IMG/VR virus record: IMGVR_UViG_3300035208_005701
Origin: a virus
Lineage: Duplodnaviria; Heunggongvirae; Uroviricota; Caudoviricetes
Direction: 5' to 3' (one strand)
DNA length: 64,000 nt
Translations under genes and position numbers: made by a program
Notes under the pieces: model-generated
Told to the model about the DNA's origin: nothing
Databases searched by the model: none
The model's input: only the letters and a program-made list of their open reading frames with translations
Part shown: positions 1 to 64,000 of the stretch, piece by piece
Numbering within the stretch: the first letter of the stretch is position 1
Layout of the letters: the number at the start of each line of letters is the position of its first letter

Positions 1-2267
1 AATCGATTAATCTAGAAACTGGAGAAGTAGCAGAAAAACTTATTACTGATTATTCTAAACACGAAAATATAATAATGTACAAAATTCATGATCCAAAGAA
101 TAGATTTAAAGATTTTCATGTTTCAGAAGATCATAGTTTAATAGTATTCGATCATGAGGATAACAATTACAAAAAAATATCTCCACTTGAAATATTACAA
201 AATGTTTCAATTTATTCATTAGTTCAATGCAAAAATAAGAACAAGAAAAAGATTTCTGTTAAAGAAATAGAAATAAAATTAGATGAAACTATGACTACTG
301 GATATGATTTTACAGTAGTAGATAATTTTACATTTTCTACAGACGACGGGGTATTTGTTCAAGATACTATGGCATTATATACTCCAATTACAAAGGAAGC
401 AATAGAGGAAGTAAAAGAGAAAATGATATTATCTTATAGTCCTCACAGTTTACAAAAATTAGGAGATACATTTAATAAAGATATAGTAGCTGGAATTTAT
501 GTTCTTACTAAAAATCCACAAAAAGAATCAGATCCTGTGTTAATTAAAGATGAAACAGAATTTGAAAAATTGAATCCTAATACATACATAAAAAAAGAAG
601 GAATAAAAACAACAATTGGAAGAATTATATTTAACAGAGTTTTTCCTAAAGGGTATGACTATATTAATGAAGCAGTGAATGGTAAAAAACTTACATCATT
701 TGCTATGGACATTTTTAAGAATTACAATAAAGAAATTTACATGAAGTGGTGTAAGGATATTTTGACATTGTCTACTAAATACTTTACAATAATGGCTCCA
801 TCATTCTCTTTATCAGATTTAGAAATACCACCTCATGTATACAAATTAAAGGAAAAATTAAAATCTGTAAAAAATTCAGAAGAAGCAGATTTAATTTTAA
901 GACAAATTGAAAAAGAGATGTATGAATATTTAGTTAATACAAACAGCAATTTAGGAGTATTAGGTGAAGCAGGTGCTATTAAAAGTATATCACAGGTGAG
1001 ACAAATATTAGTAGCTAAAGGAATAATATCTGATAGCGAAGGAAAAACAGTAATGCCTCCTATATCTGATAGTTATTCTGATGGTTTATCAAGTAAGGAA
1101 TTTTTCTACAGTGGTATAGGTTCTAGAAAAGGTATTATTGATAGAGTTATTAATACATCAGAGACTGGATATATTTCAAGACAATTAGTATATGCTTTAC
1201 AAAGAGTTGAAGCAAGTAGAAAAGTAAAAGATTGCGGTACTAAAAAAACAATTACTTTAAGAATAAATGATGATATAGCTAAAAGGATATATGGAAGATA
1301 TATAATAAATGAAAGAACTAACAAAGTTGAACCATTTGATTCTAAAATTCATAAAAATGAAATAATCAAATTAAGAAGTCCATTATTTTGCAAGAGTGAA
1401 AAAATCTGTCATATTTGCTACGGAGATCTTTTATATCAAAACAAAACAGATTATGTTGGAATTTTAGCAGGTCATTTATTAGGTGAACCTTTATCTCAAA
1501 CTATTATGAAAAGTTTTCATTTAGGTGGAAGTATAAAAATGAAAACAACAAATTTCATAAAACAAGTCAGTCATATATTACATAAAAAAGAAGAAATAAT
1601 AGTTAATAAATCTTTTGAACAAAAAGGATCATCAATATATGCTAAAACTGATGGAATAATAGATATAGACATGAGTTATTATTTAGAACCAAAAAAAGAT
1701 GTTATTGTAAAAAGTGATGTAATTGAATTAAAATATGGATATTTTATGATATCTTTATCTGATATTGATTTAGATATTACATTGGATACAATAGTAAATG
1801 TTCCTTTAAAAGATAAAATAGTAACAGATAAGAATAATGGAAAAATTACAATTCAATTTAAAAAAGATGATTTGATTCTTAATTTACCACCAGTACCAGA
1901 AACTTTTTCAGAACAAGTAAAAATTATTAGAAGCTTATTAAATGGAAAACAACCATGGAAATCAGCAGAGCATTTTCTAATGAAGTTATATGATGTATAT
2001 AGAGAAATAGCTGGAGGAATTGATCTTGTACATATTGAAATTTTAGCTAGTAATTTATTAAGAGATAAAGGTAATCCATCATATCCAGCAAGATTGAATC
2101 AAAATTATCATGGGATGGTTGGGAATTTAAAGAATATTCCAGCATTGGAGTCATGGTTACAGTCTTTGAATTTTGAAAATATTAATAAATCTATAATGCA
2201 AGGTTTAGTTTATAATAGACCAGAACAAGAAACTATTCTAGAAGAAATAGTTTCTGGAAATCTATAA
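1..2267 (+). CDS. Multisubunit RNA polymerase beta'-like subunit, set 1 (5'-partial; the reading frame is open to the window start, and the listed ATG at 75 is probably internal)
   Basis: Bridge-helix-like GYISRQLVYALQ, then CxxC and trigger-loop-like GEPLSQTIMKSFHLGG, in the same order as in the paralog at 59799..62534 (SGYLTRKLVY ... RTFHIGG). No in-frame stop between nt 3 and 75. Confidence 0.7.
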   Translation, partial: SINLETGEVAEKLITDYSKHENIIMYKIHDPKNRFKDFHVSEDHSLIVFDHEDNNYKKISPLEILQNVSIYSLVQCKNKNKKKISVKEIEIKLDETMTTGYDFTVVDNFTFSTDDGVFVQDTMALYTPITKEAIEEVKEKMILSYSPHSLQKLGDTFNKDIVAGIYVLTKNPQKESDPVLIKDETEFEKLNPNTYIKKEGIKTTIGRIIFNRVFPKGYDYINEAVNGKKLTSFAMDIFKNYNKEIYMKWCKDILTLSTKYFTIMAPSFSLSDLEIPPHVYKLKEKLKSVKNSEEADLILRQIEKEMYEYLVNTNSNLGVLGEAGAIKSISQVRQILVAKGIISDSEGKTVMPPISDSYSDGLSSKEFFYSGIGSRKGIIDRVINTSETGYISRQLVYALQRVEASRKVKDCGTKKTITLRINDDIAKRIYGRYIINERTNKVEPFDSKIHKNEIIKLRSPLFCKSEKICHICYGDLLYQNKTDYVGILAGHLLGEPLSQTIMKSFHLGGSIKMKTTNFIKQVSHILHKKEEIIVNKSFEQKGSSIYAKTDGIIDIDMSYYLEPKKDVIVKSDVIELKYGYFMISLSDIDLDITLDTIVNVPLKDKIVTDKNNGKITIQFKKDDLILNLPPVPETFSEQVKIIRSLLNGKQPWKSAEHFLMKLYDVYREIAGGIDLVHIEILASNLLRDKGNPSYPARLNQNYHGMVGNLKNIPALESWLQSLNFENINKSIMQGLVYNRPEQETILEEIVSGNL

Positions 2268-2276
2268 GGATAATAT

Positions 2277-2522
2277 ATGAAATTAACAGATGTTTCTAGT
2301 GAATCATTAGAGAAATTAACTAATGTTATTTTAACTAATTTACATTTCAAGATACATCAAATATGGGCACATAGAAAAAGAAAAAATATAAATATACCTT
2401 TATTAAAAACGTGTCATGATATGATTAAAAGAGAAATGGAAAAAAGAAATTTGAATCATAATCCATTATCATTAAGAAAAAACTTAAATAAACTTTATAT
2501 TTACAATGAGGACATTGATTAA
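2277..2522 (+). CDS. Hypothetical small basic protein (81 aa) between the RNAP genes
   Basis: ORF with ATGA-type junction to the downstream gene; no recognisable motif. Confidence 0.35.
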   Translation: MKLTDVSSESLEKLTNVILTNLHFKIHQIWAHRKRKNINIPLLKTCHDMIKREMEKRNLNHNPLSLRKNLNKLYIYNEDID

Positions 2523-5500
2523 TGATACCACTAAACAAATTAAGATTATTCCCATTTCGTACTAAAAGTATAGCATTGGATACATTAAAAGGATTAGATA
2601 ATTATAACATATTTTTTCAACCAGAAAATTCTTTTTTTATAGATACTTATCCTTTTCTTAATATTCAAAAACGATTTATTAGGAAAGCTACTATAGTTCC
2701 AAGTGTGTTACCAAAGATGATTATCAGTAGTAAAACATTTATTGATTCTTTTAAAGGTACAGGATTGATTCCAATAAGGAAAACTACTGATTTAAAGAAT
2801 AATGTTTTTATAGATGGAACTCCGTTTTTTAAATTACTAGAAGATAAATTTGGAGCTGGTTCATATAGACGTCCATTTATGTTTGGAAGAGTTTTAAATT
2901 ATTATCAAATTATCAAAGAATTGGATTCAGATAGAAAGAATGTATTATTATATTATTTAGATTCAACTAAAGAATTTCCAAATTCATTAGTAGCTAGACG
3001 AATATTTCCACTCTTGTATTATATTTATAAAAATAAAACTGTTCCATTTTTTGATTATATTTTATTTGCTAATAAAACTATGGATGGTGAAATTACTTAT
3101 TCATTATTGAGTAGTCCTGATCAAGCAGTAAATATTTCTAGAATTTGGAGTTTATTTAAATCCCTCCAGAGTCCAACAATAGAGGAAAAGGATACATATA
3201 AAGAAGATATGGTTCACAAAGCCTCACAAACTTTAACTCAAAATATATCAGAGCCTCAAGATAACTCACAATTGATTCTCAATTCAGAGCAAGTTATTAA
3301 AGGATTTTTAAAGGATCAAAATGTCAATGTGCCTGAACAAGTAAATATTTCATCTGATAAAAGTTTACCTGTAGCAGTATCAGCAATAATATCTGGATTT
3401 ACTGGAAATAGTAATAAAGCTATTCAATATACTTCACAAGTTCCAGTTCAAGAATTACCTTCATTAATTAGACGATTGAAACAAGATATTTTACCAGAGA
3501 TAGTAGTTTCTACTAAATATAAAAACAAAAGTAGAGATATTGTATTTAGAGATGCAAAGATTCATGAAGTTAATAATAAAGAACCAAGTAAATTAATTAA
3601 TAAAAGATTTAGTGATTTTAATATTACATTTGAAAAGGATTTAAAGAATTCATTTGACTTGTTGAAAAATTCTAGATTTCCATTAACTCTTACAAAATTT
3701 ACAAAGGCAGATGTTCCTGTTGAAAATGGTGATTTGGAACCAAGTGATTTAGTTAGTTATTTTTTTACTTTAAAAGATGATTTAGGACATGATCATTCAA
3801 TTGAAATAGATATTCCAAAGATTAGTGATAATGGAACTTTTTTAATTAATGGTAAAAGAAAGTTTTTAATTTATCAAATAGTTATTGATCCAATTTATTT
3901 TATTAAACCTGGTCAAGCAAAATTGGAAACATTATATACAGCAATTTCTATTCATCATAAAAAAACAATTCATAAATCTTATTATGAAATTTATATGGCT
4001 GGATATGAATTACCTTTATTTCTACTATTATCCTATTTTATCGGTTTTGACGGATTAATGAAACTGTTTAATATTAGGTACAAGATAACAACAGATCAAC
4101 CGCCACAAGGTACTGTTTATGTCGTTTTATCGGATGGTGCATATATATGGATAGATCATAATAATGATGAAGCATCTATTAGATTAATAAATTCATTTTT
4201 TGAAATTAAACATAACTTTACTAAAACTTCTATTTTATCAAAACAAGAATGGCAATCAGCTATAGTATCTTATACAAGAACAAGAAATAGTATATTTAAA
4301 ATTGATAAAGTTATTATGAATATTATGGAACCTGTAGCTGTTCAAATTTTAAAAAGTAAAATGGAACCAACTACTTTACAAGATTGCATTTATTATATTT
4401 GTAAAGAATTAGCAACAGGTAGAGTGGATAAAAGAAATGATTTAGGAAATCAAAGAATAAGAAGTTCTGAGGTTTTTGTTTATCAAATTCAAAAATTAAT
4501 TTTAGCAGCATATACTAATTATGAATTTCAAAGAGGAGTTGGAGATAAGAATGCAACTTTTATATGTGAAACTAAAAAAGTAGTATCTGATATTGTAAAT
4601 TCTGAACTTGTTAGAGATCTTGAAAATATTAATCCAGTAGAAGAACTTTCATGTCTTACAAGAATTACTCCTGTAGGAGCTGGAGGTATTCCAGATGATA
4701 GAGCTTTAACAAACAAAGATAGAGGATTGCATGAATCGTATTATGGAAATATAGATCCGATGGATACTCCAGAAGGTGGAAATGTTGGATTAATAAATCA
4801 ATTAAGTATTTCTGCATCTGTATCTAATGCAAGAGGCACTTTTGGAACAAGCAAAGATGAAGATGAACGGGCTGGATCATTAAGTCCTTCTTCAGTTTTT
4901 ATTCCATATGTAGGATCATGTGATGGAAACAGAGTTATGTTTTCTTGCAGTCAAAGTAAACAAACAATACCAATAAATGGGAAGGAACAACCACTTGTTC
5001 AATCTGGTTATGAAACAAGTTTAACTCCTTTGTTAAGTGAATCATTTGTTAAGAAATCGCCAGTAGATGGAGTTATTATTAAACAAACAGATGCAACAAT
5101 AACTATTAAATCTGATTCAGGGAAAAATTATAAAGTTCCATTGGAATCCAAAGTTCTTATTTCTAGACAAGGTCAAGATTCATTAAATATATTCAAATCT
5201 ATTTATTCAGAAGGTACAAAGGTAGAGAAAGATCAAATAGTAGCAGAAGGAAAATATTTAGATAATGGTGTAATATGTTTAGGAACTAATTTGCTTACAG
5301 CTATAATGGGATGGAAAGGTTTTTCTTATGAAGATGGTTATGTAATTTCTGATAGAATAGCAAAACAAAAATTGACATCTGAATCATATGATGAAATAGT
5401 AATGGATCTAGATAAAGATGATATAATTAAGTTTGTAGCAGAAGAAGGAAAAATGACTCAAAAGGGTGAACCTTTAATAATAAGAAGTTCTAGTAAAATA

Positions 5501-6634
5501 GAAACTTTAGCTGGAGTAGAAGAAGATGAATTAGTTGAAGGACAAATTATTAAAAAATCACCTGGTGGTAAAATAATAGAAATTCAAATTTATCCAAATA
5601 TAAATATTAAACGTTTTCCTGTTTTAATAACTCCATTTTTAAAATTTAAAGCTAAGTATGAAGAGGTGAAAGGTTCTTTTCCTGAGAAATTTTTATTTAA
5701 TGTAGGTGGAGAAAAAATTCAATTTTCTGGAATTAGAATAGTTTTCAAATTAGAAAGATATGAAGAATGTGTAATTGGTGATAAAATAGCAAATATGCAC
5801 GGAGGTAAAGGTGTCATTGCTTACATTGAAAAAGAAGAAAATATGCCTCGTACTCCATTTGGTGAACATATTCAAGTAATTCTCAATCCTTTATCTTTAA
5901 TTAACAGAATGAATCCAAGTACATTGTATGAGATGTATACTGGATTAATTGCCAAATTTTTAGCATATCAGATAGTTTCATTAGATAGAACTAAATCAAT
6001 GAAATTAATTTCTCAAGTTTATAAAATCTTAGATCGAACAATAGATAAAAAGTTATCAACATCAATAATAAATAAATTTTTATCATTAAGTAATAATCAG
6101 TGGTTGCAATACATTGAAAATATTAGAACTAGAAATTATATTCTTCCTATAATAATTCCACCATTCCAAGCTCCATCTAAAAATGAAATATTGAAAGCAT
6201 TAGAGATAGTCGGAGCTGCACCAGAATATTATTTAACTTTACCTGAATATGGAATTAAAACATTTAATAAAGTAGCATGTGGATATATGTACTTCAAAAA
6301 GCTTGAAATGCAAAGTGAAGGAAAATTGACAGCTAGAAGTACAGGTAGATATCAAGAAAAAACATTACAACCAGTAGCTGGAAAAAAATCTGGTGGAGGA
6401 CAAAGAGTCGGAGAATTTGATACTTGGGCATTTGCTGGTCATGGAGCAGTAAATACTCTTAGAGAATTTTTTGGACCACTCAGTGATGATCAATCAACAA
6501 AAGATCAAATAATATATGATATAATTCAAACAGGGTCGGCTCATTACAGAGAACCAAAAACTTCACCTACAAGAAATATGTTAGAAATTTATATTAGAGG
6601 AATGATGCTTAATACAAGTTTGCATAATAAATAA
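2522..6634 (+). CDS. Multisubunit RNA polymerase beta-like subunit, set 1 (1370 aa, apparently unsplit)
   Basis: RITPVGAGGIPDDRALTNKDRGLHESYYGNIDPMDTPEGGNVGLINQL matches the RpoB ...GPGGL...HPTHYGR.CPIETPEGPNIGLIN block. C-terminal GGGQRVGEFDTWAFAGHGAVNTLRE matches RpoB GGQRFGEME.WALEAYGAA. Confidence 0.8.
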   Translation: MIPLNKLRLFPFRTKSIALDTLKGLDNYNIFFQPENSFFIDTYPFLNIQKRFIRKATIVPSVLPKMIISSKTFIDSFKGTGLIPIRKTTDLKNNVFIDGTPFFKLLEDKFGAGSYRRPFMFGRVLNYYQIIKELDSDRKNVLLYYLDSTKEFPNSLVARRIFPLLYYIYKNKTVPFFDYILFANKTMDGEITYSLLSSPDQAVNISRIWSLFKSLQSPTIEEKDTYKEDMVHKASQTLTQNISEPQDNSQLILNSEQVIKGFLKDQNVNVPEQVNISSDKSLPVAVSAIISGFTGNSNKAIQYTSQVPVQELPSLIRRLKQDILPEIVVSTKYKNKSRDIVFRDAKIHEVNNKEPSKLINKRFSDFNITFEKDLKNSFDLLKNSRFPLTLTKFTKADVPVENGDLEPSDLVSYFFTLKDDLGHDHSIEIDIPKISDNGTFLINGKRKFLIYQIVIDPIYFIKPGQAKLETLYTAISIHHKKTIHKSYYEIYMAGYELPLFLLLSYFIGFDGLMKLFNIRYKITTDQPPQGTVYVVLSDGAYIWIDHNNDEASIRLINSFFEIKHNFTKTSILSKQEWQSAIVSYTRTRNSIFKIDKVIMNIMEPVAVQILKSKMEPTTLQDCIYYICKELATGRVDKRNDLGNQRIRSSEVFVYQIQKLILAAYTNYEFQRGVGDKNATFICETKKVVSDIVNSELVRDLENINPVEELSCLTRITPVGAGGIPDDRALTNKDRGLHESYYGNIDPMDTPEGGNVGLINQLSISASVSNARGTFGTSKDEDERAGSLSPSSVFIPYVGSCDGNRVMFSCSQSKQTIPINGKEQPLVQSGYETSLTPLLSESFVKKSPVDGVIIKQTDATITIKSDSGKNYKVPLESKVLISRQGQDSLNIFKSIYSEGTKVEKDQIVAEGKYLDNGVICLGTNLLTAIMGWKGFSYEDGYVISDRIAKQKLTSESYDEIVMDLDKDDIIKFVAEEGKMTQKGEPLIIRSSSKIETLAGVEEDELVEGQIIKKSPGGKIIEIQIYPNINIKRFPVLITPFLKFKAKYEEVKGSFPEKFLFNVGGEKIQFSGIRIVFKLERYEECVIGDKIANMHGGKGVIAYIEKEENMPRTPFGEHIQVILNPLSLINRMNPSTLYEMYTGLIAKFLAYQIVSLDRTKSMKLISQVYKILDRTIDKKLSTSIINKFLSLSNNQWLQYIENIRTRNYILPIIIPPFQAPSKNEILKALEIVGAAPEYYLTLPEYGIKTFNKVACGYMYFKKLEMQSEGKLTARSTGRYQEKTLQPVAGKKSGGGQRVGEFDTWAFAGHGAVNTLREFFGPLSDDQSTKDQIIYDIIQTGSAHYREPKTSPTRNMLEIYIRGMMLNTSLHNK

Positions 6635-6642
6635 GGATAAAT

Positions 6643-7248
6643 ATGAAAACTAATGATTTAGATTTATACATTTCAGATATATATGATCCATGGGGTGAAG
6701 AATCAATAAGTCAACAAGATATTATTGAAAATTCTTTTTTCTTTTATCAAATAGATAATATAATTGATTCTATAGGAACAAAAGATAGTCATCATAATAT
6801 AGATTTATTTTTTAATGAATTTTATAATAAATTAGATGACAATTCAAAAATAAGATTTATATGTGATTGCTACAATAAACTAGAAACAGAATACAAATTA
6901 GAAGTTATTAGAACCGATGTGTTACTATATGTTATATTAGAACAAATAGAAAAGTATATTTTACCATTGCTTTTTTTCTTTGAAAAGAATGAATGTATTG
7001 AAATGTTTGCTAATAATTTTTCTTATGTTGATATTTCAGTACTAAGGAATTTTGAACTATTCAATAAATATATAGAATTAAATTATAATGATTTTTTAAA
7101 TGAACTTAATAAAAACGAAACTATTCCATTATTGATCAGAAAATTTTTTAATTATTCTGATTTATCTAATGCTATTTTAATTTTGTGGAAAATTATAAAT
7201 AAAGATATAATTGGAATTAATTCACTACAAATACAAAAAGGAGTATAA
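6643..7248 (+). CDS. Hypothetical protein (201 aa)
   Basis: ORF tightly packed after the RNAP beta gene; no motif recognised. Confidence 0.45.
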   Translation: MKTNDLDLYISDIYDPWGEESISQQDIIENSFFFYQIDNIIDSIGTKDSHHNIDLFFNEFYNKLDDNSKIRFICDCYNKLETEYKLEVIRTDVLLYVILEQIEKYILPLLFFFEKNECIEMFANNFSYVDISVLRNFELFNKYIELNYNDFLNELNKNETIPLLIRKFFNYSDLSNAILILWKIINKDIIGINSLQIQKGV

Positions 7249-7249
7249 A

Positions 7250-7489
7250 ATGATAACGATAAAAAAGGGTAAATTGAGTTTAACTTTACCAAATGAGTAT
7301 ATAGCTTCATCACAAGAAACTACTGATGGAATGTATGTTAAATTTAGCGACGGAAGTGAAATTTTTTTAAGAAATATTGCGGTAGGACTTAATCAGATTA
7401 AATCTGCAGCAATGATTCTTTTTAATTCTAAGGCTTCAAATATAGTTATAGATTTAAATAATTCGACCAATCCTGTTTCATTATCTTAA
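7250..7489 (+). CDS. Hypothetical protein (79 aa). Start moved to the ATG after AAAGGAG, and the track start at 7211 overlaps the upstream gene
   Basis: aaaggagtataaa-ATG at 7250 (MITIKKGK...). Confidence 0.4.
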   Translation: MITIKKGKLSLTLPNEYIASSQETTDGMYVKFSDGSEIFLRNIAVGLNQIKSAAMILFNSKASNIVIDLNNSTNPVSLS

Positions 7490-7508
7490 TTTAATAGGCT
7501 TTGAATAG

Positions 7509-7526
7509 ATATATAGATCTATATAT
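7509..7526. repeat. Perfect 18-bp palindrome atatat-agatct-atatat in the intergenic region upstream of the 7616 gene
   Basis: Read directly: 7509-7514 atatat, 7515-7520 agatct, 7521-7526 atatat. Low complexity, but it sits in a 120-bp non-coding gap. Confidence 0.5.
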
Positions 7527-7615
7527 ATTTATACTTAGTAGTACTAAACTTTGTCTTGTGAGTTTTTAAGGAAGTTTTATAAGATTTTTTTTAAAACATG
7601 TTATGAAGGAGGAGA

Positions 7616-8582
7616 GATGAGAGTAAATGCTGATGATTATAAAGATTTAGGAAATTTTGATATTCCTAATGTAACTAGAAACACGTTCATGCCTGTATTT
7701 ATTACTGGAGAAAATAGACCTGGACAAGAGTATGGTAAACTACAGATTGGTGATTTAAGTAAACAACTATTTCAGAATAATTTGACTAAAGTATATTTTA
7801 TTCCACTATTTATAAAACAAATTTGGTCAAAAACAATAACTGAGAAAAATGATAAAAAAGAAGATTATGATAAACTTGTAGATTTTAGTTGGGACAATAA
7901 AGTTAAACCAAAACCAATTAATGATCCAGATTGTAAATATTCATATATTGTTGCTGGGTTATTTATAGATGAAAATACAAAGAAAAAAGTACCACATCCA
8001 TATATTGAAGACAAATATGCTGTTATATATTTTAATTGTAAAGGAACTAAAGTTGGATCCATTTTAGATTTTAATAAGTTGTTAGATACAACGATCAATG
8101 AATATATGTCAAGATCTGATTATAAAGCTCTTACAGCTGATGATAAAGGATCTTTTGATTATGACAGAGAAAAGATACTATGTGGATATAGAAGATTAAT
8201 TTGTAGTGCCGATGTAGCTTATGCGGATACAAATTTTGGAAAGAAGCATATTTTTAAATTTTCAGTGATCAAAGAAAAGACTCCGGATGGTAAAGGAGAA
8301 AGAAGTAAAGTATTAGATTCTGAAGATAGTAAAACAATATTGGATTTATGTAAAAATATTCAGAAAGATTTTACTAAGCAGTTCGATAGAACTCCTATGA
8401 TCAATAAGAATTTAAGTCAACCAGTAGTTACAACTGTATCGAATATAGAATTTGCTGATAATGTTAATAAGAATGATTCTTCAATACATGCTACTACTAA
8501 ACCAGTAAAAAATCCTGAACCGAAAGTAACTTCTCCAGCATCATCTAGTGATGATGCTTTTGATTTGGATTTAAGCTTATGA
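7616..8582 (+). CDS. Hypothetical protein with an acidic C-terminus (start at the ATG after AGGAGGAGAG, and the track ORF begins at 7551)
   Basis: RBS aggaggagag then ATG (MRVNADDYK...). The stop TGA overlaps the next start (ATGA). Confidence 0.45.
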
Positions 8583-9589
8583 TTGATAAAATAAACATTG
8601 CCAATTTATTGTTGACTAGAAGATGCAATTTATCTTGTAACTATTGTAGAATAGTGAAAGATATACCAGAAGTGTCAGAATATCCGTTAATGAACCATTA
8701 TAAAGAAAATGAATTATCCTCTGATAAATGGATAGAAATTATTTCTAGATTGAAGAAAAACAATCCAAATATTTTCTTAGTAATTTATGGAGGAGAACCT
8801 TTTTTATATAATGGATTAAGCGATGTAATAAATTATTGCCATTCTAATTCTGTTTATTATACAGTTATTAGTAATAATACAGACGGAATTCAAAAAAGAA
8901 TAGAAAAAGTTAGACAAGAAATTGGCGGTGTTTTTAAAGGGTTTACATCATCTGTAGACCCTTTAATTTTTTCTTCTTCTAATCAAACTTCAGATGAAGC
9001 AGAAAAAAGTTATAAAGGTTTTAATAGATTATTAGAAATGAAAAAAAGTGGAAAAGCAGAAGATGTAGTTGCTGAAATTACAGTTACTAAATATAGTATT
9101 CAATATTTATATCAATTAATTAGAACATTATCTGATAATGGAATATATTCATCAGTTACTGTTATTGATAAACAAAAAACTAAATATTATGATTTTTCTA
9201 CTGTTGATGATGAAGATTTATTAGTTCAAAAAAATAATGGTGTTAGAAACGAATTTGATAAAATTCAAAAAGATGATTCTTTATTAATTCATATTCCAAA
9301 AATGTTAGATCAAATGTATGATGATTTACCATATAATATGAAATGTACTTTAAAAGAAAATGTGCATAACGTCACAATAGATGCAGATGGAAGTTTCAGA
9401 TTATGTTTAAGAATTAGAGGTGTAGATATTCCCAAAGTAAAATTAGATAATATTATAGATGTAAATGGGAATATTCAAAAGGAAGTTAAAGAATCTATTA
9501 ATAAAGATTACGATAATTATTGTCGTAATTGCTTATGGACATGTATGTATTTTTCAGATAAATTTAGTGATAATATTTTAAATCACTAA
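8579..9589 (+). CDS. Radical SAM enzyme with a C-terminal Cys-rich (SPASM/twitch-like) region
   Basis: RRCNLSCNYCRI (Cx3Cx2C) near the N-terminus, GGEPFL SAM-binding motif, and C-terminal cysteines (CLRIRG...CRNCLWTC). Confidence 0.7.
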   Translation: MIDKINIANLLLTRRCNLSCNYCRIVKDIPEVSEYPLMNHYKENELSSDKWIEIISRLKKNNPNIFLVIYGGEPFLYNGLSDVINYCHSNSVYYTVISNNTDGIQKRIEKVRQEIGGVFKGFTSSVDPLIFSSSNQTSDEAEKSYKGFNRLLEMKKSGKAEDVVAEITVTKYSIQYLYQLIRTLSDNGIYSSVTVIDKQKTKYYDFSTVDDEDLLVQKNNGVRNEFDKIQKDDSLLIHIPKMLDQMYDDLPYNMKCTLKENVHNVTIDADGSFRLCLRIRGVDIPKVKLDNIIDVNGNIQKEVKESINKDYDNYCRNCLWTCMYFSDKFSDNILNH

Positions 9590-9610
9590 AAAAGAAAAAG
9601 GAGTTTAAAG

Positions 9611-9913
9611 ATGAAATGGAAATTACCTAAAATTGGAGATGTTAGAATAGTTAATAAATTTCTTTGGAAGCCTTTAGAGATCAATGGAGAAAAAAGATGG
9701 TTTGAAAAAGTAAAAATACAACAAATTTTTACTAAAGAAATATTTGAACCAAGTAATAAGTATTTAAAAGATGATCCTGAAGCTAGATTTTCTCCGCATA
9801 GTTTTTATATTCATGGAGAGTTTAGATGGATAGATGTAAAATTTATCGATTCAGTAATACAAGATGGAGAAATATATAACAATGAAATGGCAAGTACAAA
9901 AATTAAAAAATGA
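9611..9913 (+). CDS. Hypothetical protein, first of two tandem paralogs (MKWK...KFLWKPLEINGEKRWFEKVKIQQIF)
   Basis: Shares the ...KFL..PLE(I/L)NGEKRW(F/L)E.VKI.QIF block with the next ORF. Confidence 0.4.
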   Translation: MKWKLPKIGDVRIVNKFLWKPLEINGEKRWFEKVKIQQIFTKEIFEPSNKYLKDDPEARFSPHSFYIHGEFRWIDVKFIDSVIQDGEIYNNEMASTKIKK

Positions 9914-10052
9914 AAATGAAAGAATTATAACTAAATTTTTAATATTTCCATTGGAGCTAAATGGAGAAAAAAGATGGTTAGAATTTGTAAAAATAAAACA
10001 AATATTTTTTAAAGGTAACTGGTTAAATACTGAATTTTCAGAACGGAGTTAA
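9885..10052 (+). CDS. Hypothetical small protein, second tandem paralog (start moved to ATGAAATGG giving MKWQVQ...; overlaps the upstream paralog in another frame)
   Basis: N-terminus MKW matches paralog 1; conserved block ITKFLIFPLELNGEKRWLEFVKIKQIF. Confidence 0.35.
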   Translation, partial: KWQVQKLKNENERIITKFLIFPLELNGEKRWLEFVKIKQIFFKGNWLNTEFSERS

Positions 10053-10057
10053 TTTAA

Positions 10058-12316
10058 ATGAGCAAAGAATATTCATATAAAGATATTAAAGTTCTTAGTG
10101 AATTAGATCATATCAGATTAAACCCTGGTTTGTATATCGGGGAACTTAAAAATCCAAATCATCTTTGTTTCGAATTGTTAGATAATTCATTAGATGAAAG
10201 TATTCCTGGTTATGCAACAATAGTGGGAATAGTAATTAATACTCAAGAGGGGACAATTTCTGTATTAGATAATGGTAGAGGAATCCCTATTGAAAATAAT
10301 ACTATTCCTACTATAGCAACAAAACTTTTTTCAGGTGGTAAATTTGAAAAGAGTGAAGGTGGAAATGCTTATAAAGTTGCTTGTTGGGTTGGTTCTACAT
10401 TAATAAAAACTTTAAGAGGTCCTGTATCTATAGATGAGCTAATGGAAAATCCAGAAGTTCATCATCAGATTATATCACGACAAAAACATAATGGTAGAAA
10501 TTTTTGGAAAGTAGGATATATAAAAAAATGTCATTTAACTGGATATAGTAGAATATTTGTCAAAGTTACATTAAGTAATGGTTATACTGAAATGTGTACT
10601 CCTGAACAGTTATGGAGAACTAGAAATGGAAGATGGGTACCTGCTAAAAATTTAGAAGCGGGAACTTCATTGCTCACTTATAATTTAAGTGCTGATAATT
10701 ATTTTCCAACGGCCATGACTAGGAAAGTTACTAAAATTCAAAAAATGAGATTGAAAACCCAACTTCCAATATATGATATAATTGTTCCTTTTGGAAATTC
10801 ATATACTTTGGCTTCTGGGGCGCTTGTTCACAATTCTGGACTGCATGGAATAGGTTTAGTAGCAGTTACAGCATTGTCTGAATGGGTATCAGTCACTGTA
10901 CATAGAAATAATAAAAAGGCATTTTATAAATTTACAAATGCAAAATTAACAGAAGAAAAAATTACAGATTTTACTGAGAAAGCTCCTTATTCTACTCAAA
11001 TAACTTTTAAACCAGATAAAAAAATATTCGAATCTATTAAGTTTGAGGTTGATGCTATTCGACAACGAATGAAATTGGCTAGTGTGCATATTCCTCATTT
11101 GCAATTATTATTAATTGTTGATGGACAAAAAGAAGTAATAAATTGCGATGAGAATGATTATTTTCTACAGACATTGTTAGATGGAAAGAAATCTGAAAAT
11201 TTAACTTCAATTTTTGATATTAAAAAGAAGATTAAAGATGAAGAATTACATATCAAATTTTGTTGGGATTTTGAAGGTTCATCTGCTCCAAAACAAACTG
11301 GTTGTGTCAACTTGTTAAAAGTTGATCAGGGTAATCATATTAATATGGTATATTCTTCAATTAGAGATGTGTTTGAAGAATTAGGAAAAAAAGAGAAAAT
11401 GAAATTTACTGCATCTGATTCATTAGTTGGATTTAGATGTCATACTAGTCTTATGCTTTATAAGCCAGAATATACCTCTCAAACAAAAGAGAAATTGGCA
11501 ACATCTAAAGAAAAATTAAATCATTTATTTGAATCTGTTCAGATTGATATAAAAAAAATACTTAATGATAATCCAGAATTAAAAACTCAATTATTATCAA
11601 GTTTTGAAAATTATAGAAGAAGAATGGAGACAGGTAGAAGTATTGTTAAGACTGATGGAGTAGTTACTAGATTTAGCACTATTTCGGATTCTAAGTTGAG
11701 AGATTGTACTTCTAATTCTACGACTCAAACAGAATTATTCGTGACTGAAGGAACTAGTGCATCTGGATCTTTAATCCAATGTAGAGATCCGAGATATCAT
11801 GGAGTATTAGGATTAAAAGGAAAAATTCCAAATTTAGCTATGGCTGGAAAAGATGAATTGAAAAATAAAGAAATAGTGGAAATTATAAATGCACTTGGAA
11901 CTGGTATAGAACCGCATTTTAATTATCAAGGTCTGCGTTATGGAAAATGTATTTTTGCTTGCGACGCAGATGGAGATGGTTGCGCAAGATATGACTCTTT
12001 GATATATCTAAAAAATAAAAACGAACAAATACTAATAAAAGAATTAAAAGATCTTGTAGATAATAAAGATTATTTTAAAGATCATTTAATTTTAGGATAT
12101 AATGAAGAAGATAAAAAGTTCACATGGACTGAAATTATAAAAATATGGCCTTATAAAATATTTTCTGAATGGATAGATATAATATTGGAAAATGGACAAA
12201 TTATATCATTAACTCAAGACCATTTGGTTTTAACTAATAGAGGTTATATTAGAGCAGATGAATTAAATCAAGAGGATATTATAATAGATGCAGAAGAGTT
12301 TAGAGAAATTAGATAA
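10058..12316 (+). CDS. Type II topoisomerase ATPase plus Toprim (GyrB-like / T4 gp39-60-like) N-terminal polypeptide. It carries a contiguous mini-intein and ends in a split-intein N-fragment
   Basis: GHKL motifs ELLDNSLDE and DNGRGIP. ...SGGKFEKSEGGNAYKVA | intein | SGLHGIGLVAVTALS matches GyrB GGKFD..SYKVSGGLHGVG. Toprim ELFVTEGTSASGS. ...DADGDG is then followed by CARYDSLIYL... instead of the expected SHI..LLTFF. Confidence 0.8.
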   Translation: MSKEYSYKDIKVLSELDHIRLNPGLYIGELKNPNHLCFELLDNSLDESIPGYATIVGIVINTQEGTISVLDNGRGIPIENNTIPTIATKLFSGGKFEKSEGGNAYKVACWVGSTLIKTLRGPVSIDELMENPEVHHQIISRQKHNGRNFWKVGYIKKCHLTGYSRIFVKVTLSNGYTEMCTPEQLWRTRNGRWVPAKNLEAGTSLLTYNLSADNYFPTAMTRKVTKIQKMRLKTQLPIYDIIVPFGNSYTLASGALVHNSGLHGIGLVAVTALSEWVSVTVHRNNKKAFYKFTNAKLTEEKITDFTEKAPYSTQITFKPDKKIFESIKFEVDAIRQRMKLASVHIPHLQLLLIVDGQKEVINCDENDYFLQTLLDGKKSENLTSIFDIKKKIKDEELHIKFCWDFEGSSAPKQTGCVNLLKVDQGNHINMVYSSIRDVFEELGKKEKMKFTASDSLVGFRCHTSLMLYKPEYTSQTKEKLATSKEKLNHLFESVQIDIKKILNDNPELKTQLLSSFENYRRRMETGRSIVKTDGVVTRFSTISDSKLRDCTSNSTTQTELFVTEGTSASGSLIQCRDPRYHGVLGLKGKIPNLAMAGKDELKNKEIVEIINALGTGIEPHFNYQGLRYGKCIFACDADGDGCARYDSLIYLKNKNEQILIKELKDLVDNKDYFKDHLILGYNEEDKKFTWTEIIKIWPYKIFSEWIDIILENGQIISLTQDHLVLTNRGYIRADELNQEDIIIDAEEFREIR
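10382..10834 (+). mobile_element. Mini-intein (151 aa, Hint domain only) inserted in the GyrB-like ATPase domain between YKVA and SGLHG
   Basis: Begins with Cys (CWVGSTLIKT) and ends IYDIIVPFGNSYTLASGALVHN followed by the extein Ser. The flanking exteins rejoin into the conserved GyrB KV-SGLHG motif. GC content is visibly higher than in the surrounding sequence. Confidence 0.75.
11981..12313 (+). mobile_element. Split-intein N-fragment (about 111 aa) at the Toprim DxDGxH site, running to the stop of the N-terminal topoisomerase polypeptide
   Basis: The extein ...CIFACDADGDG is followed by Cys-1 (CARYDSLIYL...). Block-B-like LTQDHLVLTNRGYIRADEL (TxxH) sits near the end. The ORF stops without the intein C-terminal blocks. 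Confidence 0.65.
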
Positions 12317-13838
12317 AGTTAAACAGTTTTATCTAAATTATCTCAAGACTAAAAAAAGAGGAATTCTTGCTGCTGTAACTTATAGATTAAAAGATCCAGA
12401 GATAAAAACAACTTTGGATCTTTTAGTTCCTCTTCCATATAATTTATCTCTTAAATTTCATATGTGGTGTATTAGGAATTATGAATTGCCGAAATGTTTA
12501 TATTGTACCAAAGATTTACTTTTTAATTTGAAAAAAGGATTTTATACAAGTACCAAGCATAGATGCTGCTTCAAACCTCCTTATAATAATATTTATAGCA
12601 ATTATGAACAATTTTTCAATATGCCATCTTTAATGAAAGTTGATTATAAAACGTTCATACAACGACCAAATATTAAAAAAATAATTACTGAATTTTTAGA
12701 AAAATTTCCATATTTTTCTGATTATAAAACTCATATTTTCTCTCTATTTTCTTATGTTAAAAATTATGATGATTTATCATCTATACCTTATTGTAGAATT
12801 TGTGGAAAAAATAAAGTTTCTATTAATTTAACTTTATTATCCAAAAATAAGATATATTTTAATGATTATTGTTTTTCTTGTGTTCAAAAGTCAACTATGG
12901 AAAAAAGTATATCTTCAATAAAACAAAAATACAATGTAACAAATGTCAGTCAATTAGATTTTGTTAAGAAGAAGAAAGAGCAAACTAGTTTAAAAAATTA
13001 TCATGTAAAAAATCCAATGCAATCTGAAATAGTTAGATCTTCTCATAAACAAACATGTATTGATAGATATGGTGTTGAAAACGTATCTCAATCTGATCAA
13101 ATTAAAGTTCAAAAAAAAGAAACAATTTTAAAAAATTTCGGAAATTGGGAAACATTTATACAACATACATTAGGTGCATTTTGTAAAAGTAAAGGAGTTG
13201 AAAATGTATCTCAATTGAAAGAAGTAAAAGATAAAAAGATTTTAACATTTTTAAATCATTATGGAGTTGAAAATTGTTTTCAATCAGAAGAGATAAAATC
13301 TCAATCTAAATTAACATGTTTGAATAGATATGGATATGAATATTATTCACAAAGTATAGAAGCAAGAAGAAATACGAGAGAGAGATTATTAAATCAAATT
13401 GAAATTCAATTTTTGAACGGTGAACCTCTTGTTCCCACAATAGGGATATTTGAAAGAGAGTGTTTTAATTATTTAGAAAGAGAATGTAATATTCAAATTC
13501 TTAGAAATTCTAGATGTATAGGTTATTTTGTTGATGGATTTATACCATATATAAATTTATGCATAGAGTTTGATGAGGAGTTTCATTTTGATAAATATGG
13601 AAATTTATTAGATGTAGATTTAAGAAGACAAAAAGAAATTCAAGATTATCTATCATGTGAATTTTTTAGAATTTCTAAAAAGAATTGGAATGTAAATAGA
13701 GAAAGAGTAGTTACTAATTTTAAAGAAATAATGGAAAAATGTTCAAATAAAATATCAGATAATAATATTAAAGTCATTTTCGAAAATAGACAATACAGAA
13801 TAATTAGGAGTAACTATGAAGATAAGGAAAATAAATAA
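12288..13838 (+). CDS. Free-standing putative homing endonuclease between the two intein halves, with a PD-(D/E)xK / Vsr-like nuclease core at the C-terminus
   Basis: Inserted exactly between IntN and IntC in a different frame. Tandem modules of about 30 aa (RYGVENVSQSDQIK / KGVENVSQLKEVK / YGVENCFQSEEIK / RYGYEYYSQSIE). C-terminal GYFVDGFIPYINLCIEFDEEFH resembles the D...(E/D)xK 'IEVDG..H' nuclease signature. Confidence 0.5.
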   Translation: MQKSLEKLDKVKQFYLNYLKTKKRGILAAVTYRLKDPEIKTTLDLLVPLPYNLSLKFHMWCIRNYELPKCLYCTKDLLFNLKKGFYTSTKHRCCFKPPYNNIYSNYEQFFNMPSLMKVDYKTFIQRPNIKKIITEFLEKFPYFSDYKTHIFSLFSYVKNYDDLSSIPYCRICGKNKVSINLTLLSKNKIYFNDYCFSCVQKSTMEKSISSIKQKYNVTNVSQLDFVKKKKEQTSLKNYHVKNPMQSEIVRSSHKQTCIDRYGVENVSQSDQIKVQKKETILKNFGNWETFIQHTLGAFCKSKGVENVSQLKEVKDKKILTFLNHYGVENCFQSEEIKSQSKLTCLNRYGYEYYSQSIEARRNTRERLLNQIEIQFLNGEPLVPTIGIFERECFNYLERECNIQILRNSRCIGYFVDGFIPYINLCIEFDEEFHFDKYGNLLDVDLRRQKEIQDYLSCEFFRISKKNWNVNRERVVTNFKEIMEKCSNKISDNNIKVIFENRQYRIIRSNYEDKENK

Positions 13839-13926
13839 AAGAAAATTAAATAATATAAATTTTTGCGACTTAACTACAGGAACTGGAAATTTTGTATTAG
13901 CAAATGGAAATGTTGTTATTCATAAT
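13816..13926 (+). mobile_element. Split-intein C-fragment (37 aa) at the start of the C-terminal topoisomerase polypeptide
   Basis: MKIRKINKRKLNNINFCDLTTGTGNFVLANGNVVIHN followed by S. The length and pattern match DnaE-type IntC sequences (...HNFALKNGFIASN). Confidence 0.65.
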
Positions 13927-14280
13927 AGTCATATTACTACATTATTAATGATTGTATTTTTAAAACTAGTCCCTGAATTAATAAAAAAAGGTCACATTTT
14001 TACAGCAGAGATGCCTCTTTATGGTGCTCAAGTTGGAAAAGTATTTACTCCTTTTTATACAGATGAGGATGTAGAAAAATTTAAATTATCTAATCCTAAT
14101 GTCAAATTACAAAGATATAAAGGTTTAGGTGAAATGAATCCAGATCAATTGAAAGTTTGTTTATTAGATTCTTCTAGACGATTGCATAAAATTGAATTTC
14201 CTGATAATAGCGAAGATCTTTTAAAACTTATGATAGATGCTGATCTCAAAAGACAATTGGTACAAAGGGAGGAAGAATGA
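13816..14280 (+). CDS. IntC plus the C-terminal part of the GyrB-like topoisomerase II subunit (completes the Toprim and tail)
   Basis: After HN: SHITTLLMIVF (GyrB SHIRTLLLTFF) ... YKGLGEMNPDQL (GyrB KGLGEMNP.QL). Confidence 0.75.
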   Translation: MKIRKINKRKLNNINFCDLTTGTGNFVLANGNVVIHNSHITTLLMIVFLKLVPELIKKGHIFTAEMPLYGAQVGKVFTPFYTDEDVEKFKLSNPNVKLQRYKGLGEMNPDQLKVCLLDSSRRLHKIEFPDNSEDLLKLMIDADLKRQLVQREEE

Positions 14281-15584
14281 AAATTAGCGTGCCGAAATTG
14301 TATTCTGAGTATGGGAGATATATAAATAAATTCAGATCTTTTCCTTTAATTCATGACGGATTGAAAATAGTGGAACGTCGTCTGCTTTATTCTTTATATG
14401 AAGTATCACGAGATCATTATACTAAAGCTGCAAAAGTGATAGGACATTGTATAGGAAATTATCACGGACATGGAGATCAGAGCGCATATGGATCACTGGT
14501 GGGTCTTGTTCAAAATAATTTAGCTGATGGACAAGGTAACTGGGGTTCTGATATCGGAATAGAATCATGTGATCCAGCAGCTATGAGATATACAGAAGTA
14601 AGATGCAGCAAAGATGTTTTGAAATTGGCTTTTGAATTTATCAAGTATGTAGATTTTGAGGCATTAGAACTTGATTCTGAACCAGTATACTTACCTACTA
14701 AATTACCATTTTGTCTTTTACAAAAATATTATTCTCAAGGAATAGGATTTGGGTTTAGAACATATATTCCATGTTATAAAATTAATGATTTAATTAAAAG
14801 ATTAAAGTGGTTATTAGGTGAATCTAAAACTGAACCTATAATTAAACCAATAAGTGATTGTGATTTATTATCTACTAACAATGATTATAAAGAACTTCTT
14901 ACTACTGGAAAAGGCAAGATAGAATTACAAGGTAAGAGTTTCATTGATGGAAAATCAGTTGTAATTCAATCGATTCCTCCCGCTAAAACTTTTCTTAAAA
15001 TAATTCAATTTTTAGAAAAAGATATTACTGCAAAAAATATAGGGTGGACAGATGAATCTAATGGTAGAGATGGAACTAAAGTAAGATTTACTATTTTAAG
15101 ACAAAGAGGATACTCTGTAGAATCATTACAAGATAAAATACAGAAAATGTTAAAAAGTACTATTACATTTGAATGTAATATGTGTGATACGGATGGAAAA
15201 GTAATTTTGGTTCCTCCAGATCAAATGTTACTTACTACTTATAAAATGTATAAAGATACAATAGAAAAATACTTAAAAGATAATATTCAAAATCTGGATA
15301 ATAAAATTCAAGAGATGAATATTATTAAAAAGATCAAGATTATATTACCGGATCTACTTAAAACTTATCCAGATGATCCAGATAAGATAATAGAAAATAT
15401 ATGTAACAAACTTCAAATAACTTCTGATATAGTAAAGGATTTATTTGAAAAATACAATATCAATAGACTGTTAAAAGTAAAAGTTGATATTGAAAAAGTA
15501 GAAACAGACAAACAAGTATTTGTGGACAATTTAAATAATTTAGTAAATTATATCTGGACTGAAAAATATGAAAGGGGATTCTAA
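14277..15584 (+). CDS. Type II topoisomerase DNA breakage-reunion subunit (GyrA N-terminal-like / T4 gp52-like)
   Basis: DGLKIVERRLLYSLYE..., IGNYHGHGDQSAYGSLVGLVQ (GyrA KYHPHGD), and the active-site region AMRYTEVR (GyrA AMRYTE.R with the catalytic Tyr). Confidence 0.8.
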   Translation: MKISVPKLYSEYGRYINKFRSFPLIHDGLKIVERRLLYSLYEVSRDHYTKAAKVIGHCIGNYHGHGDQSAYGSLVGLVQNNLADGQGNWGSDIGIESCDPAAMRYTEVRCSKDVLKLAFEFIKYVDFEALELDSEPVYLPTKLPFCLLQKYYSQGIGFGFRTYIPCYKINDLIKRLKWLLGESKTEPIIKPISDCDLLSTNNDYKELLTTGKGKIELQGKSFIDGKSVVIQSIPPAKTFLKIIQFLEKDITAKNIGWTDESNGRDGTKVRFTILRQRGYSVESLQDKIQKMLKSTITFECNMCDTDGKVILVPPDQMLLTTYKMYKDTIEKYLKDNIQNLDNKIQEMNIIKKIKIILPDLLKTYPDDPDKIIENICNKLQITSDIVKDLFEKYNINRLLKVKVDIEKVETDKQVFVDNLNNLVNYIWTEKYERGF

Positions 15585-16021
15585 TGTTTTGTAGATTATA
15601 TGAAGCAAAAGTTGGTACAGATATGGATTTTACTTCTCATGAAAAATGTATAAAAAAAGAATGTATGAATTTTGATGATGTATTACAATGTACAATTTCT
15701 AGAGATGTAAATATTCATTTGGATAACAATAAATTTGGATGGGAAATAGATCGACAAATTAATTTGAAAGAATTAAAATTAACAAAAAGTGAATTAAGTT
15801 CTTATTTTTTCGATAAGATGATAAAAATAATACATCCAAATAATCCAGATATTTGGATCTTTGATTGCTTAAAAAAAGATAAAGAGTCTCAAGTGTTTCT
15901 TTTATATGTTGGTGGCAGACACAAAGGAACATTTAAAACTATGAAAGAACTTATGCATAAATTAAAGAATGAGGTCGAATATACTGGTAGAGATTTGATA
16001 GAGAAAGATTTTATAATTTAA
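15584..16021 (+). CDS. Hypothetical protein (145 aa)
   Basis: ORF with an ATGA-type junction; no motif. Confidence 0.4.
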   Translation: MFCRLYEAKVGTDMDFTSHEKCIKKECMNFDDVLQCTISRDVNIHLDNNKFGWEIDRQINLKELKLTKSELSSYFFDKMIKIIHPNNPDIWIFDCLKKDKESQVFLLYVGGRHKGTFKTMKELMHKLKNEVEYTGRDLIEKDFII

Positions 16022-16030
16022 AGGAGAAAA

Positions 16031-16459
16031 ATGTATATAATACGAAAAAAAATTAAATTTGAAATGGGGCATAGATTGACTGGTGCGTATACTAAATTAT
16101 GCAAGAACAGCCATGGACATAGTTTTGAACTGGAATTATTTTTTAGAAGTGACAAACTTGATGAAGATGGATTTATAATTGATTTTAAATTAATTAAAGA
16201 TAAACTTAAAGATTATATAGATAAATGGGATCATTGTTTTGTTATTTCTTCTCAAATGGATAAAGAATATATAGATTTTGAAAAGAAATACAATGATAAA
16301 ATTGAAGTAGTTGATTTTAATCCTACAGCTGAAAACATGGTAAAAAATATGTATGATTATATTAAGATTCAATTTCCTTGTTTGTGGAAAGTCAGACTTC
16401 ATGAAACAGATACTGGTTATGCTGAATATTATGAAGATGAAAAGTGTTGTAAAGGATAA
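16031..16459 (+). CDS. queD: 6-carboxy-5,6,7,8-tetrahydropterin synthase (QueD / PTPS family)
   Basis: GHRL...CKNSHGHSF (Cx3HGH zinc/catalytic motif) ... IIDF ... WDH. The size of 142 aa is typical. Confidence 0.75.
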   Translation: MYIIRKKIKFEMGHRLTGAYTKLCKNSHGHSFELELFFRSDKLDEDGFIIDFKLIKDKLKDYIDKWDHCFVISSQMDKEYIDFEKKYNDKIEVVDFNPTAENMVKNMYDYIKIQFPCLWKVRLHETDTGYAEYYEDEKCCKG

Positions 16460-17836
16460 TTGATCATAATGTATTTTATAAAAACATCAGCGATCAGAAT
16501 TCCTACTTCTTTATCTAATCATGAATGGTATCAAAATATTATTTCAGATTTGACAAGAAAAGAACGTGATTATAATAATCCTACGGTAGAAGTATCTAAA
16601 ACATTTTTTGATATAAGGGATGGGATGATGCTTCTGCCTAGGAATTATAATGTTCAAATATCTGGACATGATATTATTGATTGTAATTCTAGTGGTGAGG
16701 ATATAAAAATAGAATTTAAATCTTCATTCAAAAATGATTTGCAAAAAGAAGCTCATAATGGAATGATAAATAGCGAATCATGTGTATTATGTATGCAACC
16801 AGGTGAAGGAAAAACTGTAATAGCTATATCAGTAATTTGTACATTTAAAAAGAAATCTATAATTTTCGTACATAAAGATTCTTTAGCTGTTCAATGGAAA
16901 GAGAGATTTTTACAACATTCTGATTTAAAAGATGATGATGTAGGAATGTTAAAAACCCATGAACATCTAGAAATTTTAAAGAAACCAGTAGTTATCAGTA
17001 CAGTTCAAACATTATGTAGTATGATAAGAAGATTACCAAATATAGAAAAAATATTACATGATGCTAATTTTGGTATAGCTTTTTGGGATGAATGTCATAC
17101 TTCAGTAAGTGCTGAAATGTTTTCGTTGAGTTCATTATATTTACCAGTAAAAAGATCTTATGGATTATCTGCAACCCCTTCTAGAAGTGATGGAAATTCT
17201 GATATTATAGAAAAACATGTAGGGAAAATATTTATTCCTTCTGGTTCTGGGCAAACTTTAACTCCACTGATAGTTGTTGTACAATTTAATCATGGAGTTT
17301 TATGTAATCATCGAGAATATATTTTTAATGATTTTCGAACAGGAAAGAAAGAATTTTCAAGAGAGAGATATTTGCAAATGTTAGTTAGTAAAAAAAATCA
17401 AATGTATGTTAATACAATGAAAAAAGTTATTAAATATATTTATAATTCTAAAAGAATAACTTTATTTCTATCAGATAGAATTAAAATTTTGGATGTTGGG
17501 TCTGAAGTTATTCCAAAATTTGATGTTGGTTTTTTTATTCCTAGAAGTGGAGAAAATAGAGATACTGATTTATTAAAGAAATTTGTATTTAGTACTTATG
17601 GTTCTGCTAGAGATGGAACAGATAGGCCACAATTTGATTGTTTAGTTATGGGAACGCCTACATCCAATTTAGCACAGTGTGTAGGTAGAGTTTTAAGACC
17701 ATATCCAGGAAAATTGCAACCTGTAGTTTTTGATTTTGTAGATATCGGATGTTCTCAAATGGAAGGATTATTTGAAAATAGAAAAAATTTTTATGAAAGA
17801 AAAAATTGGAATATAGAATATAGATTGATAAAATAA
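16460..17836 (+). CDS. Superfamily-2 DExH helicase / ATPase
   Basis: Walker A-like QPGEGKTVIA and DExH box FWDECH. Confidence 0.55.
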   Translation: MIIMYFIKTSAIRIPTSLSNHEWYQNIISDLTRKERDYNNPTVEVSKTFFDIRDGMMLLPRNYNVQISGHDIIDCNSSGEDIKIEFKSSFKNDLQKEAHNGMINSESCVLCMQPGEGKTVIAISVICTFKKKSIIFVHKDSLAVQWKERFLQHSDLKDDDVGMLKTHEHLEILKKPVVISTVQTLCSMIRRLPNIEKILHDANFGIAFWDECHTSVSAEMFSLSSLYLPVKRSYGLSATPSRSDGNSDIIEKHVGKIFIPSGSGQTLTPLIVVVQFNHGVLCNHREYIFNDFRTGKKEFSRERYLQMLVSKKNQMYVNTMKKVIKYIYNSKRITLFLSDRIKILDVGSEVIPKFDVGFFIPRSGENRDTDLLKKFVFSTYGSARDGTDRPQFDCLVMGTPTSNLAQCVGRVLRPYPGKLQPVVFDFVDIGCSQMEGLFENRKNFYERKNWNIEYRLIK

Positions 17837-17962
17837 TTATAAGTTTGCACTGATGATTTTTTTTTGTGTTTTTAGATATATTGTATAGTGGTATTTACTA
17901 ATACCACAATGAATAAATTATATATGATGATTTGACAAATAAATATATTAAAAGGAGTATAA

Positions 17963-18442
17963 ATGAAAACTAAATTTAAATTTGTATTTGTATTGTTTAT
18001 TTTATTAATTTTTGGAATGTTGCTTCCTGGTTGTATTTTTTCTTATTTAAGTTATAAAAATTCAGAAAAAGAAATATTACAAGAAAGAATAATGGCATCA
18101 GGAAATGAAGATGCTATAAAAGCATTAGAGATGGGAATTTCTGAAAAGAAGATTATATCAGCAGTTCCAATTGAAAAAGGAGTAGCTTTAAAAATAAGTA
18201 TTCAACCTGGAATGATGGAAGTACTTACTAAAAATGGATTAAGACAAACTGGAGCTGCAATACTAGATGCTGGAACTATTTATGCAATAGCTCAAGCAAC
18301 TAAATCGAATTCAGATACTACTAATAATGATAATAGTACTACTAACAATACGACCAATAATAATAGTACTAATGGAAACAATTCTCCTATTATTAATGGT
18401 AATGATAATAATTCTACCGGAGATGATAATGGTGGAGAATAA
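17963..18442 (+). CDS. Putative lipoprotein with an Asn/Thr-rich low-complexity C-terminus
   Basis: Signal peptide plus lipobox LLPGC, followed by NNDNSTTNNTTNNNSTNGNNS. Confidence 0.5.
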   Translation: MKTKFKFVFVLFILLIFGMLLPGCIFSYLSYKNSEKEILQERIMASGNEDAIKALEMGISEKKIISAVPIEKGVALKISIQPGMMEVLTKNGLRQTGAAILDAGTIYAIAQATKSNSDTTNNDNSTTNNTTNNNSTNGNNSPIINGNDNNSTGDDNGGE

Positions 18443-18458
18443 TTATAAAAATAATAGA

Positions 18459-18498
18459 ACTGGGGATATTATAATGATTGTATCTCCAGTTATATTTA
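18459..18498 (+). terminator. Hairpin (actggggata / tatctccagt, 9 of 10 positions paired) followed by a T-rich tail
   Basis: Read directly, downstream of the 17963 gene's stop. Confidence 0.4.
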
Positions 18499-18520
18499 AA
18501 TAAAAAGGAGTTTATAGATT

Positions 18521-18898
18521 ATGAATGGTCAAATTAGATCAAGTGAAATACCGCAAGAAATATATGTAGCTATCTTAAACAGAAAAGGATTCTGTTTTAA
18601 TAAATCTTTAAAAATTTTCTGGAATGAACAAGAGAAGGGGTGGACTAATTCAGTTAAAAAAGTTTTTATAACAAAGCTTGGACTTTCAGTTAGACATTAT
18701 TCGATATCGTATTCATCTCCAGAAAGAGATAAAGTTCAATCTTGGATGCTTGGTATTAGATGTTGTAATTATATGCATAAAATTGATCCTTTAATATATT
18801 ATGCGAATTTAAATGAAAAGTTCTTATCAACAAAGAAAAAAGATTTTAATAACGATATTGAAGAAACTATTGAATCAATAAAAATCGCAGAGGAATAA
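18521..18898 (+). CDS. Hypothetical protein (125 aa)
   Basis: AAAAGGAG RBS upstream. Confidence 0.4.
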   Translation: MNGQIRSSEIPQEIYVAILNRKGFCFNKSLKIFWNEQEKGWTNSVKKVFITKLGLSVRHYSISYSSPERDKVQSWMLGIRCCNYMHKIDPLIYYANLNEKFLSTKKKDFNNDIEETIESIKIAEE

Positions 18899-19225
18899 AT
18901 GAAAGAAACAAAATTAGAAATAAAAATTGGAAAACGAGAGGATAAAGTATTAATTGAATTTTCTGATAAAGTTTGTTATTTACTTTTAAATCCTAAAGAA
19001 GCATCTAATATATCTGATACTATAAAAAAAGTTTCTGAATCTATTTTAATTTTTAACAATGGAAATAAGAAATGAAGACAGTATATATTTTTATTATTTC
19101 TATTTTATTATCTGGTTGTATTTTACTAAATAATGATCTTAGACCTCCATTAATGAATAATGATTCATTTATGAATTTTCAAACATATGAAAATCAAAAT
19201 TTGATATATGGGAGTAATTATAATT

Positions 19226-19891
19226 ATGCTTAATTTATTTTCTGAATTTAAAAAAACTAATTTTAAAGGGGGATTTTTTAAATTCAATCTTAACTTATTA
19301 TATACAGATCCAAGAGAAGTAGATTTGAAATTTAGAGCTCCGAGAAAAATAGATAATAGAGATATGTGTTTGCTTACTGATAATCAAGGTGATTCACCAT
19401 ATTGTGCTGCATATTCTACTGCTGGTTATATAGAATTTCAAAATTGGAAAACTTTACATTATCCATCTCAAATAGATTCTGTACAAATTTATAAAAAAGC
19501 TAAAGAGTTAGAAAATAATAATGCAGATGGAACTAGTTTCGAATATACTGTAGATGCTGCTAATAAACTTAATTTAATTAAAGGTAAATTTTCTATAGTT
19601 AAAAGTGAAGTATTAAGTATTAAATTTGCAATTCATCAATTTGGAGTTTGTTTAGCTGGATTTTTAATAACTGATGAATGGAATTATGTATCAAAGAAAA
19701 GTGGTATAATATCTAAAAATTCTAAACCGCAAATTCTGGCGGGTCATGCTGTCATATTAACTGGTTATGATGATACTGGAGTATATATTCAAAACAGTTG
19801 GGGTGATTCTTGGGGAGTTCATGGATTTGCTATATTATCTTGGGATCAATGTATTGATCAATTATTGTATGGTGCAGTTATAGAAAATTAA
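19226..19891 (+). CDS. Papain-like (C1 family) cysteine peptidase (alternative start 19208)
   Basis: QGDSPYCAAYS (catalytic Cys region, compare QGxCGSCWAF), GHAVILTGYD (His) and NSWGDSWGVHGF (Asn-Ser-Trp-Gly). Confidence 0.65.
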   Translation: MLNLFSEFKKTNFKGGFFKFNLNLLYTDPREVDLKFRAPRKIDNRDMCLLTDNQGDSPYCAAYSTAGYIEFQNWKTLHYPSQIDSVQIYKKAKELENNNADGTSFEYTVDAANKLNLIKGKFSIVKSEVLSIKFAIHQFGVCLAGFLITDEWNYVSKKSGIISKNSKPQILAGHAVILTGYDDTGVYIQNSWGDSWGVHGFAILSWDQCIDQLLYGAVIEN

Positions 19892-20109
19892 TATAAATTA
19901 TCTAGTAAAAAGTAGAGTGGGGGATTATGAAAATATTTAATTTTTATGCTATTGATTTTTCATGTTATAATAAAACTACTATTAAATCAAATTTAGATCT
20001 TGAGCATTGCAAAGTAACTCCATTAGAATGTAATGATAAAGAAGAAGCTAAAAAATTAATCAAAGATGATCAAGTACTAGTTCAGATTGTTAAAGATTAA
20101 GGAGAACAA

Positions 20110-20299
20110 TATGCACACAAGAAAAGAAATTAGAGATTTGTCAATTGATTTTTTAAAAAGTGATAATGGGATAAATAAAGATACGTGGAAAATGCTAAAA
20201 GAAATTTTGATTGATGTGAAAAGTTGTCATGATATAATTGATAGTGTGAGAATTTTAGATAATAAAGTATATCTACCAGCAGATTTTGGATGTAGATAA
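20110..20299 (+). CDS. Hypothetical small protein (start moved to the ATG after AAGGAG)
   Basis: RBS aaggagaacaat-ATG. Confidence 0.35.
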
Positions 20300-20320
20300 A
20301 TTAAAAAGGAGTTTGAAATT

Positions 20321-20599
20321 ATGGGTAAATACATTAATCCAAGTAATGAATCGAAAGAACAATTTTTAAATAGATTGGGAACTGAAATTCCTGTTTCAAT
20401 TTTAAATCAAAGAGGATTTCAAAATATAATAATTGATGGTAATCTTGCTGTATGTCTAGTAGATAATGGTATGTTTACAGCTGCTGGAATTATGGATTCT
20501 CAAAAAGAAATGGATGACTGGATTGTAAATTTAAAAGATGAACGACCGAAGAAATATTATCTTGTTAATAAAGAACATCTAGTTTCTTTTTTAAAGTAA
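20321..20599 (+). CDS. Hypothetical protein (92 aa)
   Basis: RBS aaaaaggag. Confidence 0.4.
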   Translation: MGKYINPSNESKEQFLNRLGTEIPVSILNQRGFQNIIIDGNLAVCLVDNGMFTAAGIMDSQKEMDDWIVNLKDERPKKYYLVNKEHLVSFLK

Positions 20600-20635
20600 A
20601 AGAGAACAAAATAATTATAAGAAAGGAATCAGTAT

Positions 20636-20899
20636 ATGAGTGAAAATGAATTAGAAGCTACATTAATAGATAAAGTGAAAGTTAAAGCTGGACGATTGAT
20701 CAAAGTAGTAAATACAAATATTCCGAAATTTTCAAATGCAAAAAGACATTATTTTGCTGTTTGGGTAGAAGATGCAAATGGATCAAATGAAAGATGTCTT
20801 TTATTTTCTGAAGCAGAATTGAAGAGTGCTGAACATAGATCAGAAAAAAATAAAGAAGATTTAACTACAAAAGGTTTTGTTTTTGATTTGTTAGATTAA
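20636..20899 (+). CDS. Hypothetical protein (87 aa)
   Basis: ORF with RBS. Confidence 0.4.
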   Translation: MSENELEATLIDKVKVKAGRLIKVVNTNIPKFSNAKRHYFAVWVEDANGSNERCLLFSEAELKSAEHRSEKNKEDLTTKGFVFDLLD

Positions 20900-20911
20900 T
20901 TAAAAATTTAT

Positions 20912-21273
20912 GGGGGAGTAAAGGTTTCGACGTGGTAAATTAAGTATGAATTGCATGTAGAGGATGATCGTTGGCCTCTTAAATAATCGATTAAAAAATA
21001 GACGAAAATTCTATTGATTTTTCTCCATTATCTCTTGCTGCATAAGTGAGACCAATTCTTAGGGATATTTCGACTTGAGAATTGACATAATTGAAATTGC
21101 AGGTTGAATAATTCGTTAAATTGTATTCAAATAAGAATCTTTAAATTAACTAGAATCAATATATAATAGTTTGTTGAATATATAGATTTTAAATTATTAA
21201 TACGAACTAAACATGTGAATGAAGTTTATATAGTATTTATTACGGATCTGGGTTCGACTCCCAGCTCTTCCAT
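20912..21273 (+). ncRNA. ssrA: tmRNA (SsrA-like), one-piece, about 362 nt
   Basis: 5' GGGGGAG-taaaGGTTTCGACG (compare GGGGCUGAUUCUGGAUUCGACG). 3' T-arm ctggg-TTCGACT-cccag, then ctcttcc pairing with the 5' gggggag, and discriminator A. Internal tag frame 21001..21045 is gac gaa aat tct att gat ttt tct cca tta tct ctt gct gca TAA (..DENSIDFSPLSLAA*), preceded by aaaaaaTAGac as in the E. coli resume context. Confidence 0.8.
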
Positions 21274-21280
21274 TTATAAT

Positions 21281-21344
21281 GTATAGGGGCGGAGTACATT
21301 TGTCGCTTAAATCGCCTGCACTGTGAAAGGAATAGAACCTATAC
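21281..21344 (+). terminator. Long hairpin (gtatagg ... cctatac, with an inner ggcg ... cgcc stem) followed by ttatttta. A likely terminator or processing structure after the tmRNA
   Basis: Read directly. It is too short and lacks a T-loop, so it is not a tRNA. Confidence 0.45.
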
Positions 21345-21404
21345 AATTATTTTATTAAGGAGGAAGTTTGTAATTTATTTCAATTTATATACTAAGGAGA
21401 TATA

Positions 21405-21626
21405 ATGGCATTATTATGTAAGTCAATAAAGTTAACTAATAAATTTTCATTGGATTTGGTTATATTAGATAAGTTAAGAGATTGGAATGATGGTTTTGCT
21501 AAATATAAAGCCGAATACAGACCTTCTTTTCAATTTATGATTGTACTATTGAATTATACATTGATTGAGTTAGATATTTATAATGTGAATCATTTAGTCG
21601 ATACTGATGATATGGAAGATGCATAA
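21405..21626 (+). CDS. Hypothetical protein (73 aa)
   Basis: RBS aaggagatataATG. Confidence 0.35.
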   Translation: MALLCKSIKLTNKFSLDLVILDKLRDWNDGFAKYKAEYRPSFQFMIVLLNYTLIELDIYNVNHLVDTDDMEDA

Positions 21627-21658
21627 TTTTTAAGAATTAATACAAAAGGAAATAATAA

Positions 21659-22060
21659 ATGAAAAATATGTCAAATTATAAAATATTAGTTCAAGATTTA
21701 TTAAAAGATGAAAATAATATCAAGGTTAGAACTTTTAAGATAGTAGATAATGATCCATATTTTGGAGAACCATCAATAGTTGCTAGAGTAACTTGTGCAT
21801 CAGAAAAAATTTCAGATGATGAATTTTTATTAGAATTTTCATTTTGTAGTCCAAAAGATCATTATTGTAAAAGTTATGGTCAATTTGTTGCTCTTAGTAG
21901 ATTGATAAATGGTAATAAACAAATAAGAGTTTGCAAGGGCGACCAGAAATTTTTAGAACCAATTATCAAAGAAAAATTACAAAAATATACTGCTAGAAAT
22001 GTTCCTTGGTTAAATAAAATGTTTACTCAATCAATGATGACAAGATATACTATTCATTAA
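21659..22060 (+). CDS. Hypothetical protein (133 aa)
   Basis: RBS aaaggaaataataaATG. Confidence 0.4.
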   Translation: MKNMSNYKILVQDLLKDENNIKVRTFKIVDNDPYFGEPSIVARVTCASEKISDDEFLLEFSFCSPKDHYCKSYGQFVALSRLINGNKQIRVCKGDQKFLEPIIKEKLQKYTARNVPWLNKMFTQSMMTRYTIH

Positions 22061-22285
22061 TAAAATTATAGGGATTAATTGAACAAATAATAAAATTTAC
22101 AAATCATGCATGTATAATTATGTATCCATGCTTATAGTTTAGAAGGGAGTTCGATACTAAGAAACTTAAGTTTTCAAAGATATTTCAATAAACAGTTGAT
22201 ATTAAGCCATTTATAATTTATTAGTAGAACAAATAAAAAAGTAATATTTTAATGTTTTTATTTAATAAATTATCAAAGGATTTAT

Positions 22286-23170
22286 ATGAATCCAGTAAAA
22301 AACAAGTTTTATGTTGATAAAAAAATAAGTTCTACTAATGGCTTAGATTTATGGATGAAGATGGAAGAAAAATCAAAGGAATATATTTCTGATTACAAAA
22401 GTAAATTTGAATCAAAAATAGTTTTTGAAAAATCAAAATGGTATTGTTTATGTTTTTTAAGTGATTTACATTTTGGATCGGATGGAGTTAATTATAAAAA
22501 GGCTAGAGAGGATGCAGAATTAATAGGGAGTAATCCTTATACATTTTCTGTATTAGGAGGTGATTATATTGATAATTTTATTAGTGCTAAAATAATAGAA
22601 CCATTAATACAAGCAACTACTACTCCATCTCAACAAATAACTTTATTTGAAGAATATTTAAAATTTTTTAATAAAAATATAATGTTAATGATAAGTGGAA
22701 ATCATGATGACAGAACAAAGAAAATAACAGGTTTGGATTTTTTAAAGGTGATAGCTGATAAAGAAAAAATTTTATATTCACCTGATGTTCATATATTTTC
22801 TGTGAAAAATGGAAATGCTAATTATACTCTTTCAATAAGACATTCTACTAGATTTTCATCTATGTATAATTATACACATTCTGTTAAACAATCTAGAAGA
22901 TTCGGAGAACATGAATATGATATAGGAGTAATATGTCATCAGCATACTCCAGCAGTTGAAGATTGTTATATACAAGGTAATCATTTTATAGCTATTAGAA
23001 CTGGAAGTTATAAAGTTGCAGATTCTTATTGTAAAAAGACAGATTTTCCAGAATCTAAACCAATATCTCCTTGTGTAATTTTAGCACCAAATGAAAAGAA
23101 AATGATTTCAATGAAATATTTAGATGAAGCTATTGATTTTGTAACTTATAAAAATAAAAAAGGAAAATGA
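22286..23170 (+). CDS. Calcineurin-like metallophosphoesterase
   Basis: Motifs DLHFG, GGDYID, GNHDD, and H.H later (HQHTP). Confidence 0.6.
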   Translation: MNPVKNKFYVDKKISSTNGLDLWMKMEEKSKEYISDYKSKFESKIVFEKSKWYCLCFLSDLHFGSDGVNYKKAREDAELIGSNPYTFSVLGGDYIDNFISAKIIEPLIQATTTPSQQITLFEEYLKFFNKNIMLMISGNHDDRTKKITGLDFLKVIADKEKILYSPDVHIFSVKNGNANYTLSIRHSTRFSSMYNYTHSVKQSRRFGEHEYDIGVICHQHTPAVEDCYIQGNHFIAIRTGSYKVADSYCKKTDFPESKPISPCVILAPNEKKMISMKYLDEAIDFVTYKNKKGK

Positions 23171-23173
23171 AAT

Positions 23174-23470
23174 ATGGCAAAAATTACACCTAAAAAAGAA
23201 ATTTTGGAAACCGCAAAGAATTGCAAGAAACAAAACAAAAAAAGAATTATTACTCTAGAAGAGGCTAAAGCTATATGGTTAGTATGGGATAGAGTGAATA
23301 AAAAAAAATTTTCAAAACAAATAGGTATTAATTCAAATAAACTTAGATCTTTATATCAATTTTTACAAGATAATATGGATGCAAATTCTCAGGATGATTT
23401 GTCTGATTCAGATTTTGAAAAATATGTAAAGGAGTTTAATGAGTGCCCAATGTTACAACGTGGTAAGTAA
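23174..23470 (+). CDS. Hypothetical protein (98 aa)
   Basis: ORF only. Confidence 0.35.
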   Translation: MAKITPKKEILETAKNCKKQNKKRIITLEEAKAIWLVWDRVNKKKFSKQIGINSNKLRSLYQFLQDNMDANSQDDLSDSDFEKYVKEFNECPMLQRGK

Positions 23471-23663
23471 TAAAACTGAAGATGAATTATTTAAATTAAA
23501 AGATGATGTTAATTGTTGGTTACGATTAGAAATAGCTTCTAAGCTCACAAGTCAAGATAAATTATGGCTGATGAAAGATGATAAAAATTTTAGAGTTCGA
23601 GAATTGGTTAGAAAGAGACTTGTGGGCGATTATAGAATAGCACTTGAATTGTTGAATATGTAA
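23439..23663 (+). CDS. Short HEAT-like (PBS-lyase-type) repeat protein, paralogous to 32930..33442
   Basis: ...WLRLEIASKL.SQDKLWLMKDDKNFRVRELVRKRL, the same D.N..VR.EV..KL repeat. Confidence 0.4.
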   Translation: MSAQCYNVVSNKTEDELFKLKDDVNCWLRLEIASKLTSQDKLWLMKDDKNFRVRELVRKRLVGDYRIALELLNM

Positions 23664-23678
23664 AGGAAATTAAATTTA

Positions 23679-24482
23679 ATGAAATTTATTTATGCTACTG
23701 ATTTACATGGAAATCATGAAAAATTTAGAACAATTTTAAATTTTGCTAAAGAATATGATTATAAAATAATTCATTTAGGTTCAGATTTTTTACCAAAGAA
23801 TCATAATATTTTACAAACTCAATTAAATTTTATAGAAAACTTTTTTTGTAAGTTTGTTAAAACATGTGGAGATTTTGGAATAGAACTTTTTTATCATTGG
23901 GGAAATGATGATACATTATATTCATTATATAATGCCCCATTAATGATTAGTAATAAAAATAAAGCTATTTCATTTATTAAAAATTATAAACTTATATCTT
24001 ATAGTTATGTTCCAGATTATCCATTTTTACTTAAAGATTTTTGCAAATCAGATTTTGATAATTGGACTCATCCAAAATATTTTTTTGGTACTCCGGAATA
24101 TTCTGATGAAAATGGATTTCATTTAATAGATGATATTAGTAAATTTTTTAAAGATCGAGGAACAATAGAGGAAGATCTAAAAAATTTAAAAGTAGATAGG
24201 AATACTATATGTTCATTTCATTGTCCTCCTTATGGATTAGATTTGGATGTATGTAATGATGGAAGACGAGTTGGATCTAAATCTATATATGATTGGATTG
24301 AAAAAGAACAACCTTTATTAGTTTTAAGTGGTCATATTCATGAAAATTATGAAATGACTAAGACATGGAAAAACTACATTAAAAATACTTTAGTAATCCA
24401 ACCAGGTCAAAGAGGAGCTTGTAGATTTGTAATTATAGAAATTAAAGGAGATGAAATAGAATCTAGTTTAGTTGAAATTTGA
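23679..24482 (+). CDS. Calcineurin-like metallophosphoesterase
   Basis: DLHGNHEK, GSDFL, GNDDT, GHIHEN. Confidence 0.6.
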   Translation: MKFIYATDLHGNHEKFRTILNFAKEYDYKIIHLGSDFLPKNHNILQTQLNFIENFFCKFVKTCGDFGIELFYHWGNDDTLYSLYNAPLMISNKNKAISFIKNYKLISYSYVPDYPFLLKDFCKSDFDNWTHPKYFFGTPEYSDENGFHLIDDISKFFKDRGTIEEDLKNLKVDRNTICSFHCPPYGLDLDVCNDGRRVGSKSIYDWIEKEQPLLVLSGHIHENYEMTKTWKNYIKNTLVIQPGQRGACRFVIIEIKGDEIESSLVEI

Positions 24483-24682
24483 GGAGATTTGTATTTATGA
24501 TATTAGAAAATTGTCTAGATTCTGGAGTTAAACCAGGAGAGATTCATCACCTTAATTGTGATGTTGAAAGATGCTCGGAATGTGGTCAAAAGGATGTTAT
24601 TATTCAACAGTGGGACATGTATCAGAAGATATTATAATTAAATATATAGAAGCACAAAAAGAACAAAATTGAACGAATTCAT

Positions 24683-24710
24683 CTATAGAGACAAGCTCTA
24701 TAGTTTTCTT
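24683..24710 (+). terminator. Hairpin ctatagag-acaa-gctctatag followed by ttttctt
   Basis: Perfect 8-bp stem read directly. Lies after a 46-codon Cys-containing small ORF (24497..24637). Confidence 0.45.
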
Positions 24711-24741
24711 CGTGATTAACTTATAAAGGAGAGAAAAAAGT

Positions 24742-24945
24742 ATGAATCCTGTATTTATGTTAATAGTATTATATTCACTAGCTGGAGTTTCTGGCGTCAA
24801 AGTGAATAATCAATTAAGACAAAGAGAATCTGTTTGTGAAATTTATGCAGATGGTTGTATAGTTGAGCAATTTCGTAAATGTCGTTTCAATAATAAATTA
24901 ACTAAAGAAAAAATAATAAAGGAGAAGAAAGAATTAATTTTATGA
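24742..24945 (+). CDS. Small secreted or membrane peptide
   Basis: N-terminal signal-like MNPVFMLIVLYSLAGVSG; RBS aaaggagag. Confidence 0.35.
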   Translation: MNPVFMLIVLYSLAGVSGVKVNNQLRQRESVCEIYADGCIVEQFRKCRFNNKLTKEKIIKEKKELIL

Positions 24946-25003
24946 AAAAAGATATGATAAAATATTTTTCATGAAACCAAAAAATTAGAAGGAAATTAAT
25001 AAG

Positions 25004-25846
25004 ATGTACCAAATAAATAGTGATTACTTATATAGAATAGGTTCTTCTCATTCTGTATGTCAAGATTATTGCATATCTGGTAATTTAAGACAAATGATGC
25101 CTTATATTATTATTGCAGATGGATGTTCAAGTTCTCCTCAAGTAGATGTTGGATGTAGAATTTTAGTTCATTGTGCTAAATGGCAATTGGATGTATCTTT
25201 AATATATAATCAACATACAGAACATCTTGATTCATTTGCTGATATAATGGGGGATAGAATAATTAAAGATGCTGATATTATAAAGAGAAATCTAAATTTA
25301 CATGATCAAAGTTTAGATTCTACTTTATTAATTGCATTTATATATCATGGAAATATTAATATTATAACTTACGGAGATGGTAATTTTCTAATAAAGAGAC
25401 GAGATGATATCATAACCAATACTAGATTATCATACTCTAGTGGTGCCCCATATTATTTAAATTATCTTACAAATAAAGAAAGAAATGAAAGATATAAAAA
25501 GGAATTTAAAGATTCGGTATTTGAATCTGAAGTGATAATTAATAAATCTTCTACTAAAATTGAATACCCTTTTAGTCACCATTTAACATATCAATGTCCA
25601 ATTCAAGATGTTGAATTTCTTTTATTAGCTAGTGATGGATTGACTACTTGGGAAGATAAATTTCATAATTTTATTTATATTCCACCTCAAGAATTCTTGA
25701 ATTTTAAAAATACTACAGGGGAATTTGTAACAAGAAGAATAAACAGAATAACAAAAGATATGAAAGAAAGAAATATTAGTCATTACGATGATTTAAGCAT
25801 AGCTGGATTTCATATTCAGGAGGTTGATAATGGAATATCAGATTAA
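25004..25846 (+). CDS. PP2C-like Ser/Thr phosphatase (tentative)
   Basis: IIADGCSSS...VG and LLASDGLTTWED resemble the PP2C Asp/Gly-rich metal-binding motifs. Confidence 0.5.
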   Translation: MYQINSDYLYRIGSSHSVCQDYCISGNLRQMMPYIIIADGCSSSPQVDVGCRILVHCAKWQLDVSLIYNQHTEHLDSFADIMGDRIIKDADIIKRNLNLHDQSLDSTLLIAFIYHGNINIITYGDGNFLIKRRDDIITNTRLSYSSGAPYYLNYLTNKERNERYKKEFKDSVFESEVIINKSSTKIEYPFSHHLTYQCPIQDVEFLLLASDGLTTWEDKFHNFIYIPPQEFLNFKNTTGEFVTRRINRITKDMKERNISHYDDLSIAGFHIQEVDNGISD

Positions 25847-27545
25847 AGATATTCAAACAAAATCAATTAATTCAGTATCATTGACAAATGCTCATTTTAT
25901 AACTGAAGGTGGAGAAGGAAAAGTATTTGGAAAAAATGATACAATATATAAAATTTATATAGAACCTAAAAAAATGATTTCTCTATCTAAAATACATGAA
26001 CTTTCTTATTTAGATAAAGATAATATATTAAAACCATTAAATATTATACTTGATAAAAAAGGTATACAAATCGGATTTACTATGAAATGGTTAAAAAATT
26101 CTACTCCGATATGTAAATTATTTACAAGTGATTTTTGGACTAGATTTAATATCAATAATAAGATTATTTCAGAGCTAGTTAAAAATATGATTAATGATAT
26201 TAAATACATTCACAGTAAAAATTGTTTAATAGTAGATGGAAATGAAATGAATTATCTTATAGATTCTAAGAATTTTATTTTTCCATATTTTATTGATGTA
26301 GATAGTTATCAAACTTCTAGTTTTCCAGCAACAGCTATAATGACATCTATTAGAGATTTACATTCAAATACTTTTTCTGAATTAACTGATTGGTTTTCTT
26401 TTGGTATTATTTCTATTCAATTATTTATAGGAATACATCCATTTAAAGGGACTCATCCAGATTATTCTAAAAAAGATTTAGAGAAAAGAATGAAAGATAA
26501 CATTTCTATATTTAATAAAGATGTAAGACTTCCAGCTACTGTTAGAGATTTAAATTGTATTCCAAAAGAATATAAAGATTGGTATATTAAATTATTTGAA
26601 AAGGGAGAAAGATTGCCTCCACCTCAAATAGGAATTGTTACTGTTTCAATAATTAATAAAAAGATTATAAATAATTCAGATTCTTTTAAGATATCATTAT
26701 TTAAAGAAATAGAAAATGATATAGTAAAAATTGATGATGAAGGAAATATTTATTCAAAAATAAAAATTTATATTGATAAAGGAGAATATGATAGTAATGT
26801 AGATTCAGATTTAATTTATTCTATTAAATCTTTTACTCCGATCAAAGTTCATATAAATGAAAAAAAAATGATCTTAGAAAAATTAAATGGTGAAAAAATT
26901 AATTGTATATATGAATGTAATAGTAAAACATTAATAGATAACCATCTTTATATTTTAAATGATGATAAATTATTGGCTATAGAGATAGATGAAATTGGTA
27001 AAACTTTTATTCCAGTAGTTAAAACCTTTTGGAATGTTTTGCCTAATTCTACTAAATTGTATTCTGGAATTATTTATCAAGATATTTTAGGACTTCCATA
27101 TTTCAACTTGCCATATATCTCTAAAAATGGAAATCGAGCATGTATGACTAAGTTAATTAGTGAATTAAAGAAATATAAAATAGTTGAAATGAAGAATGAT
27201 AAAAATGTGATTTTTGTCATTGCTTTTAAAAATGGTAAATATGACAGATTTATTTTTAAAGTCAATGATGATTATTCTGAATATAATTGTCAGAAATTTG
27301 AAGATGTGACATATCATGTTCCGAATTTTGTCACTCTTGATAATGGGGTGGTTGTATCTATTAATGATGATGATCAAGTAGAAATTTTTAGTAGAAGTTT
27401 GTTAAAATCAGATATCAATATAATAGAAGATAAACATATAAATTATAATATGAAATTGTGGAAAAAGGGAGTGAATGTTTTTATAACAGAAGAAAATAGA
27501 ATGTATAATTTTTCAATGAAAAAAAATGAAAGGGAAATAGTATGA
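25830..27545 (+). CDS. Eukaryote-like Ser/Thr protein kinase-like protein
   Basis: IHSKNCLIVDGNEMNYLID (catalytic-loop-like), FIDVDS (DFG-like) and DWFSFGIISIQLFIGIHPF (the APE / D.WS.G region). Confidence 0.55.
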   Translation: MEYQIKDIQTKSINSVSLTNAHFITEGGEGKVFGKNDTIYKIYIEPKKMISLSKIHELSYLDKDNILKPLNIILDKKGIQIGFTMKWLKNSTPICKLFTSDFWTRFNINNKIISELVKNMINDIKYIHSKNCLIVDGNEMNYLIDSKNFIFPYFIDVDSYQTSSFPATAIMTSIRDLHSNTFSELTDWFSFGIISIQLFIGIHPFKGTHPDYSKKDLEKRMKDNISIFNKDVRLPATVRDLNCIPKEYKDWYIKLFEKGERLPPPQIGIVTVSIINKKIINNSDSFKISLFKEIENDIVKIDDEGNIYSKIKIYIDKGEYDSNVDSDLIYSIKSFTPIKVHINEKKMILEKLNGEKINCIYECNSKTLIDNHLYILNDDKLLAIEIDEIGKTFIPVVKTFWNVLPNSTKLYSGIIYQDILGLPYFNLPYISKNGNRACMTKLISELKKYKIVEMKNDKNVIFVIAFKNGKYDRFIFKVNDDYSEYNCQKFEDVTYHVPNFVTLDNGVVVSINDDDQVEIFSRSLLKSDINIIEDKHINYNMKLWKKGVNVFITEENRMYNFSMKKNEREIV

Positions 27546-28351
27546 CTAAAGATTTATTAAAAACTCATTTAATTATTATTGATCCGCAAAATGATTTTTG
27601 TGATTCAAAAGGTTCATTATTTGTTGGTGGTGCAGATAAAGATATGAATAAACTTTCAAAAATGATAAATAGAATTGGACATAAATTAGATGATATACAT
27701 GTCACTATGGATAGTCATCATTTAATAGATGTTGCTCATCCTATTATGTGGATTGATTCTAAAGGAAATCATCCAACTCCATTCACAATAATTACAGTTA
27801 ATGATCTCAAATCTGGAAAATGGACAACGACTAATCCAATGTTTCAATCAAGAATGATTTCATATTGTGAAACTCTTGAGAAAAATTCTAGATATCCTTT
27901 GTGCATATGGCCTCCACATTGTCTTATTGGAAGTTGGGGTCATAATATATATCCAGAATTATATGAAGCTATAACTAAGTGGGAAGAATCTTGTTTTGCA
28001 ATGGTTGATTATGTTACTAAAGGAAGTAATATTTGGACTGAACATTATAGTGCTGTTCAAGCAGATGTTCCAGATGCAACTGATCCAGGTACTATGTTAA
28101 ATACAAGATTAATTCAAACATTACAAGAAGCTGATATTATACTTATTGCAGGGGAAGCATTATCTCATTGTGTAGCAAATACAATTAGAGATATTGCTAA
28201 TAATTTTGGAGAAGAAAATATCAAGAAATTTTTACTTCTTGAAGATTGTTGTTCTTCAGTTACAGGATTTGATCAATTAGGAATTGATTTTATAAAAGAA
28301 ATGACTAAGAGAGGAATGAAAATATCCAAATCTACAGAATTTATGAAATAA
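27542..28351 (+). CDS. Isochorismatase-family cysteine hydrolase, nicotinamidase (PncA)-like
   Basis: THLIIIDPQNDFCDSKGSLFVGGA matches the PncA hallmark (V)D.QNDFC..GGSL.V.G. Later ALSHCVANT matches the catalytic-Cys region. Confidence 0.65.
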   Translation: MTKDLLKTHLIIIDPQNDFCDSKGSLFVGGADKDMNKLSKMINRIGHKLDDIHVTMDSHHLIDVAHPIMWIDSKGNHPTPFTIITVNDLKSGKWTTTNPMFQSRMISYCETLEKNSRYPLCIWPPHCLIGSWGHNIYPELYEAITKWEESCFAMVDYVTKGSNIWTEHYSAVQADVPDATDPGTMLNTRLIQTLQEADIILIAGEALSHCVANTIRDIANNFGEENIKKFLLLEDCCSSVTGFDQLGIDFIKEMTKRGMKISKSTEFMK

Positions 28352-28386
28352 TTAAAAAATTAAATTAAAAAGAAAGGATTTATTAA

Positions 28387-29133
28387 ATGCCAAAGTTAAT
28401 AGCAGATAAGGGAATGGAACAATTAAAAATAGATGGTGGTGGAAATTTTCAATTTTCAGCTACTCGATTGGATGATCTTGGAGCTACAGAATATACTCTT
28501 GTTACTATAGCTGTAGACAAATCTGGAAGTGTAAATTCATTTGTTAAAGAACTTTTAAAAGCTATCGTAATGATAATAGAAGCATGTAAAAAATCACCGA
28601 GAGCAGAAAATTTAATGATTCGTCTTATAACTTTTAATTATGAATTAGAAGAAATTCATGGTTTTAAATTATTAAGTACTATTGATACAAAGGATTATAT
28701 TGAACCAAATTGTAGTAGTCAAACAGCATTATTTGATGCTACTTATAGTTCAATTGGAGCAACATTAACTTATGCAAAAAATCTTATTGATCAAGATTTT
28801 AATGCAAATGGAATTTGTTTTATTATTACAGATGGATGTGATAATGCTTCAAAGACAACTCCTTCTATGATAGCAGAAATGACCAATGATGCTTTTAAAA
28901 ATGAGGAAATTGAATCATTGATAACTGTACTTGTTGGAATTGGTGCACCTGATAATGCAGTGAAATCTGAATTAGATAAATTTTTTAATGTTGCTAGATT
29001 AACTCAATATGTTGATATTGGTGATGCTACTCCACAAAAGTTAGCTAAACTTGCTGCATTTGTAAGTAAGTCTATTAGTTCTCAAAGTAGTGCTCTTGGT
29101 AGCGGAGCTGCTAGTCAACCACTAAGTTTTTAA
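28387..29133 (+). CDS. von Willebrand factor A (vWA) domain protein
   Basis: MIDAS motif TIAVDKSGSVNSF (DxSGS) and a later Thr/Asp pattern. Confidence 0.6.
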   Translation: MPKLIADKGMEQLKIDGGGNFQFSATRLDDLGATEYTLVTIAVDKSGSVNSFVKELLKAIVMIIEACKKSPRAENLMIRLITFNYELEEIHGFKLLSTIDTKDYIEPNCSSQTALFDATYSSIGATLTYAKNLIDQDFNANGICFIITDGCDNASKTTPSMIAEMTNDAFKNEEIESLITVLVGIGAPDNAVKSELDKFFNVARLTQYVDIGDATPQKLAKLAAFVSKSISSQSSALGSGAASQPLSF

Positions 29134-29141
29134 TTAATTTA

Positions 29142-29185
29142 AAACTGGAGAGGATGTAAATATAATCTTCTCCAGTTTATTTTAC
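29142..29185 (+). terminator. Rho-independent terminator (aaactggagagga ... tcttctccagttt, then tattttac)
   Basis: 13-bp stem with one mismatch, then a T-run, 8 nt after the vWA stop. Confidence 0.55.
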
Positions 29186-29406
29186 AAGGAGGAATTTAAA
29201 ATGACTAAATTAATAATATCGGTGATGGGCATGTATGATTGATGAGAATGATCAGGAGATCTGGGATGAGCAATTTGAGAAGTTAATAAAGGACTTGCCA
29301 CCAGAAACAATGATATCAATTGTGGATTGTCATATATGGATACGTTCTTAGAGTGGCATTCAATGGGTTATATTGTATCTTACTAAGATACCATTTAGTT
29401 TTTATT

Positions 29407-29497
29407 AGAGATAGAAAGGTAACCGCCAACCCAACGGTATTAGGTGATGATCAAAGATGGAATGCAATGATTATATCAGTCCTGCCTTTCTATCTCT
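29407..29497 (+). promoter_or_regulatory. Long inverted repeat (13-bp perfect stem agagatagaaagg / cctttctatctct enclosing about 65 nt) immediately upstream of the GNAT gene. Candidate cis-regulatory RNA or terminator-antiterminator
   Basis: Read directly. The stem is followed by ttattttaaaaGGAGaaaatATG. The enclosed loop contains ccgccaacccaacgg. Confidence 0.3.
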
Positions 29498-29517
29498 TTA
29501 TTTTAAAAGGAGAAAAT

Positions 29518-29985
29518 ATGAAAGTTATAGATCAGTTCATACTGGAATCAGTTAGTAACATTTCTTTACATCCATTTGATGAGAAATTGTATTTAAGTTT
29601 AATAAGTAAACATAATCAACAAGATTCACATGTTGCATTTAGAGTAAATAATTATGATAATGCATATACTATCAAATATGATAATGAAGTATGTGGATTT
29701 ATATCTTTTGTCCGTAGTAATTTTGATAAAAATCAGGCATTTATACAAATTGTTATAATTCGAAAATTTAGAGGAAGAGGTATATTACAAGTATCAGAAG
29801 ATACGGTGGATAAAAATAATAAATTAAAACGATTATTGGCTTCAATTAAAATAAAAAATATAGCATCTATTAAAGCTCATTTAAAAGCAGGGTTTAAGTA
29901 TTTCCCTGAGGATAAACTTAATGAATTAAGATTAAAGAAAAACTTGGATAAGAATATGACGAGATTGTACAAAGATTATAAATAA
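29518..29985 (+). CDS. GNAT-family N-acetyltransferase (start moved to the ATG after AAAAGGAG; the track ORF starts at 29320 and runs through the structured leader)
   Basis: FIQIVIIRKFRGRGILQ (acetyl-CoA motif A, R..G.G) and a ...HLKAGFK tail. Confidence 0.5.
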   Translation: MKVIDQFILESVSNISLHPFDEKLYLSLISKHNQQDSHVAFRVNNYDNAYTIKYDNEVCGFISFVRSNFDKNQAFIQIVIIRKFRGRGILQVSEDTVDKNNKLKRLLASIKIKNIASIKAHLKAGFKYFPEDKLNELRLKKNLDKNMTRLYKDYK

Positions 29986-30020
29986 AATAATTTTATATAT
30001 AATTAAAAGGACAAATAATT

Positions 30021-30295
30021 ATGATTCAAGTAAGAGATATTAAAGAAACTTTTTGCCAATTATTTGATTGCAATGATAATCTTATTGGAACTATAACAAG
30101 TTTTTTATCTTTACAAGATGTCAGATTACAAATAAAAAATTAAATATCAAATATAATTCTGAATACAGTGGCTATTATTTATTGTGGAATGATAAAAAGA
30201 TTTTAATTTTTAATAATGGAACTTTGGAATCATGGCCTTTAGGATTTTTTGATATTATGGATAAGCAGTTAGATGAATTTCTTAATTTGAAATAA
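30021..30295 (+). pseudogene. Decayed copy of the 32639..32914 gene (premature stop after ...LQIKN, then a frameshift)
   Basis: MIQVRDIKETFCQLFDCNDNLIGTITSFLSLQDVRLQIKN* versus the intact MFQIKDIKETTCILFDCNDNIIGTISSFLSLQDVRLQIRNLN.... The tail ...LESWPLGFFDIMDKQLDEFLNLK is recovered in another frame. Confidence 0.6.
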
Positions 30296-30310
30296 TTAAA
30301 AATTTAACAA

Positions 30311-30590
30311 ATGAAATTATATATGTTTGAAGATAAAACACAAGATGAAATTTGGGAAATGATAACAGTTGGGAAGTAAGATTTAATGCTGTGAAAAAGT
30401 TAATTGATCAAGATCGAATTTGGGAAATGAGAAATGATAAAGATTGAGTGGTGAGATTTTCAGTTGTACTTAAATTAACAGATCAAAACAAATCATGACA
30501 GATGAGAAATGATGAACATGAAGGAGTGAGAAGAGAAGTTGAAAAGAAATTAGAAGGAGATTATAAGATAGCTCACTTATTAAGTCTTTA
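30311..30590 (+). pseudogene. Decayed copy of the HEAT-repeat gene 32930..33442 (frameshifts plus two TGG to TGA changes)
   Basis: MKLYMFEDKTQDEIWEM... aligns to MKIYMIENKIQDEIWEM.... It then runs gataaagatTGAgtggtgaga versus the intact gataaaaatTGGtatgtgaga, and caaatcaTGAcagatgagaaatgat versus cggatttGGGaaatgagaaatgat. The C-terminus GDYKIAHLLSL is retained. Confidence 0.65.
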
Positions 30591-30607
30591 ACATAAAGGA
30601 GAATTAA

Positions 30608-30901
30608 ATGCAATCATCAATAGAAACAATTAATTTAAATTTACCTGAATCTAGAATAGGGAAATTTGCAATCAAGAAAAAATTACTTAGAAAAGGATCT
30701 TATTGTGATATTGTTAATAAAAGAGAAGCTTTTTTCACAGGACAAAGATCAACATCAAAAATATTAGAAACAGATTTAATAATAGATGTTCTTTCTGAAA
30801 CAGGTTATGGAACATGGATACATATCCACAAGAATTTCAATATCGAAATGAAAATGGTTATTGGAATGACTTTATGGCTAGATGGTTTTTTAAAGGAATA
30901 G
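30608..30901 (+). pseudogene. Truncated, divergent-tail copy of the first 75 codons of the 33457..34305 methyltransferase-like gene
   Basis: MQSSIETINLNLPESRIGKFAIKKKLLRKGSYCDIVNKREAFFTGQRS...SETGYGTW matches MQIETINLNLPESRIGKFTIKKKLLRKGTYCDIINKREALYTGQKS...SETDYGTW. It then diverges and stops after 97 codons. Confidence 0.5.
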
Positions 30902-31183
30902 ACAAGGAATAAATTGAAAAACTTGTTCCTAAAGAAGGTATACATAAAAATAAAGCACTAGCTGCTGTTGGTGCTATATTAAGATTTTTTGCACCAAAAC
31001 ATGAACATAAAGAAGCTGGTGCAGCTTATCTTATGTCTGAGTGGTTTATAAAACCTGAAATTAATAAATAGAAAGGAGTGATCAAGATGATTAAACTAAT
31101 AGTAGGTTCGGGTCTATTTTTACTGATATTTTCAGTAATATACTTTGTACTACAAAATTACGTTCTAAAAAAGGAGAATAAGA

Positions 31184-31435
31184 GTGAACAGAAGAACTAT
31201 TAAACAGACAGAATCAAAATCAAATGAATTAAGTGATTTAATAACCAAAAAAATAGAGGAGTTCAAGATGCTAACGATTTCAACAAAGATCATTTCATTT
31301 TTAGTAGCAATTGCACTTGCATTAATAATTGCACCGAACATGTATGAAAATGTACCAGTTGGAAAATATCATATTACTCAAAGTCCTTTTACTGGGACAT
31401 TGAGATCCAGAATAAATCCTGGTCCATATATGTAA
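31184..31435 (+). CDS. Small membrane protein (possible NfeD-like partner of the SPFH protein)
   Basis: Single TM segment ISFLVAIALALIIAP; immediately upstream of the SPFH gene. Confidence 0.4.
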   Translation: MNRRTIKQTESKSNELSDLITKKIEEFKMLTISTKIISFLVAIALALIIAPNMYENVPVGKYHITQSPFTGTLRSRINPGPYM

Positions 31436-31447
31436 AATTTTGCACAT

Positions 31448-32569
31448 GTGTATCTATTTCCTGTATCCGAAACATTTTATTTTACAAATGATACAGAAGG
31501 CGGTCATGGTGACTGGAGTATTAAGGTACAATTTAATGATGGTGCTACTGCGAGGATATCTGGTACTTGTCGTATTGGTTTACCAGTTACTAAAGATGAG
31601 GCGTTAGCTTTAGTTACTAAATGGGGATTTAGAACATGGGTTGAAATAGAGGATAAATTATTACTTCCAATAGTTAGAAGAAGTTTAATGATGACTGCTA
31701 ACTTAATGTCATCTAAAGAAAGTTATTCTGATAAACGTGTTGAATTCTTTTCAGCTACATGGGACCAAATTGAAAATGGTATTTATGTTACGAAAGATAT
31801 AACTGAGAAAGTAACTGATCCAATTAGTGGTCAAATTATAACTAAAATAGGCAAGACTCCTTTGATAGATGAAAAGGGTCAGAAGGTTAGAGAACATAAT
31901 CCTTTAAAAGGAACAGGATTAACTCTTTCTAATTTTGAAATAAAAGATTTCATATATGAAGATGTTGTACAGAAACAGATATCATCACAACAAGCTGCGG
32001 TGATGGAAGTTCAGACAGCTAGAGCTAATGCTTTAAAGGCTGATCAGGCTGCTTATACTGCTGAAGCTGAAGGTAAAGCAAAAGTGATGACAGCAAAATA
32101 TGAAATGGAACAAGAGAAAGTTCGTGCTACAGTTGGAGCAGATAAAGAAAGAGAAGTAGCAACAATTAATGCACAGAAATTAGTTGATGTTGCAAATAAA
32201 AATAAAGAACAAGCTTTAGTTCAAGCTTCTCAGGAAAAAGAAGTTGCAGCTATCGGTTTGGAAAAAGCCAAACTAGAGAAACAAACTCAGATAGAATTAG
32301 GTCAAGGAGAATCTGAAAGAAAGAGATTAGTACTTGAAGCTGATGGAGCTCTTGCTCAGAAGTTAGATACACTTGCAAAAATTCATTCCTCATGGGCGGA
32401 TGCTTTCAGTAAGAGACAAGTTCCGTCAATTATGTATGGTGGAGTTGAAGGCGGAACAGATACAAATGCTAATACATTTATGTCTATACTTCAAACTAAG
32501 TTATTGAAAGATCTTTCATTGGATGCTGATATAAAAGGTCAGAATGATAAAAAGATAGAACAGAAGTAA
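31448..32569 (+). CDS. SPFH / band-7 (prohibitin/flotillin/HflK-like) domain protein with a coiled-coil tail
   Basis: Band-7-like N-domain, then a long Ala/Glu/Lys-rich coiled coil (QAAVMEVQTARANALKADQAAYTAEAEGKAKV...). Confidence 0.6.
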   Translation: MYLFPVSETFYFTNDTEGGHGDWSIKVQFNDGATARISGTCRIGLPVTKDEALALVTKWGFRTWVEIEDKLLLPIVRRSLMMTANLMSSKESYSDKRVEFFSATWDQIENGIYVTKDITEKVTDPISGQIITKIGKTPLIDEKGQKVREHNPLKGTGLTLSNFEIKDFIYEDVVQKQISSQQAAVMEVQTARANALKADQAAYTAEAEGKAKVMTAKYEMEQEKVRATVGADKEREVATINAQKLVDVANKNKEQALVQASQEKEVAAIGLEKAKLEKQTQIELGQGESERKRLVLEADGALAQKLDTLAKIHSSWADAFSKRQVPSIMYGGVEGGTDTNANTFMSILQTKLLKDLSLDADIKGQNDKKIEQK

Positions 32570-32638
32570 ATTAATAAAAGAAGGGGTAGGGTTATATGAT
32601 TATAATCCTACTTCTTTATTTGCACTTGAAAGGAAATT

Positions 32639-32914
32639 ATGTTTCAAATTAAAGATATAAAAGAAACTACTTGTATATTGTTTGATTGTAATGATAATAT
32701 TATTGGAACTATATCAAGTTTTTTATCTTTACAAGATGTTAGATTACAAATACGAAATTTAAATATAAAAAATGAATCTAAATATAGCGGTTATTATTTA
32801 TTATGGGATCATATAAAAATTAAAATTTATACTGACGGATCATTAGAATCATGGCCTTTAGGATTTTTTGATATTATGGATAGACAATTAGATGAATTAC
32901 TTGAATTGAAATAA
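32639..32914 (+). CDS. Hypothetical protein (91 aa); intact parent of pseudogene 30021..30295
   Basis: Full-length ORF; the duplicated copy is decayed. Confidence 0.45.
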   Translation: MFQIKDIKETTCILFDCNDNIIGTISSFLSLQDVRLQIRNLNIKNESKYSGYYLLWDHIKIKIYTDGSLESWPLGFFDIMDRQLDELLELK

Positions 32915-32929
32915 TTAAAAATTTAACAA

Positions 32930-33442
32930 ATGAAAATATATATGATAGAAAATAAAATACAAGATGAAATTTGGGAAATGAGAACTGATAACAATTGGTA
33001 TGTGAGATTAGAAGTTGTAAACAAATTAGAAGATCAAAACCGGATTTGGGAAATGAGAAATGATAAAAATTGGTATGTGAGAAGAGAAGTTGTAAGAAAA
33101 TTAGAAGATCAGAACCTAATTTGGGAAATGAGAAATGATGAAAGCTTATGCGTGAGAAGAGAAGTTATACTTAAATTAACTGATCAAAACCGGATTTGGG
33201 AAATGAGAAATGATAAAAATTGGTATGTGAGAAGAGAAGTTGTAAGCAAACTAAAAGATCAAAATCGAATTTTGGAAATGAGCAATGATCAAGATTATGA
33301 TGTGAGAAGAGAAGTTATACTTAAATTAACTGATCAAAACCGAATTTGGGAAATGAGAAATGATGAAAGTGAATATGTGAGAGTAGAAGTTGCAAAGAAA
33401 TTAGAAGGTGATTATAAATTAGCACATTTTTTATTAGAATAA
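32930..33442 (+). CDS. HEAT-like (PBS-lyase-type) repeat protein, six or seven near-identical 23-aa repeats
   Basis: Repeats IWEMRNDKNWYVRREVVRKLEDQNR / IWEMRNDESLCVRREVILKLTDQNR ... (D.N.YVR.EV..KL). Confidence 0.6.
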   Translation: MKIYMIENKIQDEIWEMRTDNNWYVRLEVVNKLEDQNRIWEMRNDKNWYVRREVVRKLEDQNLIWEMRNDESLCVRREVILKLTDQNRIWEMRNDKNWYVRREVVSKLKDQNRILEMSNDQDYDVRREVILKLTDQNRIWEMRNDESEYVRVEVAKKLEGDYKLAHFLLE

Positions 33443-33456
33443 TAAAGGAGAACATA

Positions 33457-34305
33457 ATGCAAATAGAAACAATTAATTTGAATTTACCTGAATCGAGAAT
33501 AGGGAAATTTACAATCAAAAAAAAATTACTTAGAAAAGGAACTTACTGTGATATTATTAATAAAAGAGAAGCTTTATATACAGGGCAAAAATCAAAATCA
33601 AAAATATTAGAAAAAGATTTAATAATAGATGTCCTTTCTGAAACAGATTATGGGACATGGATGACTACATCTCCACAAGAAATTAGACAAATGAGAGAAG
33701 ATATTAAAAATATATCAGGTAAAGTATTAATTGGAGGATTAGGATTGGGAGTTGTTGCTAAATTACTTGATGAAAAACCAGAAGTGACTGATATATTAAT
33801 AGTAGAGCAATCTCAAGAAATTATTGATTTAGTTTTCGACAATCTCAATTTAAAAAAGGCTAGTGTTACAAAGTATGATTTATTTTCTTATTTAGAAAGA
33901 ATTCCATTATCTTTTGATTATGGTTACTATGATATATGGTGTCCTACTGGGGAAGATGTATTATTTACTCATATTCGTCCATTAAGAAAACTTTCTAAAA
34001 AGAGAATTAAAAAAGAAGTTATATGTTGGCAAGAAAAAACTATGATTGGTCAAATGATTTTTAATATATTTTCAACTTTAGAAGTTTCAGATGAAAAGTC
34101 TGGATGGAAAATACTTAATGATGAACAATTTAAAAGAAGTTATAATTTTTCAAGGACGACTTGGCCATTTCAAAATTGGTATAGAACTATTAAGCCAGAT
34201 ATTGAATTTGCTAAAATTATGGCTAAAAATTATGTTAACACATATGTAGATATAGATGAATGGAATAATCAATGGAAGAAGTGGGATTATGAAACAAAGA
34301 ATTGA
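33457..34305 (+). CDS. Putative SAM-dependent methyltransferase-like (Rossmann) protein
   Basis: GKVLIGGLGLGVVAKLL (motif I-like) and ILIVEQSQEIIDL (motif II-like acidic end). Confidence 0.45.
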   Translation: MQIETINLNLPESRIGKFTIKKKLLRKGTYCDIINKREALYTGQKSKSKILEKDLIIDVLSETDYGTWMTTSPQEIRQMREDIKNISGKVLIGGLGLGVVAKLLDEKPEVTDILIVEQSQEIIDLVFDNLNLKKASVTKYDLFSYLERIPLSFDYGYYDIWCPTGEDVLFTHIRPLRKLSKKRIKKEVICWQEKTMIGQMIFNIFSTLEVSDEKSGWKILNDEQFKRSYNFSRTTWPFQNWYRTIKPDIEFAKIMAKNYVNTYVDIDEWNNQWKKWDYETKN

Positions 34306-34456
34306 AAAATGTCCTATTTGTGGGAACAATGTTAAGATTTATTATGAATGTCTTAATTCTCATTTGTATTGTGAATGCGGATTGAAATTTTATGGTCGAA
34401 CACATGACATAGATGATATAATTGATGAATTTAATAATAGAAAATTTAAGAAATGA
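34289..34456 (+). CDS. Small zinc-ribbon protein (start at the internal ATG; alternative start 34256)
   Basis: CPICGNN ... CECG. Confidence 0.35.
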   Translation: MKQRIEKCPICGNNVKIYYECLNSHLYCECGLKFYGRTHDIDDIIDEFNNRKFKK

Positions 34457-34462
34457 GTTAAT

Positions 34463-35014
34463 ATGAAAGATAAAAATATTATTTTAGCTTTAAAAGAATC
34501 GTTAAGATTACAAAATCATTATGCTGAACAATTAAATTCCTGTGATAATGGGCAACGTATGAAATTTAATAATATTGAAGGATGGATAAATAATTTAAAA
34601 TCTACAGGAGTAATTGATAGATTAAATTATTCACATCAACAATTATTTAGAGTTCCAAATGTAAGTTTCAATCCATCAGATGTTTTATTTTTTATTGGGA
34701 CGGGAGATAAAATATGGTTAGACAAATATATTGTCAACATGAATTCAGCAAGATATTATGTTTTTAAAAATAATTTACAATGCGTAACATGTGGAATAAG
34801 TGGAAAAGTATTTTATTTGGAAAAACAACTTATGCAAAAAAATTCAAAAGTTGATAAATTTCATTTTAATTTGTATGCTATTGATGATTATGGGATTGAG
34901 ATTTTGATGACGAAAGATCATATAATTCCATTATCTAAAAAGGGACAAAATAATAAAAAAAATTATCAAACCATGTGTCAAATTTGTAACAGTAAAAAAT
35001 CTAATAACATCTAA
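34463..35014 (+). CDS. HNH endonuclease
   Basis: C-terminal HIIPLSKKGQNNKKNYQTMCQICNSKKSN (H-N-H with CxxC). Also CVTCG upstream. Confidence 0.65.
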   Translation: MKDKNIILALKESLRLQNHYAEQLNSCDNGQRMKFNNIEGWINNLKSTGVIDRLNYSHQQLFRVPNVSFNPSDVLFFIGTGDKIWLDKYIVNMNSARYYVFKNNLQCVTCGISGKVFYLEKQLMQKNSKVDKFHFNLYAIDDYGIEILMTKDHIIPLSKKGQNNKKNYQTMCQICNSKKSNNI

Positions 35015-35077
35015 AATGTTTAATATCAGAAATGATCTGAATAAATATTAAAAATATGGGGCGCATAACAACCTTGC

Positions 35078-35263
35078 TTGATTAAGGAGGCAGTTATGAT
35101 ATCAACCGATTTAATTGAATTCAGTGTACCAGCAATTTTTAGCCCGAGCATTTTGAGACATTTCTTTAATGATTCAAATGAGTTGTTTAAAAGGGAGGAA
35201 GTTGGGGTACCATATGATATCGTTGCTCAGTTAGATGAGAATGATGAAGTTGAATCAAGATAG
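35078..35263 (+). CDS. Hypothetical small protein
   Basis: RBS ttaaggaggcagttATG; ORF only. Confidence 0.25.
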   Translation: MIKEAVMISTDLIEFSVPAIFSPSILRHFFNDSNELFKREEVGVPYDIVAQLDENDEVESR

Positions 35264-35471
35264 AATTTTTGATATTTATAAATATATTGATTCGATGATA
35301 TCATATCAATGCATTAAATATATTTCAGATCCTGATATTTTAATCAGAATAGCTGAAGATCAATCTTATTATAATTTAAAATGTAGATGTCAAGCTATGG
35401 ATAAGATTCGAAGATGTTCATTTTTAGGTAATAAATGTACAGAATATTTAAAAATTAATAAAAATAAATAA
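35235..35471 (+). CDS. Hypothetical small Cys-containing protein
   Basis: ORF only. Confidence 0.25.
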   Translation: MRMMKLNQDRIFDIYKYIDSMISYQCIKYISDPDILIRIAEDQSYYNLKCRCQAMDKIRRCSFLGNKCTEYLKINKNK

Positions 35472-35536
35472 ATTTTAAAATTGGTAAATTTGCAAAGATT
35501 CAATTCAAACAAATTTATTTTTAAAGGAATTTGTTA

Positions 35537-36670
35537 ATGAAAATTGGAAATTTCAATCTAGATATTAATCATATTTCTCAATTTAATGAATTATTGAAAT
35601 CTAAAGAAGAATTAAAATTAAAAAAGGAACTAATAGGAGATGTTGAATTTACTAGTATTTGTTATATGATTGCTCTTCCAAATACATTTGACTCTTTTTT
35701 AAGTAGAGAATGTAGAGGAAGTTTATTTGATTCTAGTGGAAAAATAATATCTCGACCATTTCATAAATTTTTTAATATAGGTGAAAAGGAATTTACTCAA
35801 CCTCATTTATTAAAAGAAATAATTGGATATAAAGAAAAAGTAGATGGGAGTTTAGCTGTTCCAGTACTAGTTAAAAATAAAATTATTTGGAAAACTAAAA
35901 AATCTTTCTATTCAGATGTTGCAAAATATATTAATAAATTTTATTATCCAGAAGATCCATTAGAAGATATTTATAATCCAGATAAAAAATGTAGCCCTAA
36001 TGATACTAAATTAGATTGGACTATTAGAGATTTAATTTCGGAAAATAAAACTCCATTATTTGAATATGTCTCAATCAATAATAGAGTCGTTATTAAGCAT
36101 TTTAAAGAAGAATTGATTTATCTAAATACTAGAGATAATGTTCATGGATATTATTCCAGTATGAGCCATTTTCTTGATGATAAGTTTAATTTAGAAGTTT
36201 TTATAAATGATACTATTAAAAAAGAAGAAATTGAAGGATATGTTTTATATGATGATAATGATTTTTATAAATTAAAGACTAAATGGTATGTAGATAGACA
36301 TAAAGCTATGGATATGATTTCAGTTAGAGATTTAATTGATATAATATTGCAAGATAAATTAGATGATATAATTTCAATCCTTAATAATCTCAATTGCATT
36401 GAAAGAATAAAAATATATCAAAAATATTCAGAGGAAGTATTAAAATATATGATATATTTCGAAACGTTAGCTAAAGAGAAATTATTATATTATGATACTT
36501 TTGATTTAAAAAAATATGCTTCAAATATACAAACAGAAAACCCACCTATGAAATCTTTATTATTTGCAATGAAAAGAAAAGATAATTATGAATTAACTTT
36601 GAAAAAAATTATTGGAAATTATTTTAAAGAAAAGTATAAAGGAAAAGTTATAAAATTCAACGATGAATAA
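35537..36670 (+). CDS. RNA ligase, T4 Rnl1 (RnlA)-like
   Basis: Nucleotidyltransferase motif I YKEKVDGSLAV (T4 RnlA KEDGSL); size 378 aa, close to RnlA. Confidence 0.65.
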   Translation: MKIGNFNLDINHISQFNELLKSKEELKLKKELIGDVEFTSICYMIALPNTFDSFLSRECRGSLFDSSGKIISRPFHKFFNIGEKEFTQPHLLKEIIGYKEKVDGSLAVPVLVKNKIIWKTKKSFYSDVAKYINKFYYPEDPLEDIYNPDKKCSPNDTKLDWTIRDLISENKTPLFEYVSINNRVVIKHFKEELIYLNTRDNVHGYYSSMSHFLDDKFNLEVFINDTIKKEEIEGYVLYDDNDFYKLKTKWYVDRHKAMDMISVRDLIDIILQDKLDDIISILNNLNCIERIKIYQKYSEEVLKYMIYFETLAKEKLLYYDTFDLKKYASNIQTENPPMKSLLFAMKRKDNYELTLKKIIGNYFKEKYKGKVIKFNDE

Positions 36671-36904
36671 AGGAGATATTATGATATATGATTGTGCTGT
36701 TATAATCAGATCAGTATCTTATTGTTATGTTAAAATTAAAGCTAAAAGTTAACAATTAGCTTTAAAAAAAAGCTGAAAAATTATTTAATGAAGGTGACTT
36801 GTATTTTGATAAACCAGATGATGAGAAGCCAGAGTTTTGTATAGTTGATTAATTGAATCTACAGATTTTTAAATTCAATGATGAAGATAAATAAGGAGAT
36901 TAAA

Positions 36905-37330
36905 ATGTCATTATTAATTGCAAAAAAACAAATTTTAAAATTTAATGTAGAGGACATAGATAAATTAACAAGAAAGCTGCCAGTTAAATATAAAAGTTAT
37001 AAAAACTGCTTATGTAAAAAATGTTTTAATTGTACTAGATGTGATCAATGTAATAGGTGCAATTTATGTTTTGATTGTATATTTTGCTCTAACTGTTCTG
37101 TTTGTGTTAATTGTTATGATTGTGAATTATGTTATAAATGTATTGATTGTCTCTTGTGCTGTAAGTGCACGAACTGCAAAGATTGCGAAAATTGTCATTC
37201 ATGTAATTATTGTATTAAATGTTCTAATTGTTTTGGATGTGTCGGATTAATCAATGCAGAATATATGATTTGTAATGTACAATTAACTAAAAAACAATAT
37301 ACAGAAAAAATTAATCGATTGTTTAATTAA
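36905..37330 (+). CDS. Cysteine-repeat protein: about 26 consecutive xxC triplets (CKKCFNCTRCDQCNRCNLCFDCIFCSNCSVCVNCYDCELCYKCIDCLLCCKCTNCKDCENCHSCNYCIKCSNCFGCVG)
   Basis: Read directly. Start moved to the ATG after AAGGAGATTAAA (MSLLIAKKQ...). The overlapping +frame ORF 37041..37250 is an artefact of the 3-codon periodicity. Confidence 0.55.
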   Translation: MSLLIAKKQILKFNVEDIDKLTRKLPVKYKSYKNCLCKKCFNCTRCDQCNRCNLCFDCIFCSNCSVCVNCYDCELCYKCIDCLLCCKCTNCKDCENCHSCNYCIKCSNCFGCVGLINAEYMICNVQLTKKQYTEKINRLFN

Positions 37331-37346
37331 TCAAATGAGGAGTATT

Positions 37347-38219
37347 ATGCCAAAAATAATTATTTGTAAAGGGCTTCCGGCATCAGGAAAATCTACTTGG
37401 GCAAGAGAACAATGCAAAAATGATTATAAAAGAATCAATAAAGATGACCTTAGAAAAATGTGTCATGATAATATTTATAATGGAAAAAAAGAAAAATTTA
37501 TTTTGGCGATGAGAAATATATTTATTTATGAATCATTGATGATGGGATATAATATCATTATAGATGATACTAATTTAAATCCTGCACATGAAGAAAGTAT
37601 AAGACAACTTGTGAAATCTTATTGTGATGACCAAAATTGCTCAGTTTCAATAGAAGTGAAATTTTTTGATACTCCATTAGAAGAATGTATAATAAGAGAT
37701 GATAAAAGACCTATCGGAGAAAAAGTTGGAGAAAAAGTTATTAGAGATATGTATAACAAGTATCTTAAGAAATCTGTTGAATATATTAAAGATACTAATT
37801 TAAAAAATTGTATAATAGTTGATATTGATGGGACATTAGCTATTCGAGCAGATAGAAACCAATATGATGAATCTAAAGTTTATTTGGATAATCTTAATAC
37901 AAATATTTCAGATATTGTTAATTCTTATAAGAAAAATAATCCAGATATTTATGTTATGATTTTTTCAGGAAGAAAAGATTCATGTAAAGAAATGACAATT
38001 AAATGGTTAAATAAATATCAAATAATGTTTGATGAAATTCATATGAGATCCGTAGATGATAATAGAAAAGATTCAATAGTTAAAAAAGAATTATTTGAAA
38101 CTTATATAAGAAATAAATATAATTGTTTGTTTGTTTTAGATGATCGTAATTCAGTAGTAAATATGTGGAGAAATGACTTGGGTCTTCAATGTTTACAAGT
38201 AGCAGAAGGAGATTTTTAA
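37347..38219 (+). CDS. pnk: Polynucleotide 5'-kinase/3'-phosphatase, T4 Pnk-like
   Basis: N-terminal [21 protein letters not shown] (T4 Pnk [21 protein letters not shown]). C-terminal HAD-like phosphatase IVDIDGTLA (DxDGT). Confidence 0.8.
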   Translation: [290 protein letters not shown]

Positions 38220-38221
38220 TA

Positions 38222-38668
38222 ATGAGTATTATTATTCTAATATTTTTAATGGTAAGTGGATTGTTCGGAAGTGCAAGTTTGACTTTGATATATTTTTACG
38301 ATGATAAATATAGAAAAAATTATTTAAGAGTGTGGATAATTTGTAGTTTAATATTATTTATATTAACTGGGATATGGTCTTTAAAAGTTTTAGAATGCTC
38401 ATATAAAATCCCATATTCAATTGAAAAAATATTTCCGATACAAACTACAATAAATTCTGATGGATCTATAATGCAAACATTTATATTAGATCATGATGTA
38501 ATTGATGTTAGATGGCAATTTGGTTATAATTATTCATCTGATTGTGTTGTTGTAAAAAAAATTAGGCCAGAATTTAAATGTTATGGAGTTACATACTCTA
38601 GATGTGAAAAATATGAAATTATTAATACTAACCCTGAGTCAATTGATAAGGGGATGTGTATAAATTGA
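38222..38668 (+). CDS. Hypothetical membrane protein (start moved to the ATG right after the pnk stop)
   Basis: Two TM segments (IIILIFLMVSGLFGSASL and IICSLILFILTGIW). Confidence 0.4.
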   Translation: MSIIILIFLMVSGLFGSASLTLIYFYDDKYRKNYLRVWIICSLILFILTGIWSLKVLECSYKIPYSIEKIFPIQTTINSDGSIMQTFILDHDVIDVRWQFGYNYSSDCVVVKKIRPEFKCYGVTYSRCEKYEIINTNPESIDKGMCIN

Positions 38669-39042
38669 ATGAAAGGATTGATTACATGATAAAATTGATC
38701 GATAAAGAAACAGGACAAGAAATTAAAAAATTTTCAGTAGTTAATAAACATTATTGTATGAGAAGAGATTTTATAAATCCCGGAGAAGGGACTTTAGTAG
38801 AATATGATAGAGAATATTTTGATGGAAGTCCAATTGAATTAATATATTCGATAATTATAAAAGGTAGAAACGTAGATAAAGTTTATAAAATAAAAAGATC
38901 AGATATTGAATCGGGTGGATTTATTTTTGATTTGTGTTGTATAGAACGTTTTAAATTCAACATAAGACAACATGATATAGATGTTAGTAAAAAGAGTGGA
39001 CCATTTCTTATCCAAGGTGAATCTAGAATTATAGAAATTTAA
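38656..39042 (+). CDS. Hypothetical protein (128 aa)
   Basis: ORF only. Confidence 0.35.
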   Translation: MYKLNERIDYMIKLIDKETGQEIKKFSVVNKHYCMRRDFINPGEGTLVEYDREYFDGSPIELIYSIIIKGRNVDKVYKIKRSDIESGGFIFDLCCIERFKFNIRQHDIDVSKKSGPFLIQGESRIIEI

Positions 39043-39230
39043 CTGAAAGGAATTAAATTATGTCCAACATGAGTTATTGTGCATATGAAAATACATTAAA
39101 AGATTTAGAAGATTGTTTTAAACAATTAAAACAAGAATCATTGAAAGATATAAAAGAGATGGATGATAATGAAAAAAAATCTCGAACTGACTTAATAAAA
39201 TTGTGCAAAGTGATTGGGAGAAATTTTTAA

Positions 39231-39917
39231 ATGAAAATTTCGATTTTCAATTTTAAAGTTAAATTGTTTCAACAATGCATCGGAACTTTCTCTGCTCGTG
39301 TTAGTTATGATGATTTTGATATAAATATTCATAACATCAGTTTATATATTTGGGGAGATGGAACTAAACAAATATTTTTTCCAAGTAATTATAAGAAAGA
39401 ATTTTTTATAGAATCTGAAGATATTATTAAATTTATAAAAGAGGAGCTGATTAATAATTTTTTAAATACATATTTGTATTTTAAAAATTCAATTCATAAA
39501 GAAAAGATAATATATATTATTGATATAAATTTAGAATCGATGCTTGTAGGAACATCAATTAATTTGTTTGAGTATGAATCTGAGATTAATGAAGAATTAG
39601 AAAAATTTAAAGCTGAATGTAATATAACCAATGAAGAGATTCATATATCTTATAGTAAAAATGGAAAAGATGAAGATTGTAGATTTGAAATATTGAATAC
39701 TATATTCAAATATATAGAAGATAAAAATCCTTCTCTTAGAGAAAATATTAAAATAAAATTGAAACATCTAAACAAAAATAAAGAAAAATTAAAATCAGAT
39801 GATTATAAATATCAAGATACAATGGGATATTGGCGAGATAAAGAAAGTCACGAATTGATTCATGAATTATTACCAGACAGAGTTAAAAATTATATAGCGG
39901 AGTCATATTTAAAATGA
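39231..39917 (+). CDS. Hypothetical protein (228 aa)
   Basis: ORF; ATGA junction to the next gene. Confidence 0.4.
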   Translation: MKISIFNFKVKLFQQCIGTFSARVSYDDFDINIHNISLYIWGDGTKQIFFPSNYKKEFFIESEDIIKFIKEELINNFLNTYLYFKNSIHKEKIIYIIDINLESMLVGTSINLFEYESEINEELEKFKAECNITNEEIHISYSKNGKDEDCRFEILNTIFKYIEDKNPSLRENIKIKLKHLNKNKEKLKSDDYKYQDTMGYWRDKESHELIHELLPDRVKNYIAESYLK

Positions 39918-40270
39918 AAATACGTAATGGATTTATTAGTAACAGTTCAAGTTCTAGTTTTATTCTTTCATCTAACAAATCAATTAATCCGAAGGTAATT
40001 ATAAATTTAAATAATTACATTACTGAGATTAAAAATGAAGAAGAACTTTATAGAGCATTTGTTTATGGCTACGAATTGTCTGAATGGAATAAAAAATTGT
40101 TTAAAAAGTATAAAATATGTCAAAAATTACTTCAAACAGGAAAAATAGTATATCTGGGAGTTGTGTCAGATGATTCAGATGATCCAATTTCTGAAATGTT
40201 ATCTAGAGGATTTCTTAAAAGTAAAACCAATGAATATGAAATAATTGAAGATGTAGAAAGGTTAACATGA
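39914..40270 (+). CDS. Member 1 of the 'MKxRNGFVSNSSSSSFI' N-terminal-motif paralog family
   Basis: MKIRNGFISNSSSSSFILSS.... C-terminal shared block KIVYLGVVSDDSDDPISEML..GF. Confidence 0.6.
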   Translation: MKIRNGFISNSSSSSFILSSNKSINPKVIINLNNYITEIKNEEELYRAFVYGYELSEWNKKLFKKYKICQKLLQTGKIVYLGVVSDDSDDPISEMLSRGFLKSKTNEYEIIEDVERLT

Positions 40271-40620
40271 AACATAGAAATGGTTTTGTAAGTAATTCAA
40301 GTTCAAGTTCATTTATTATTACAAATATGACAAATGAATCAAAAACAATTGTAGATTTTGCTGAAGAAAATATTAATTTAGTGCAACAGTATAATAACAT
40401 GTATGATGTTCCTTATAATCAAAAACAAATAATTAATGATGCAAAGAAAAGACTTGGACGAAATAGTAATGATGAATATAGATTTAAACCTCATGAATCT
40501 AAAAGATTAGTTTTTGGAGATTCAGATGGTGATGATATTGGACAGATATATGATTATATGTTGAGAGATAAAGGAAAATCTGAAAGTTTTAAGTGGAAAT
40601 TTGATGAGTATTTAAGATAA
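40267..40620 (+). CDS. Member 2 of the MKxRNGFVSNSSSSSFI family
   Basis: MKHRNGFVSNSSSSSFIITN.... C-terminal RLVFGDSDGDDIGQIYDYML. Confidence 0.6.
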   Translation: MKHRNGFVSNSSSSSFIITNMTNESKTIVDFAEENINLVQQYNNMYDVPYNQKQIINDAKKRLGRNSNDEYRFKPHESKRLVFGDSDGDDIGQIYDYMLRDKGKSESFKWKFDEYLR

Positions 40621-40634
40621 AAACGGAGTTTGTA

Positions 40635-40997
40635 GTGAAACAGAGAAATGGTTTTGTAAGTAATTCTAGTAGTTCTAGTTTCTGTATTAAGAAGACAGAT
40701 ATTGATCATGACGAGCTGAAAAGGTTTTTGGAGGTATATGCTGAATGTTATACATTAGTAAATGATGATCCTGAAGATTCTAAGGAACAGCAGGACACCA
40801 CAGAAGAATACTATCTCCTACGTACTGAAAGTTATACTGACACATATTTAGAAGATCATTTTAAACTTCTTGAGTTTTTGAATAAGCGAAAGATCAAAGA
40901 TTATGTTGATAAGGTTAGATACAGGGGAGATGGACGACCCGATAAGAAAGAAGAAAAACAGGCATTAAAACTAGGATATTTTCCAGATGAGGTATAA
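40635..40997 (+). CDS. Member 3 of the MKxRNGFVSNSSSSSF(C) family (GTG start)
   Basis: (M)KQRNGFVSNSSSSSFCIKK...; acidic middle region. Confidence 0.55.
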   Translation: MKQRNGFVSNSSSSSFCIKKTDIDHDELKRFLEVYAECYTLVNDDPEDSKEQQDTTEEYYLLRTESYTDTYLEDHFKLLEFLNKRKIKDYVDKVRYRGDGRPDKKEEKQALKLGYFPDEV

Positions 40998-41372
40998 ATG
41001 AAGAAAAGAGCTGGTTTCGTTTCAAATAGTTCAAGTAGTAGTTTTATTTTATCATCAGAAAAAACAAAACATTTAACAATAAAAATGGAATTGTCGTTAG
41101 ATGATCTTATTACTAAAATAATTAATACTCAAGATGAATTGATTGAATATATGTTTGATGAATATTGTTTAGATACTAAAAATCCAAATGATTGGGATGA
41201 AAGAACTAAAGAAAAATACAAAAAATTTAAATGGGAATCATCAAAAGGGAAAAAACTTATCATTGGAGATTGTTCAAATGAAGATGATAATTCATTATCA
41301 CAATTATTATATAACAAAGGATTTCCAATGTTAATGGGAGATAATTACGAAGTTGTACAAAATACTTTATAA
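40998..41372 (+). CDS. Member 4 of the family
   Basis: MKKRAGFVSNSSSSSFILSS.... C-terminal KLIIGDCSNEDDNSLSQLLYNKGF. Confidence 0.6.
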   Translation: MKKRAGFVSNSSSSSFILSSEKTKHLTIKMELSLDDLITKIINTQDELIEYMFDEYCLDTKNPNDWDERTKEKYKKFKWESSKGKKLIIGDCSNEDDNSLSQLLYNKGFPMLMGDNYEVVQNTL

Positions 41373-41382
41373 TGGAGAATTA

Positions 41383-41682
41383 ATGAAAAATCCAATATGT
41401 CCAGTTTGTGGATCAAAGATAATAATGTGCTTTGGTGCAATGGAAGCAGATACTCATTTTGAATTTATTAATGGTAAACCTGTTTTGATGAAAGTGACTG
41501 TTAACCCATATCAAAATCATGGTGATCTTGAAGAAATAAGATGTTCTAAAAATTATGAACATTTAACTGATGATAAATATATAAATATAAATGATAGAGT
41601 AAAAATGGAAGAAGAGATTTGTACACATATTCGACGATTATCAAAGACGAAATTAACTCTATCAAATAAAAAGGATAAATAA
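41383..41682 (+). CDS. Small zinc-ribbon protein (start at the internal ATG; the track start 41353 overlaps upstream)
   Basis: MKNPICPVCGSKIIMC ... CSKNYEH. Confidence 0.4.
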   Translation: MKNPICPVCGSKIIMCFGAMEADTHFEFINGKPVLMKVTVNPYQNHGDLEEIRCSKNYEHLTDDKYININDRVKMEEEICTHIRRLSKTKLTLSNKKDK

Positions 41683-42765
41683 ATGTACAAATTTAAAGAA
41701 AATAAAGAGTTCAAAATAGTTTCTTCTTCAGATTATAATTATGTATTTAATAAGTTAAATGGACAATTTGCAAGATGGGGAAAGACAAAAGAAGATGATC
41801 CGCAACAGGCTCCAGCTCCAGAGATACTTGATTTAGAAATAAGTTCTGGAGGAGATTGTTTAGGTATGTGTCCTTTCTGCTATAAAGGTAATGGTGGAAC
41901 GCAAGAAACTTTTAATATGACTTTCGAAGATTTTAAAATTATATTTGATAAAATGCCAAAGTTTTTAACTCAGATAGCTTTTGGTATTATGAATATTGGA
42001 ACTAATCCAGACTTTTTTAAAATGATGGAATACTCTAGAGAACATGGAGTTATTCCAAATTATACTTGTCATGGATTAGATGTTACTAAAGAATATGCTG
42101 AACGAACATCTAAATTATGTGGAGCTGTTGCTGTTAGTATAATTAATAAAGAAAAAACTTTTGAATCTATAAAAATGTTTGCTGATGAAGGAATGACTCA
42201 AGTAAATATTCATTATATGGTTTCAAAAGAACGATATGATGAAGCTTTTAAATTAATTGATGAAATAGCAAAAAGAAAGATTCCTGTCAATGCTGTTGTA
42301 TTTTTGCAGTACAAGTCTAAAGGAAGAGGTACTGATAAATTCTCTCCTGTTTGTAGTGTTGAAGATTATAAGAAATTAATTGAACATGCTACAAATGCAG
42401 ATGTAAGAATTGGTTTTGATTCTTGTTCTTGTCCATTGTGGTACAAAACTATAGAGGGAACAATAGAGGAAAAGAAGTCTGTAATGGGTGAACCTTGCGA
42501 AGCAGCATGTATGAGCTCTTATATTAATTGTAAAGGAGAATTCTACCCATGTTCTTTTACTGAAGGAACTACCGGATGGGAAAATGGGATAGATGTATTT
42601 TCTGCTACTGATTTTATTAAAGATATATGGAATCATCCAAGAGTAAAAGATTGGAGAATTAGATTATTGGGTACTACTAATAACTGTAATTGTAAGTTCA
42701 AAAAGATATGTAGAAAATGTCCTATATATGATATAACAGATTGTAAAAATATAAAGGATAAATAA
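41683..42765 (+). CDS. Radical SAM enzyme with a C-terminal SPASM-like Cys-rich domain
   Basis: CLGMCPFCY (Cx3Cx2C plus aromatic) after ...LEISSGGD. C-terminal auxiliary-cluster-like cysteines: DSCSCPLWY ... CEAACMSSYINCKGEFYPCSF ... NNCNCKFKKICRKCPIYD. Confidence 0.8.
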   Translation: MYKFKENKEFKIVSSSDYNYVFNKLNGQFARWGKTKEDDPQQAPAPEILDLEISSGGDCLGMCPFCYKGNGGTQETFNMTFEDFKIIFDKMPKFLTQIAFGIMNIGTNPDFFKMMEYSREHGVIPNYTCHGLDVTKEYAERTSKLCGAVAVSIINKEKTFESIKMFADEGMTQVNIHYMVSKERYDEAFKLIDEIAKRKIPVNAVVFLQYKSKGRGTDKFSPVCSVEDYKKLIEHATNADVRIGFDSCSCPLWYKTIEGTIEEKKSVMGEPCEAACMSSYINCKGEFYPCSFTEGTTGWENGIDVFSATDFIKDIWNHPRVKDWRIRLLGTTNNCNCKFKKICRKCPIYDITDCKNIKDK

Positions 42766-42766
42766 T

Positions 42767-43015
42767 ATGATGGAAATAAAAGTTCAAGCAGGACAATTAG
42801 GTATCAAAGGTTGTTACGGAGAAAAACTTTTTACGGTTTCTACTTTTGAAGATCTAATTAAAAAGATTAGACAAGAAAACAAGTTTAGAGCTAATATTGA
42901 GTTGACTTGTTATATACGTAATGAAAATCTTATTTTTCAATTTTGCAAGAAAAATAATGATGAGGTTTTATTTGAATTTAAAATTGTATCAGTAATACAT
43001 GAATCGAGGAAGTAA
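42767..43015 (+). CDS. Hypothetical small protein (82 aa)
   Basis: TAATATG junction; ORF only. Confidence 0.35.
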   Translation: MMEIKVQAGQLGIKGCYGEKLFTVSTFEDLIKKIRQENKFRANIELTCYIRNENLIFQFCKKNNDEVLFEFKIVSVIHESRK

Positions 43016-43047
43016 AAATACAAAATTGCTAAAAGGAGTTATGAAAA

Positions 43048-43437
43048 ATGTCAACTAGAAGTATAACAATTATTAAAGATGAAGAAGACAAAGAGATATG
43101 TGTATTATATAGGCACGGTGATGGTTATCCGAAAGGTCATGGACAGGATTTGGTAGATTTTTTAAAGGGAAAAAAGATAGTAAACGGAATTACTGCCTCT
43201 GATAGTTCAAATTTTAATGGGATGAATTGTTTAGCTGCTGCAATTATTGCACATTTTAAAACTGAAATAGGTGGATTTTATTTATTTCCAGCAGGAACTA
43301 GGGATAGGGGAGAAGGCTATATTTATACAATAAGTGGCAAGGTGAATGATAAATCTGCAACAATTACTGTTAGTAATTATAAAGGGGAAGATTTAGAAGT
43401 ATTATTAAGTCCCAAAGATGAAATTAATTTTATTTAG
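43048..43437 (+). CDS. Hypothetical protein (129 aa)
   Basis: ORF with AAAGGAG upstream. Confidence 0.4.
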   Translation: MSTRSITIIKDEEDKEICVLYRHGDGYPKGHGQDLVDFLKGKKIVNGITASDSSNFNGMNCLAAAIIAHFKTEIGGFYLFPAGTRDRGEGYIYTISGKVNDKSATITVSNYKGEDLEVLLSPKDEINFI

Positions 43438-43614
43438 AAACAAAGAAGTGTTAACTGTCCGTTTTCAAATATTGATACTAAAGTTAAAGAATGACTTGTT
43501 CGATATTTTGATCCAAAGAATTTTATGATGTCAATTGTTATAGTTTTGAAGAATTTAATAATTGGGCTAAATCCAATATCACGTTATTAAAAGAAGTTAT
43601 AAAATAGGAGCAAT

Positions 43615-43959
43615 ATGAAAACAAGAAATGGTTTTGTTAGTAATTCAAGTAGTAGTTCTTTTATAGTGGCTATTCCAAAGGATCATCCTACACAGTTTCA
43701 AAAAGAATTTACAATTGATACATATGAAGAAGTAACTGATGAAAAACAATTATTAGAACAATTAGAAAAAAGAGGATATTGCGAGAAAGATGATTTGTAT
43801 GAAGATTGTATTAAGCAATTAAAAAAAGGAAATAAAATAATTTTTGGGTGCAAAGGAGATCAAGATGATTCTGTTATTGATAGAGGTCTTTGTTACGGAG
43901 GGATGGAAGAGGTTCTTCCAGAAGGTGGAGCTGTAATTCAAGATTGTGATGGATATTAA
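43615..43959 (+). CDS. Member 5 of the MKxRNGFVSNSSSSSFI family
   Basis: MKTRNGFVSNSSSSSFIVAI.... C-terminal KIIFGCKGDQDDSVIDRGLCYGG. Confidence 0.6.
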   Translation: MKTRNGFVSNSSSSSFIVAIPKDHPTQFQKEFTIDTYEEVTDEKQLLEQLEKRGYCEKDDLYEDCIKQLKKGNKIIFGCKGDQDDSVIDRGLCYGGMEEVLPEGGAVIQDCDGY

Positions 43960-44380
43960 AATGAACGAACATGACAACATCGAATCAATAAAACCTACAG
44001 AATTAAAAACTCAAATTAATGTTGATAGTAAAATTTTAAGTGATAAATTTTTTGATAGTGAACTTTATGCAATAGATTGTATAATAAATGAGTCAGTTGA
44101 AAAAATGAAAGAAAGGATTAAATTTGAAAAAAAGATAAAAAAACAAACTACAAACTATAGAAAGAATATAAATCTGTTGTTTGATAAATATGATAAAATG
44201 GATAAAAAAGATTTTTTGAATGAAGAAAATAAAATAATTAAAAAATATAATAAAAGTATTGATCCAGAATATAAAAAATATAAATTTATTATAGATAAAA
44301 TAGAAAATAAATATAAAAAAATAATTGCTAATATTGATCTAAAACAAAAATACTTATTATCACAAAAGGCATTTGATTAA
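43946..44380 (+). CDS. Hypothetical Lys-rich protein (144 aa)
   Basis: About one quarter Lys; ATGA junctions on both sides. Confidence 0.4.
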   Translation: MMDIKMNEHDNIESIKPTELKTQINVDSKILSDKFFDSELYAIDCIINESVEKMKERIKFEKKIKKQTTNYRKNINLLFDKYDKMDKKDFLNEENKIIKKYNKSIDPEYKKYKFIIDKIENKYKKIIANIDLKQKYLLSQKAFD

Positions 44381-45651
44381 TGATTAAAGCATCAAGAGCT
44401 GATCAACTTGTTGAACATAAATGTTGGTATTGTAAACAAATAGTGAAATATAAACATTTCTTTCAAATAAGTAAGAAGTTAGGTTTAGTAAAATGTCCAT
44501 ATTGCTTAAAAGATTATACTATATCATATCCTATTTTAAAATTTGTTGATAGTAAATCAGCAAATGAAACGAGATTATGTAATGTTGGAACTTATAGACT
44601 TAAAGAAAATGATGAAATAAAAATAATAACCTCTCCTAGATATAATTATGTATACAACAAAAAAAATAATTCTTTTTCCAGATGGGGTGATACTCAAAAT
44701 ATAGATCTCATGTTTGCACTATCACCAGAAATAGTAGATTTAGAAATCAGTTCAAAACATGAACAATCTATTTCTAATATGACATTTTCTACTTTTAAAA
44801 TAATATTTGATAAAATACCAAAGTTTTTAACTCAAATAGTTTTTCATATTTCTGATACTACAACTAATCCAGATTTATTTAAAATGATGGAATATAGTAG
44901 AAAGTATGGAATTATGACAAATTGTATTTATTCTGGATCTGATATAATAGATGATCATATTTCAAAAATGATCAAATTATGCAGATCAATAGTTATTAAT
45001 TTAATAGATAAAGAAAAAACATTTCAATTGATAAATAAATTAATATTAAATAAGATGAAAAATATTTATATTAATTTTATATTATCTAAACAATCATTAG
45101 ATGAAGCTTTTAAATTAATAGATGAAATTAAAGAAAGAAAAATGCCTGTAAAGGCTATTATATTTTCTCAATACAAATCAAAAGAAATGGAGGTTGATAA
45201 ATTTGAACCAGTGACAAGTGTAGATATTTATAAGAAAATAATAGACTACTCTAGAACTAAACAAGTTAATATATTATTTGATTCTTGTTCATGTGCTCTG
45301 TGGTATAAAAGTATAGAGAAAACAGATCAAGAAAATCTAGCAAATTATGGAAATCAGTGTGAAAGTGGAATTTTCAATGGATTTATTAATTATAAAGGTG
45401 AATTTTTTCCATGTTCTTTTATAGAAGGAACTAATGATTGGGAAGAAGGATTAAATATATTATCTGCTGAAAATTTTATAAGTGATGTTTGGAATCATGA
45501 TAGAATTAAATCATGGAGAATTAATCTTTATTGCACTGTGCAAAATTGTTGTTGTAAATTTAAAAGAATGTGTAAAAAATGTCCAGTATATAATGTTATA
45601 CATTGTAAAGGACAATATTTTAACAAGTACGAATATCTGAAAGCTAAATAA
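44380..45651 (+). CDS. Degenerate paralog of the 41683 radical SAM/SPASM enzyme. It lacks the Cx3Cx2C SAM cluster, has gained an N-terminal 4-Cys zinc ribbon, and retains the C-terminal Cys motifs
   Basis: Aligned region EIVDLEISSKHEQSISNMTFSTFKIIFDKIPKFLTQIVF versus EILDLEISSGGDCLGMCPFCYKG...FNMTFEDFKIIFDKMPKFLTQIAF. N-terminal CWYCKQ...CPYC. C-terminal DSCSCALWY ... CESG...PCSF ... QNCCCKFKRMCKKCPVYN. Confidence 0.65.
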   Translation: MIKASRADQLVEHKCWYCKQIVKYKHFFQISKKLGLVKCPYCLKDYTISYPILKFVDSKSANETRLCNVGTYRLKENDEIKIITSPRYNYVYNKKNNSFSRWGDTQNIDLMFALSPEIVDLEISSKHEQSISNMTFSTFKIIFDKIPKFLTQIVFHISDTTTNPDLFKMMEYSRKYGIMTNCIYSGSDIIDDHISKMIKLCRSIVINLIDKEKTFQLINKLILNKMKNIYINFILSKQSLDEAFKLIDEIKERKMPVKAIIFSQYKSKEMEVDKFEPVTSVDIYKKIIDYSRTKQVNILFDSCSCALWYKSIEKTDQENLANYGNQCESGIFNGFINYKGEFFPCSFIEGTNDWEEGLNILSAENFISDVWNHDRIKSWRINLYCTVQNCCCKFKRMCKKCPVYNVIHCKGQYFNKYEYLKAK

Positions 45652-45709
45652 AATTTTAAGAAAATTAATAGAACATTTTAAAAATAAAAATAAATAAGGA
45701 GAAAAGAAA

Positions 45710-46009
45710 ATGAACGAACAGAATAACATCGAAACAACTCAGTCAGTAGAAACAACGCCAGTAAAATCAGAAATTGGAATTAGTGTAGTGATTCCTAGAT
45801 TAGAATGTAAAGGTTGTGATTTTATTGTAAAGAATGGAGAGAAGAAATATAATTGTATTAATCCAAAAAGAAAAGGTGGAAAATCTCCAATTTCAATGAA
45901 AGAATTATTGCTTGATAAATGGAATAAAGAAGGAAATTATACTTTGACTGATAAAGCTGAAGATATTGATACTTCAAAATTTAAAAAATGTCCATTGTTA
46001 AAAGCATAA
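45710..46009 (+). CDS. Hypothetical protein (99 aa)
   Basis: RBS aaggagaaaagaaaATG. Confidence 0.4.
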   Translation: MNEQNNIETTQSVETTPVKSEIGISVVIPRLECKGCDFIVKNGEKKYNCINPKRKGGKSPISMKELLLDKWNKEGNYTLTDKAEDIDTSKFKKCPLLKA

Positions 46010-46034
46010 TTGATATTAGTTTAATACATCAAAA

Positions 46035-46073
46035 TACAATGATTGCTTGTTATAACAATCATTGTATTTTTTA
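46035..46073 (+). terminator. Rho-independent terminator (tacaatgattg-cttgttataa-caatcattgta, then TTTTTT)
   Basis: Perfect 11-bp stem and a T6 run, read directly. Confidence 0.6.
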
Positions 46074-46108
46074 TAAGTTTAAAATGAATCAAGTCAAATT
46101 GAGGAGAC

Positions 46109-46342
46109 GTGATGAATCCTGAATATGTTGATTTTGATGATAAATCTTCTAATAATATTATTATCGGATTTACTGAGGATGAAACAGGAGATGAAATTTT
46201 AAAAATAAAATTATCTCTCAATGATGCCAAGAGATTAAAAGATATGTTAATTCATAGAACTAGTGAATTAGAAATTGCTAAAAGCGATGGAGATAAATAT
46301 TTTTGGTATGAAATTAATGAATACCAAAAACAATTTAAATAG
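46109..46342 (+). CDS. Hypothetical protein (77 aa)
   Basis: RBS gaggagacgtgATG. Confidence 0.4.
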   Translation: MMNPEYVDFDDKSSNNIIIGFTEDETGDEILKIKLSLNDAKRLKDMLIHRTSELEIAKSDGDKYFWYEINEYQKQFK

Positions 46343-46352
46343 GAGTATTTCG

Positions 46353-46559
46353 ATGAGTAATATTGTACCACTTGAACAAACAGATCCAGAACTTGGAGAA
46401 TTGTTAACTGAAGTAGTTAACATCAATAAAAATTATGCTAAAGGAAAAAGACCAATTATAGTAGATGGAAGTAATGTTTCTTATAAAGGACATTATATTT
46501 CAAATGATCCTTGTTATTGTGGTTCAGGAAAAAAATTTAAAAAATGTTGTATAGAGTGA
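46353..46559 (+). CDS. Small SEC-C-motif protein (start moved to the ATG after AGGAGT)
   Basis: C-terminal CYCGSGKKFKKCC matches the SEC-C zinc-binding motif C.CGSGKK.K.C(C/H). Confidence 0.45.
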   Translation: MSNIVPLEQTDPELGELLTEVVNINKNYAKGKRPIIVDGSNVSYKGHYISNDPCYCGSGKKFKKCCIE

Positions 46560-46772
46560 TTCAAAAATTTTTTGGAATAAATTATACAAGGAGAAACTAT
46601 GAAGAAACAACTATTAAATTTATTTGTGAAACATCATAGTCTACTTAGTATGATTCTTGGTGGAGGAATATTTCTACCTAGAATAATTCAGGAATAGAGT
46701 TGAAATTACTTGTTCCTGAAAGAAACCTTTTAGGAAGAAGCTAAAAGGAAGTTTAATTTTTTATATTATTAT

Positions 46773-46845
46773 CTGGGTGTGGGATAGTTGGTAATCTGTC
46801 CGGTCTGGAACCGGAAGATCAGAAATTCAAATCTTCTTACCCAGA
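46773..46845 (+). tRNA. tRNA-Pro (anticodon TGG), 73 nt, with C33 instead of U33 and a weak last T-stem pair
   Basis: Hand-folded. Acceptor ctgggtg / tacccag (C1:G72) with discriminator A73, both tRNA-Pro identity features. D-arm ggat-agttggta-atct. Anticodon arm tccgg-tcTGGaa-ccgga. T-arm agaaa-ttcaaat-cttct. Confidence 0.55.
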
Positions 46846-46945
46846 TATTTATTTTGCATCTATAGAGTAGTATTTGTGATTTCTCATCATAAGGTCTCGA
46901 TGCAATTTTGAGTAAACTCTTATTTAATTTAAAGGATATATTTAT

Positions 46946-47185
46946 ATGAGTGATATTTGTAAATGTAAATTATGTAAAAGATCCAGAAAAGTTAAAAGAT
47001 ATTTATATAAAATTTCAGATGAAAAAGTTAGAAAGTTTTTTCGTCAAATATATGAGTCATTAAATAATGTTGAATTCGATGTAGAGTGGCTAGCTGCAAG
47101 AAAAGAGACATTTGCAAAGTATCTTATGAATAAAAAATTATTATATGATTTTACAGTTTGGAAAATGGGAAATAAAGAATTTTAA
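46946..47185 (+). CDS. Hypothetical basic small protein (79 aa)
   Basis: ORF between the tRNA genes. Confidence 0.4.
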   Translation: MSDICKCKLCKRSRKVKRYLYKISDEKVRKFFRQIYESLNNVEFDVEWLAARKETFAKYLMNKKLLYDFTVWKMGNKEF

Positions 47186-47187
47186 TT

Positions 47188-47269
47188 GCCGAGTTGTCGG
47201 AATTGGTATACGAGCAGGTCTTAGAAATCTGTGGAGAAATCTATAAAAGTTCAAATCTTTTACTCGGCA
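47188..47269 (+). tRNA. tRNA-Leu (anticodon TAG), type II with a long variable arm, 82 nt
   Basis: Hand-folded. Perfect 7-bp acceptor gccgagt / actcggc, discriminator A. 3-bp D-stem tcg/cga with an 11-nt D-loop. Anticodon arm caggt-ctTAGaa-atctg. 13-nt variable region. T-arm aaaag-ttcaaat-ctttt. Confidence 0.75.
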
Positions 47270-47288
47270 CTTATAATAAGGAGTGAAC

Positions 47289-47513
47289 ATGATAATTTCA
47301 GCTGCGATGCTTATCAATTCTAAAATATATACTGGAAAACGTCATTATAACATAATAAAAGATAATCCTGGATTAACATTTAAAGATGGTATTCAGGGAT
47401 TTGTAGATGATAAAGATAAATTTTTAAATAGAAAACAAGCAGCTATAGAAGCTTTTAAGTGTGGTCAAATTTCAAAAAAAGTAACAGTTTTATTAAGTGA
47501 AGATTTGTATTAA
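47289..47513 (+). CDS. Hypothetical small protein (start at the ATG after AAGGAGTGAAC)
   Basis: ORF only. Confidence 0.4.
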   Translation: MIISAAMLINSKIYTGKRHYNIIKDNPGLTFKDGIQGFVDDKDKFLNRKQAAIEAFKCGQISKKVTVLLSEDLY

Positions 47514-47694
47514 GGATTCAATAATGTTAATTAAAGTTAAAAGATATGATACTACTTATTATTATCCAACTGAAACAAGATATATGATATATAATATTAA
47601 AAAGAGAAAATTAATTAAATCATCTGAAGAAACAAAATCTAAAAATAAAATAGATATTTACGCATAAAGTTAAATTTAATATTTAGGGGTAAAA

Positions 47695-48048
47695 ATGAAA
47701 ATTCGAACAGGATTTGTTAGTAGTTCTTCTTTTGTAATTTATGGAATTAGATTAACTAAAGATCAAATTAATTATTTGCTTAAAAAATATAAGGTTGATA
47801 CTGTAGATGAATTACCAAGAAAATTCGGAGATGTTGAATTGGTATATAGTTCAGATGATGCTCCCTCAGAAAAAATAAATTACTTTCTCGCAAATTGGAT
47901 ATCTCCCGAAATATATGGTATAGGTGAGTATGATTTAACTTGTAATGATATATTGAAAATTAAAGAATCAATTTATAAAATACTAGATGTAAGAATTGAA
48001 CCTAAATTAATTGTCAAATATAATGAAAGTAAGAAATGGATTCATTAG
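47695..48048 (+). CDS. Divergent member 6 of the family (MKIRTGFVSSSSFVIYG; shortened Ser run)
   Basis: N-terminus MKIRTGFVSSSSF. Confidence 0.5.
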   Translation: MKIRTGFVSSSSFVIYGIRLTKDQINYLLKKYKVDTVDELPRKFGDVELVYSSDDAPSEKINYFLANWISPEIYGIGEYDLTCNDILKIKESIYKILDVRIEPKLIVKYNESKKWIH

Positions 48049-48223
48049 TAACTCGAGTAGTTCTTCTTTTATAGTTTGTGTAAGATTTATATATGATAGT
48101 TTCAACAATTCCAATAAATTATTGATTGATAAAAAATCTATAAAAAACTTATTAATTATGGATTTCAGAAATGTAATTGGTCAAGTCCAATATCATTGTA
48201 TTTTAATGAAGATTTGTTATTAA
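48023..48223 (+). CDS. Member 7 of the family, apparently truncated (MKVRNGFISNSSSSSFIVCV..., about 66 aa). Possibly a pseudogene, with the continuation frameshifted into 48196..48426
   Basis: Canonical N-terminus, but the ORF ends early. The adjacent ORF is in a different frame. Confidence 0.4.
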   Translation: MKVRNGFISNSSSSSFIVCVRFIYDSFNNSNKLLIDKKSIKNLLIMDFRNVIGQVQYHCILMKICY

Positions 48224-48527
48224 TTAATTATAAAGAGGTAATTGATAATATTAATATTAAAACTTTAGGATATTGTATACAATGCAATCAAAATGATGTG
48301 ATAGAATTTTTGGTGGAAAATAAAATATCATTTAATTCAACTATTCATAATTTATCTGAAATTTTATTATATGATTCTGAAAAAAGATTTAATGTATTTT
48401 TATCAAAATTATGGATGTCAACATGAATTTGATATGATACTAAATAAAAATAATTTAATAGAGATAAAAGATAAATCCCCGTTAAAAGTATTAACAGGGA
48501 AATCTTGGTTGAAAAAATATAAGTAAT

Positions 48528-48600
48528 GGTGGTGTTGGCCGAGAGGTTTAGGCACTGGCCTGTGGAGCCAGAAAGATGGGTTCAATTCCCATACATCACC
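48528..48600 (+). tRNA. tRNA-His (anticodon GTG) with an encoded extra 5' G(-1)
   Basis: Hand-folded. G-1 then gtggtgt / acatcac acceptor (one G-U) and discriminator C. D-arm gcc-gagaggttta-ggc. Anticodon arm ctggc-ctGTGga-gccag. T-arm atggg-ttcaatt-cccat. No encoded CCA. Confidence 0.75.
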
Positions 48601-48625
48601 TATTCTCACAAAGAAAGGTTTTGAA

Positions 48626-49432
48626 ATGAGTTTTGAAAGATATAATGATTTATTAGTATATGCAAATCTTTCAAAGATGATTTATTTTGATGAAATAAGA
48701 TTTAAAATAGAATTAATAAAATCGCATTTGAGTGTTTCTTTTTTATCATGGATAGAAAATAAAGAAACAAATACTCAATGTGCGTTTATTAAATATAACA
48801 ATAAATTGATTCTAGTATTTAGAGGAACTACTCCAATTTCATCAGATATAAAAGAATTTTTTAATGATATTGAAACTAATATAAATTTTAAATTAAAAAA
48901 TTCAAAATTTAAAAATGAAAATTATAAAGTTCATAGTGGTTTTTTAAAATGTTATTTATCTATAAAAGATCAAATTGTTCAATTTTTAGGATTAACAAAA
49001 GAACTAATAATAATAGGACATAGTCTTGGTGGAGCTCTTGGTCATGTTGCAGCTTTGAATTTAAAAAATGAAGAAAAACTTAATAACAATTTATTTATTA
49101 GATGTTATACTTTTGCTTCTCCTAAGGTTGGAGATGAGAATTTTGTAAAATTATCAGATAAAAATTATAGAAGTTTAAATGTAATAAATGTTCAAGATCC
49201 GATTCCATGTTTACCTCAAAATATTTTTGGATATTGTAATTTGGGTCATGAATTATTATTAGGAAAAAATAATTGCTATATAAAATCTTTGAAAGTTCAT
49301 GCGATAGTTAAATATATAGAACTTATAAATAACACTATAATTCAATCAAATTTGCATCGAAATTTAAAATATCAAAAATTTAGATTCAAAATATTATCTA
49401 AAATTAAATGTATTATTCGAAAAATTTTTTAA
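48626..49432 (+). CDS. Class 3 lipase (alpha/beta hydrolase)
   Basis: Nucleophile elbow IIGHSLGGALGHVAAL (GHSLGG) and YRVHSGF upstream. Confidence 0.65.
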   Translation: MSFERYNDLLVYANLSKMIYFDEIRFKIELIKSHLSVSFLSWIENKETNTQCAFIKYNNKLILVFRGTTPISSDIKEFFNDIETNINFKLKNSKFKNENYKVHSGFLKCYLSIKDQIVQFLGLTKELIIIGHSLGGALGHVAALNLKNEEKLNNNLFIRCYTFASPKVGDENFVKLSDKNYRSLNVINVQDPIPCLPQNIFGYCNLGHELLLGKNNCYIKSLKVHAIVKYIELINNTIIQSNLHRNLKYQKFRFKILSKIKCIIRKIF

Positions 49433-50071
49433 AGGGAATCATTAATGAAGAAACTAATAAATAATATAATTATTTGGTTTTTACTAGTGTGTTTATGAAT
49501 TTTTGGAATTGTTTGTATTATTCCGTGGATGGTGATAGTTTTATTGTTCATATCTGGCATGATATTAATTGGAATGTGTTTAAGTATTCCATTATTTATA
49601 AGTGACCATTTATTGAAAAAAGGAGATGATCTATGGTTGCAGAAAGAAGTAATTTTAAAGGTTCTAATGTATTAATACTGAAGAAAAATGAAGATGATAA
49701 ATATCCTTTTTCTTTTGGAGTAGCTAAAGCTAAAATGATTCTTGAAAATATAGAAGAAATAAAAAAATTTATTTTAGATAATGAACGAGTTTAATATTTT
49801 TGACATCTGATAATTTAAACGAGTAAGATTAATATACCTATTAAAATTCCATTATATGTTTTTTCAAAGGGGGTTGGATGGGAATGTGAAATTATTAAAG
49901 TTTTTTCAGTACTTTTTTACTTGCGAATACTATAGGAAAATGAAAAAAATTCATAGACTATTTAAAAACTATGATATCGTTGATGAATATGATACTAAAT
50001 TGAACATCTATAAAAGAAAATTATAACATTATAATTAAATATGTATCAAAATTAATATAAAGGGGTTGGTC

Positions 50072-50713
50072 ATGGAAGCAAGAGAAATTATGAAAATAGT
50101 AACTGAAAACAAAAATATTACACTTACAGGTATTGCAAAGGAACTTGGATATAGTAAAGCGAATGATAAATTAAAAGATTTAATTATTCAATTAGTGGAT
50201 AAAGAAAATTTAATTAAAGATGAATCAGAATTTCATCCGAAATATTCAGTAGGTCAAGAACTATTTGAATTTAATGAATTTGAAGAAAAAATTCTAGATG
50301 GTTATACAATCAATAAATTACCAAATGGAAAAATTAAGATAACTATAAATAATCCTAAAAAAGTATTAACTATAGATGGAAATGCTATTTTACTAATTGT
50401 TCAGAATAAAATAAATGATTCAGATCTTCATGTATATGTAATAAAAATGAAGAATGGTGCAGTTAAAGCAAAAGAAGAAATTCTTAAAAGTATTTTCAAC
50501 TTCAGAGTGATTAAAAATCTAGTATCATGTGTTACAAAAGATGTAATAACAAATGAAATAATAAAAAATATTGATGATGTGATATTATCTCAAGATCATC
50601 TTATGATATATAGTATAAATGCATATAATAAAGCTGCTAAAAAAGATAGAATTTTACTTGCTTATTTAAAAGATGTAATGTCAGTAGGAAAATATTGGAG
50701 CAGCAAAAGATAA
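50072..50713 (+). CDS. Hypothetical protein (start at the ATG after AAAGGGG; the track start 50066 is a TTG)
   Basis: ORF only. Confidence 0.45.
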   Translation: MEAREIMKIVTENKNITLTGIAKELGYSKANDKLKDLIIQLVDKENLIKDESEFHPKYSVGQELFEFNEFEEKILDGYTINKLPNGKIKITINNPKKVLTIDGNAILLIVQNKINDSDLHVYVIKMKNGAVKAKEEILKSIFNFRVIKNLVSCVTKDVITNEIIKNIDDVILSQDHLMIYSINAYNKAAKKDRILLAYLKDVMSVGKYWSSKR

Positions 50714-50777
50714 TTTGATTTAATATATGAAACGGAAATAATTAATTATTTCCGTTTCATTGTTTTAAGGAGTTTAA

Positions 50778-52502
50778 ATGATTACAAATGAAAATATAAA
50801 TGTTCCTGGTATATTGAATATATTTAAAGAAGTGTTATTTGAAGATATAAAGTATCATAATTATTTATTTAATACAGCATTTTCTAAAGTCGGAAGAACA
50901 ATTTCAAATTATAAAATAGATTTTTTACATGTTCCGATAGCTCATACAACTTATGGTAGTAGTCAGTTTCTTGTAAAATTTCAAAATTGCTCAATAGAAT
51001 CATTAAGAAGTGATTATTTTGCTAGTAGAAGATATGATGATCATTTAAAGCATACTAGTTTATTATTTAATAAATATCGAAATATTAATTTAAATCCGAA
51101 ATTGAATATTAAAGGAGCTTATATAAATATTCAATCAATTAAAAGTTTAGAAATTTTAAATCGACAGGATGAAGCAGGAGCAATTAAAGAATTTTATTAT
51201 ATAGGAAAAAGACATATATTATTTGGTTATATAAATAATCAGTTAAATTTAATAATCAGATCTAAAGTGTTAGATATAATATTAAAAAGTAATGAAAGAG
51301 AAATATGTAAAACATTAATCAGAGATATATTAGATCGACATGTTGATATTCTTTCTCATATTAATACATTAGATATGAATTTTTTAAATCCTATCACTGC
51401 TCAAAAAATAAAAAAGGATACATTAGAATATATAAGACGCATGTATCCTATCTCTATACCAAATTATGATATAAATCCTCAAATAATAGATGATATTTCA
51501 TCCAGTGTTGTTTCTAAAATTTCTAAGAATACTGTGTTTGGTTGTTCTAAACAATTTAATTATTCAGATATAATATCAGAAATTTTTTCCAATCATAAAA
51601 GAATATTACAAACGGATACTGCTGAAGCATTTAAAACTGGATTAATTGTTGGTATTAAATTAGAGGCTTTGGGATGGAAATATTCTCAAAATCAAAAATT
51701 TATATCAGCAAGTTTTAGTAAAATATTATATGAAAAAGAAGTAAATATTATTCCAAAAATAATAATATATAGAAAAGTTCAATATGAAATTCCAGAAGAA
51801 TATAGATATTGGAAAATAACTAAATTGTATTATGATATATTTGGATTATTGTTTGCTGATGGAACTTCATCTGTAGAAGTGAAATCAGAAAATCATCCTA
51901 ATATTGATAACAATGGGAAAGTATGTACTGGAGATTTAAATTTAAATTGTGTAACAAGCGAACCTGTTTTAAAAAGTTCATTGTTGAAAGTAGAATCTTT
52001 ATTAGAAAGAATTAATTTAGATTCCCCACATAGAAAATATGAATTTATTATTGACTTAATAAAAAATAATAAATTTAAATGTTTAGAAGTAGATAATAAA
52101 GATATAGAGATAAATGATATTGACTCAATTGTTCGAGGAGTATCATTAAATAATAACGTAGAAGAAATAGATTTATCTGAAATTAACGATCAAAAAGAAA
52201 AGATTGAATTGATAGAGGATGAAGATAAAAAAATTATATCAGCTATTGTACCTATTGATACTTGCGAATTAACTACTAATGAACAATTAGAGGAAAATCT
52301 TATTCAGCAATATGGTGAAATAATAGAACGAGATGATACTACTCAACCTAATCATTTTTTAATTTTAGATGATGGAAAATCAATGGAAGCAATAGATGTT
52401 AAACAAGAATCTTTTATCTCCACTGATGCATTTATGACAGAATTAAAAAATACTGATCAAGAAATTTTATTGGGGAGTAAACAAAATGAGCGAAATATTT
52501 GA
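50778..52502 (+). CDS. Large protein containing a ubiquitin-conjugating enzyme (E2/UBC)-like active-site motif
   Basis: ...VEVKSENHPNIDNNGKVCTGDLNLN matches the canonical UBC HPN(I/V)..NG.IC..IL catalytic motif (compare UbcH5 HPNINSNGSICLDIL). Confidence 0.5.
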   Translation: MITNENINVPGILNIFKEVLFEDIKYHNYLFNTAFSKVGRTISNYKIDFLHVPIAHTTYGSSQFLVKFQNCSIESLRSDYFASRRYDDHLKHTSLLFNKYRNINLNPKLNIKGAYINIQSIKSLEILNRQDEAGAIKEFYYIGKRHILFGYINNQLNLIIRSKVLDIILKSNEREICKTLIRDILDRHVDILSHINTLDMNFLNPITAQKIKKDTLEYIRRMYPISIPNYDINPQIIDDISSSVVSKISKNTVFGCSKQFNYSDIISEIFSNHKRILQTDTAEAFKTGLIVGIKLEALGWKYSQNQKFISASFSKILYEKEVNIIPKIIIYRKVQYEIPEEYRYWKITKLYYDIFGLLFADGTSSVEVKSENHPNIDNNGKVCTGDLNLNCVTSEPVLKSSLLKVESLLERINLDSPHRKYEFIIDLIKNNKFKCLEVDNKDIEINDIDSIVRGVSLNNNVEEIDLSEINDQKEKIELIEDEDKKIISAIVPIDTCELTTNEQLEENLIQQYGEIIERDDTTQPNHFLILDDGKSMEAIDVKQESFISTDAFMTELKNTDQEILLGSKQNERNI

Positions 52503-53136
52503 TAGACAATATGCATTAGATTTAAATAAAATAGGTTCTGTATTAGTAATGGGTGTAGGAGGAATAGGTTCTTGGGTTGCTTTAGATTTAGCTTTATCTG
52601 GTTGTGCACGAAATTTGATATTGGCAGACTTTGATATAATAGAAGAAAGTAATCTTAATAGAACTCCTTTTAGATTGTGTGATATTGGAAAATTAAAAGT
52701 GGATGCTTTAAAATATTTAATAAATGAAAGAAGGGCATCTATTAATGTATTACATACAATATCATCTAAAAACAATGTATTAGAAATACAATCTTTTGAT
52801 TGTAATGTAATAATTGATTGTAGAGATATTATTAGTGATGATTTATATAATATATCAACTTGTTGTAAACATTATTATAAAGTTGGTTATGATGGATTTT
52901 CTATAACAATAGATCCTAAACCTGAAAAAACTAAATTAATGGAACTTGGTCTTGGACAATTGGGATATCGGGCAATTCCATCTTATATAATTCCAGCTCA
53001 ATTAGCTGCATGTTTAGTAATAAATGAAATATTGACAAGGCCACATATAGATCAATTTGTTACTTTTGATTGTAGGCATATTTTACCAGCAATGAATCAG
53101 TATTCAAACAAAGGAGAAAATAATGGAGTTAAATAA
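52486..53136 (+). CDS. E1-like / ThiF-MoeB family adenylyltransferase (compact, 216 aa)
   Basis: VLVMGVGGIGSWVALDLALSG (GxGxxG Rossmann), ADFDIIEESNLNRTPF (D.D..E.SNLNRQ) and VIIDCRD. Confidence 0.65.
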   Translation: MSEIFDRQYALDLNKIGSVLVMGVGGIGSWVALDLALSGCARNLILADFDIIEESNLNRTPFRLCDIGKLKVDALKYLINERRASINVLHTISSKNNVLEIQSFDCNVIIDCRDIISDDLYNISTCCKHYYKVGYDGFSITIDPKPEKTKLMELGLGQLGYRAIPSYIIPAQLAACLVINEILTRPHIDQFVTFDCRHILPAMNQYSNKGENNGVK

Positions 53137-53824
53137 ATCAGAAAATGAAATAGATTTATCAGGAGAAAATTTTAAAGATGGAAAAGAAAAGATTCATCCG
53201 TGTTTTGAAAAACAATTAGTAAAAAATATTAAATCATTTGAAACATTAAGTCATATTAAACCTTTAAAAAGTCCATTGATATGTTATGTTCCAGAAAGTA
53301 TTTTGATATTATTAAGATCAATAGAAAAGAATATGACTAAATCTTTAGAATTTGGAATTTTTGTACATGGTGATCTTAATCATTCAATGGATCTGATTTT
53401 GACTGAGAAATTTTATGTTCCTAAGCAAACAGTAACTCCAGTATCAATTGATTTTAAAGAAGAAGTTGATAAGAAGATATTTAATGGTGTTATTCATAGA
53501 CATCCAAGTATGTGTAATAATTTCAGTGGAACAGATGATGATCATATAAATTCAAATTTTGATTTTTCTTTATTATATGTAAATAATAATATAACTAGAG
53601 GAGTTCTTAATTTAGAATTAAAAGATCATTTAAGAATTCAAATTCCGTTAGAAATAAAAATACTTTATCCAGTATCATATGATGTGACTAATTTAATTAC
53701 CAAAATAGAAGAACAGAAAGAAAGTATGGAATTATTCCTTCACAAAGATAATATGTCATCTTCTACTGAGTCATTAAATGAATATTTAGATAATAGTGAT
53801 ATTTTATTTCCAGACGAATTTTAA
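53123..53824 (+). CDS. JAB/MPN (JAMM) metalloprotease, deubiquitinase-like
   Basis: Exact JAMM motif HxHx7Sx2D: IHRHPSMCNNFSGTDDDH. An upstream Glu (..E..) precedes it. Confidence 0.7.
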   Translation: MELNKSENEIDLSGENFKDGKEKIHPCFEKQLVKNIKSFETLSHIKPLKSPLICYVPESILILLRSIEKNMTKSLEFGIFVHGDLNHSMDLILTEKFYVPKQTVTPVSIDFKEEVDKKIFNGVIHRHPSMCNNFSGTDDDHINSNFDFSLLYVNNNITRGVLNLELKDHLRIQIPLEIKILYPVSYDVTNLITKIEEQKESMELFLHKDNMSSSTESLNEYLDNSDILFPDEF

Positions 53825-53835
53825 ATGTGTTACTC

Positions 53836-53876
53836 AGTACTCCCTTAGAATAAATAATAAGGGAGTACTTATTTTA
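53836..53876 (+). terminator. Rho-independent terminator (agtactccc ... gggagtact, then tattttaaaa)
   Basis: Perfect 9-bp stem read directly, 12 nt after the JAB stop. Confidence 0.55.
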
Positions 53877-53890
53877 AAAGGAGTTTTTAT

Positions 53891-54922
53891 ATGAAACGAT
53901 TTTTTAGTGCTGATATTCATTTATCAGGATATCAATCAGACATTATTAACAGTGAATCTTTTTTAACTCAACGACTGCATAATATTATGAAGACGTTGGA
54001 TTATGGTGCAAATTATTGTAGAACTCATGGAATTCGTTTTTGGGACATAGGTGGAGATTTGAATAATGATAAAGATGTGATTTATACATTAGCTCAAGAT
54101 GCTTTTAAAAATTTTATACTTAAAAACAAAGATATTCATTTTACAATAATTAGTGGAAATCATGATCTTAGTTCTACTGGTGAAGGTCAATCTAGTTCTA
54201 TTTCAGTATTTGAAGGTTATGATAATGTAACTGCAATTACGAAATTGACATATGTTGATAAGATTGCATTTTTACCATATTCTAATAAATTAATATCAGA
54301 ACTTAAAAAGATAAAAGAAGATGATGAATCATGTCAAATTCTAATATCGCATTTTGGCGTAAATGAAGGAATGTTGCAGTCGGGGTTATCCATAGTAGCT
54401 GATGTCAAGATTTCCCATTTAAAGCAGTTTAAATTGGTTTTAGTGGGACATTATCATAAACCCCAAGACATAACTAATGAATATACTAGATTATATTATG
54501 TAGGAAATCCTTCACATCTTTCATGGAATGATAAAAATGAACAAAAAAGATTCATAGTATATGATACAGAAACTTTAGAAGTAGAATCAATTCCAATTAC
54601 TGGATTTATAGAATATAAAGAGTTTGTTGTAAATAACAGACAAGAATATGAACTAATAGCAGATGAAGCAGAAAAATTAAATAATTTAGGACATCATGTA
54701 AAAATAAGAAGAAATTATCAAGATACAGAACAATCTACTAAGAAGGAAACATCAGGGGTAATGATAATTGATAAACCTGCAGAAGTTGATATAACTAATA
54801 GAGGAATAGATTTATCTCAAACTGATTCAGAAAAAATAAGAAAATATATGGAAATAAAAAATATAGATAAAGAATTACAAGACAAACATATAAAGATATT
54901 ACAAGAAGAGGGAATACTTTGA
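53891..54922 (+). CDS. sbcD: SbcD / Mre11-family nuclease
   Basis: Phosphoesterase motifs ADIHLSG, GGDLNND, SGNHDL, GHYH. Followed by the SbcC-like ATPase. Confidence 0.75.
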   Translation: MKRFFSADIHLSGYQSDIINSESFLTQRLHNIMKTLDYGANYCRTHGIRFWDIGGDLNNDKDVIYTLAQDAFKNFILKNKDIHFTIISGNHDLSSTGEGQSSSISVFEGYDNVTAITKLTYVDKIAFLPYSNKLISELKKIKEDDESCQILISHFGVNEGMLQSGLSIVADVKISHLKQFKLVLVGHYHKPQDITNEYTRLYYVGNPSHLSWNDKNEQKRFIVYDTETLEVESIPITGFIEYKEFVVNNRQEYELIADEAEKLNNLGHHVKIRRNYQDTEQSTKKETSGVMIIDKPAEVDITNRGIDLSQTDSEKIRKYMEIKNIDKELQDKHIKILQEEGIL

Positions 54923-54923
54923 A

Positions 54924-57500
54924 ATGAAAGAGATTATTTTTGATTCTTTAAAATTACATAATGTAAGATGTCATGAAGATATGGAGGTAAATTTCCCTCT
55001 TAATAAAGTTGTTGCTATAACTGGAAAAAATGGAAAAGGAAAAACAACTATTCCAAAATCTATCCAAATGGCTTTATATGGAGTAGATGATGAAGGAATA
55101 GAAATTTCAGATATGGTTTCTAAAAAAATAGGAAAAAATTTAGAAATCATTTTTAATTTCAGAATTAAAGATCAAACTACAGAAGATAAATATACTATTG
55201 AATTATATCATAATCATTCAAAGAAATCAAATAAATTATTATTTTTTAAAAATGGTATAGATATAAGTGGAAAAACAAAAACAGAAACTTACAAAATAAT
55301 AGAAACTTATATTATTCCAAGAAAAGTATATAATAATACAGTTCATTTTACTCAACAAGTAAAAGATTTTTTTACTGCTTTAACAAATTCAGATCAAAAG
55401 AAAATATTTGATTCGATACTGTCATTAGAAATATGGGATGATAGATATATTAAAACTACTTCGTCAATTTCAAAATTAGAAAGTAGTATTAAATCAACTC
55501 AGGATAATATTTTATCTTTAAATAGTACAATTTCAGAAAAAGAAAATTCATTAGTTACATTAGAAAATGATAAAATTGTAAAAATTTCAAACAATGAAAA
55601 ACTTATTCAATTAACTAAAGAAAATATTAAATCTATATCTGATAAAATTGAGTCTAATAAACAGAGTAAAAATCAGATAATTTTTAAAGATGAAGATATA
55701 TTATCAGAAAAAGAAAAGATGTATAAAATGAAGATAGAATTAAAATCTTTATCTGATAAACTTCAATCTTTTTCAAATGCTGAATTAGAGAAGATAAAAA
55801 ATTGTGAAAAAGAAATTGATACAAATTATAAAATTATTTTAAATGATAATGTAAATAGTAGAAATATATTTTATGTACAACAAGTAGATGAAATAAAAAA
55901 AGAATCTAATAAAGTATTAGAGAATAAATCAAAAATATCAGATAAATTCTCTACTTCTGCTTTAGAAAATCAAAAAAATATATTTCTAGTTGATATAAAT
56001 AAAGAAATTAAATATGTATTAAATCAAATATCTGAAGTAACTACTCAATTTTCAACTGCTGAATTAGAACAAGAAAAAAATGAAAAGATTTCAAAATTAG
56101 CAGAGAAACAAAAAGATGCATTATTAGATCTTCAAAAATTAAAAACTTCTGGAGATCAAAAAGTAAAAGAAAAAAATGAAGAATCTGTTAAATTGGAACA
56201 AGATAGAAATTTATTAAATCAACAAGAGAAACGTTGTTCTAAATGTAAACAGATTTTACAAACAGATGATTCAATTAATGAAATTTTAATAGAAATAAAA
56301 TCATTAGAAACTAAAATTGAAAATTTAACTCAAGAAATAAATAGTATAAAAATAAATTTTAATAATCTTAAAAAAGATATTGTAGATTTGGATAATGAAA
56401 AAAATACAATAATAAAAGATTATAATGAATTAATACAGATAAAAGTAGATAAAAGGAATGAAAAAAATACTGAATTACTTAGAAAGAAATTATTATTAGA
56501 ACAAGAATCTGAAAATGGAATCTTGGATATTAATAAGAAAATAGAAATTTTAAATCTTCAAAAGAATGAAGAATTATTAATAACTAATAAACAATTAAAT
56601 GATTTGAATTTTAAGATCAATGAAATTCAATTGGAACAAAATGCACAAATAAAAAAGATTAATGAAGATATAAAAAAAGAACAAGATGAAAAGAAAAAGG
56701 AACAAATAAATGTTATACTAGAACTCTTTAAAAAGGAAAAAGAGAATCTGTGGCTTGATCAAAAAATTATTGCTGTTAATATAGAAGTATCAGAAAATAA
56801 TTTAAGGAATTTAGAAGATTTGAAACAACAATCTATAATTATAGATAAAGTGATAGAGACATCAGAAATTCAATTAATAAATGAAAAAGATAAACTTTCA
56901 CAATTAGAAAATTATAAATATGACGATTCACAAATAAATAAAGTTCATCATGATATATTTAAATCTAAAACAGAATTAAGTAATTTGCAAAAATCAATTG
57001 ATGATATTATAGATAGAATAGATATTCTTAAATTTTGGAAACAAGGATTTTCTAATACAGGAATCAAAAGTATGTTAATGGACATTGCTATTCCATTTAT
57101 GAATAATATAGTATCTAAAGAATTGGAACGATTGACTCATGGAAAATTCATTGTATCATTTGATACACTTAGTGAAACAAAATTAGGAGATATAAAAGAT
57201 AAATTTAAAATAAGAATTTTAAATTGTGAGAATGGAGCAGATAAACATTGTTTGTTATCTGGTGGAGAAAAACGTTTAGTAGATCTTTGTTGTATGGAAG
57301 CTTTAAAAGCTTTAGCAGAAAATATGTATCAGAAGAAATTTTTAGTTACTATTTATGATGAAGCTTTAGATTCTTTAGATGATGATAATAGTGCAATATT
57401 TTGCAAACTAATGAAACAAATGTCTGTTAATAAAAACATAGTGATTATTACCCATAAAACATTACAACAAATGGAAGCAGATGAGGTATTAAAATTATGA
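54924..57500 (+). CDS. sbcC: SbcC / Rad50-family ATPase
   Basis: Walker A GKNGKGKTT, a long coiled coil, zinc-hook CSKCKQ, ABC signature LSGGEKR, and Walker B VTIYDEALDSLD. Confidence 0.8.
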   Translation: MKEIIFDSLKLHNVRCHEDMEVNFPLNKVVAITGKNGKGKTTIPKSIQMALYGVDDEGIEISDMVSKKIGKNLEIIFNFRIKDQTTEDKYTIELYHNHSKKSNKLLFFKNGIDISGKTKTETYKIIETYIIPRKVYNNTVHFTQQVKDFFTALTNSDQKKIFDSILSLEIWDDRYIKTTSSISKLESSIKSTQDNILSLNSTISEKENSLVTLENDKIVKISNNEKLIQLTKENIKSISDKIESNKQSKNQIIFKDEDILSEKEKMYKMKIELKSLSDKLQSFSNAELEKIKNCEKEIDTNYKIILNDNVNSRNIFYVQQVDEIKKESNKVLENKSKISDKFSTSALENQKNIFLVDINKEIKYVLNQISEVTTQFSTAELEQEKNEKISKLAEKQKDALLDLQKLKTSGDQKVKEKNEESVKLEQDRNLLNQQEKRCSKCKQILQTDDSINEILIEIKSLETKIENLTQEINSIKINFNNLKKDIVDLDNEKNTIIKDYNELIQIKVDKRNEKNTELLRKKLLLEQESENGILDINKKIEILNLQKNEELLITNKQLNDLNFKINEIQLEQNAQIKKINEDIKKEQDEKKKEQINVILELFKKEKENLWLDQKIIAVNIEVSENNLRNLEDLKQQSIIIDKVIETSEIQLINEKDKLSQLENYKYDDSQINKVHHDIFKSKTELSNLQKSIDDIIDRIDILKFWKQGFSNTGIKSMLMDIAIPFMNNIVSKELERLTHGKFIVSFDTLSETKLGDIKDKFKIRILNCENGADKHCLLSGGEKRLVDLCCMEALKALAENMYQKKFLVTIYDEALDSLDDDNSAIFCKLMKQMSVNKNIVIITHKTLQQMEADEVLKL

Positions 57501-57982
57501 TATTAAAAAATTCATCAGTATTATATTTAAGTGATTTTGATGGAACATTATGTGGGGATTCTAAGTGGTATAGTTTAATAAAAAATACAGTCAATTGTAT
57601 AAAAAAAGGTCCATATTTAAATTTAACTGATTATGATATAAGATGGAGTATATTAACTGGTCGTCCAAAAATAGATAAATGGATAATAAGATTAATATGT
57701 ATTTATCATGGATTAATTCCAGAGAAAATTTTTACATCTCCAGGTTGGAAATATAACTATAAAAATGATACTCAAAATCATTTAGATAAATTGAAAACAA
57801 TGTTTGATATAATGGATGGTGTAATTAAGTTGAATGGTAAAGAGACAATTAGTAGAATTTTTTATATAGACAATGATATTGAGTGTGTTAAATTTATTAA
57901 TTCTAACAGAAAAAATTATAGAATTTTAGCTGTTAGTGTTACTGATTTTTATAAACAAGAATTTTTATCAATTTTAATTTGA
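57497..57982 (+). CDS. HAD-superfamily phosphatase-like protein
   Basis: Motif I LYLSDFDGTLC (DxDGT). Confidence 0.45.
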   Translation: MILKNSSVLYLSDFDGTLCGDSKWYSLIKNTVNCIKKGPYLNLTDYDIRWSILTGRPKIDKWIIRLICIYHGLIPEKIFTSPGWKYNYKNDTQNHLDKLKTMFDIMDGVIKLNGKETISRIFYIDNDIECVKFINSNRKNYRILAVSVTDFYKQEFLSILI

Positions 57983-57999
57983 AAAAAGGAGTTTAGTAA

Positions 58000-58362
58000 A
58001 TGAACAATCCCAAACCAGAAACAATAAGGTTTGATCAAAATTTTGATCAAAGTATAAGAAATAAAGCTATAAAAATTCATAATATTTGTAAGATTATTAG
58101 ACAGGCTGGCTTTCCTTTAAGAACCGTAGCTGCTAATTTAAAATCAGATAGTACTAAAGTAATTAGACAGCAATTCGGATTAAAAACTGATAATCCATAT
58201 TCTATGATAGAGTTTCCAGATAAGGGAAATGATGAAAATCAAAAAGTAGTTGATTGGATTTTAACTAATAATTTGTCAGCAAAAGTAATAGATAATGGTG
58301 TTTATAAATTTCCAACTTCTAAGGTATTCAGAGTCATAATAGAATTTACTGGAAAATTATGA
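58000..58362 (+). CDS. Hypothetical protein (120 aa)
   Basis: RBS aaaaggagtttagtaaATG. Confidence 0.4.
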   Translation: MNNPKPETIRFDQNFDQSIRNKAIKIHNICKIIRQAGFPLRTVAANLKSDSTKVIRQQFGLKTDNPYSMIEFPDKGNDENQKVVDWILTNNLSAKVIDNGVYKFPTSKVFRVIIEFTGKL

Positions 58363-58363
58363 T

Positions 58364-58894
58364 ATGATATCTTCTAGTATTTCTATAGTTGGATGTGGAT
58401 TAGTAGGATCCAATATTGCTATAGCTATTTCGGAAAATAAATTATGCGAAACTATTAGATTATATGATTATTCTACTACTGTTAAAAATGAAAATTATTT
58501 TCCTTTTAAAAATGTAATTCCTGGAATAAAAAAAGCTGATATAGTTGCTTTAAATATTTTAAAATTGAATGAAAATATGAAAGTATTTTGCAATTATAAT
58601 ATTGTGGAAAATAAAATAGATGATGAATTAGTAATCGATTGCAGAGATTATAAAGATCCATGTATTTTTTCAGATATAACAATCTCATGCGATTCGCATA
58701 GTTTAATACTGGATTCAAGGAAGAATAGAGGAAATACGGATTTTAGTCATCCGTACTACTATTCAAAATTAAATTGTTCATTTTGGATAAAAATACAAGT
58801 AGATTTTATAAATAAATATTTAAAAGAAAAGAGGTATTTGGAAAATAAAAAAATTCTTTGTGATTTTAAAGATAATATAATTTTTGAATTATAA
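58364..58894 (+). CDS. Rossmann-fold protein with a weak resemblance to the E1/ThiF N-terminal region (possible second, degenerate E1-like paralog)
   Basis: ISIVGCGLVGSNIAIAIS, ...IRLYDYS..., VIDCRD (compare 52486: VLVMGVGGIGS ... ILADFD ... VIIDCRD). Confidence 0.35.
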   Translation: MISSSISIVGCGLVGSNIAIAISENKLCETIRLYDYSTTVKNENYFPFKNVIPGIKKADIVALNILKLNENMKVFCNYNIVENKIDDELVIDCRDYKDPCIFSDITISCDSHSLILDSRKNRGNTDFSHPYYYSKLNCSFWIKIQVDFINKYLKEKRYLENKKILCDFKDNIIFEL

Positions 58895-58914
58895 TCAAGG
58901 AAGGATATTTTTAT

Positions 58915-59181
58915 ATGAGTGAACGGTTTATCGGAATAGAGAATATTCAGAAAATGATAGACCAGAATGATATAGACAAAGTAGAGATAAAATCTACTTT
59001 TATTGATGATAGCAAAGTAATTAAAAAATCTTCACATAAAGATTTTTATTCTGATATTTTAGAATCAATTACTGAATTTTCTAAGAAATTTCCTCATACT
59101 CAATTTGCGACTATAATCCAAGAGGATAAGATATCTAAAAAAATTTCTTTGCTTGTTAAACCTATTCATGGGACAGCATAA
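58915..59181 (+). CDS. Hypothetical protein (88 aa)
   Basis: ORF only. Confidence 0.35.
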   Translation: MSERFIGIENIQKMIDQNDIDKVEIKSTFIDDSKVIKKSSHKDFYSDILESITEFSKKFPHTQFATIIQEDKISKKISLLVKPIHGTA

Positions 59182-59182
59182 T

Positions 59183-59770
59183 ATGAAACAAGATAGTGAA
59201 ATTTCAGGATTGATTGATGTTTTATTAAAGAAATTATTAAATGAAAATAATTCAGATGATACTATTTTTAAAGTATTAAAAAAACGATCAGATGTTTCAA
59301 ATAATATTAGCTCAGAAGATATGCAGAAAAGAATTCAAGAATTTGAATCAAGTGAATTTATAGTAAGAGAAGATGAAGATCAAATATGGGCGATAAAGGA
59401 AAAATTTATTCCTATAGAGATTGTTTCTGATTATTTTTATAGTACTGATAATGGATTTCAATATATTATTAGAATTCTTAATAATTCTCAAATAGAGGAT
59501 TTAAAAAAAGGAGGTTATGGAATTGCATCTTATAAAGTTGTTATAAGTGGAAATTTTTTAGGTGCAATTTATTGCGAAGGAAAACATCCAAATTTGGAAA
59601 TGAATAGTTCTAAGTTTTGTGTTTCTCAAGATATCAGACTTAGAAAACCAATAGTAGAAAATATGAAAATGATAGAAGAAAGTTTTACTCAAGCAGTATT
59701 ACATAGATCATTTTTTCTTTCTAGTAGTAGTATGATATCAGATATAAGAAAAATTATACACGTTAACTAA
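59183..59770 (+). CDS. Hypothetical protein (start at the ATG just after the upstream stop)
   Basis: ORF only. Confidence 0.4.
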   Translation: MKQDSEISGLIDVLLKKLLNENNSDDTIFKVLKKRSDVSNNISSEDMQKRIQEFESSEFIVREDEDQIWAIKEKFIPIEIVSDYFYSTDNGFQYIIRILNNSQIEDLKKGGYGIASYKVVISGNFLGAIYCEGKHPNLEMNSSKFCVSQDIRLRKPIVENMKMIEESFTQAVLHRSFFLSSSSMISDIRKIIHVN

Positions 59771-59798
59771 TTTACATTTTTAGATGGAAGGAGAATGC

Positions 59799-62534
59799 AT
59801 GAAATTGGAGTTTTTTAATATTGATAAATTTTGTGAAAAACTCGCCCCTATCACCTCTAATAAAATATATACTAGAAAGGGATTTCATCCTGACGGAATG
59901 TTTTCTGAGAAAATTTTTGGTCCGGTTAGAACTGGAACTTGTTCTTGTGGAATTTGGTGGGGAAGAGGAAGATTTGGAGAAACTTGCCCCCAATGTGGAG
60001 TTAAAATAACACATAGTAGCACTAGAAGAAAAATATTTGGAAAAATAGTTTTACCATTTAAAATTATTAATCCTATTATGTATTTTTTAATATCCAAAGT
60101 TGGAAAAATGACAATACATAAAATAATAGATGATATGATTGCTGATGATAAAATTAGTTACTATTATGATGAAAAGAAAAAGAAATATATCAAAGTAGTA
60201 GAATCCATTGAAGCAGGAGCCCCACCACCAGAATATCCAGAAGGAGTTAGAGTTTTTAATAGTCAACAAGGATTGCATGACTTGATTTTATCTGAAGCAG
60301 AGAAGAGGAAAGAAACAAATAGTGATTGGAATTTTATATATGAGAATTGGGATAAATTTTATATACAAAATATTATAGTTTTGCCTCCAGAATTTAGACC
60401 AGTCTCTAAATCTAAAGATGTTCAAATGAGAGATAAAATGAATGAGTTTTATCTACCCATTCTTAATTTTACATTGACTATGAATCAAGAAGATTTAGAT
60501 TCATCTATTCATTCTAAAATAAGTTCGGTCAATTTTAGAAATTTACATGAACATGTAATGAATTTGTATAATTATATATTTGATAAATTTTCCAAGAAAA
60601 CTGGATTGATTAGAGGATTTATTCTTGGAAAAAGAATAGATTTTTCAGGAAGAGCTGTAATTACTCCAGATCCTACTCTTAAATTAGATGAATGTTCTTT
60701 ACCATATACTTTAGCTTTGGAATTATATAAATTGGATGTTGCAGAAGTTCTTTTACAAAAAAGAATGCAGAAAAGATATGATCCAGCTATTAAGTATATT
60801 GATAAATGTATTGAACTTAATGATACTTGTTTAATAGATATTTTAAGACAAATTACAGCAGACAAAAGTTGTATGTTAAACAGGCAACCGACTCTTCATA
60901 GATTAGGTATTTTAACTTTCAAAATAAAAATTAATACTGATTATGTTATTAAGATTCATCCATTAGTTTGTGAACCATATAATGCAGATTTTGATGGTGA
61001 TCAGATGGCTGTATATATTAGTTTATATGAAAAGACTCAGAAAGAATCTGTAGATAGATTAGGGATTTTATCTAATCTTATTTCTCCATCTACTGGTAAC
61101 TTTTCTTTAGGAGTGAATCAAGATATTGTTTTAGGTCTTTATTATCTTACTAAAGAAGGAGAAACACCAGAAGTTATATTAGAAGATGGAACTAAAACGA
61201 CACAAGGAAGAGTGGAATTTAATAAGATTTTCCCTACTAATTTTCCATTCATGAATTGTACTATTACAAAAACTACTATTAGAGCTTTATTAAATGTATT
61301 AGTTAAAAATTATGATAGTACTATAGTAAAAGATATATTAGATAATATAAAGGATTTAGGATTTAAAGAAACTACTCTTAGAGGTTGCACAATGTCTTTG
61401 GAAAATATAGAATTTCCAGAAGCAAGAGAGATAGTTACTAAGATATGTGATGATGAAAAAACATCTATTAATGAAAAATTCTTTTTATTACAAACTCCAG
61501 ATATTAAGAAAAAGATAAAACAATCATTTCCATATTCTGATTATATAGAATCTGGTTCTAGAGGTTCTTGGGATCAAGCGAAACAGTTAACTTTTTGTAG
61601 AGGATTTATTTCTAATTCAAAAGGTGAAATCATTCCAACTCCTATTAAAAGTAGTTTGTTAGATGGTTTGAATGAAGAAGAATTTTTTATATCCTGTTAT
61701 GGATCTAGAAAAGCTTTGCTTGATGTCGCTTTAAATACTGGAGTATCTGGTTATCTTACAAGAAAACTAGTATACTGCGCAGTAAATTCTGAACTTGGTG
61801 AAGAAGATGATTGCGGAACAACTGATACTTTAAATTTATCTATTCCTAAAAATTCAGATGAAATTGATTCTGAAAAATTGATGAGAAGTTTAATAGGAAG
61901 ATGGGTAAACAATAAAGGTCAATTGGAATTAATAACTGATGATAATTATAGAACTTATATTGGAAAAGATGTAGAAGTAAGATCTCCTATATTTTGTAAG
62001 CATAATAAAATATGTAAAAAATGTTACGGGGATACATACAAATATCTTCATTCTAATTATATTGGAATATTGTCAGCTTCAGCATTAGGGGAAGTTGCTA
62101 CTCAGTTAACGTTGAGAACTTTTCATATTGGTGGTATTGCTCAAATGTCAAAAACTCAAACAGATACTAGTCAAAAAGATATTATTAATGATTTAAGTTT
62201 GGTAAAGAAAATGTTACATGGTCATGCAAAATTACCATTCGATCAATTAATAATGGAATTATTTAAAGTATATGTTAATCATAAAACTTTATTATTAGTG
62301 CATTTTGAAATTATAGTTTCTCAGATGATGAGGAAAAATGGTAAAAGATGGAGAACTCAAGATGATAGAAGTATGGAAGATTATGAACTTATTTCTATAG
62401 AAAATGTTCCGTCTAAAGAATCGTTCTTATTAGCTTTAGCATTTTCTAAACCATACAGTTATATAGTTAATGGAATTTTGGAATCCACTACTACAGATGG
62501 AATTCTTGAACGAATTATGACAAATGAAATATAA
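59799..62534 (+). CDS. Multisubunit RNA polymerase beta'-like subunit, set 2 (start at the ATG after GGAAGGAG)
   Basis: Zn-binding CSCGIWWGRGRFGETCPQCG, catalytic NADFDGDQMAV, bridge-helix SGYLTRKLVY, trigger-loop TQLTLRTFHIGG. Confidence 0.85.
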   Translation: MKLEFFNIDKFCEKLAPITSNKIYTRKGFHPDGMFSEKIFGPVRTGTCSCGIWWGRGRFGETCPQCGVKITHSSTRRKIFGKIVLPFKIINPIMYFLISKVGKMTIHKIIDDMIADDKISYYYDEKKKKYIKVVESIEAGAPPPEYPEGVRVFNSQQGLHDLILSEAEKRKETNSDWNFIYENWDKFYIQNIIVLPPEFRPVSKSKDVQMRDKMNEFYLPILNFTLTMNQEDLDSSIHSKISSVNFRNLHEHVMNLYNYIFDKFSKKTGLIRGFILGKRIDFSGRAVITPDPTLKLDECSLPYTLALELYKLDVAEVLLQKRMQKRYDPAIKYIDKCIELNDTCLIDILRQITADKSCMLNRQPTLHRLGILTFKIKINTDYVIKIHPLVCEPYNADFDGDQMAVYISLYEKTQKESVDRLGILSNLISPSTGNFSLGVNQDIVLGLYYLTKEGETPEVILEDGTKTTQGRVEFNKIFPTNFPFMNCTITKTTIRALLNVLVKNYDSTIVKDILDNIKDLGFKETTLRGCTMSLENIEFPEAREIVTKICDDEKTSINEKFFLLQTPDIKKKIKQSFPYSDYIESGSRGSWDQAKQLTFCRGFISNSKGEIIPTPIKSSLLDGLNEEEFFISCYGSRKALLDVALNTGVSGYLTRKLVYCAVNSELGEEDDCGTTDTLNLSIPKNSDEIDSEKLMRSLIGRWVNNKGQLELITDDNYRTYIGKDVEVRSPIFCKHNKICKKCYGDTYKYLHSNYIGILSASALGEVATQLTLRTFHIGGIAQMSKTQTDTSQKDIINDLSLVKKMLHGHAKLPFDQLIMELFKVYVNHKTLLLVHFEIIVSQMMRKNGKRWRTQDDRSMEDYELISIENVPSKESFLLALAFSKPYSYIVNGILESTTTDGILERIMTNEI

Positions 62535-62565
62535 AAAATTGTTTAACTAGGAAAAGGAGAATGTA

Positions 62566-64000
62566 TGTTAGAAGTACCATCTTATAAACTTCCAGCTACA
62601 AATGTATTTAATTTTAGAAGTCTTGACTGGCAGGAAAAGATAGTCGAGAATGTTTCTAAAATGCTGGAAGCCGGTAGAAAGTATGGGATACTTGTAAATA
62701 GTATATCGATTGATTATCCAGAAAAAGTAGATGTAGCTGAATTAAAAAGAACTACATATAAAGTGTTAAATATAGATTTGAATTATGATGGAGGAGAGAA
62801 AACTCAACAATTGCATTATGATATCCCTTGGTTGGTTAATAATCATTTCTATATTGGAGGAAATCAAAAAGTTACAATTTATCAGTTATTTGATATTCCA
62901 ATGATTTGTAGAAAAAATATAATAAAAATTAGAACTAATATTCAATCATTTCTATTAGAAAAAGTATCATCTAAACGTCATATTTATAATTATCATTTAA
63001 GTATTTTTGGAAAAAAAGTTGCATTTGCGTTTATAGTTGTAGCTTTTTATGGAGTAGAAGGAGTAAAACAAAAATTCTTATTGGATGATAATTATGAATA
63101 TGTTGGTGAAATGAAGTTGAAATCTGACTATAAATTATTACTTGATGATATTGTTTCTGTTTTAAGAGATGATACACTTGATAAAAATAGATTATTGGGT
63201 CAAGTATTTCCTAGAAAAAATGATCCAGATATAGTTGATGATTTGAAATTAATTACAGAAGTAGATATATATAGTAAGAAATTTATGTATACTGATAATG
63301 TAATTGATGAATTCATTTATGGTATAAATCATAATAAAGCTGATGATTGTGATTATAATAACAAAAGAATAAGATTTTCTGAACAGATTATTTATTGTAA
63401 TTTGGCAAAAGATTTTTATTCTATGATTAATGTTTTAAAGAAAAATAAAAAGTCGAAATTTACAAATAATTCAAAATCTATTTTACAGGGGATAAATGTA
63501 AGTAGTATCACCCAATTTGATTTTTCTATTAATCCTTTGGGCGAATTAGCTTTATTAATTAGAACTTCTTTGAGTGGACCTGGTGGATTTGAAAAACAAA
63601 ATGTTCCTTCTTATTTAAGAGATTTGCATCCTTCTCAATTAGGATTGATAGATCCTGCAGATACGGCTGATAGAGATGGTTGTGGAACTATTCAATATTT
63701 AAATCCATCTGTAAGAATTGATGAAAATGGAAAATTTTACAAAGGTGATCATAACAATATAACTTCTATTGCAGTTAGTCATGTTCCATTTTTCGAACAT
63801 GATGATGCTACTAGATTGCAAATGTCATCTTCTCAACAGAGACATTCTATAATGTTGAAGAATTTTGATACTCCGATGATTCAAACTGGAGTAGAAGGAA
63901 TGTATACTGAACATACTTCCTTTTTATTTAAAGCTGAAAGAGATGGTATAGTGTTACATTTAGATGATGATATTATTATTGTTCAATATGATAATAAATC
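62566..64000 (+). CDS. Multisubunit RNA polymerase beta-like subunit, set 2 (3'-partial; continues past the window end)
   Basis: ...LSGPGGFEKQNVPSYLRDLHPSQLGLIDPADTADRDGCGTIQYLN matches the RpoB ..GPGGL...VRDVHP.HYGR.CPIETPEG.N.GLIN region. Paralogous to 2522..6634. Confidence 0.7.

Follow-up and report, generated by a model that had tools for sequence, protein, structure and literature searches.

A chimeric gene joint and an inactivated, partial duplication of a gene block in an uncultured phage genome

How does a phage genome come to hold a block of three genes twice, once intact and once disrupted? This question is raised by a stretch of 64,000 nucleotides of phage DNA (Caudoviricetes; IMG/VR record IMGVR_UViG_3300035208_005701), the whole of which is called the window below. 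The phage is uncultured, large, and very AT-rich (26% GC), and it encodes its own multisubunit RNA polymerase. A sequence-only reading had taken the locus for a duplication followed by decay in progress. We compared the lesions, the boundaries, and the divergence of the two copies to establish which history they fit.

The two copies and their lesions

The features of the locus, with the evidence for each, are as follows.

30017..30841 (+), copy A, a partial second block: gene 1, HEAT gene, and the N-terminal ~75 codons of gene 3 (self-BLAST, alignment, repeat families)
30021..30295 (+), gene 1A, pseudogene (1-nt deletion within 30135–30141, leading to TAA at 30141–30143)
30311..30591 (+), gene 2A, HEAT-repeat pseudogene (7-nt deletion, two TGG to TGA changes; 100% identical in contigs L005–L008)
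30608..30901 (+), 97-aa ORF: gene 3A N-terminal β-domain fragment (to about 30834) with an out-of-frame tail from the neighbouring remnant (exact ORF in four assemblies)
30826..30834 (+), probable recombination joint, CCACAAGAA (Pro-Gln-Glu) (family alignments)
30826..31071 (+), remnant of a small phage gene of the phrog_36680 family, 5'-truncated, with ~35 N-terminal codons missing (profile match, homologue alignment)
31078..31203 (+), small predicted membrane-protein ORF, 41 aa, apparently intact (ORF prediction)
31268..32569 (+), SPFH/Band-7 gene with an in-frame TAA at 31433–31435 (phrog_11908, Pfam Band_7; 100% identical in L005–L008)
32635..33688 (+), copy B, the duplicated segment within the intact block (self-BLAST, alignment)
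32639..32914 (+), gene 1B, 91 aa, with a DUF3696-like C-terminal helix (Pfam, PADLOC, HMMER relatives, AF2)
32930..33442 (+), gene 2B, HEAT-repeat protein of six 25-aa units (Pfam HEAT, E 1e-12; TRF)
33457..34305 (+), gene 3B, 282 aa, class-I SAM-dependent transferase with a spermidine-synthase-like fold (phrog_15480, AF2, Foldseek)
34256..35014 (+), Lar-like zinc-ribbon ORF (34256–34456) and free-standing HNH endonuclease (34463–35014), directly 3' of copy B

Copy A matched copy B at 80–92% identity (E 1e-125 to 1e-136). The self-BLAST of the window gave 80% identity both for 30017–30540 against 32635–33166 (E 7e-136) and for 30353–30837 against 33204–33684 (E 1e-125), and the ungapped blocks of the two copies, which were also aligned by MAFFT, were 85–92% identical. 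These results bear out the earlier claim that a three-gene block is duplicated. The order of the segment is GNAT, gene 1A, HEAT-A, gene 3A (N-terminus) fused to phrog_36680 (C-terminus), small TM gene, SPFH, gene 1B, HEAT-B, gene 3B, Lar, and HNH. Further local paralogues occur in the window and are intact; duplication thus recurs in this genome. Scans of the region for promoters and terminators gave nothing above shuffled expectation, and no Rfam family was found in it.

Copy A is non-functional as a three-gene block, as the sequence-only reading held, and every lesion listed there was seen. In gene 1A, the reported frameshift and premature stop are both present; they are one lesion and not two, because a single 1-nt deletion causes both. 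The resulting 40-aa ORF was also found in the JGI contig L009. In regard to gene 2A, the two TGG to TGA changes (30445–30447 and 30496–30498) were confirmed, and both fall on conserved Trp positions of the 25-aa repeat, but the several frameshifts proposed for this gene come down to the 7-nt deletion after 30359. Copy A has three 75-nt repeat units and copy B has six. The difference of 225 nt is in frame and is partly due to a 150-nt internal duplication in copy B, not to loss in copy A. The tandem array of gene 2B was detected by TRF at a period of 75 with 5.9 copies, and also at periods of 150 and 225; the Pfam scores were 47.4 bits for HEAT (cut-off 23.5) and 37.2 bits for HEAT_2 (cut-off 27.7). 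Gene 3A has gained 6 nt after 30612, which keeps the frame, and has lost 4 nt after 30818. Its homology to gene 3 stops at about 30834–30841, which indicates that only about 75 of the 282 codons were ever copied.

The intact copies were used to characterize the three families. An exhaustive HMMER search gave 200 relatives of gene 1, mostly of 80–100 aa (typical family size, 85–95 aa); in a word-indexed protein search, gene 1B found nothing but itself. Gene 1B matched Pfam DUF3696 (26.5 bits; cut-off 22) and the C-terminus of the PADLOC NsnB profile (E 5.9e-6; NsnB positions 313–344 of 345). The AF2 model of gene 1 had a pLDDT of 93.5, and a fold search with it against the PDB gave no significant match. 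Gene 3B matched phrog_15480, annotated as "methyltransferase" (E 5e-13; 21 homologues). Its AF2 model (pLDDT 90.8) consists of an N-terminal β-rich domain (strands 13–70) and a Rossmann domain with GGLGLG, the arrangement and GGxGxG motif of spermidine synthases and polyamine aminopropyltransferases (PDB 1uir, 1inl, 2o05, and 3o4f). The top 40 Foldseek matches were all spermidine synthases or aminopropyltransferases (E 5e-7, probability 1.0), with TM scores of only 0.3–0.4. The likeness is one of predicted fold, and the sequence similarity is not significant: Pfam gave no hit for gene 3B, and the best PDB profile had an E value of 0.07. The relatives of gene 3, at 33–52% identity, carry it as a single copy unlinked to gene 1 or any HEAT gene. 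We therefore rejected a conserved operon of the three genes and regard the block as a neighbourhood.

The joint and the disrupted genes beside it

The sequence-only reading described gene 3 of copy A as truncated with a divergent tail. Such a tail exists, but it belongs to another gene. The segment downstream of the break matched phrog_36680 (E 5.6e-19, profile positions 26–103 of 116) and 37 full-length homologues of 101–130 aa at up to 63% identity, in an alignment that reads through an in-frame TAA at 30910–30912. The last 26 aa of the 97-aa ORF are this other gene read out of frame. We also asked whether an internal deletion had brought the gene 3 C-terminus into this position, and rejected this since nothing significant was found against gene 3B or 22 homologues. 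Two unrelated families are thus fused within reading frames, gene 3 up to about 30834 and phrog_36680 from about 30826. The gene 3 family conserves Pro-Gln-Glu here (WMTDxPQE), and the phrog_36680 family conserves Pro-x-x-Phe (IPxxF). Judged from these family alignments, the fusion of gene 3 at codon ~75 to the phrog_36680 gene at Pro-Gln-Glu reads as an illegitimate-recombination joint, and CCACAAGAA may represent microhomology at the crossover. As the tail is a remnant joined by recombination, gene 3A was truncated at birth and not through decay.

The TAA of the SPFH gene leaves two ORFs that share one frame, one for the membrane anchor and one of 373 aa. The two parts fused gave 209.8 bits against phrog_11908 (positions 5–427), and the 373-aa part alone gave 188.7 bits; alignments to phage homologues run through the stop without a break. 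The match to Pfam Band_7 was 28.9 bits (cut-off 23.6). Decay thus reaches beyond the redundant copy: an in-frame TAA is also found in the SPFH gene, which is present once, and in the phrog_36680 remnant. In total, five genes are disrupted between 30021 and 32569, amounting to about 2.5 kb of dead coding sequence. Redundancy gives no reason why the single-copy SPFH gene is broken as well. A conserved module of phrog_36680, TM, and SPFH genes was considered and rejected, as the homologues occur in unrelated contexts. On the other side of copy B, the HNH endonuclease was identified by Pfam (E 8.5e-9) and by PHROG HNH families, and the Lar_restr_allev match of its neighbour was weak.

Divergence of the copies and origin of the locus

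A duplication that decays gradually predicts that copy A evolves fast and that the pairwise dN/dS is at least about 0.5. The dN/dS values between the copies were 0.27 for gene 1, 0.48 for the HEAT gene, and 0.33 for the N-terminus of gene 3, at dS of about 0.2–0.5. Amino-acid changes were polarised with distant outgroups (40–53% identity), which left 24 informative sites: 9 changes fell on copy A and 15 on copy B (6 and 10 in gene 1; 3 and 5 in the gene 3 N-terminus). This distribution disagrees with a decay model in which the share of A is 0.77 (binomial P = 4e-5), whereas pairwise dN/dS alone did not reject 0.5 (P = 0.12, gene 1 and gene 3 N-terminus). Relaxed selection should bring dN/dS near 1 and a surplus of changes on A, and neither was observed. 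These results indicate that the copies diverged as functional genes and that A was inactivated late; they agree less well with the claim of decay in progress since a duplication. The data favour a history in which most of the A–B divergence arose with both copies under selection.

We consider it probable that the locus arose by a recombination joint together with a partial duplication of copies that had already diverged, followed by inactivation. Either a recombination of diverged relatives or a long-standing pair of paralogues that both functioned would account for the pattern; slow decay after an in-place duplication accounts for it less well. One illegitimate recombination would have joined gene 3 at codon ~75 to the middle of a phrog_36680-family gene, at the short common Pro-Gln-Glu stretch, and the genome would thereby have gained part of the block a second time. 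The copies would already have diverged under purifying selection before copy A turned redundant. A diverged relative that co-infected the host and had its genes in another local order would be the most economical source; alternatively, a full duplication within the genome may have remained functional for a long time and been trimmed later. The crossover may date from the repair of a double-strand break made by the adjacent HNH endonuclease. The redundant and chimeric genes would then have been lost to slippage deletions (1, 4, and 7 nt), G to A nonsense changes (TGG to TGA twice), and TAA nonsense changes, and the SPFH gene of the same segment would have been knocked out too.

Relatives of either parental arrangement were sought. 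No match was found in GenBank phages by a DNA search with 29900–34400 or by tblastn with gene 3B, in IMG/VR with gene 3B peptides and a degenerate WPLGFFDIMD pattern, or in the metagenome_contigs set with the same pattern. Across the GenBank phages, IMG/VR, and metagenome contigs searched, no relative above 52% protein identity carries either arrangement.

An in-place segmental duplication in this genome, with copy A decaying neutrally ever since, is rather unlikely. One molecule does carry both copies, at a distance of 2.6 kb, copy A has at least five disabling lesions, the HEAT dN/dS would suit two lineages of which one is neutral and the other constrained, and the pooled dN/dS is not significantly below 0.5. 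However, beyond the polarised changes, frame-corrected gene 1A keeps every residue conserved in its family (>200 members), and genes that were not duplicated have decayed too. Moreover, a single unequal crossover would place phrog_36680, TM, and SPFH genes before gene 1A as well. These are not seen there, and the in-place route therefore needs a second, precise deletion.

It is improbable that parts of copy A are functional, namely the 97-aa ORF as a stand-alone β-domain (for example, modulating the oligomerisation of gene 3B) or gene 1A through –1 slippage. The 97-aa ORF retains a ribosome-binding site, corresponds to the discrete β-rich domain of the AF2 model, and is not more derived than copy B; in view of its low dN/dS, this N-domain ORF could still be functional. 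Its out-of-frame tail speaks against such a role, and the HEAT gene in between is unambiguously dead. The lesion of gene 1A lies exactly on A_AAA_AAT (30134–30140), a slippery heptamer of the X_XXY_YYZ form, followed by TAA, and the half downstream retains conserved residues. Nevertheless, neither a stimulatory RNA structure 3' of the heptamer (fold z = –0.40) nor a Shine-Dalgarno-like element 5' of it was found, and gene 1B and the aligned homologues are all single full-length ORFs, so that the two-frame arrangement is not conserved. A programmed –1 frameshift was rejected on these grounds.

An assembly or sequencing artefact in the repeat, with both copies really intact or only one present, is highly unlikely. 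In all other datasets, short-read assemblies do break off at the HEAT repeat. Contig L005 (Logan SRR18595299), however, equals window positions 30234–32875 at 100% and runs from copy A via SPFH into copy B. L006, L007, and L008 are 100% identical to the window from 30323, 30333, and 30364, respectively, up to about 31880–31897, and L009 (JGI 3300014204) is 100% identical over 28480–30155, including the gene 1 frameshift. The lesions are thus reproduced at 100% in contigs from three pipelines (Logan, JGI, and ENA/MEGAHIT), although L006 and L007 share the end base 31878 and the assemblies are not all necessarily from independent reads. On this contig evidence, the lesions are not assembly errors. 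In addition, the copies differ at 8–20% of positions, which is beyond what collapse or mis-joining could make.

Finally, we give almost no credence to TGA read as Trp (code 4) or by a suppressor tRNA, for which the two TGA codons at conserved Trp positions of HEAT-A might speak: TGA terminates 15 of the 58 long ORFs in the window, often as an ATGA overlap with the next gene, the only tRNAs in the window are tRNA-Pro, tRNA-Leu, and tRNA-His (with a tmRNA), and the 7-nt deletion and TAA stops would persist. Reading through TGA adds at most 14 codons in 13 of these 15 ORFs, and the long ORFs contain 157 TGG codons. The earlier rejection of code 4 was correct. Some phages, crAss-like and Lak phages among them, have reassigned TGA or TAG. 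The TGA codons in frame at Trp positions resemble this, but everywhere in the window TGA works as a normal stop, no suppressor tRNA occurs there, and the phage does not belong to that group.

Relation to known systems and meaning

Joints and gene remnants made by illegitimate or homeologous recombination are familiar from Hendrix-type phage mosaicism (PMC2327257, PMC8136500) and from T4-related phages (PMC2993671). The present locus resembles them in that two unrelated families abut inside reading frames, possibly at a short microhomology, and that truncated remnants are left in an accessory-gene region beside a free-standing HNH gene. It differs in that a partial duplication of a three-gene block was also made and the redundant genes have not yet been deleted. 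As in the pseudogenisation of duplicate genes, one copy is intact and the other has frameshifts, nonsense codons, and an altered repeat-array length. In contrast to that process, the disrupted copy has not evolved faster than the intact one, one gene was truncated by the event itself, and neighbours that were not duplicated are broken.

The Menshen ATPase NsnB is predicted to dock the nuclease NsnC through its DUF3696 C-terminal helix (PMC12065111). Over its last ~35 residues, gene 1 matches DUF3696 and the C-terminus of NsnB, but it is a phage protein of 91 aa that stands alone and lacks an ATPase domain, whereas a DUF3696 tail of the NsnB kind would end an ABC/OLD-type ATPase. A link of gene 1 to Menshen is speculation. 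It is quite improbable, though conceivable, that the block is a counter-defence neighbourhood in which gene 1, of a widespread phage protein family, would be a decoy for the NsnB–NsnC interface; the copies would then reflect arms-race turnover, with alleles of co-infecting relatives caught by HNH-triggered microhomology repair and the surplus inactivated.

For annotation, the ORFs at 30021–30143, 30608–30901, 31184–31435, and 31448–32569 should be flagged as pseudogene fragments and not as novel small proteins, and the in-frame TGA codons of the locus should not be read as evidence of recoding. Scars of phage recombination are common and events of this kind are known; the present one stands out for its clarity. 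It raises no new biological question; its one wider lead is the gene 1 family with the DUF3696-like tail. What it shows is the rebuilding of an accessory region, with an out-of-register joint in two unrelated genes, a partial duplication, and inactivation caught before deletion, in a phage genome that still carries its dead coding DNA where such material is usually purged fast.

The duplicated block and the lesions of copy A

We compared the window, which has a GC content of 26% and is coded nearly entirely on the + strand, with itself by BLAST. Two matches were obtained, 30017–30540 against 32635–33166 (80%, E 7e-136) and 30353–30837 against 33204–33684 (80%, E 1e-125), which bear out the block duplication proposed in the sequence-only reading. 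The copies are as follows.

30017–30841: copy A, a broken partial copy with gene 1A, HEAT-A (gene 2A) and an N-terminal fragment of gene 3 (gene 3A)
32635–33688: copy B, inside the intact block
32639–32914: gene 1B
32930–33442: gene 2B (HEAT-B)
33457–34305: gene 3B

The identities of the ungapped blocks were 85% in gene 1, 85% at the gene 1/HEAT boundary, and 92% at the N-terminus of gene 3. Gene 1A carries a single 1-nt deletion within 30135–30141 that shifts the frame and immediately creates the TAA at 30141–30143; the premature stop and the frameshift reported for it are thus both present but constitute one event. In HEAT-A, the two TGG to TGA changes were confirmed (30445 and 30496); they hit the two Trp residues that are conserved in the 25-aa unit IWEMRNDxNWYVRREVxxKLxDQNR. 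The plural frameshifts claimed for this gene reduce to the loss of 7 nt after 30359, between TGA...TGA flanks; an indel of 2 nt at 30582 is located beyond the stop codon and is irrelevant. Gene 3A gained 6 nt in frame after 30612 and lost 4 nt after 30818. The two HEAT genes differ by 225 nt, in frame. HEAT-B consists of six 75-nt units, of which units 2–3 and 4–5 form an internal 150-nt duplication (TRF periods 75, 150, and 225), and part of the apparent deletion in copy A is therefore an expansion in copy B; HEAT-A has three units, the middle one being a unit-2/unit-3 chimera. The later lesions resemble common slippage deletions at short repeats, together with AT-biased G>A changes.

An assembly artefact was rejected. 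Contigs from Logan (SRR18595299 and SRR6484787), JGI (3300014204), and ENA (ERZ27247350) were 100% identical to the window where they overlap it (30234–32875, 30323–31878, 30333–31878, 30364–31897, and 28480–30155), and each lesion was covered at least once by these other assemblies. One contig, L005, runs from copy A through the spacer into the beginning of copy B. Agreement on the lesions extends to at least two read sets and three assemblers; some contigs may be re-assemblies of the same reads, as L006 and L007 share an end base. These results indicate that the lesions are real. The two contigs sharing an end (Logan SRR6484787 and JGI 3300014204) both stop at 31878, which may reflect a common read source or else a breakpoint at the strain level inside the SPFH gene.

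Recoding was also rejected, as in the sequence-only reading, which had dismissed genetic code 4. TGA ends 15 of the 58 long + strand ORFs, mostly overlapping the next start, and read-through would gain 14 codons or fewer in 13 of the 15 cases; TGG occurs 157 times as a codon in long ORFs, and the tRNAs of the window are those for Pro, Leu, and His only. The sole TGA with a long read-through extension (99 codons) lies at 23168–23170 within 22286–23470, where it ends a metallophosphatase-like ORF; a same-frame ORF (23174–23470) begins one codon on.

The block genes and their genomic setting

The 91-aa product of gene 1 gave a confident AF2 model (pLDDT 93.5), for which a fold search returned no solved structural relative. 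The helix at its C-terminus scores above threshold against Pfam DUF3696 and also matches the C-terminus of the Menshen ATPase NsnB; in NsnB, this helix is the predicted docking site for the NsnC effector (PMC12065111). We regard this likeness as a speculative lead only, on which gene 1 could be a Menshen-related decoy. The family comprises 200 relatives at E ≤ 1e-3 (including P0061–P0210), mainly proteins of 80–100 aa. Gene 2 encodes a HEAT-repeat protein; tblastn revealed a third, shorter HEAT-like paralogue at 23439–23663 (74 aa, 36–43% identity to the gene 2B repeats), which had no Pfam or PHROG match of its own. The AF2 model of gene 3B shows a spermidine-synthase-like fold, and the earlier label "MTase-like" was roughly right. 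The three genes are unlinked in relatives, and the block is therefore a neighbourhood rather than a known system. MoxR-type AAA ATPase and VWA genes lie upstream of gene 3 relatives (loci L010 and L012), whereas the window has in 25824–28351, upstream of the duplicated region, a protein-kinase-like ORF (573 aa; Pkinase 29.0 bits, below the Pfam cut-off of 31.7) and an isochorismatase/nicotinamidase-like ORF.

Homologues of the beta and beta' subunits of multisubunit RNA polymerase are encoded in the window, along with a type II topoisomerase, a helicase, an SMC-like ATPase, an RNA ligase, tRNAs, and a tmRNA. Among cultured phages, the best relatives of the beta'-like protein belong to jumbo phages and share no more than 27% identity with it; the source is therefore an uncultured, deeply divergent large phage. 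Proteins of the duplicated region also occur elsewhere: on one JGI contig of 78.9 kb, and on short contigs that come from three other datasets. Further features are listed below.

20912–21275: tmRNA gene (Rfam RF00023, 105 bits; ARAGORN tag peptide ENSIDFSPLSLAA), in a 505-nt gap otherwise without ORFs
10058–12316: GyrB-like ORF with an intein N-splicing domain at its end
12288–13838: ORF overlapping the former, with DUF7487 and a weak match to REase_MTES_1575; possibly a free-standing endonuclease
13816–14280: ORF with the GyrB C-terminal domain

The GyrB-like subunit (10058–14280) thus appears fractured into three ORFs; a split intein, or else an intein broken by a frameshift, could account for this. 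Another paralogue pair, older than the duplicated block, lies at 41683–42765 and 44380–45651 and shows 70% nucleotide identity over 849 nt; both members are intact and fall in phrog_7293 (unknown function). Genes have therefore been duplicated locally more than once in this genome. At 9611–10052, a 100-aa gene is followed by a short overlapping repeat of its N-terminal part (9671–9737 vs 9948–10014, 82% identity).

The joint at gene 3A and the extent of decay

Homology to gene 3 ends at approximately 30834. The next 85 codons (30814–31071, in the frame set by the 4-nt deletion) gave matches to PHROG 36680 (E 5.6e-19, profile positions 26–103 of 116) and 37 database proteins of 101–130 aa, with identities up to 63%; the match traverses an in-frame TAA (30910–30912) without a break in alignment A3. 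No similarity was found between this tail and the rest of gene 3B or its homologues. The supposed divergent tail of gene 3 is consequently a different gene, and these matches indicate that copy A ends in a joint of gene 3 (codon ~75) to a 5'-truncated unrelated gene. At the joint, P-Q-E is invariant among members of the gene 3 family (WMTDxPQE), the phrog_36680 family has I-P-x-(E/Q)-F, and the common CCACAAGAA (30826–30834) is a plausible microhomology. If the crossover occurred there, an in-frame chimera would have formed first and been broken later by the 4-nt deletion and the TAA. In the AF2 model of gene 3B (pLDDT 90.8), residues 13–70 form a separate beta domain and the Rossmann domain begins past the joint; gene 3A never had the catalytic domain. 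The 97-aa ORF may alternatively be a functional, stand-alone gene 3 N-domain.

Decay extends into the SPFH/Band-7 gene between the copies, where an in-frame TAA (31433–31435) splits two ORFs of the same frame (31184–31435 and 31448–32569). The fused protein matched phrog_11908 along its full length (positions 5–427) with 209.8 bits (188.7 unfused), homologues from 42 phage records align in one piece across the TAA, and the sequence of the region also occurs in four other contigs. Five genes in 30021–32569 are disrupted: gene 1A, HEAT-A, the gene 3A fragment, the phrog_36680 remnant, and SPFH; a small membrane ORF is the sole possibly intact gene among them. Of the internal stretches of the window that are poor in ORFs, the largest fall in this segment and in 20900–21404, which holds the tmRNA.

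Timing of the inactivation and origin of the arrangement

Divergence between copy B and copy A with its frames restored was estimated by the Nei-Gojobori method.

Divergence between copies A and B
Gene 1: dN/dS 0.27, dS 0.49
HEAT gene: dN/dS 0.48, dS 0.44
Gene 3 N-terminus: dN/dS 0.33, dS 0.20

Frame-corrected gene 1A keeps all invariant and near-invariant residues of its family, including those past the frameshift. Polarisation with outgroups assigned 6 changes in gene 1 to A and 10 to B, with 6 ambiguous (24 outgroups), and 3, 5, and 3, respectively, at the gene 3 N-terminus (12 outgroups). The share of copy A was 9/24, against at least ~77% expected if A drifted neutrally and B was constrained (P = 4e-5); the pairwise dN/dS by itself is weaker (P = 0.12 vs 0.5). 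On the simplest reading of these sequences, both copies were functional while they diverged, and A was disabled only recently. The selection-shaped divergence of gene 3A is most likely older than the joint, because gene 3A was no functional enzyme once the joint had formed. The view of a duplicate decaying in progress holds in part, for the decay itself; the locus is the scar of a recombination event and has a chimeric joint and selection-shaped divergence, and its decay reaches beyond the duplicate.

The most likely origin is one out-of-register crossover at the putative PQE microhomology between two diverged relatives, X (GNAT-gene1-HEAT-gene3) and Y (...phrog_36680-TM-SPFH-gene1-HEAT-gene3-Lar-HNH), which would give the whole arrangement in a single step. 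Unequal crossover within one genome could use the same sites, but phrog_36680 (C-term)-TM-SPFH would then also be duplicated ahead of gene 1A, and a second, precise deletion and long retention of both copies would be required. Rescue of gene 1A through −1 slippage, which its A_AAA_AAT might permit, is opposed by the single-ORF gene 1 homologues and by a search that found no stimulatory structure (z = −0.40). The free-standing HNH endonuclease, encoded downstream at ~0.8 kb from the gene 3B site, could have made the initiating double-strand break. Such a trigger fits the known behaviour of homing endonucleases in T4-type phages.

Phage recombinases join diverged sequences (PMC2327257), and phage mosaicism through such exchanges is well documented (PMC8136500, PMC2993671). 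The locus is of modest interest: the genome dynamics are of a kind already known from phages, and the uncultured phage that shows them is new.

What the first reader, a model, noticed from the sequence alone, without database searches (positions are those of the whole stretch)
36905..37330. Extreme cysteine-repeat protein (about 26 tandem xxC triplets) between the RNA ligase and Pnk
Residues 45-125 are an uninterrupted run of Cys at every third position (CKKCFNCTRCDQCNRCNLCFDCIFCSNCSVCVNCYDCELCYKCIDCLLCCKCTNCKDCENCHSCNYCIKCSNCFGCVG), flanked by ordinary N- and C-terminal segments. Such an array could be a massive metal-binding or iron-sulfur sponge, a thioether (sacti/ranthipeptide-like) substrate for the nearby SPASM enzymes, or a redox decoy. 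Its position inside the Rnl1-Pnk RNA-repair module is unexplained. The periodicity also creates a spurious overlapping +1 ORF (37041..37250) that should not be annotated.
Basis: seen in the sequence. Interest (0 to 1): 0.7.

Follow-up and report, generated by a model that had tools for sequence, protein, structure and literature searches.

The report
Phage cysteine-ladder repeat protein
A real phage gene encodes a small protein with cysteine at every third residue 26 times in a row; it belongs to a large, unnamed and unstudied protein family shared by phages, giant viruses and ultra-small (CPR) bacteria, and its place between the RNA-repair genes is accidental.

Summary
ORF 36905..37330 (+) has a Shine-Dalgarno site and encodes 141 aa with 26 Cys in perfect three-residue register (aa 37-112).

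It is not a DNA repeat artefact. Thousands of homologs keep the periodicity. Phage-type relatives share an N-terminal helical segment and a strongly conserved C-terminal cap (Y-x-I-C-N-V-Q-L-T-K-x-x-Y) around arrays of 7-34 units. The array plus cap matches a module present twice in ~310/550-aa Patescibacteria proteins (hhalign probability 99.4%). In that module the register positions hold C/S/L/V and show a 12-residue superperiod.

The best reading is a folded, narrow beta-solenoid with Cys as the inward ladder, resembling the Tenebrio antifreeze beta-helix. That fold evidence is weak. The protein would act as a variable-length binding rod, possibly metal-stabilised.

No evidence links it to RNA repair. 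Other loci with relatives share no other gene with the window, and the closest Pnk relatives have ligase-Pnk with no such gene between. No RiPP link was found either: no leader match, no YcaO, and the SPASM enzyme sits next to a different paralog set.

No Pfam or NCBIfam model, solved structure or paper covers the family. The function remains unknown, and I rate interest as moderate.

The parts
36893..36898 (+). Shine-Dalgarno sequence AAGGAG, 6 nt before the ATG
   Evidence: Read directly from the sequence. The upstream in-frame ATG at 36878 has no such site.
36905..37330 (+). Complete CDS of the Cys-x-x repeat protein (141 aa + stop)
   Evidence: Homologs. Family alignments A1/A2.
36905..37012 (+). 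N-terminal segment (aa 1-36): two short helices (aa 7-11, 15-24) and a linker. It corresponds to the 'KEEILKMsKeEL' segment of phage-type relatives.
   Evidence: Alignment A1. AF2 pLDDT 74-87 for aa 1-20.
37013..37240 (+). Cys-x-x array (aa 37-112): 26 Cys in exact three-residue register, 25 full triplets plus the closing Cys
   Evidence: Periodicity conserved in homologs, with 7-34 units.
37241..37327 (+). C-terminal cap (aa 113-141): VGLINAEYMICNVQLTKKQYTEKINRLFN, a strand plus helix. It is the most conserved part of the family.
   Evidence: N124 and Y132 (nearly) invariant. AF2 pLDDT 80-85. Aligned to the CPR module cap by hhalign at 99.4%. 83-100% identical among the four L006 paralogs.
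37041..37250 (+). Spurious +1-frame ORF (69 aa, GTG start) with Val/Ala at every third residue; should not be annotated
   Evidence: Equivalent off-frame ORFs appear over the arrays of relatives, and one was mis-annotated in phage FL-1.
36671..36904 (.). 234-nt AT-rich gap between the ligase stop and the Cys gene; consistent with an inserted gene carrying its own upstream region
   Evidence: Coordinates. The promoter scan was uninformative.
35531..36670 (+). Context: Rnl1-type RNA ligase (not functionally linked by any evidence)
   Evidence: PF09511 E 2.7e-18, phrog_562 E 3.7e-58.
37347..38219 (+). Context: polynucleotide kinase-phosphatase. The likely true start is 37347 (GAGGAG SD at 37337-37342), 16 nt after the Cys gene stop, so the two genes are probably co-transcribed.
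   Evidence: HAD_PNKP E 2.3e-46, AAA_33, phrog_505 E 1.5e-87. Sequence read.

Best explanation
The ORF is a genuine, expressed-looking accessory gene of a jumbo-type, 26% GC phage. Its product is a stand-alone member of a very large protein family that has no curated model and has never been studied.

Shown: the family is built from a Cys-x-x structural repeat closed by a conserved C-terminal strand-helix cap.

Inferred: the array folds into a narrow beta-solenoid of about 12 residues per coil, roughly 6.5 coils here. Every third residue (the Cys) points into the core as a ladder. The other two positions, mostly S/T then D/N/Y/G in the family, face outward and evolve fast. The core Cys may be stabilised simply by packing, or by disulfides or bound metal; this cannot be decided here.

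The protein would act non-catalytically, as a rigid rod of adjustable length that presents a repetitive surface to some partner, held between an N-terminal helical segment and the C-terminal cap.

It is neither a component of the Rnl1-Pnk RNA-repair pathway nor a RiPP precursor. It is a moron-like insertion between rnl1 and pnk, probably co-transcribed with pnk.
For: Gene reality: SD, intact frame, and conserved flanks in homologs.

Family size: 4055 cluster representatives at E<=1e-3 and 1179 at E<=1e-10.

Phage-type members share N- and C-flanks around arrays of 7-34 units.

Homology to the CPR module: hhalign probability 99.4%, E 2.3e-21, 41% identity over 83 columns. Peribacteria caps read 'QYMICNVQYTKEQYEKY' against 'EYMICNVQLTKKQYTEKI' here.

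Structural role of the register position:
- In 367 anchored modules, and in alignment A4, 27 consecutive every-third positions without indels hold C, S, L, I, V, G, T or A.
- Cys-column autocorrelation is 0.68 at lag 3, 0.52 at lags 6 and 9, and 0.68 at lag 12. N/D peaks at lag 12 (0.43).
- This is the C-S-C-A inward pattern of the 12-residue TmAFP coil TCTxSxxCxxAx (from knowledge of 1EZG).

Weak fold support:
- AF2 model 1 has strand groups about 12 residues apart.
- Its best PDB match is TmAFP 1ezg (TM 0.54 on the target, rmsd 3.2 A over 71 columns).
- The best profile-to-PDB sequence hit is also 1ezg (E 1.4e-3).
- Earlier annotators obtained insect-AFP InterPro/Pfam hits on relatives.

Cap and flanks are modelled with pLDDT 74-87. 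In four tandem paralogs the array evolves fastest and the cap slowest.

Context is not conserved. The closest Pnk loci lack the gene.
Against: - AF2 confidence over the array is low: mean pLDDT 56-60, and below 50 for aa 28-81 in the better model.
- Perfect phage-type arrays show no 12-residue signal at outward positions. They show a 9-residue one instead, probably from duplication units.
- Unit numbers show no preference for multiples of four.
- TmAFP-type helices are known as secreted, disulfide-bonded proteins. This protein has no signal peptide, so its core chemistry would have to differ.
- In phage-type members Cys is nearly 100% at register positions, stricter than packing alone would demand. 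That leaves room for metal binding or chemical modification.
- No binding partner or phenotype is known.
Confidence: 0.55

Rival explanations
1. Metal-thiolate or iron-sulfur protein. The primary function of the array is to bind many metal ions or Fe-S clusters (storage, buffering, detoxification or electron transfer). For example, there could be one Cys4 site per 12 residues, or CxxCxxC cluster ligation as in ferredoxins.
For: - 26 Cys at CxxCxxC spacing. Weak sequence hits to CXXC zinc fingers (MLL/HRX, CXXC5, TET3) and LIM proteins.
- The protein is cytoplasmic with no signal peptide, so free thiols or metal sites are more plausible than disulfides.
- CPR relatives carry treble-clef zinc fingers at both ends (PF23477/PF13451, TIGR04272).
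- Register Cys is almost 100% conserved in phage-type arrays.
- CxxCxxC is the canonical [4Fe-4S] motif (PMC9059760, PMC3320576, found).
Against: - In cellular homologs the same register positions hold Ser, Leu, Val or Ile at 30-70%, which cannot ligate metal.
- There is no match to metallothionein, ferredoxin or any metal-binding Pfam/NCBIfam model.
- The array is rich in aromatic and bulky residues, unlike metallothioneins.
- Any number of units is tolerated, not multiples of 4.
- No metal-handling genes are adjacent in any context examined.
Confidence: 0.2
2. RiPP precursor. The N-terminal segment is a leader, and the Cys-x-x core is converted to thiazol(in)es (a heterocycloanthracin/sonorensin-like TOMM) or thioether-crosslinked by a radical SAM/SPASM enzyme of the phage or host.
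For: - The array is compositionally indistinguishable from a bona fide sonorensin-family core: P0010, PF27784, E 1.8e-4, 'CSNCFHCTRCFNCSRC...'.
- Haft (PMC2674419) showed that such precursors vary by whole Cys-Xaa-Xaa units and can be encoded far from their maturation genes.
- The window encodes two unnamed SPASM/twitch-type rSAM enzymes. One is distantly PapB-like (48 bits).
- The N-terminal ~30 aa are conserved, like a leader.
Against: - No match to the heterocycloanthracin leader (PF27784/TIGR03601), or to SCIFF or other precursor models.
- The most conserved part is a 29-aa C-terminal domain after the array, whereas TOMM cores are C-terminal.
- The array plus cap is homologous to an internal, duplicated module of 310-550-aa CPR proteins with degenerate Cys.
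- No YcaO, E1-like or SagB hit appeared among the window ORFs tested.
- No rSAM ORF lies near relatives, except one in CP21 that is probably a deazaguanine-pathway enzyme (from memory, untested).
- The SPASM gene is paired with a different paralog set.
Confidence: 0.08
3. Cis-acting translational sensor. The Cys-codon-rich ORF, 16 nt upstream of pnk, reports Cys-tRNA availability or integrity through ribosome stalling and thereby tunes pnk expression. The protein product would be secondary.
For: - Tight spacing to pnk and 27 Cys codons in 76.
- Polycysteine short ORFs act as Cys-responsive attenuators in mycobacteria (bioRxiv 10.1101/834739, found).
- Pnk and Rnl1 repair tRNAs (general knowledge from T4).
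Against: - The protein sequence, including non-Cys flanks, is conserved across thousands of homologs in unrelated contexts.
- The closest Pnk relatives lack such an ORF.
- No tRNA-Cys or attenuator structure was seen.
Confidence: 0.03
4. Not a real gene: a low-complexity DNA repeat or wrong-frame artefact.
For: - Periodic sequence keeps several frames open.
- A relative was annotated in the wrong frame.
Against: - SD site and an intact frame.
- Non-repetitive conserved flanks that exist only in this frame.
- No DNA-level tandem repeat.
- Thousands of homologs.
Confidence: 0.01

Closest known systems
Unnamed two-module Patescibacteria (CPR) proteins of ~310 and ~550 aa, e.g. Candidatus Peribacter riflensis ALM10101.1 (P0187), annotated 'hypothetical' or 'zinc-ribbon domain containing protein'
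   Same: True homologs. They share the array plus the C-terminal cap 'CFGCVGL..K.Y.I.N.QYTKEEYE' (hhalign 99.4%), and the every-third-residue register.
   Different: - The module is internal and duplicated.
- Register Cys is degenerate (C/S/L/V) with a clear 12-residue beat.
- Treble-clef zinc fingers are often present at the ends.
- They are cellular proteins in housekeeping-like contexts.
- Their function is equally unknown.
Phage and giant-virus Cys-array proteins: Campylobacter phages CP220 gp032, CP21_192 and CPt10; Vibrio phage 1.238 NVP1238B_69 ('insect antifreeze protein'); Flavobacterium phage FL-1; Mimiviridae ChoanoV1 A0A5B8IEK9; phrog_15341
   Same: Small stand-alone proteins with long perfect Cys-x-x arrays in early or DNA-metabolism regions.
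   Different: - They have other N-terminal segments: 'LIDGYY.DSNNNKW' in Campylobacter phages and 'NGVS.EFA...N.TN.GCWNC' in Vibrio/FL-1.
- They lack the Y-x-I-C-N-V-Q-L-T-K cap, so they are sister subfamilies sharing the repeat rather than orthologs.
Tenebrio molitor antifreeze protein (TmAFP, PDB 1EZG; Pfam PF02420)
   Same: - A 12-residue coil in which every third residue points inward (C, S, C, A), matching the C/S and C/L/V alternation and the lag-12 periodicity of this family.
- It is the best, though weak, fold and profile match.
   Different: - No TCT ice-binding motif.
- Four Cys per 12 residues instead of two.
- No signal peptide, so disulfide bracing is doubtful.
- No PF02420 hit at E<=0.1.
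- Resemblance is probably convergent or very distant.
Heterocycloanthracin/sonorensin TOMM bacteriocin precursors (Haft 2009, PMC2674419; TIGR03601, PF27784)
   Same: Repeated Cys-Xaa-Xaa units, variation by whole units, and near-identical core composition to some members (P0010).
   Different: - No leader homology.
- The array is followed by a conserved folded cap.
- Homologous to internal modules of large proteins.
- No cyclodehydratase, dehydrogenase or docking genes were found.
CxxCxxC metal sites: [4Fe-4S] ferredoxin motif, CXXC zinc fingers (MLL, CXXC5, TET3), metallothioneins
   Same: Cys spacing. Marginal sequence hits to CXXC domains.
   Different: - No significant model match.
- The array is far longer and uninterrupted.
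- Cys is replaceable by Ser/Leu/Val in homologs.
- The array is aromatic-rich, unlike metallothioneins.

Membership tests
Unnamed phage-type Cys-x-x repeat family (this work: alignments A1/A2) | N-terminal helical segment homologous to 'KEEILKMsKeEL..Y' | tested here: met
   Aligned in A1 and A2, with E17 nearly invariant. It is more divergent in the window protein (KKQILKFNVEDIDKL).
Unnamed phage-type Cys-x-x repeat family (this work: alignments A1/A2) | Uninterrupted (Cys-x-x)n array | tested here: met
   n = 26 here against 7-34 in 57 short relatives.
Unnamed phage-type Cys-x-x repeat family (this work: alignments A1/A2) | C-terminal cap [FY]GC.[GN][LI]...Y.ICNVQLTK..Y | tested here: met
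   CFGCVGLINAEYMICNVQLTKKQYTEK is present. N124 and Y132 are (nearly) invariant. hhalign to the CPR cap gives 99.4%.
Heterocycloanthracin/sonorensin TOMM precursors (TIGR03601 / PF27784) | Leader peptide homologous to the family model | tested here: not met
   No Pfam hit at E<=0.1 and no NCBIfam hit at E<=1.
Heterocycloanthracin/sonorensin TOMM precursors (TIGR03601 / PF27784) | Cys-Xaa-Xaa repeat core at the C-terminus of a 50-100-aa peptide | tested here: not met
   The repeat is present, but it is followed by a conserved 29-aa domain and the protein is 141 aa. Definition from PMC2674419.
Heterocycloanthracin/sonorensin TOMM precursors (TIGR03601 / PF27784) | Cyclodehydratase, dehydrogenase and docking protein present in the same genome | tested here: inconclusive
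   None was found among the window ORFs scanned. Only 64 kb of a larger genome is available, and the host is unknown.
Insect antifreeze beta-helix (PF02420, TmAFP) | 12-residue repeat TCTxSxxCxxAx matching the Pfam model | tested here: not met
   No PF02420 hit at E<=0.1. There is no T-C-T motif in the sequence.
Insect antifreeze beta-helix (PF02420, TmAFP) | 12-residue-per-coil beta-helix fold with every third residue inward | tested here: inconclusive
Insect antifreeze beta-helix (PF02420, TmAFP) | Secreted, disulfide-braced protein | not testable with these tools
   No obvious signal peptide in MSLLIAKKQILKFNVED... (sequence). The redox state needs experiment.
Sacti-/ranthipeptide precursors (SCIFF TIGR03973, PapA-like, etc.) | Match to a precursor model and an adjacent rSAM/SPASM maturase | tested here: not met
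   No NCBIfam hit. The nearest SPASM gene is 4.3 kb away and adjoins other candidate substrates. Of the 13 relatives' loci, only CP21 has an rSAM ORF nearby.
Metallothionein / ferredoxin / CXXC zinc finger | Significant match to a family model | tested here: not met
   No Pfam or NCBIfam hits. PDB sequence hits are only marginal, at E 0.014-0.1.
Metallothionein / ferredoxin / CXXC zinc finger | Stoichiometric metal or cluster binding | not testable with these tools
   Requires purified protein (ICP-MS, UV-visible, EPR).
Rnl1-Pnk RNA-repair module | Conserved co-occurrence with RNA ligase and Pnk | tested here: not met
   Thirteen loci with relatives share only this gene with the window. The two closest Pnk loci have ligase-Pnk without it.

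The most novel reading that the evidence does not exclude
The all-Cys phage-type arrays form a cytoplasmic solenoid in which each 12-residue coil offers four inward thiolates. The protein would then encase a linear chain of metal ions or an extended metal-sulfide core: a genetically length-tunable 'metal-thiolate wire' or reservoir. This would be a protein architecture not described before, widespread in phages, giant viruses and CPR bacteria.
Probability: 0.1. Interest if true: 0.85.

Novelty: new variant of a known kind. Interest (0 to 1): 0.5.

Why it matters
The family is very large: more than 4000 50%-identity clusters, present in most Patescibacteria lineages sampled and in phages of very different hosts. 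It has no Pfam or NCBIfam model, no solved structure, and no paper that I could find.

The phage versions are the most extreme and regular examples. That makes them good targets for structure determination and for deciding whether a cytoplasmic all-Cys ladder is held by packing, disulfides or metals.

In practical terms, the finding removes a false lead (a link to RNA repair or to SPASM enzymes). It also flags an annotation hazard: the arrays keep several frames open and have already been annotated in the wrong frame or as 'insect antifreeze protein', 'TNFR-Cys' or 'CaiB/BaiF'.

Finally, the arrays can be confused with heterocycloanthracin-type RiPP cores in genome mining.

Tried and rejected
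- Family libraries. Pfam, NCBIfam and PADLOC scans of the protein and of cellular and phage relatives gave no family. PHROGs gave only phrog_15341, of unknown function.
- Phage database. Megablast of 15 kb around the gene against INPHARED phages found no match.
- Structure prediction. Two AF2 runs, with 11 and 40 sequences, gave only pLDDT 56-60.
- DNA mimicry. Rejected as a general idea: arrays average -3.5 net charge, but the window array is +1 and the whole protein +9.
- Link to the 7-deazaguanine or rSAM pathway. This was suggested by CP21 (rSAM 0.8 kb away) and L006 (GTP cyclohydrolase I). It was rejected for lack of recurrence.
- 12-residue superperiod inside perfect phage arrays. Not found. 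A lag of 3 triplets is enriched instead, probably reflecting duplication units.
- Promoter and terminator scans were uninformative.
- Literature searches under several spellings found nothing on this family.
- The first search for related loci attempt with A2 failed because no stretch was conserved enough. It was solved with the cap alignment A3.

Full report
**1. Observation**

The region holds an intact ORF on the + strand. AAGGAG lies at 36893-36898, the ATG at 36905 and the TAA stop at 37328-37330. The 141-aa product has 29 Cys. Twenty-six of them lie exactly three residues apart from aa 37 to aa 112; the others are C35, C86 and C123.

With the protein's own 20.6% Cys, 26 in-register Cys have a probability of about 1e-18. 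With the 1.8% Cys of the other ORFs in the window, the probability is about 7e-46.

The array is not a recent DNA tandem repeat. TRF reports only one 35-bp stretch of period 18, and the codons are mixed (21 TGT, 6 TGC). The neighbours are an Rnl1-type RNA ligase (35531..36670) and a T4-type Pnk (true start probably 37347).

The +1 ORF 37041..37250 is a mechanical by-product. TGT/TGC read one base later gives GTN/GCN, so Val/Ala appears at every third residue. The same effect produced an off-frame 'VAPIAPVAP' CDS in the deposited annotation of Flavobacterium phage FL-1.

**2. It is a protein family, not low complexity**

No Pfam, NCBIfam or PADLOC model matches. Only phrog_15341, of unknown function, does.

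Homology searches found metagenomic proteins of 80-170 aa that share three elements:
- a conserved N-terminal segment (KEEILKMsKeEL..YKW);
- a (Cys-x-x)n array of varying length;
- a strongly conserved C-terminal motif (Y-[MK]-I-C-N-V-Q-L-T-K-K-E-Y-E-K-K).

An exhaustive profile search found 4055 cluster representatives at E<=1e-3 and 1179 at E<=1e-10. Across 57 short members the array has 7-34 units. Any unit number occurs. Position 2 is mostly S/T/F/L and position 3 mostly D/N/Y/G. The window protein's 26 units are near the top of this range.

Most hits are proteins of about 310 and 550 aa from Patescibacteria (Peregrinibacteria, Gracilibacteria, Moranbacteria and others). All are labelled hypothetical. 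They contain the 'array + cap' module twice. A profile-profile comparison of phage-type proteins with the CPR module gives probability 99.4%, E 2.3e-21 and 41% identity over 83 columns. Peribacteria caps are almost identical to the phage cap.

Other phage subfamilies (Campylobacter T4-like phages, Vibrio phage 1.238, Flavobacterium FL-1) and giant-virus proteins share the array but have other N-terminal caps. Large AT-rich viral proteins reuse the array many times, once fused to a SAM-lyase domain.

**3. What the array is**

In 367 modules anchored at the last Cys before the cap, and in a clean alignment of 18 CPR modules, 27 consecutive every-third positions run without indels. They hold Cys, Ser, Leu, Ile, Val, Gly, Thr or Ala, which are small or hydrophobic residues.

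The Cys-column autocorrelation is 0.68 at lag 3, 0.52 at lags 6 and 9, 0.68 at lag 12 and 0.53 at lag 15. N/D columns peak at lag 12 (0.43). The consensus reads KNCYLxFGxxxx / EDCxYGxxxxxS / xDCxDxxxxxxC / ELCYECxDCxxC. This is what a solenoid of 12 residues per coil, with every third residue pointing inward, would give.

The one known fold of that kind is the Tenebrio antifreeze beta-helix (TCTxSxxCxxAx, with inward C-S-C-A; from my knowledge of 1EZG). The supporting matches are all weak:
- 1ezg is the top Foldseek hit of AF2 model 1 (E 0.86, TM 0.54 on the target, rmsd 3.2 A over 71 columns).
- 1ezg is the top PDB hit of the family profile (E 1.4e-3, compositionally biased).
- AF2 model 1 shows strand groups about 12 residues apart.
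- Relatives had already attracted insect-AFP InterPro hits.

The flanks are modelled with reasonable confidence. pLDDT is 74-87 at the N-terminus and 80-85 for the cap, which is a strand plus helix as expected for a solenoid cap.

There are weaknesses:
- The array itself is modelled at pLDDT <50 to 70.
- Perfect phage arrays show no 12-residue signal at outward positions.
- An all-Cys core in a cytoplasmic protein is unprecedented.

The fold is therefore inferred, not shown.

**4. What it is not**

*RNA repair.* tblastn of every window ORF of at least 70 aa against 13 loci that carry relatives detects only the Cys gene itself. Those loci are early or DNA-metabolism regions containing DnaB, SNF2, SSB, a RecA-like ATPase, FEN or a DNA ligase. 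The two viral contigs with the closest Pnk (47-48% identity) have ligase followed by Pnk with no Cys gene. The gene is therefore an insertion. It sits behind a 234-nt gap after rnl1 and 16 nt ahead of pnk.

*SPASM substrate.* The rSAM/SPASM ORF 41683..42765 directly follows four or five paralogs that begin M-K-x-R-N-G-F-x-S-N-S-S-S-S-S-F. These are its obvious candidate partners. Both rSAM ORFs are far below any named family's threshold. Among relatives' loci, only Campylobacter phage CP21 has a radical-SAM ORF nearby.

*TOMM precursor.* Haft's Cys-Xaa-Xaa bacteriocins (PMC2674419) have a family-specific leader, a C-terminal core, and cyclodehydratase, dehydrogenase and docking genes. Here there is no leader match, the array is followed by the most conserved domain of the protein, and no YcaO, E1 or SagB hit was found among the ORFs tested. 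One caveat remains: a genuine sonorensin-family core (P0010) is compositionally indistinguishable from this array, and only 64 kb of the genome is visible.

*Metal sponge.* This is not excluded. However, replacement of register Cys by Ser/Leu/Val in homologs argues that ligation is not the ancestral role.

**5. Evolutionary behaviour**

One metagenomic phage contig (L006) has four tandem paralogs. Their caps are 83-100% identical and their N-flanks 58-78%. Their arrays are 45-68% identical, a third of which is the invariant Cys, and range from 19 to 28 units. The array is thus the fast-evolving, length-variable part, as expected for a surface-presenting rod or spacer.

**6. Verdict**

The gene is a real accessory gene of a jumbo-type phage. 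The window also encodes multisubunit RNAP pieces, a T4-type topoisomerase II with an intein, SbcCD, a tmRNA and tRNAs.

The gene belongs to a huge, uncurated Cys-ladder repeat family. The most likely architecture is a capped, narrow beta-solenoid whose core is the Cys ladder. Its molecular partner and its core chemistry (packing, disulfide or metal) remain unknown.

I rate it a new variant of a known kind (a TmAFP-like Cys-braced solenoid repeat) rather than categorically new. Interest is moderate: the family is large and unstudied, and the phage members are extreme, but no mechanism or phenotype can yet be attached.

Noticed in passing
window 39914..42765: Four, possibly five, tandem paralogous ORFs (39914-40270, 40267-40620, 40635-40997, 40998-41372, perhaps 41353-41682). 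All begin M-K-x-R-N/A-G-F-[IV]-S-N-S-S-S-S-S-F. They are immediately followed by a radical SAM + SPASM ORF (41683..42765; CxxxCxxC at aa 58). The paralogs tested (three ORFs) have no Pfam or NCBIfam family. This looks like an rSAM maturase with multiple Ser-rich substrates, in a phage.
   Followed up: partly
window 7551..9589: A second radical SAM ORF (8579..9589) is distantly PapB/ranthipeptide-maturase-like over its full length (48 bits, far below the cutoff). It overlaps by 4 nt an upstream 343-aa ORF that has no family.
   Followed up: partly
window 20912..21272 and 46772..48601: A phage-encoded tmRNA (tag ENSIDFSPLSLAA) and tRNA-Pro(tgg), tRNA-Leu(tag) and tRNA-His(gtg). There is no tRNA-Cys despite the Cys-rich gene.
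   Followed up: no
window 75..6634 and 59784..62534: Multisubunit RNA polymerase beta- and beta'-like ORFs (730, 1370 and 916 aa). Together with 25.8% GC and all large ORFs on one strand, this points to a jumbo-type phage. It has no megablast relative in INPHARED.
   Followed up: partly
window 10058..15584: A T4-type topoisomerase II. The GyrB-like ORF ends in an intein splicing domain. It is followed by a DUF7487 ORF (12288..13838) and a small ORF before the A subunit, so it is probably an intein or homing-endonuclease-interrupted gene.
   Followed up: no
window 32930..33442: A 170-aa protein made of about six HEAT-like repeats with a near-identical motif, IWEMRNDxNWYVRREVVxKLxDQN.
   Followed up: no
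window 25004..27545: An adjacent PP2C phosphatase and Ser/Thr protein kinase pair. The window also holds a papain-like protease (19208..19891) and a class-3 lipase (48626..49432), which are unusual phage cargo.
   Followed up: no
L002 (Flavobacterium phage FL-1, KY421186.2 26567..26911): The deposited CDS APZ82901.1 ('VAPIAPVAPIAP...') is an off-frame reading of a Cys-x-x array gene. The Cys frame has an N-terminus homologous to Vibrio phage 1.238 NVP1238B_69.
   Followed up: yes
L006 7737..10030: Four tandem paralogs of the phage-type Cys-array gene in one metagenomic phage contig. The gene caller had placed a minus-strand ORF (8629..8928) over the third copy.
   Followed up: yes
L013 2151..4750 and L023 25..3247: CPR genomes appear to carry two family members side by side. 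In L013, ORFs of 321 and 545 aa lie near the 308-aa member; their family membership was not checked. In L023 there are two ~550-aa copies, the first apparently frameshifted.
   Followed up: no
window 34463..35014: An HNH endonuclease ORF lies about 500 nt upstream of the RNA ligase. It is a possible mobile element, near the RNA-repair module that also received the Cys-gene insertion.
   Followed up: no

Follow-up and report, generated by a model that had tools for sequence, protein, structure and literature searches.

A phage-restricted N-terminal tag on diverse small proteins and a radical SAM/SPASM enzyme that may modify it

Introduction

Why should seven genes of one phage begin with the same peptide, diverge after it, and lie around a gene for a radical SAM/SPASM enzyme? 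The locus in question occupies part of a 64-kb stretch of phage DNA, here called the window. Much new chemistry comes from radical SAM/SPASM enzymes that act on peptides, and to our knowledge nearly all of those described take part either in sulfatase maturation or in the RiPP pathways of bacteria. The original prediction for this locus was a RiPP-type or substrate–maturase system, with a capsid-targeting signal as the alternative. Here, we ask how far the shared N-terminus (the tag) and the enzyme extend among phages, and which reading of their association fits best.

Tagged Genes in the Window

Seven plus-strand ORFs open with the tag MKxRxGF[VI]SNSSSSSF (Table 1), and no additional copies were found elsewhere in the 64 kb. 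The predicted seven-member family holds with respect to these starts: M/V-K-x-R-x-G-F-[VI]-S is common to all seven. The full NSSSSSF run is present in six, and five of the genes are intact. The tag of 47695 is degenerate and reads GFVSSSSF, shortened at N10 and in the Ser run. The gene at 48023 comprises an ORF of only 66 aa because it is frameshifted. Specifically, its homologs align over residues 1–50 in one frame and over residues ~43–136 in the adjacent frame, reaching ~48400, and the frame switches near 48150–48180. By this alignment, 48023 appears to be a pseudogene or an assembly error.

Table 1. Tag-family and radical SAM/SPASM genes of the window
Feature	Position	Strand	Length (aa)	N-terminus	Evidence
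Tag-family protein 1	39914..40270	+	118	MKIRNGFISNSSSSSF	family HMM E 6e-34; body cluster 4
Tag-family protein 2	40267..40620	+	117	MKHRNGFVSNSSSSSF	family HMM E 9e-19; body cluster 13
Tag-family protein 3	40635..40997	+	120	(M)KQRNGFVSNSSSSSF, GTG start	family HMM E 6e-16
Tag-family protein 4	40998..41372	+	124	MKKRAGFVSNSSSSSF	family HMM E 6e-41; body cluster 4
Radical SAM/SPASM enzyme	41683..42765	+	360		phrog_7293 match end to end, E 9e-90
Tag-family protein 5	43615..43959	+	114	MKTRNGFVSNSSSSSF	family HMM E 5e-30; body cluster 4; AF2-modelled
Degenerate radical SAM/SPASM paralog	44380..45651	+	423		pairwise alignment; phrog_7293 E 3e-51
Degenerate tag-family member	47695..48048	+	117	MKIRTGFVSSSSF	weak family HMM match, E 3e-5
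Frameshifted tag-family member	48023..48426	+		MKVRNGFISNSSSSSF	tblastn with homologs from other phages

The serines of the tag are specified by AGT/AGC in one copy and by TCA/TCT/TCG in another, and the first 51 nt of the copies are on average only 65% identical in pairwise comparison (range 51–82%). Thus, the tag is conserved as a peptide and not as DNA, and selection, as originally proposed, acts on the peptide. The bodies that follow the tag are of several types. A C-terminal block (G..G..S/D-acidic), predicted as a weak feature of the whole family, holds within the subfamily of 39914, 40998, and 43615, where G72, G78, and G96 are nearly invariant across 101 sequences. The 40267 body is of a different type and shares 36–47% identity with members of its cluster from other phages, while for the 40635 body no relatives were detected in the body comparison.

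A Common Tag on Unrelated Phage Proteins

The extent of the family depends on how it is sought. A word-indexed protein search with one tag protein gave 2 matches only, and tblastn with one tag protein against phages gave none, owing to the low-complexity filter and to the divergence of the bodies. At the DNA level, none of 50,697 phage records matched the region by megablast. An exhaustive profile search was needed, and it recovered 7,696 representative clusters. The family is present in T4-like phages, in jumbo phages, and on phage contigs of much smaller size. Neither Pfam nor NCBIfam matched the tag proteins of the window, the 101 subfamily members, or 138 diverse representatives, and sequence searches of the PDB were empty. 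The N-termini match the start of phrog_7397, and the view that the motif lies outside described families is borne out: its only database counterparts are PHROG families of unknown function. On these searches, the family is large, phage-restricted, and unannotated.

Among 390 tag ORFs, the tag begins at residue 1 without exception, and K2, F7, N10, S11, and S12 are invariant. The consensus spans 18 residues: M-K-x-R-x-[G/D]-F-[V/I]-[S/T]-N-S-S-S-x-S-[F/Y]-h-h. The proteins that carry it are 35–309 aa long (median 135). Their bodies fall into 130 BLAST clusters, between which hhalign profile comparison finds almost no homology. The bodies are mostly unrelated, and the tag is the shared functional element. 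No enzyme was matched by the bodies, either by fold or by sequence. In the AF2 model of the 43615 product, the body is predicted with pLDDT 80–95 and residues 1–20, which contain the tag, with pLDDT 48–65. The low value for the tag accords with a substrate role, but it could also arise if the tag packs on a different partner, such as another subunit of an oligomer, and is not an enzyme substrate.

A Divergent Radical SAM/SPASM Enzyme

The 41683 product carries the CxxxCxxC motif (C59-x3-C63-x2-C66) and a Cys-rich, SPASM-like C-terminus. The three motif cysteines are kept in >90% of 121 homologs. Its scores fall just short of or below curated thresholds: 20.4 bits for Pfam Radical_SAM (PF04055; cut-off 29.5) and 21.1 bits for Pfam SPASM (PF13186; cut-off 21.5). 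It is likewise below the NCBIfam cut-offs, with no anSME model matched, and many of its homologs have a precomputed PF04055 match. The protein is a divergent member of the radical SAM/SPASM group. Its structural model (pLDDT 95) has a partial TIM-barrel radical SAM core and, after it, a Cys-rich domain for auxiliary clusters like that of solved SPASM enzymes. The best structural matches are SuiB, SkfB, anSME, CteB, ChlB, TigE, EpeE, and PqqE, all of them peptide- or protein-modifying enzymes, and this similarity of fold is what places the 41683 product in a putative peptide-modifying subclass. Ahead of the core, residues 3–32 form a small conserved beta-sheet of four short strands in which Y18, R31, W32, and G33 are strongly conserved. 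Pfam finds no PqqD (RRE) domain in the protein, and no full RRE is evident.

The second radical SAM/SPASM protein of the window, 44380, is 50% identical to the first and, as predicted, catalytically degenerate: a 15-residue deletion takes out exactly the CxxxCxxC loop that 41683 retains. Its SPASM cysteines remain, and it has an extra N-terminal CxxC...CxxC segment. In the database, nothing is closer to 44380 than the enzyme of the window itself, and comparable dead paralogs were found nowhere else; it is a lineage-specific duplicate. We therefore reject this paralog as a component of the system. The zinc-ribbon ORF at 41353–41682, which had also been counted in the arrangement, and the ORFs at 42767, 43048, and 43946 have no counterpart in any related locus. 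They, too, are rejected as parts of the module; the zinc-ribbon genes are peculiar to this phage, as is the dead paralog.

The Tag and the Enzyme Travel Together

Co-occurrence with radical SAM genes in related genomes, expected if the original prediction held, was strong in both directions. Starting from tag genes, an enzyme of the phrog_7293 family lies within 10 kb in 64 of 98 loci, always on the same strand, at a median distance of 912 nt and in many cases at <50 nt. Starting from enzyme genes, at least one tag gene lies within 10 kb in 64 of 80 loci, nearly all on the strand of the enzyme and in arrays of up to 12. Over the combined 175 loci, 110 contain both partners, and the largest array holds 14 tag copies. 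On one 732-kb contig, the enzyme gene is followed by at least nine tag genes. The linkage spans enzymes 28–58% identical to that of the window, and IMG/VR contains at least 551 enzyme loci. Only the tag and enzyme families are conserved across loci: no third gene family (protease, exporter, or recognizable RRE protein) was found.

Tag sequence also varies with the enzyme. T9 and D6 accompany enzymes <38% identical to that of the window, and S9 and G6 occur otherwise. Shared ancestry is a partial confounder of both the co-occurrence and this covariation.

The partner is absent within 10 kb from about a quarter of tag loci and from about a fifth of enzyme loci. Several of these "tag-only" loci sit on contigs with the enzyme farther off (for example, L013/L118, L025/L052, and L068/L018). 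The T4-like cultured phage RB16 encodes the enzyme (RB16p156) and two tag proteins (RB16p106 and RB16p111), both of the family members that a local HMM search detected in this phage, with the partners ~20 kb apart. Given this distance and the loci lacking a near partner, operon-level coupling is not universal. The RB16 enzyme and its two tag proteins have orthologs in 173, 174, and 175 phage records, and both partners are present in the culturable Escherichia coli and Klebsiella phages RB16, RB43, KP15, and KP27. Our literature searches on the tag motif, phage radical SAM enzymes, phage RiPPs, and the tag–enzyme pairing found nothing relevant, and the enzyme goes unmentioned in the KP15/KP27 paper. 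PHROGs lists phrog_7293 and phrog_7397 as "unknown function" and records neither a link between them nor a description of the tag.

Relation to Known Maturation Systems

The arrangement recalls RiPP precursor–maturase pairs, in which client genes likewise co-localize with the enzyme, often in multiple copies. A RiPP precursor, however, is a short leader plus core, whereas the conserved residues 1–18 here head folded proteins of 80–300 aa with a confidently modelled body, and neither a leader peptidase or exporter nor a PqqD-like RRE is conserved at the phage loci. This is not a classical RiPP system. What stands of the original prediction is its broader half: a conserved N-terminus on variable bodies beside a radical SAM/SPASM enzyme, a pattern extending far beyond the window, makes a substrate–maturase candidate the best reading.

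None of the known radical SAM recognition motifs that we checked is present in the tag. SuiB/StrB-type cyclases, which form the Lys-Trp cross-link of streptide, are only 17% identical to the 41683 enzyme and act on short leader–core peptides; the phage system differs in its folded clients, in having the conserved element at residue 1, in its restriction to phages, and in lacking an exporter, a protease, and an evident full RRE. Sactipeptide and ranthipeptide maturases (SkfB, CteB, Tte1186) and three-residue cyclophane-forming radical SAM enzymes also have peptide clients, in contrast to the proteins here, which are unaccompanied by a conserved RRE, protease, or transporter. The tag has no conserved Cys, and thioether chemistry is therefore excluded. 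The clients of anSME/AtsB are sulfatases, whereas tag-family proteins are not and have no known fold. The earlier suggestion of an anSME-type Ser/Cys target also fails on sequence: (C/S)-x-(P/A)-x-R is absent, with no Pro, Ala, or Arg at the required spacing after any Ser in the tag logo built from the 390 ORFs. A glycyl-radical protein with its PflA-type activase, an idea raised by R-x-G-F, would call for an invariant Gly in an R-V-x-G-[FWY] fingerprint; it was rejected, as 16% of tags have Asp in place of G6.

What the Tag May Do

We consider it probable, with considerable room for doubt, that the two families form a phage-specific, two-component protein-modification module in which the enzyme places a modification on the N-terminal tag of its many clients. 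We infer the enzyme–substrate relation from the genomic setting, the structural class of the enzyme, and the covariation. According to this model, the 41683 enzyme would recognize the free N-terminal tag on otherwise unrelated small phage proteins, which in the window would be the products of 39914, 40267, 40635, 40998, and 43615, plus the decayed copies 47695 and 48023. The tag, as the substrate, would probably dock as an extended strand, possibly on the small N-terminal beta-sheet of the enzyme, and a radical-initiated modification would be placed within the invariant F7...N10-S11-S12...F16 segment. The chemistry could be C-beta oxidation of a Ser, as performed by anSME, or an intramolecular cross-link, either Lys2–Phe7 in the manner of SuiB or an aromatic-to-C-beta cyclophane within F-V-S/T. 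Because the clients lie among early-type accessory genes, occur in arrays, and diversify rapidly, they may be accessory proteins for host takeover or anti-defense.

The same co-occurrence data would fit tag proteins that are partners of the enzyme, namely adaptor or specificity subunits or scaffolds, rather than its substrates. The common N-terminal strand would then dock on the radical SAM enzyme and steer it to a host protein, nucleic acid, or small molecule. A constant docking element joined to highly diversified bodies resembles exchangeable specificity subunits, and the conserved beta-sheet of the enzyme could accept a strand. We nonetheless judge this arrangement unlikely: the invariant polar N-S-S triplet, K2, and F7 seem better suited to a reaction site than to a docking strand, the close structural relatives all act directly on bound peptide, and no conserved third component was found across loci.

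A second alternative keeps the tag and the enzyme apart. The tag could be a targeting or processing signal (for capsid targeting, degradation, or localization), with the enzyme merely a neighbor in an accessory region. Its strictly N-terminal position on heterogeneous, cargo-like bodies is reminiscent of T4 capsid-targeting sequences, and the source of the window is a jumbo phage whose multisubunit RNA polymerase genes are split, jumbo phages being known to package many proteins. This explanation, capsid targeting as first proposed included, strikes us as very unlikely, since it would leave unexplained both the reciprocal, co-directional, and often adjacent link to one enzyme family and the tag variants that track enzyme clade. 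Moreover, the tag contains no Glu and hence no T4-type prohead protease site (L/I-x-E), and the family is not limited to jumbo phages.

Finally, the tag proteins might be very diverged homologs sharing a small enzyme fold, with the tag as its initial structural or catalytic part (a beta-strand plus Ser-rich loop) and with the radical SAM enzyme in the same pathway but not acting on them. In favor of this, the whole 120 aa aligns within the subfamily, a second block of glycines and acidic residues is conserved, and the invariant N-S-S could sit in an active-site or phosphate-binding loop. We find this reading quite improbable: AF2 does not pack residues 1–20 into the fold, bodies of different clusters lack detectable homology and range in length from 35 to 309 aa, and no enzyme is matched.

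Significance

Here, a single enzyme family is linked with an N-terminal tag that heads folded phage proteins in great number and variety. We give roughly even chances to the most general form of the substrate–maturase reading, a widespread and phage-exclusive "tag and modify" strategy in which the enzyme installs an undescribed modification, a cross-link or an oxidized serine, on an 18-residue tag common to dozens of unrelated effectors per genome, possibly for host takeover or anti-defense. The hypothesis is directly testable, as the phages RB16, RB43, KP15, and KP27 that carry both partners are genetically tractable as well as culturable. A short, portable N-terminal tag recognized by an enzyme could also serve as a handle for protein engineering. 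If the enzyme does modify the tag, the post-translational modification would be new, as would the class of post-translationally matured phage proteins that it creates and the means by which phages bring whole sets of accessory proteins to maturity. The recurrence of the pairing in hundreds of phages suggests such a new protein-modification system.

The tag and its bodies

Seven ORFs in the window region open with M/V-K-x-R-x-G-F-[V/I]-S (see the table), as the original prediction had it; a six-frame motif scan and the family HMM found no further copies in the 64-kb window. We call the shared Ser-rich 18-residue N-terminus the tag, the small proteins bearing it at residue 1 the clients, and the remainder of each client the body. 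The complete N-S-S-S-S-S-F run exists in six of the seven copies. The exception, at 47695, reads GFVSSSSF and is degenerate (family HMM E 3e-5). Homologs of the copy at 48023 in other phages are 135-205 aa long and span two frames, aligning over residues 1-50 in its own frame and ~43-136 in the next, and reaching ~48400. Because the alignment continues in the next frame, this seventh tag gene is a frameshifted pseudogene or an assembly error.

Serine positions that use AGY codons in one window copy use TCN codons in another, and mean identity between copies over the first 51 nt is only 65%. These features argue, as had been proposed, that selection acts on the peptide: the peptide, not the DNA, is conserved. 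The window's own copies already fall into at least three body types.

An exhaustive profile search over 1.84 billion representative proteins returned 7,696 clusters at E ≤ 1e-3, 545 of which also passed E ≤ 1e-10, with nearly all matches beginning at residue 1. The logo built from 390 family ORFs gathered out of the fetched loci reads M-K-[ITLV]-R-x-[G/D]-F-[V/I]-[S/T]-N-S-S-S-[S/T/A]-S-[F/Y]-[I/V]-[I/V], with no or practically no variation at K2, F7, N10, S11, and S12. Tag proteins span 35 to 309 aa. Their 525 unique members form 130 BLAST clusters, 89 of them singletons, and when the ten largest body clusters were compared profile to profile, all pairs except two scored a probability below 10%. 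No Pfam domain was detected in any of 138 diverse representatives. Specifically, the window's small tag proteins match nothing in Pfam or NCBIfam, and their N-termini weakly match phrog_7397, a PHROGs family of unknown function; this agrees with the original remark that the motif was not recognized from any described family.

For the 43615 product, AlphaFold2 (101-sequence alignment) confidently models a small alpha/beta body; the model has no significant structural neighbor in the PDB or BFVD. Residues 1-20, by comparison, are modeled without secondary structure at a pLDDT of only 48-65. This model, together with the dissimilarity of the bodies, points to an exposed N-terminal tag, carried on heterogeneous bodies, as the common element. 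The tag pattern matched more than 600 stretches in IMG/VR and only 48 in 185,579 species genomes, where all confirmed ones lie on MAG contigs. In practice, the family is restricted to phages.

The enzyme and its paralog

ORF 41683 encodes a radical SAM/SPASM enzyme possessing C59-x3-C63-x2-C66 and a Cys-rich C-terminus. Over its full length the product matches phrog_7293, a PHROGs family of unknown function, and it has ~2000 homologs at 50-60% identity. Its structural relatives are SuiB (24.1), SkfB (22.1), anSME (20.3), and CteB (19.7), followed by BlsE, ChlB, TigE, viperin, EpeE, and PqqE (18.5-19.6). Four short beta-strands (residues 3-32) precede the core; in this sheet Y18, R31, and G33 are invariant and W32 is nearly so. 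This sheet could be the surface on which an extended tag docks. ORF 44380 is the degenerate paralog that had been described: it is 50% identical to 41683, a 15-residue deletion takes out exactly the CxxxCxxC loop, and other conserved core positions are changed too. We reject this dead paralog as part of the system; it is a duplicate peculiar to this lineage.

Coupling of tag genes and enzyme

Co-occurrence in related genomes, whose absence the original prediction named as a refutation, is borne out from both directions. An enzyme homolog lies within 10 kb in 64 of 98 tag-seeded loci, always on the same strand, at a median gap of 912 nt and with many gaps below 50 nt. A scan of IMG/VR confirmed the enzyme in 551 stretches, and among the 80 loci fetched as an enzyme-seeded set, 64 have one or more tag genes no farther than 10 kb away; nearly all of these genes share the enzyme's strand, and they usually lie directly 3' of it. 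Arrays at these loci reach 12 copies, and on a 732-kb contig nine or more tag genes come after the enzyme. Both partners are present in 110 of all 175 pooled loci; at several tag-only loci the enzyme is more than 10 kb off on the same contig. With 551 enzyme loci among 2.9 million viral contigs, a rough estimate rather than a computed test puts the chance expectation at well below one enzyme-containing 20-kb window per hundred.

Clustering of all ORFs at the loci left the enzyme and tag genes as the only conserved families, with no conserved protease, transporter, or separate RRE protein. The association reaches enzymes merely 28-58% identical to the window's. Enzymes below 38% identity accompany tags with T9 (110/130), often with D6, and the others accompany S9 and G6, a split that fits co-evolution and is confounded by phylogeny.

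Near-identical phages from IMG/VR sample 3300045988 (L012, L016-L026, L039-L046, and similar loci; contigs of 85-160 kb) encode a distant enzyme (~30% identity), three tag genes at a fixed ~3.4 kb 3' of it, and a second tag cluster more than 20 kb off. Their tags have T9 instead of S9.

Genomic surroundings

The window belongs to a phiKZ-like jumbo phage (25% GC), an assignment resting on several ORFs with matches to PHROG families of split multisubunit RNA polymerase beta/beta' subunits. Accessory genes around the clients specify an Rnl1 RNA ligase, PNKP, an HNH endonuclease, tRNAs, and a lipase. Zinc-ribbon proteins had been counted among the interspersed components, an idea we abandon for ORF 41353-41682: it has no counterpart at any related locus, and the same is true of ORFs 42767, 43048, and 43946, likewise rejected.

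Features of the window
Feature	Position	Strand	Remarks
Tag ORFs	39914, 40267, 40635, 40998, 43615, 47695	+	Starts; 40635 GTG
Tag ORF 48023	48023-48426	+	Ends after 66 codons; frame shifts near 48150-48180
RNA polymerase-like ORFs	75-6634, 59784-62534		Several ORFs
Topoisomerase II, two ORFs	10058-12316, 14277-15584		
516-aa ORF	12288-13838		Between topoisomerase II ORFs; homing-endonuclease PHROGs
154-aa ORF	13816-14280		Between topoisomerase II ORFs
tmRNA	20912-21272		Phage-encoded; ARAGORN; tag peptide ENSIDFSPLSLAA
170-aa protein	32930-33442		Consists of five almost identical copies of IWEMRNDxNWYVRREVVxKL; HEAT-repeat match
T4 Rnl1-type RNA ligase	35531-36670		RNA-repair pair with next-but-one entry, just upstream of tag array
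150-aa protein	36878-37330		Almost all CxxC repeats; between RNA ligase and kinase/phosphatase genes
Polynucleotide kinase/phosphatase	37335-38219		
tRNA-Pro, tRNA-Leu, tRNA-His	46772, 47188, 48528		Inside tag-gene region
Class 3 lipase	48626-49432		Pfam Lipase_3, E 6e-24; GHSLGG motif; directly 3' of tRNA-His

Cultured phages

The enzyme exists in 173 of 50,697 phage records. These are nearly all T4-like Pseudotevenvirus or Slopekvirus (among them RB16, RB43, KP15, KP27, CfP1, GuL6), in which its best annotation is "putative radical SAM protein." In RB16, no tag gene adjoins the enzyme, RB16p156. A whole-genome HMM search revealed two tag genes ~20 kb away, RB16p106 and RB16p111, each starting MKIRSGFVSNSSSSSFI; orthologs of the two are present in 174 and 175 records, respectively, of the genera that carry the enzyme. 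These records agree with the enzyme-tag link and amount to one clade only.

The two genes flank RB16p109 (739 aa, annotated with an N-terminal VWFA domain; L083 17611-22001, RB16 record 66610-71000). One RB16p111-like sequence in UniRef is named "YubB ferredoxin-like domain-containing protein," which our Pfam scan did not confirm.

Proposed function and relation to known systems

The best-supported explanation, and one we consider fairly probable, is that the enzyme recognizes the N-terminal tag on its many clients and modifies it by radical chemistry. The modification could be a Lys2-Phe7 or aromatic-to-C-beta cross-link; alternatively, one of the tag's invariant serines may be oxidized. The notions that the tag is a targeting signal, that tag proteins are adaptor subunits, or that they represent a diverged enzyme fold are less probable, each explaining less of the data. 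A glycyl-radical reading fails because Asp replaces G6 in 16% of tags.

Operationally, anSME is closest to the proposed enzymatic tag modification: a single SPASM enzyme serves several folded clients via a short motif. The anSME motif itself is absent from the phage tag, and the early hint that the Ser run resembles anSME-type targets is not supported. The tag-gene arrays resemble the multi-precursor arrays of RiPP pathways, but the phage clients are not leader-core peptides, and typical RiPP accessory genes are missing at the phage loci. For these reasons the pair belongs to neither system; from the original suggestion of RiPP-type or protein-modification chemistry, the substrate-maturase reading survives as best supported and the RiPP class does not. 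No paper in the literature library searched names the motif or this enzyme-client pair, and in curated libraries the two families are either absent or entered as unknown.

We propose, as the best-supported description, a radical SAM/SPASM maturase with tagged substrates. For such a maturase, it is unusual that the tag sits at residue 1 of proteins that are folded and unrelated to one another, that the families are confined to phages, and that the client arrays are very large. Cultured RB16, RB43, and KP15 make the enzyme-tag hypothesis directly testable. The clients seem to diversify quickly, which suggests that they may function in host takeover or anti-defense.
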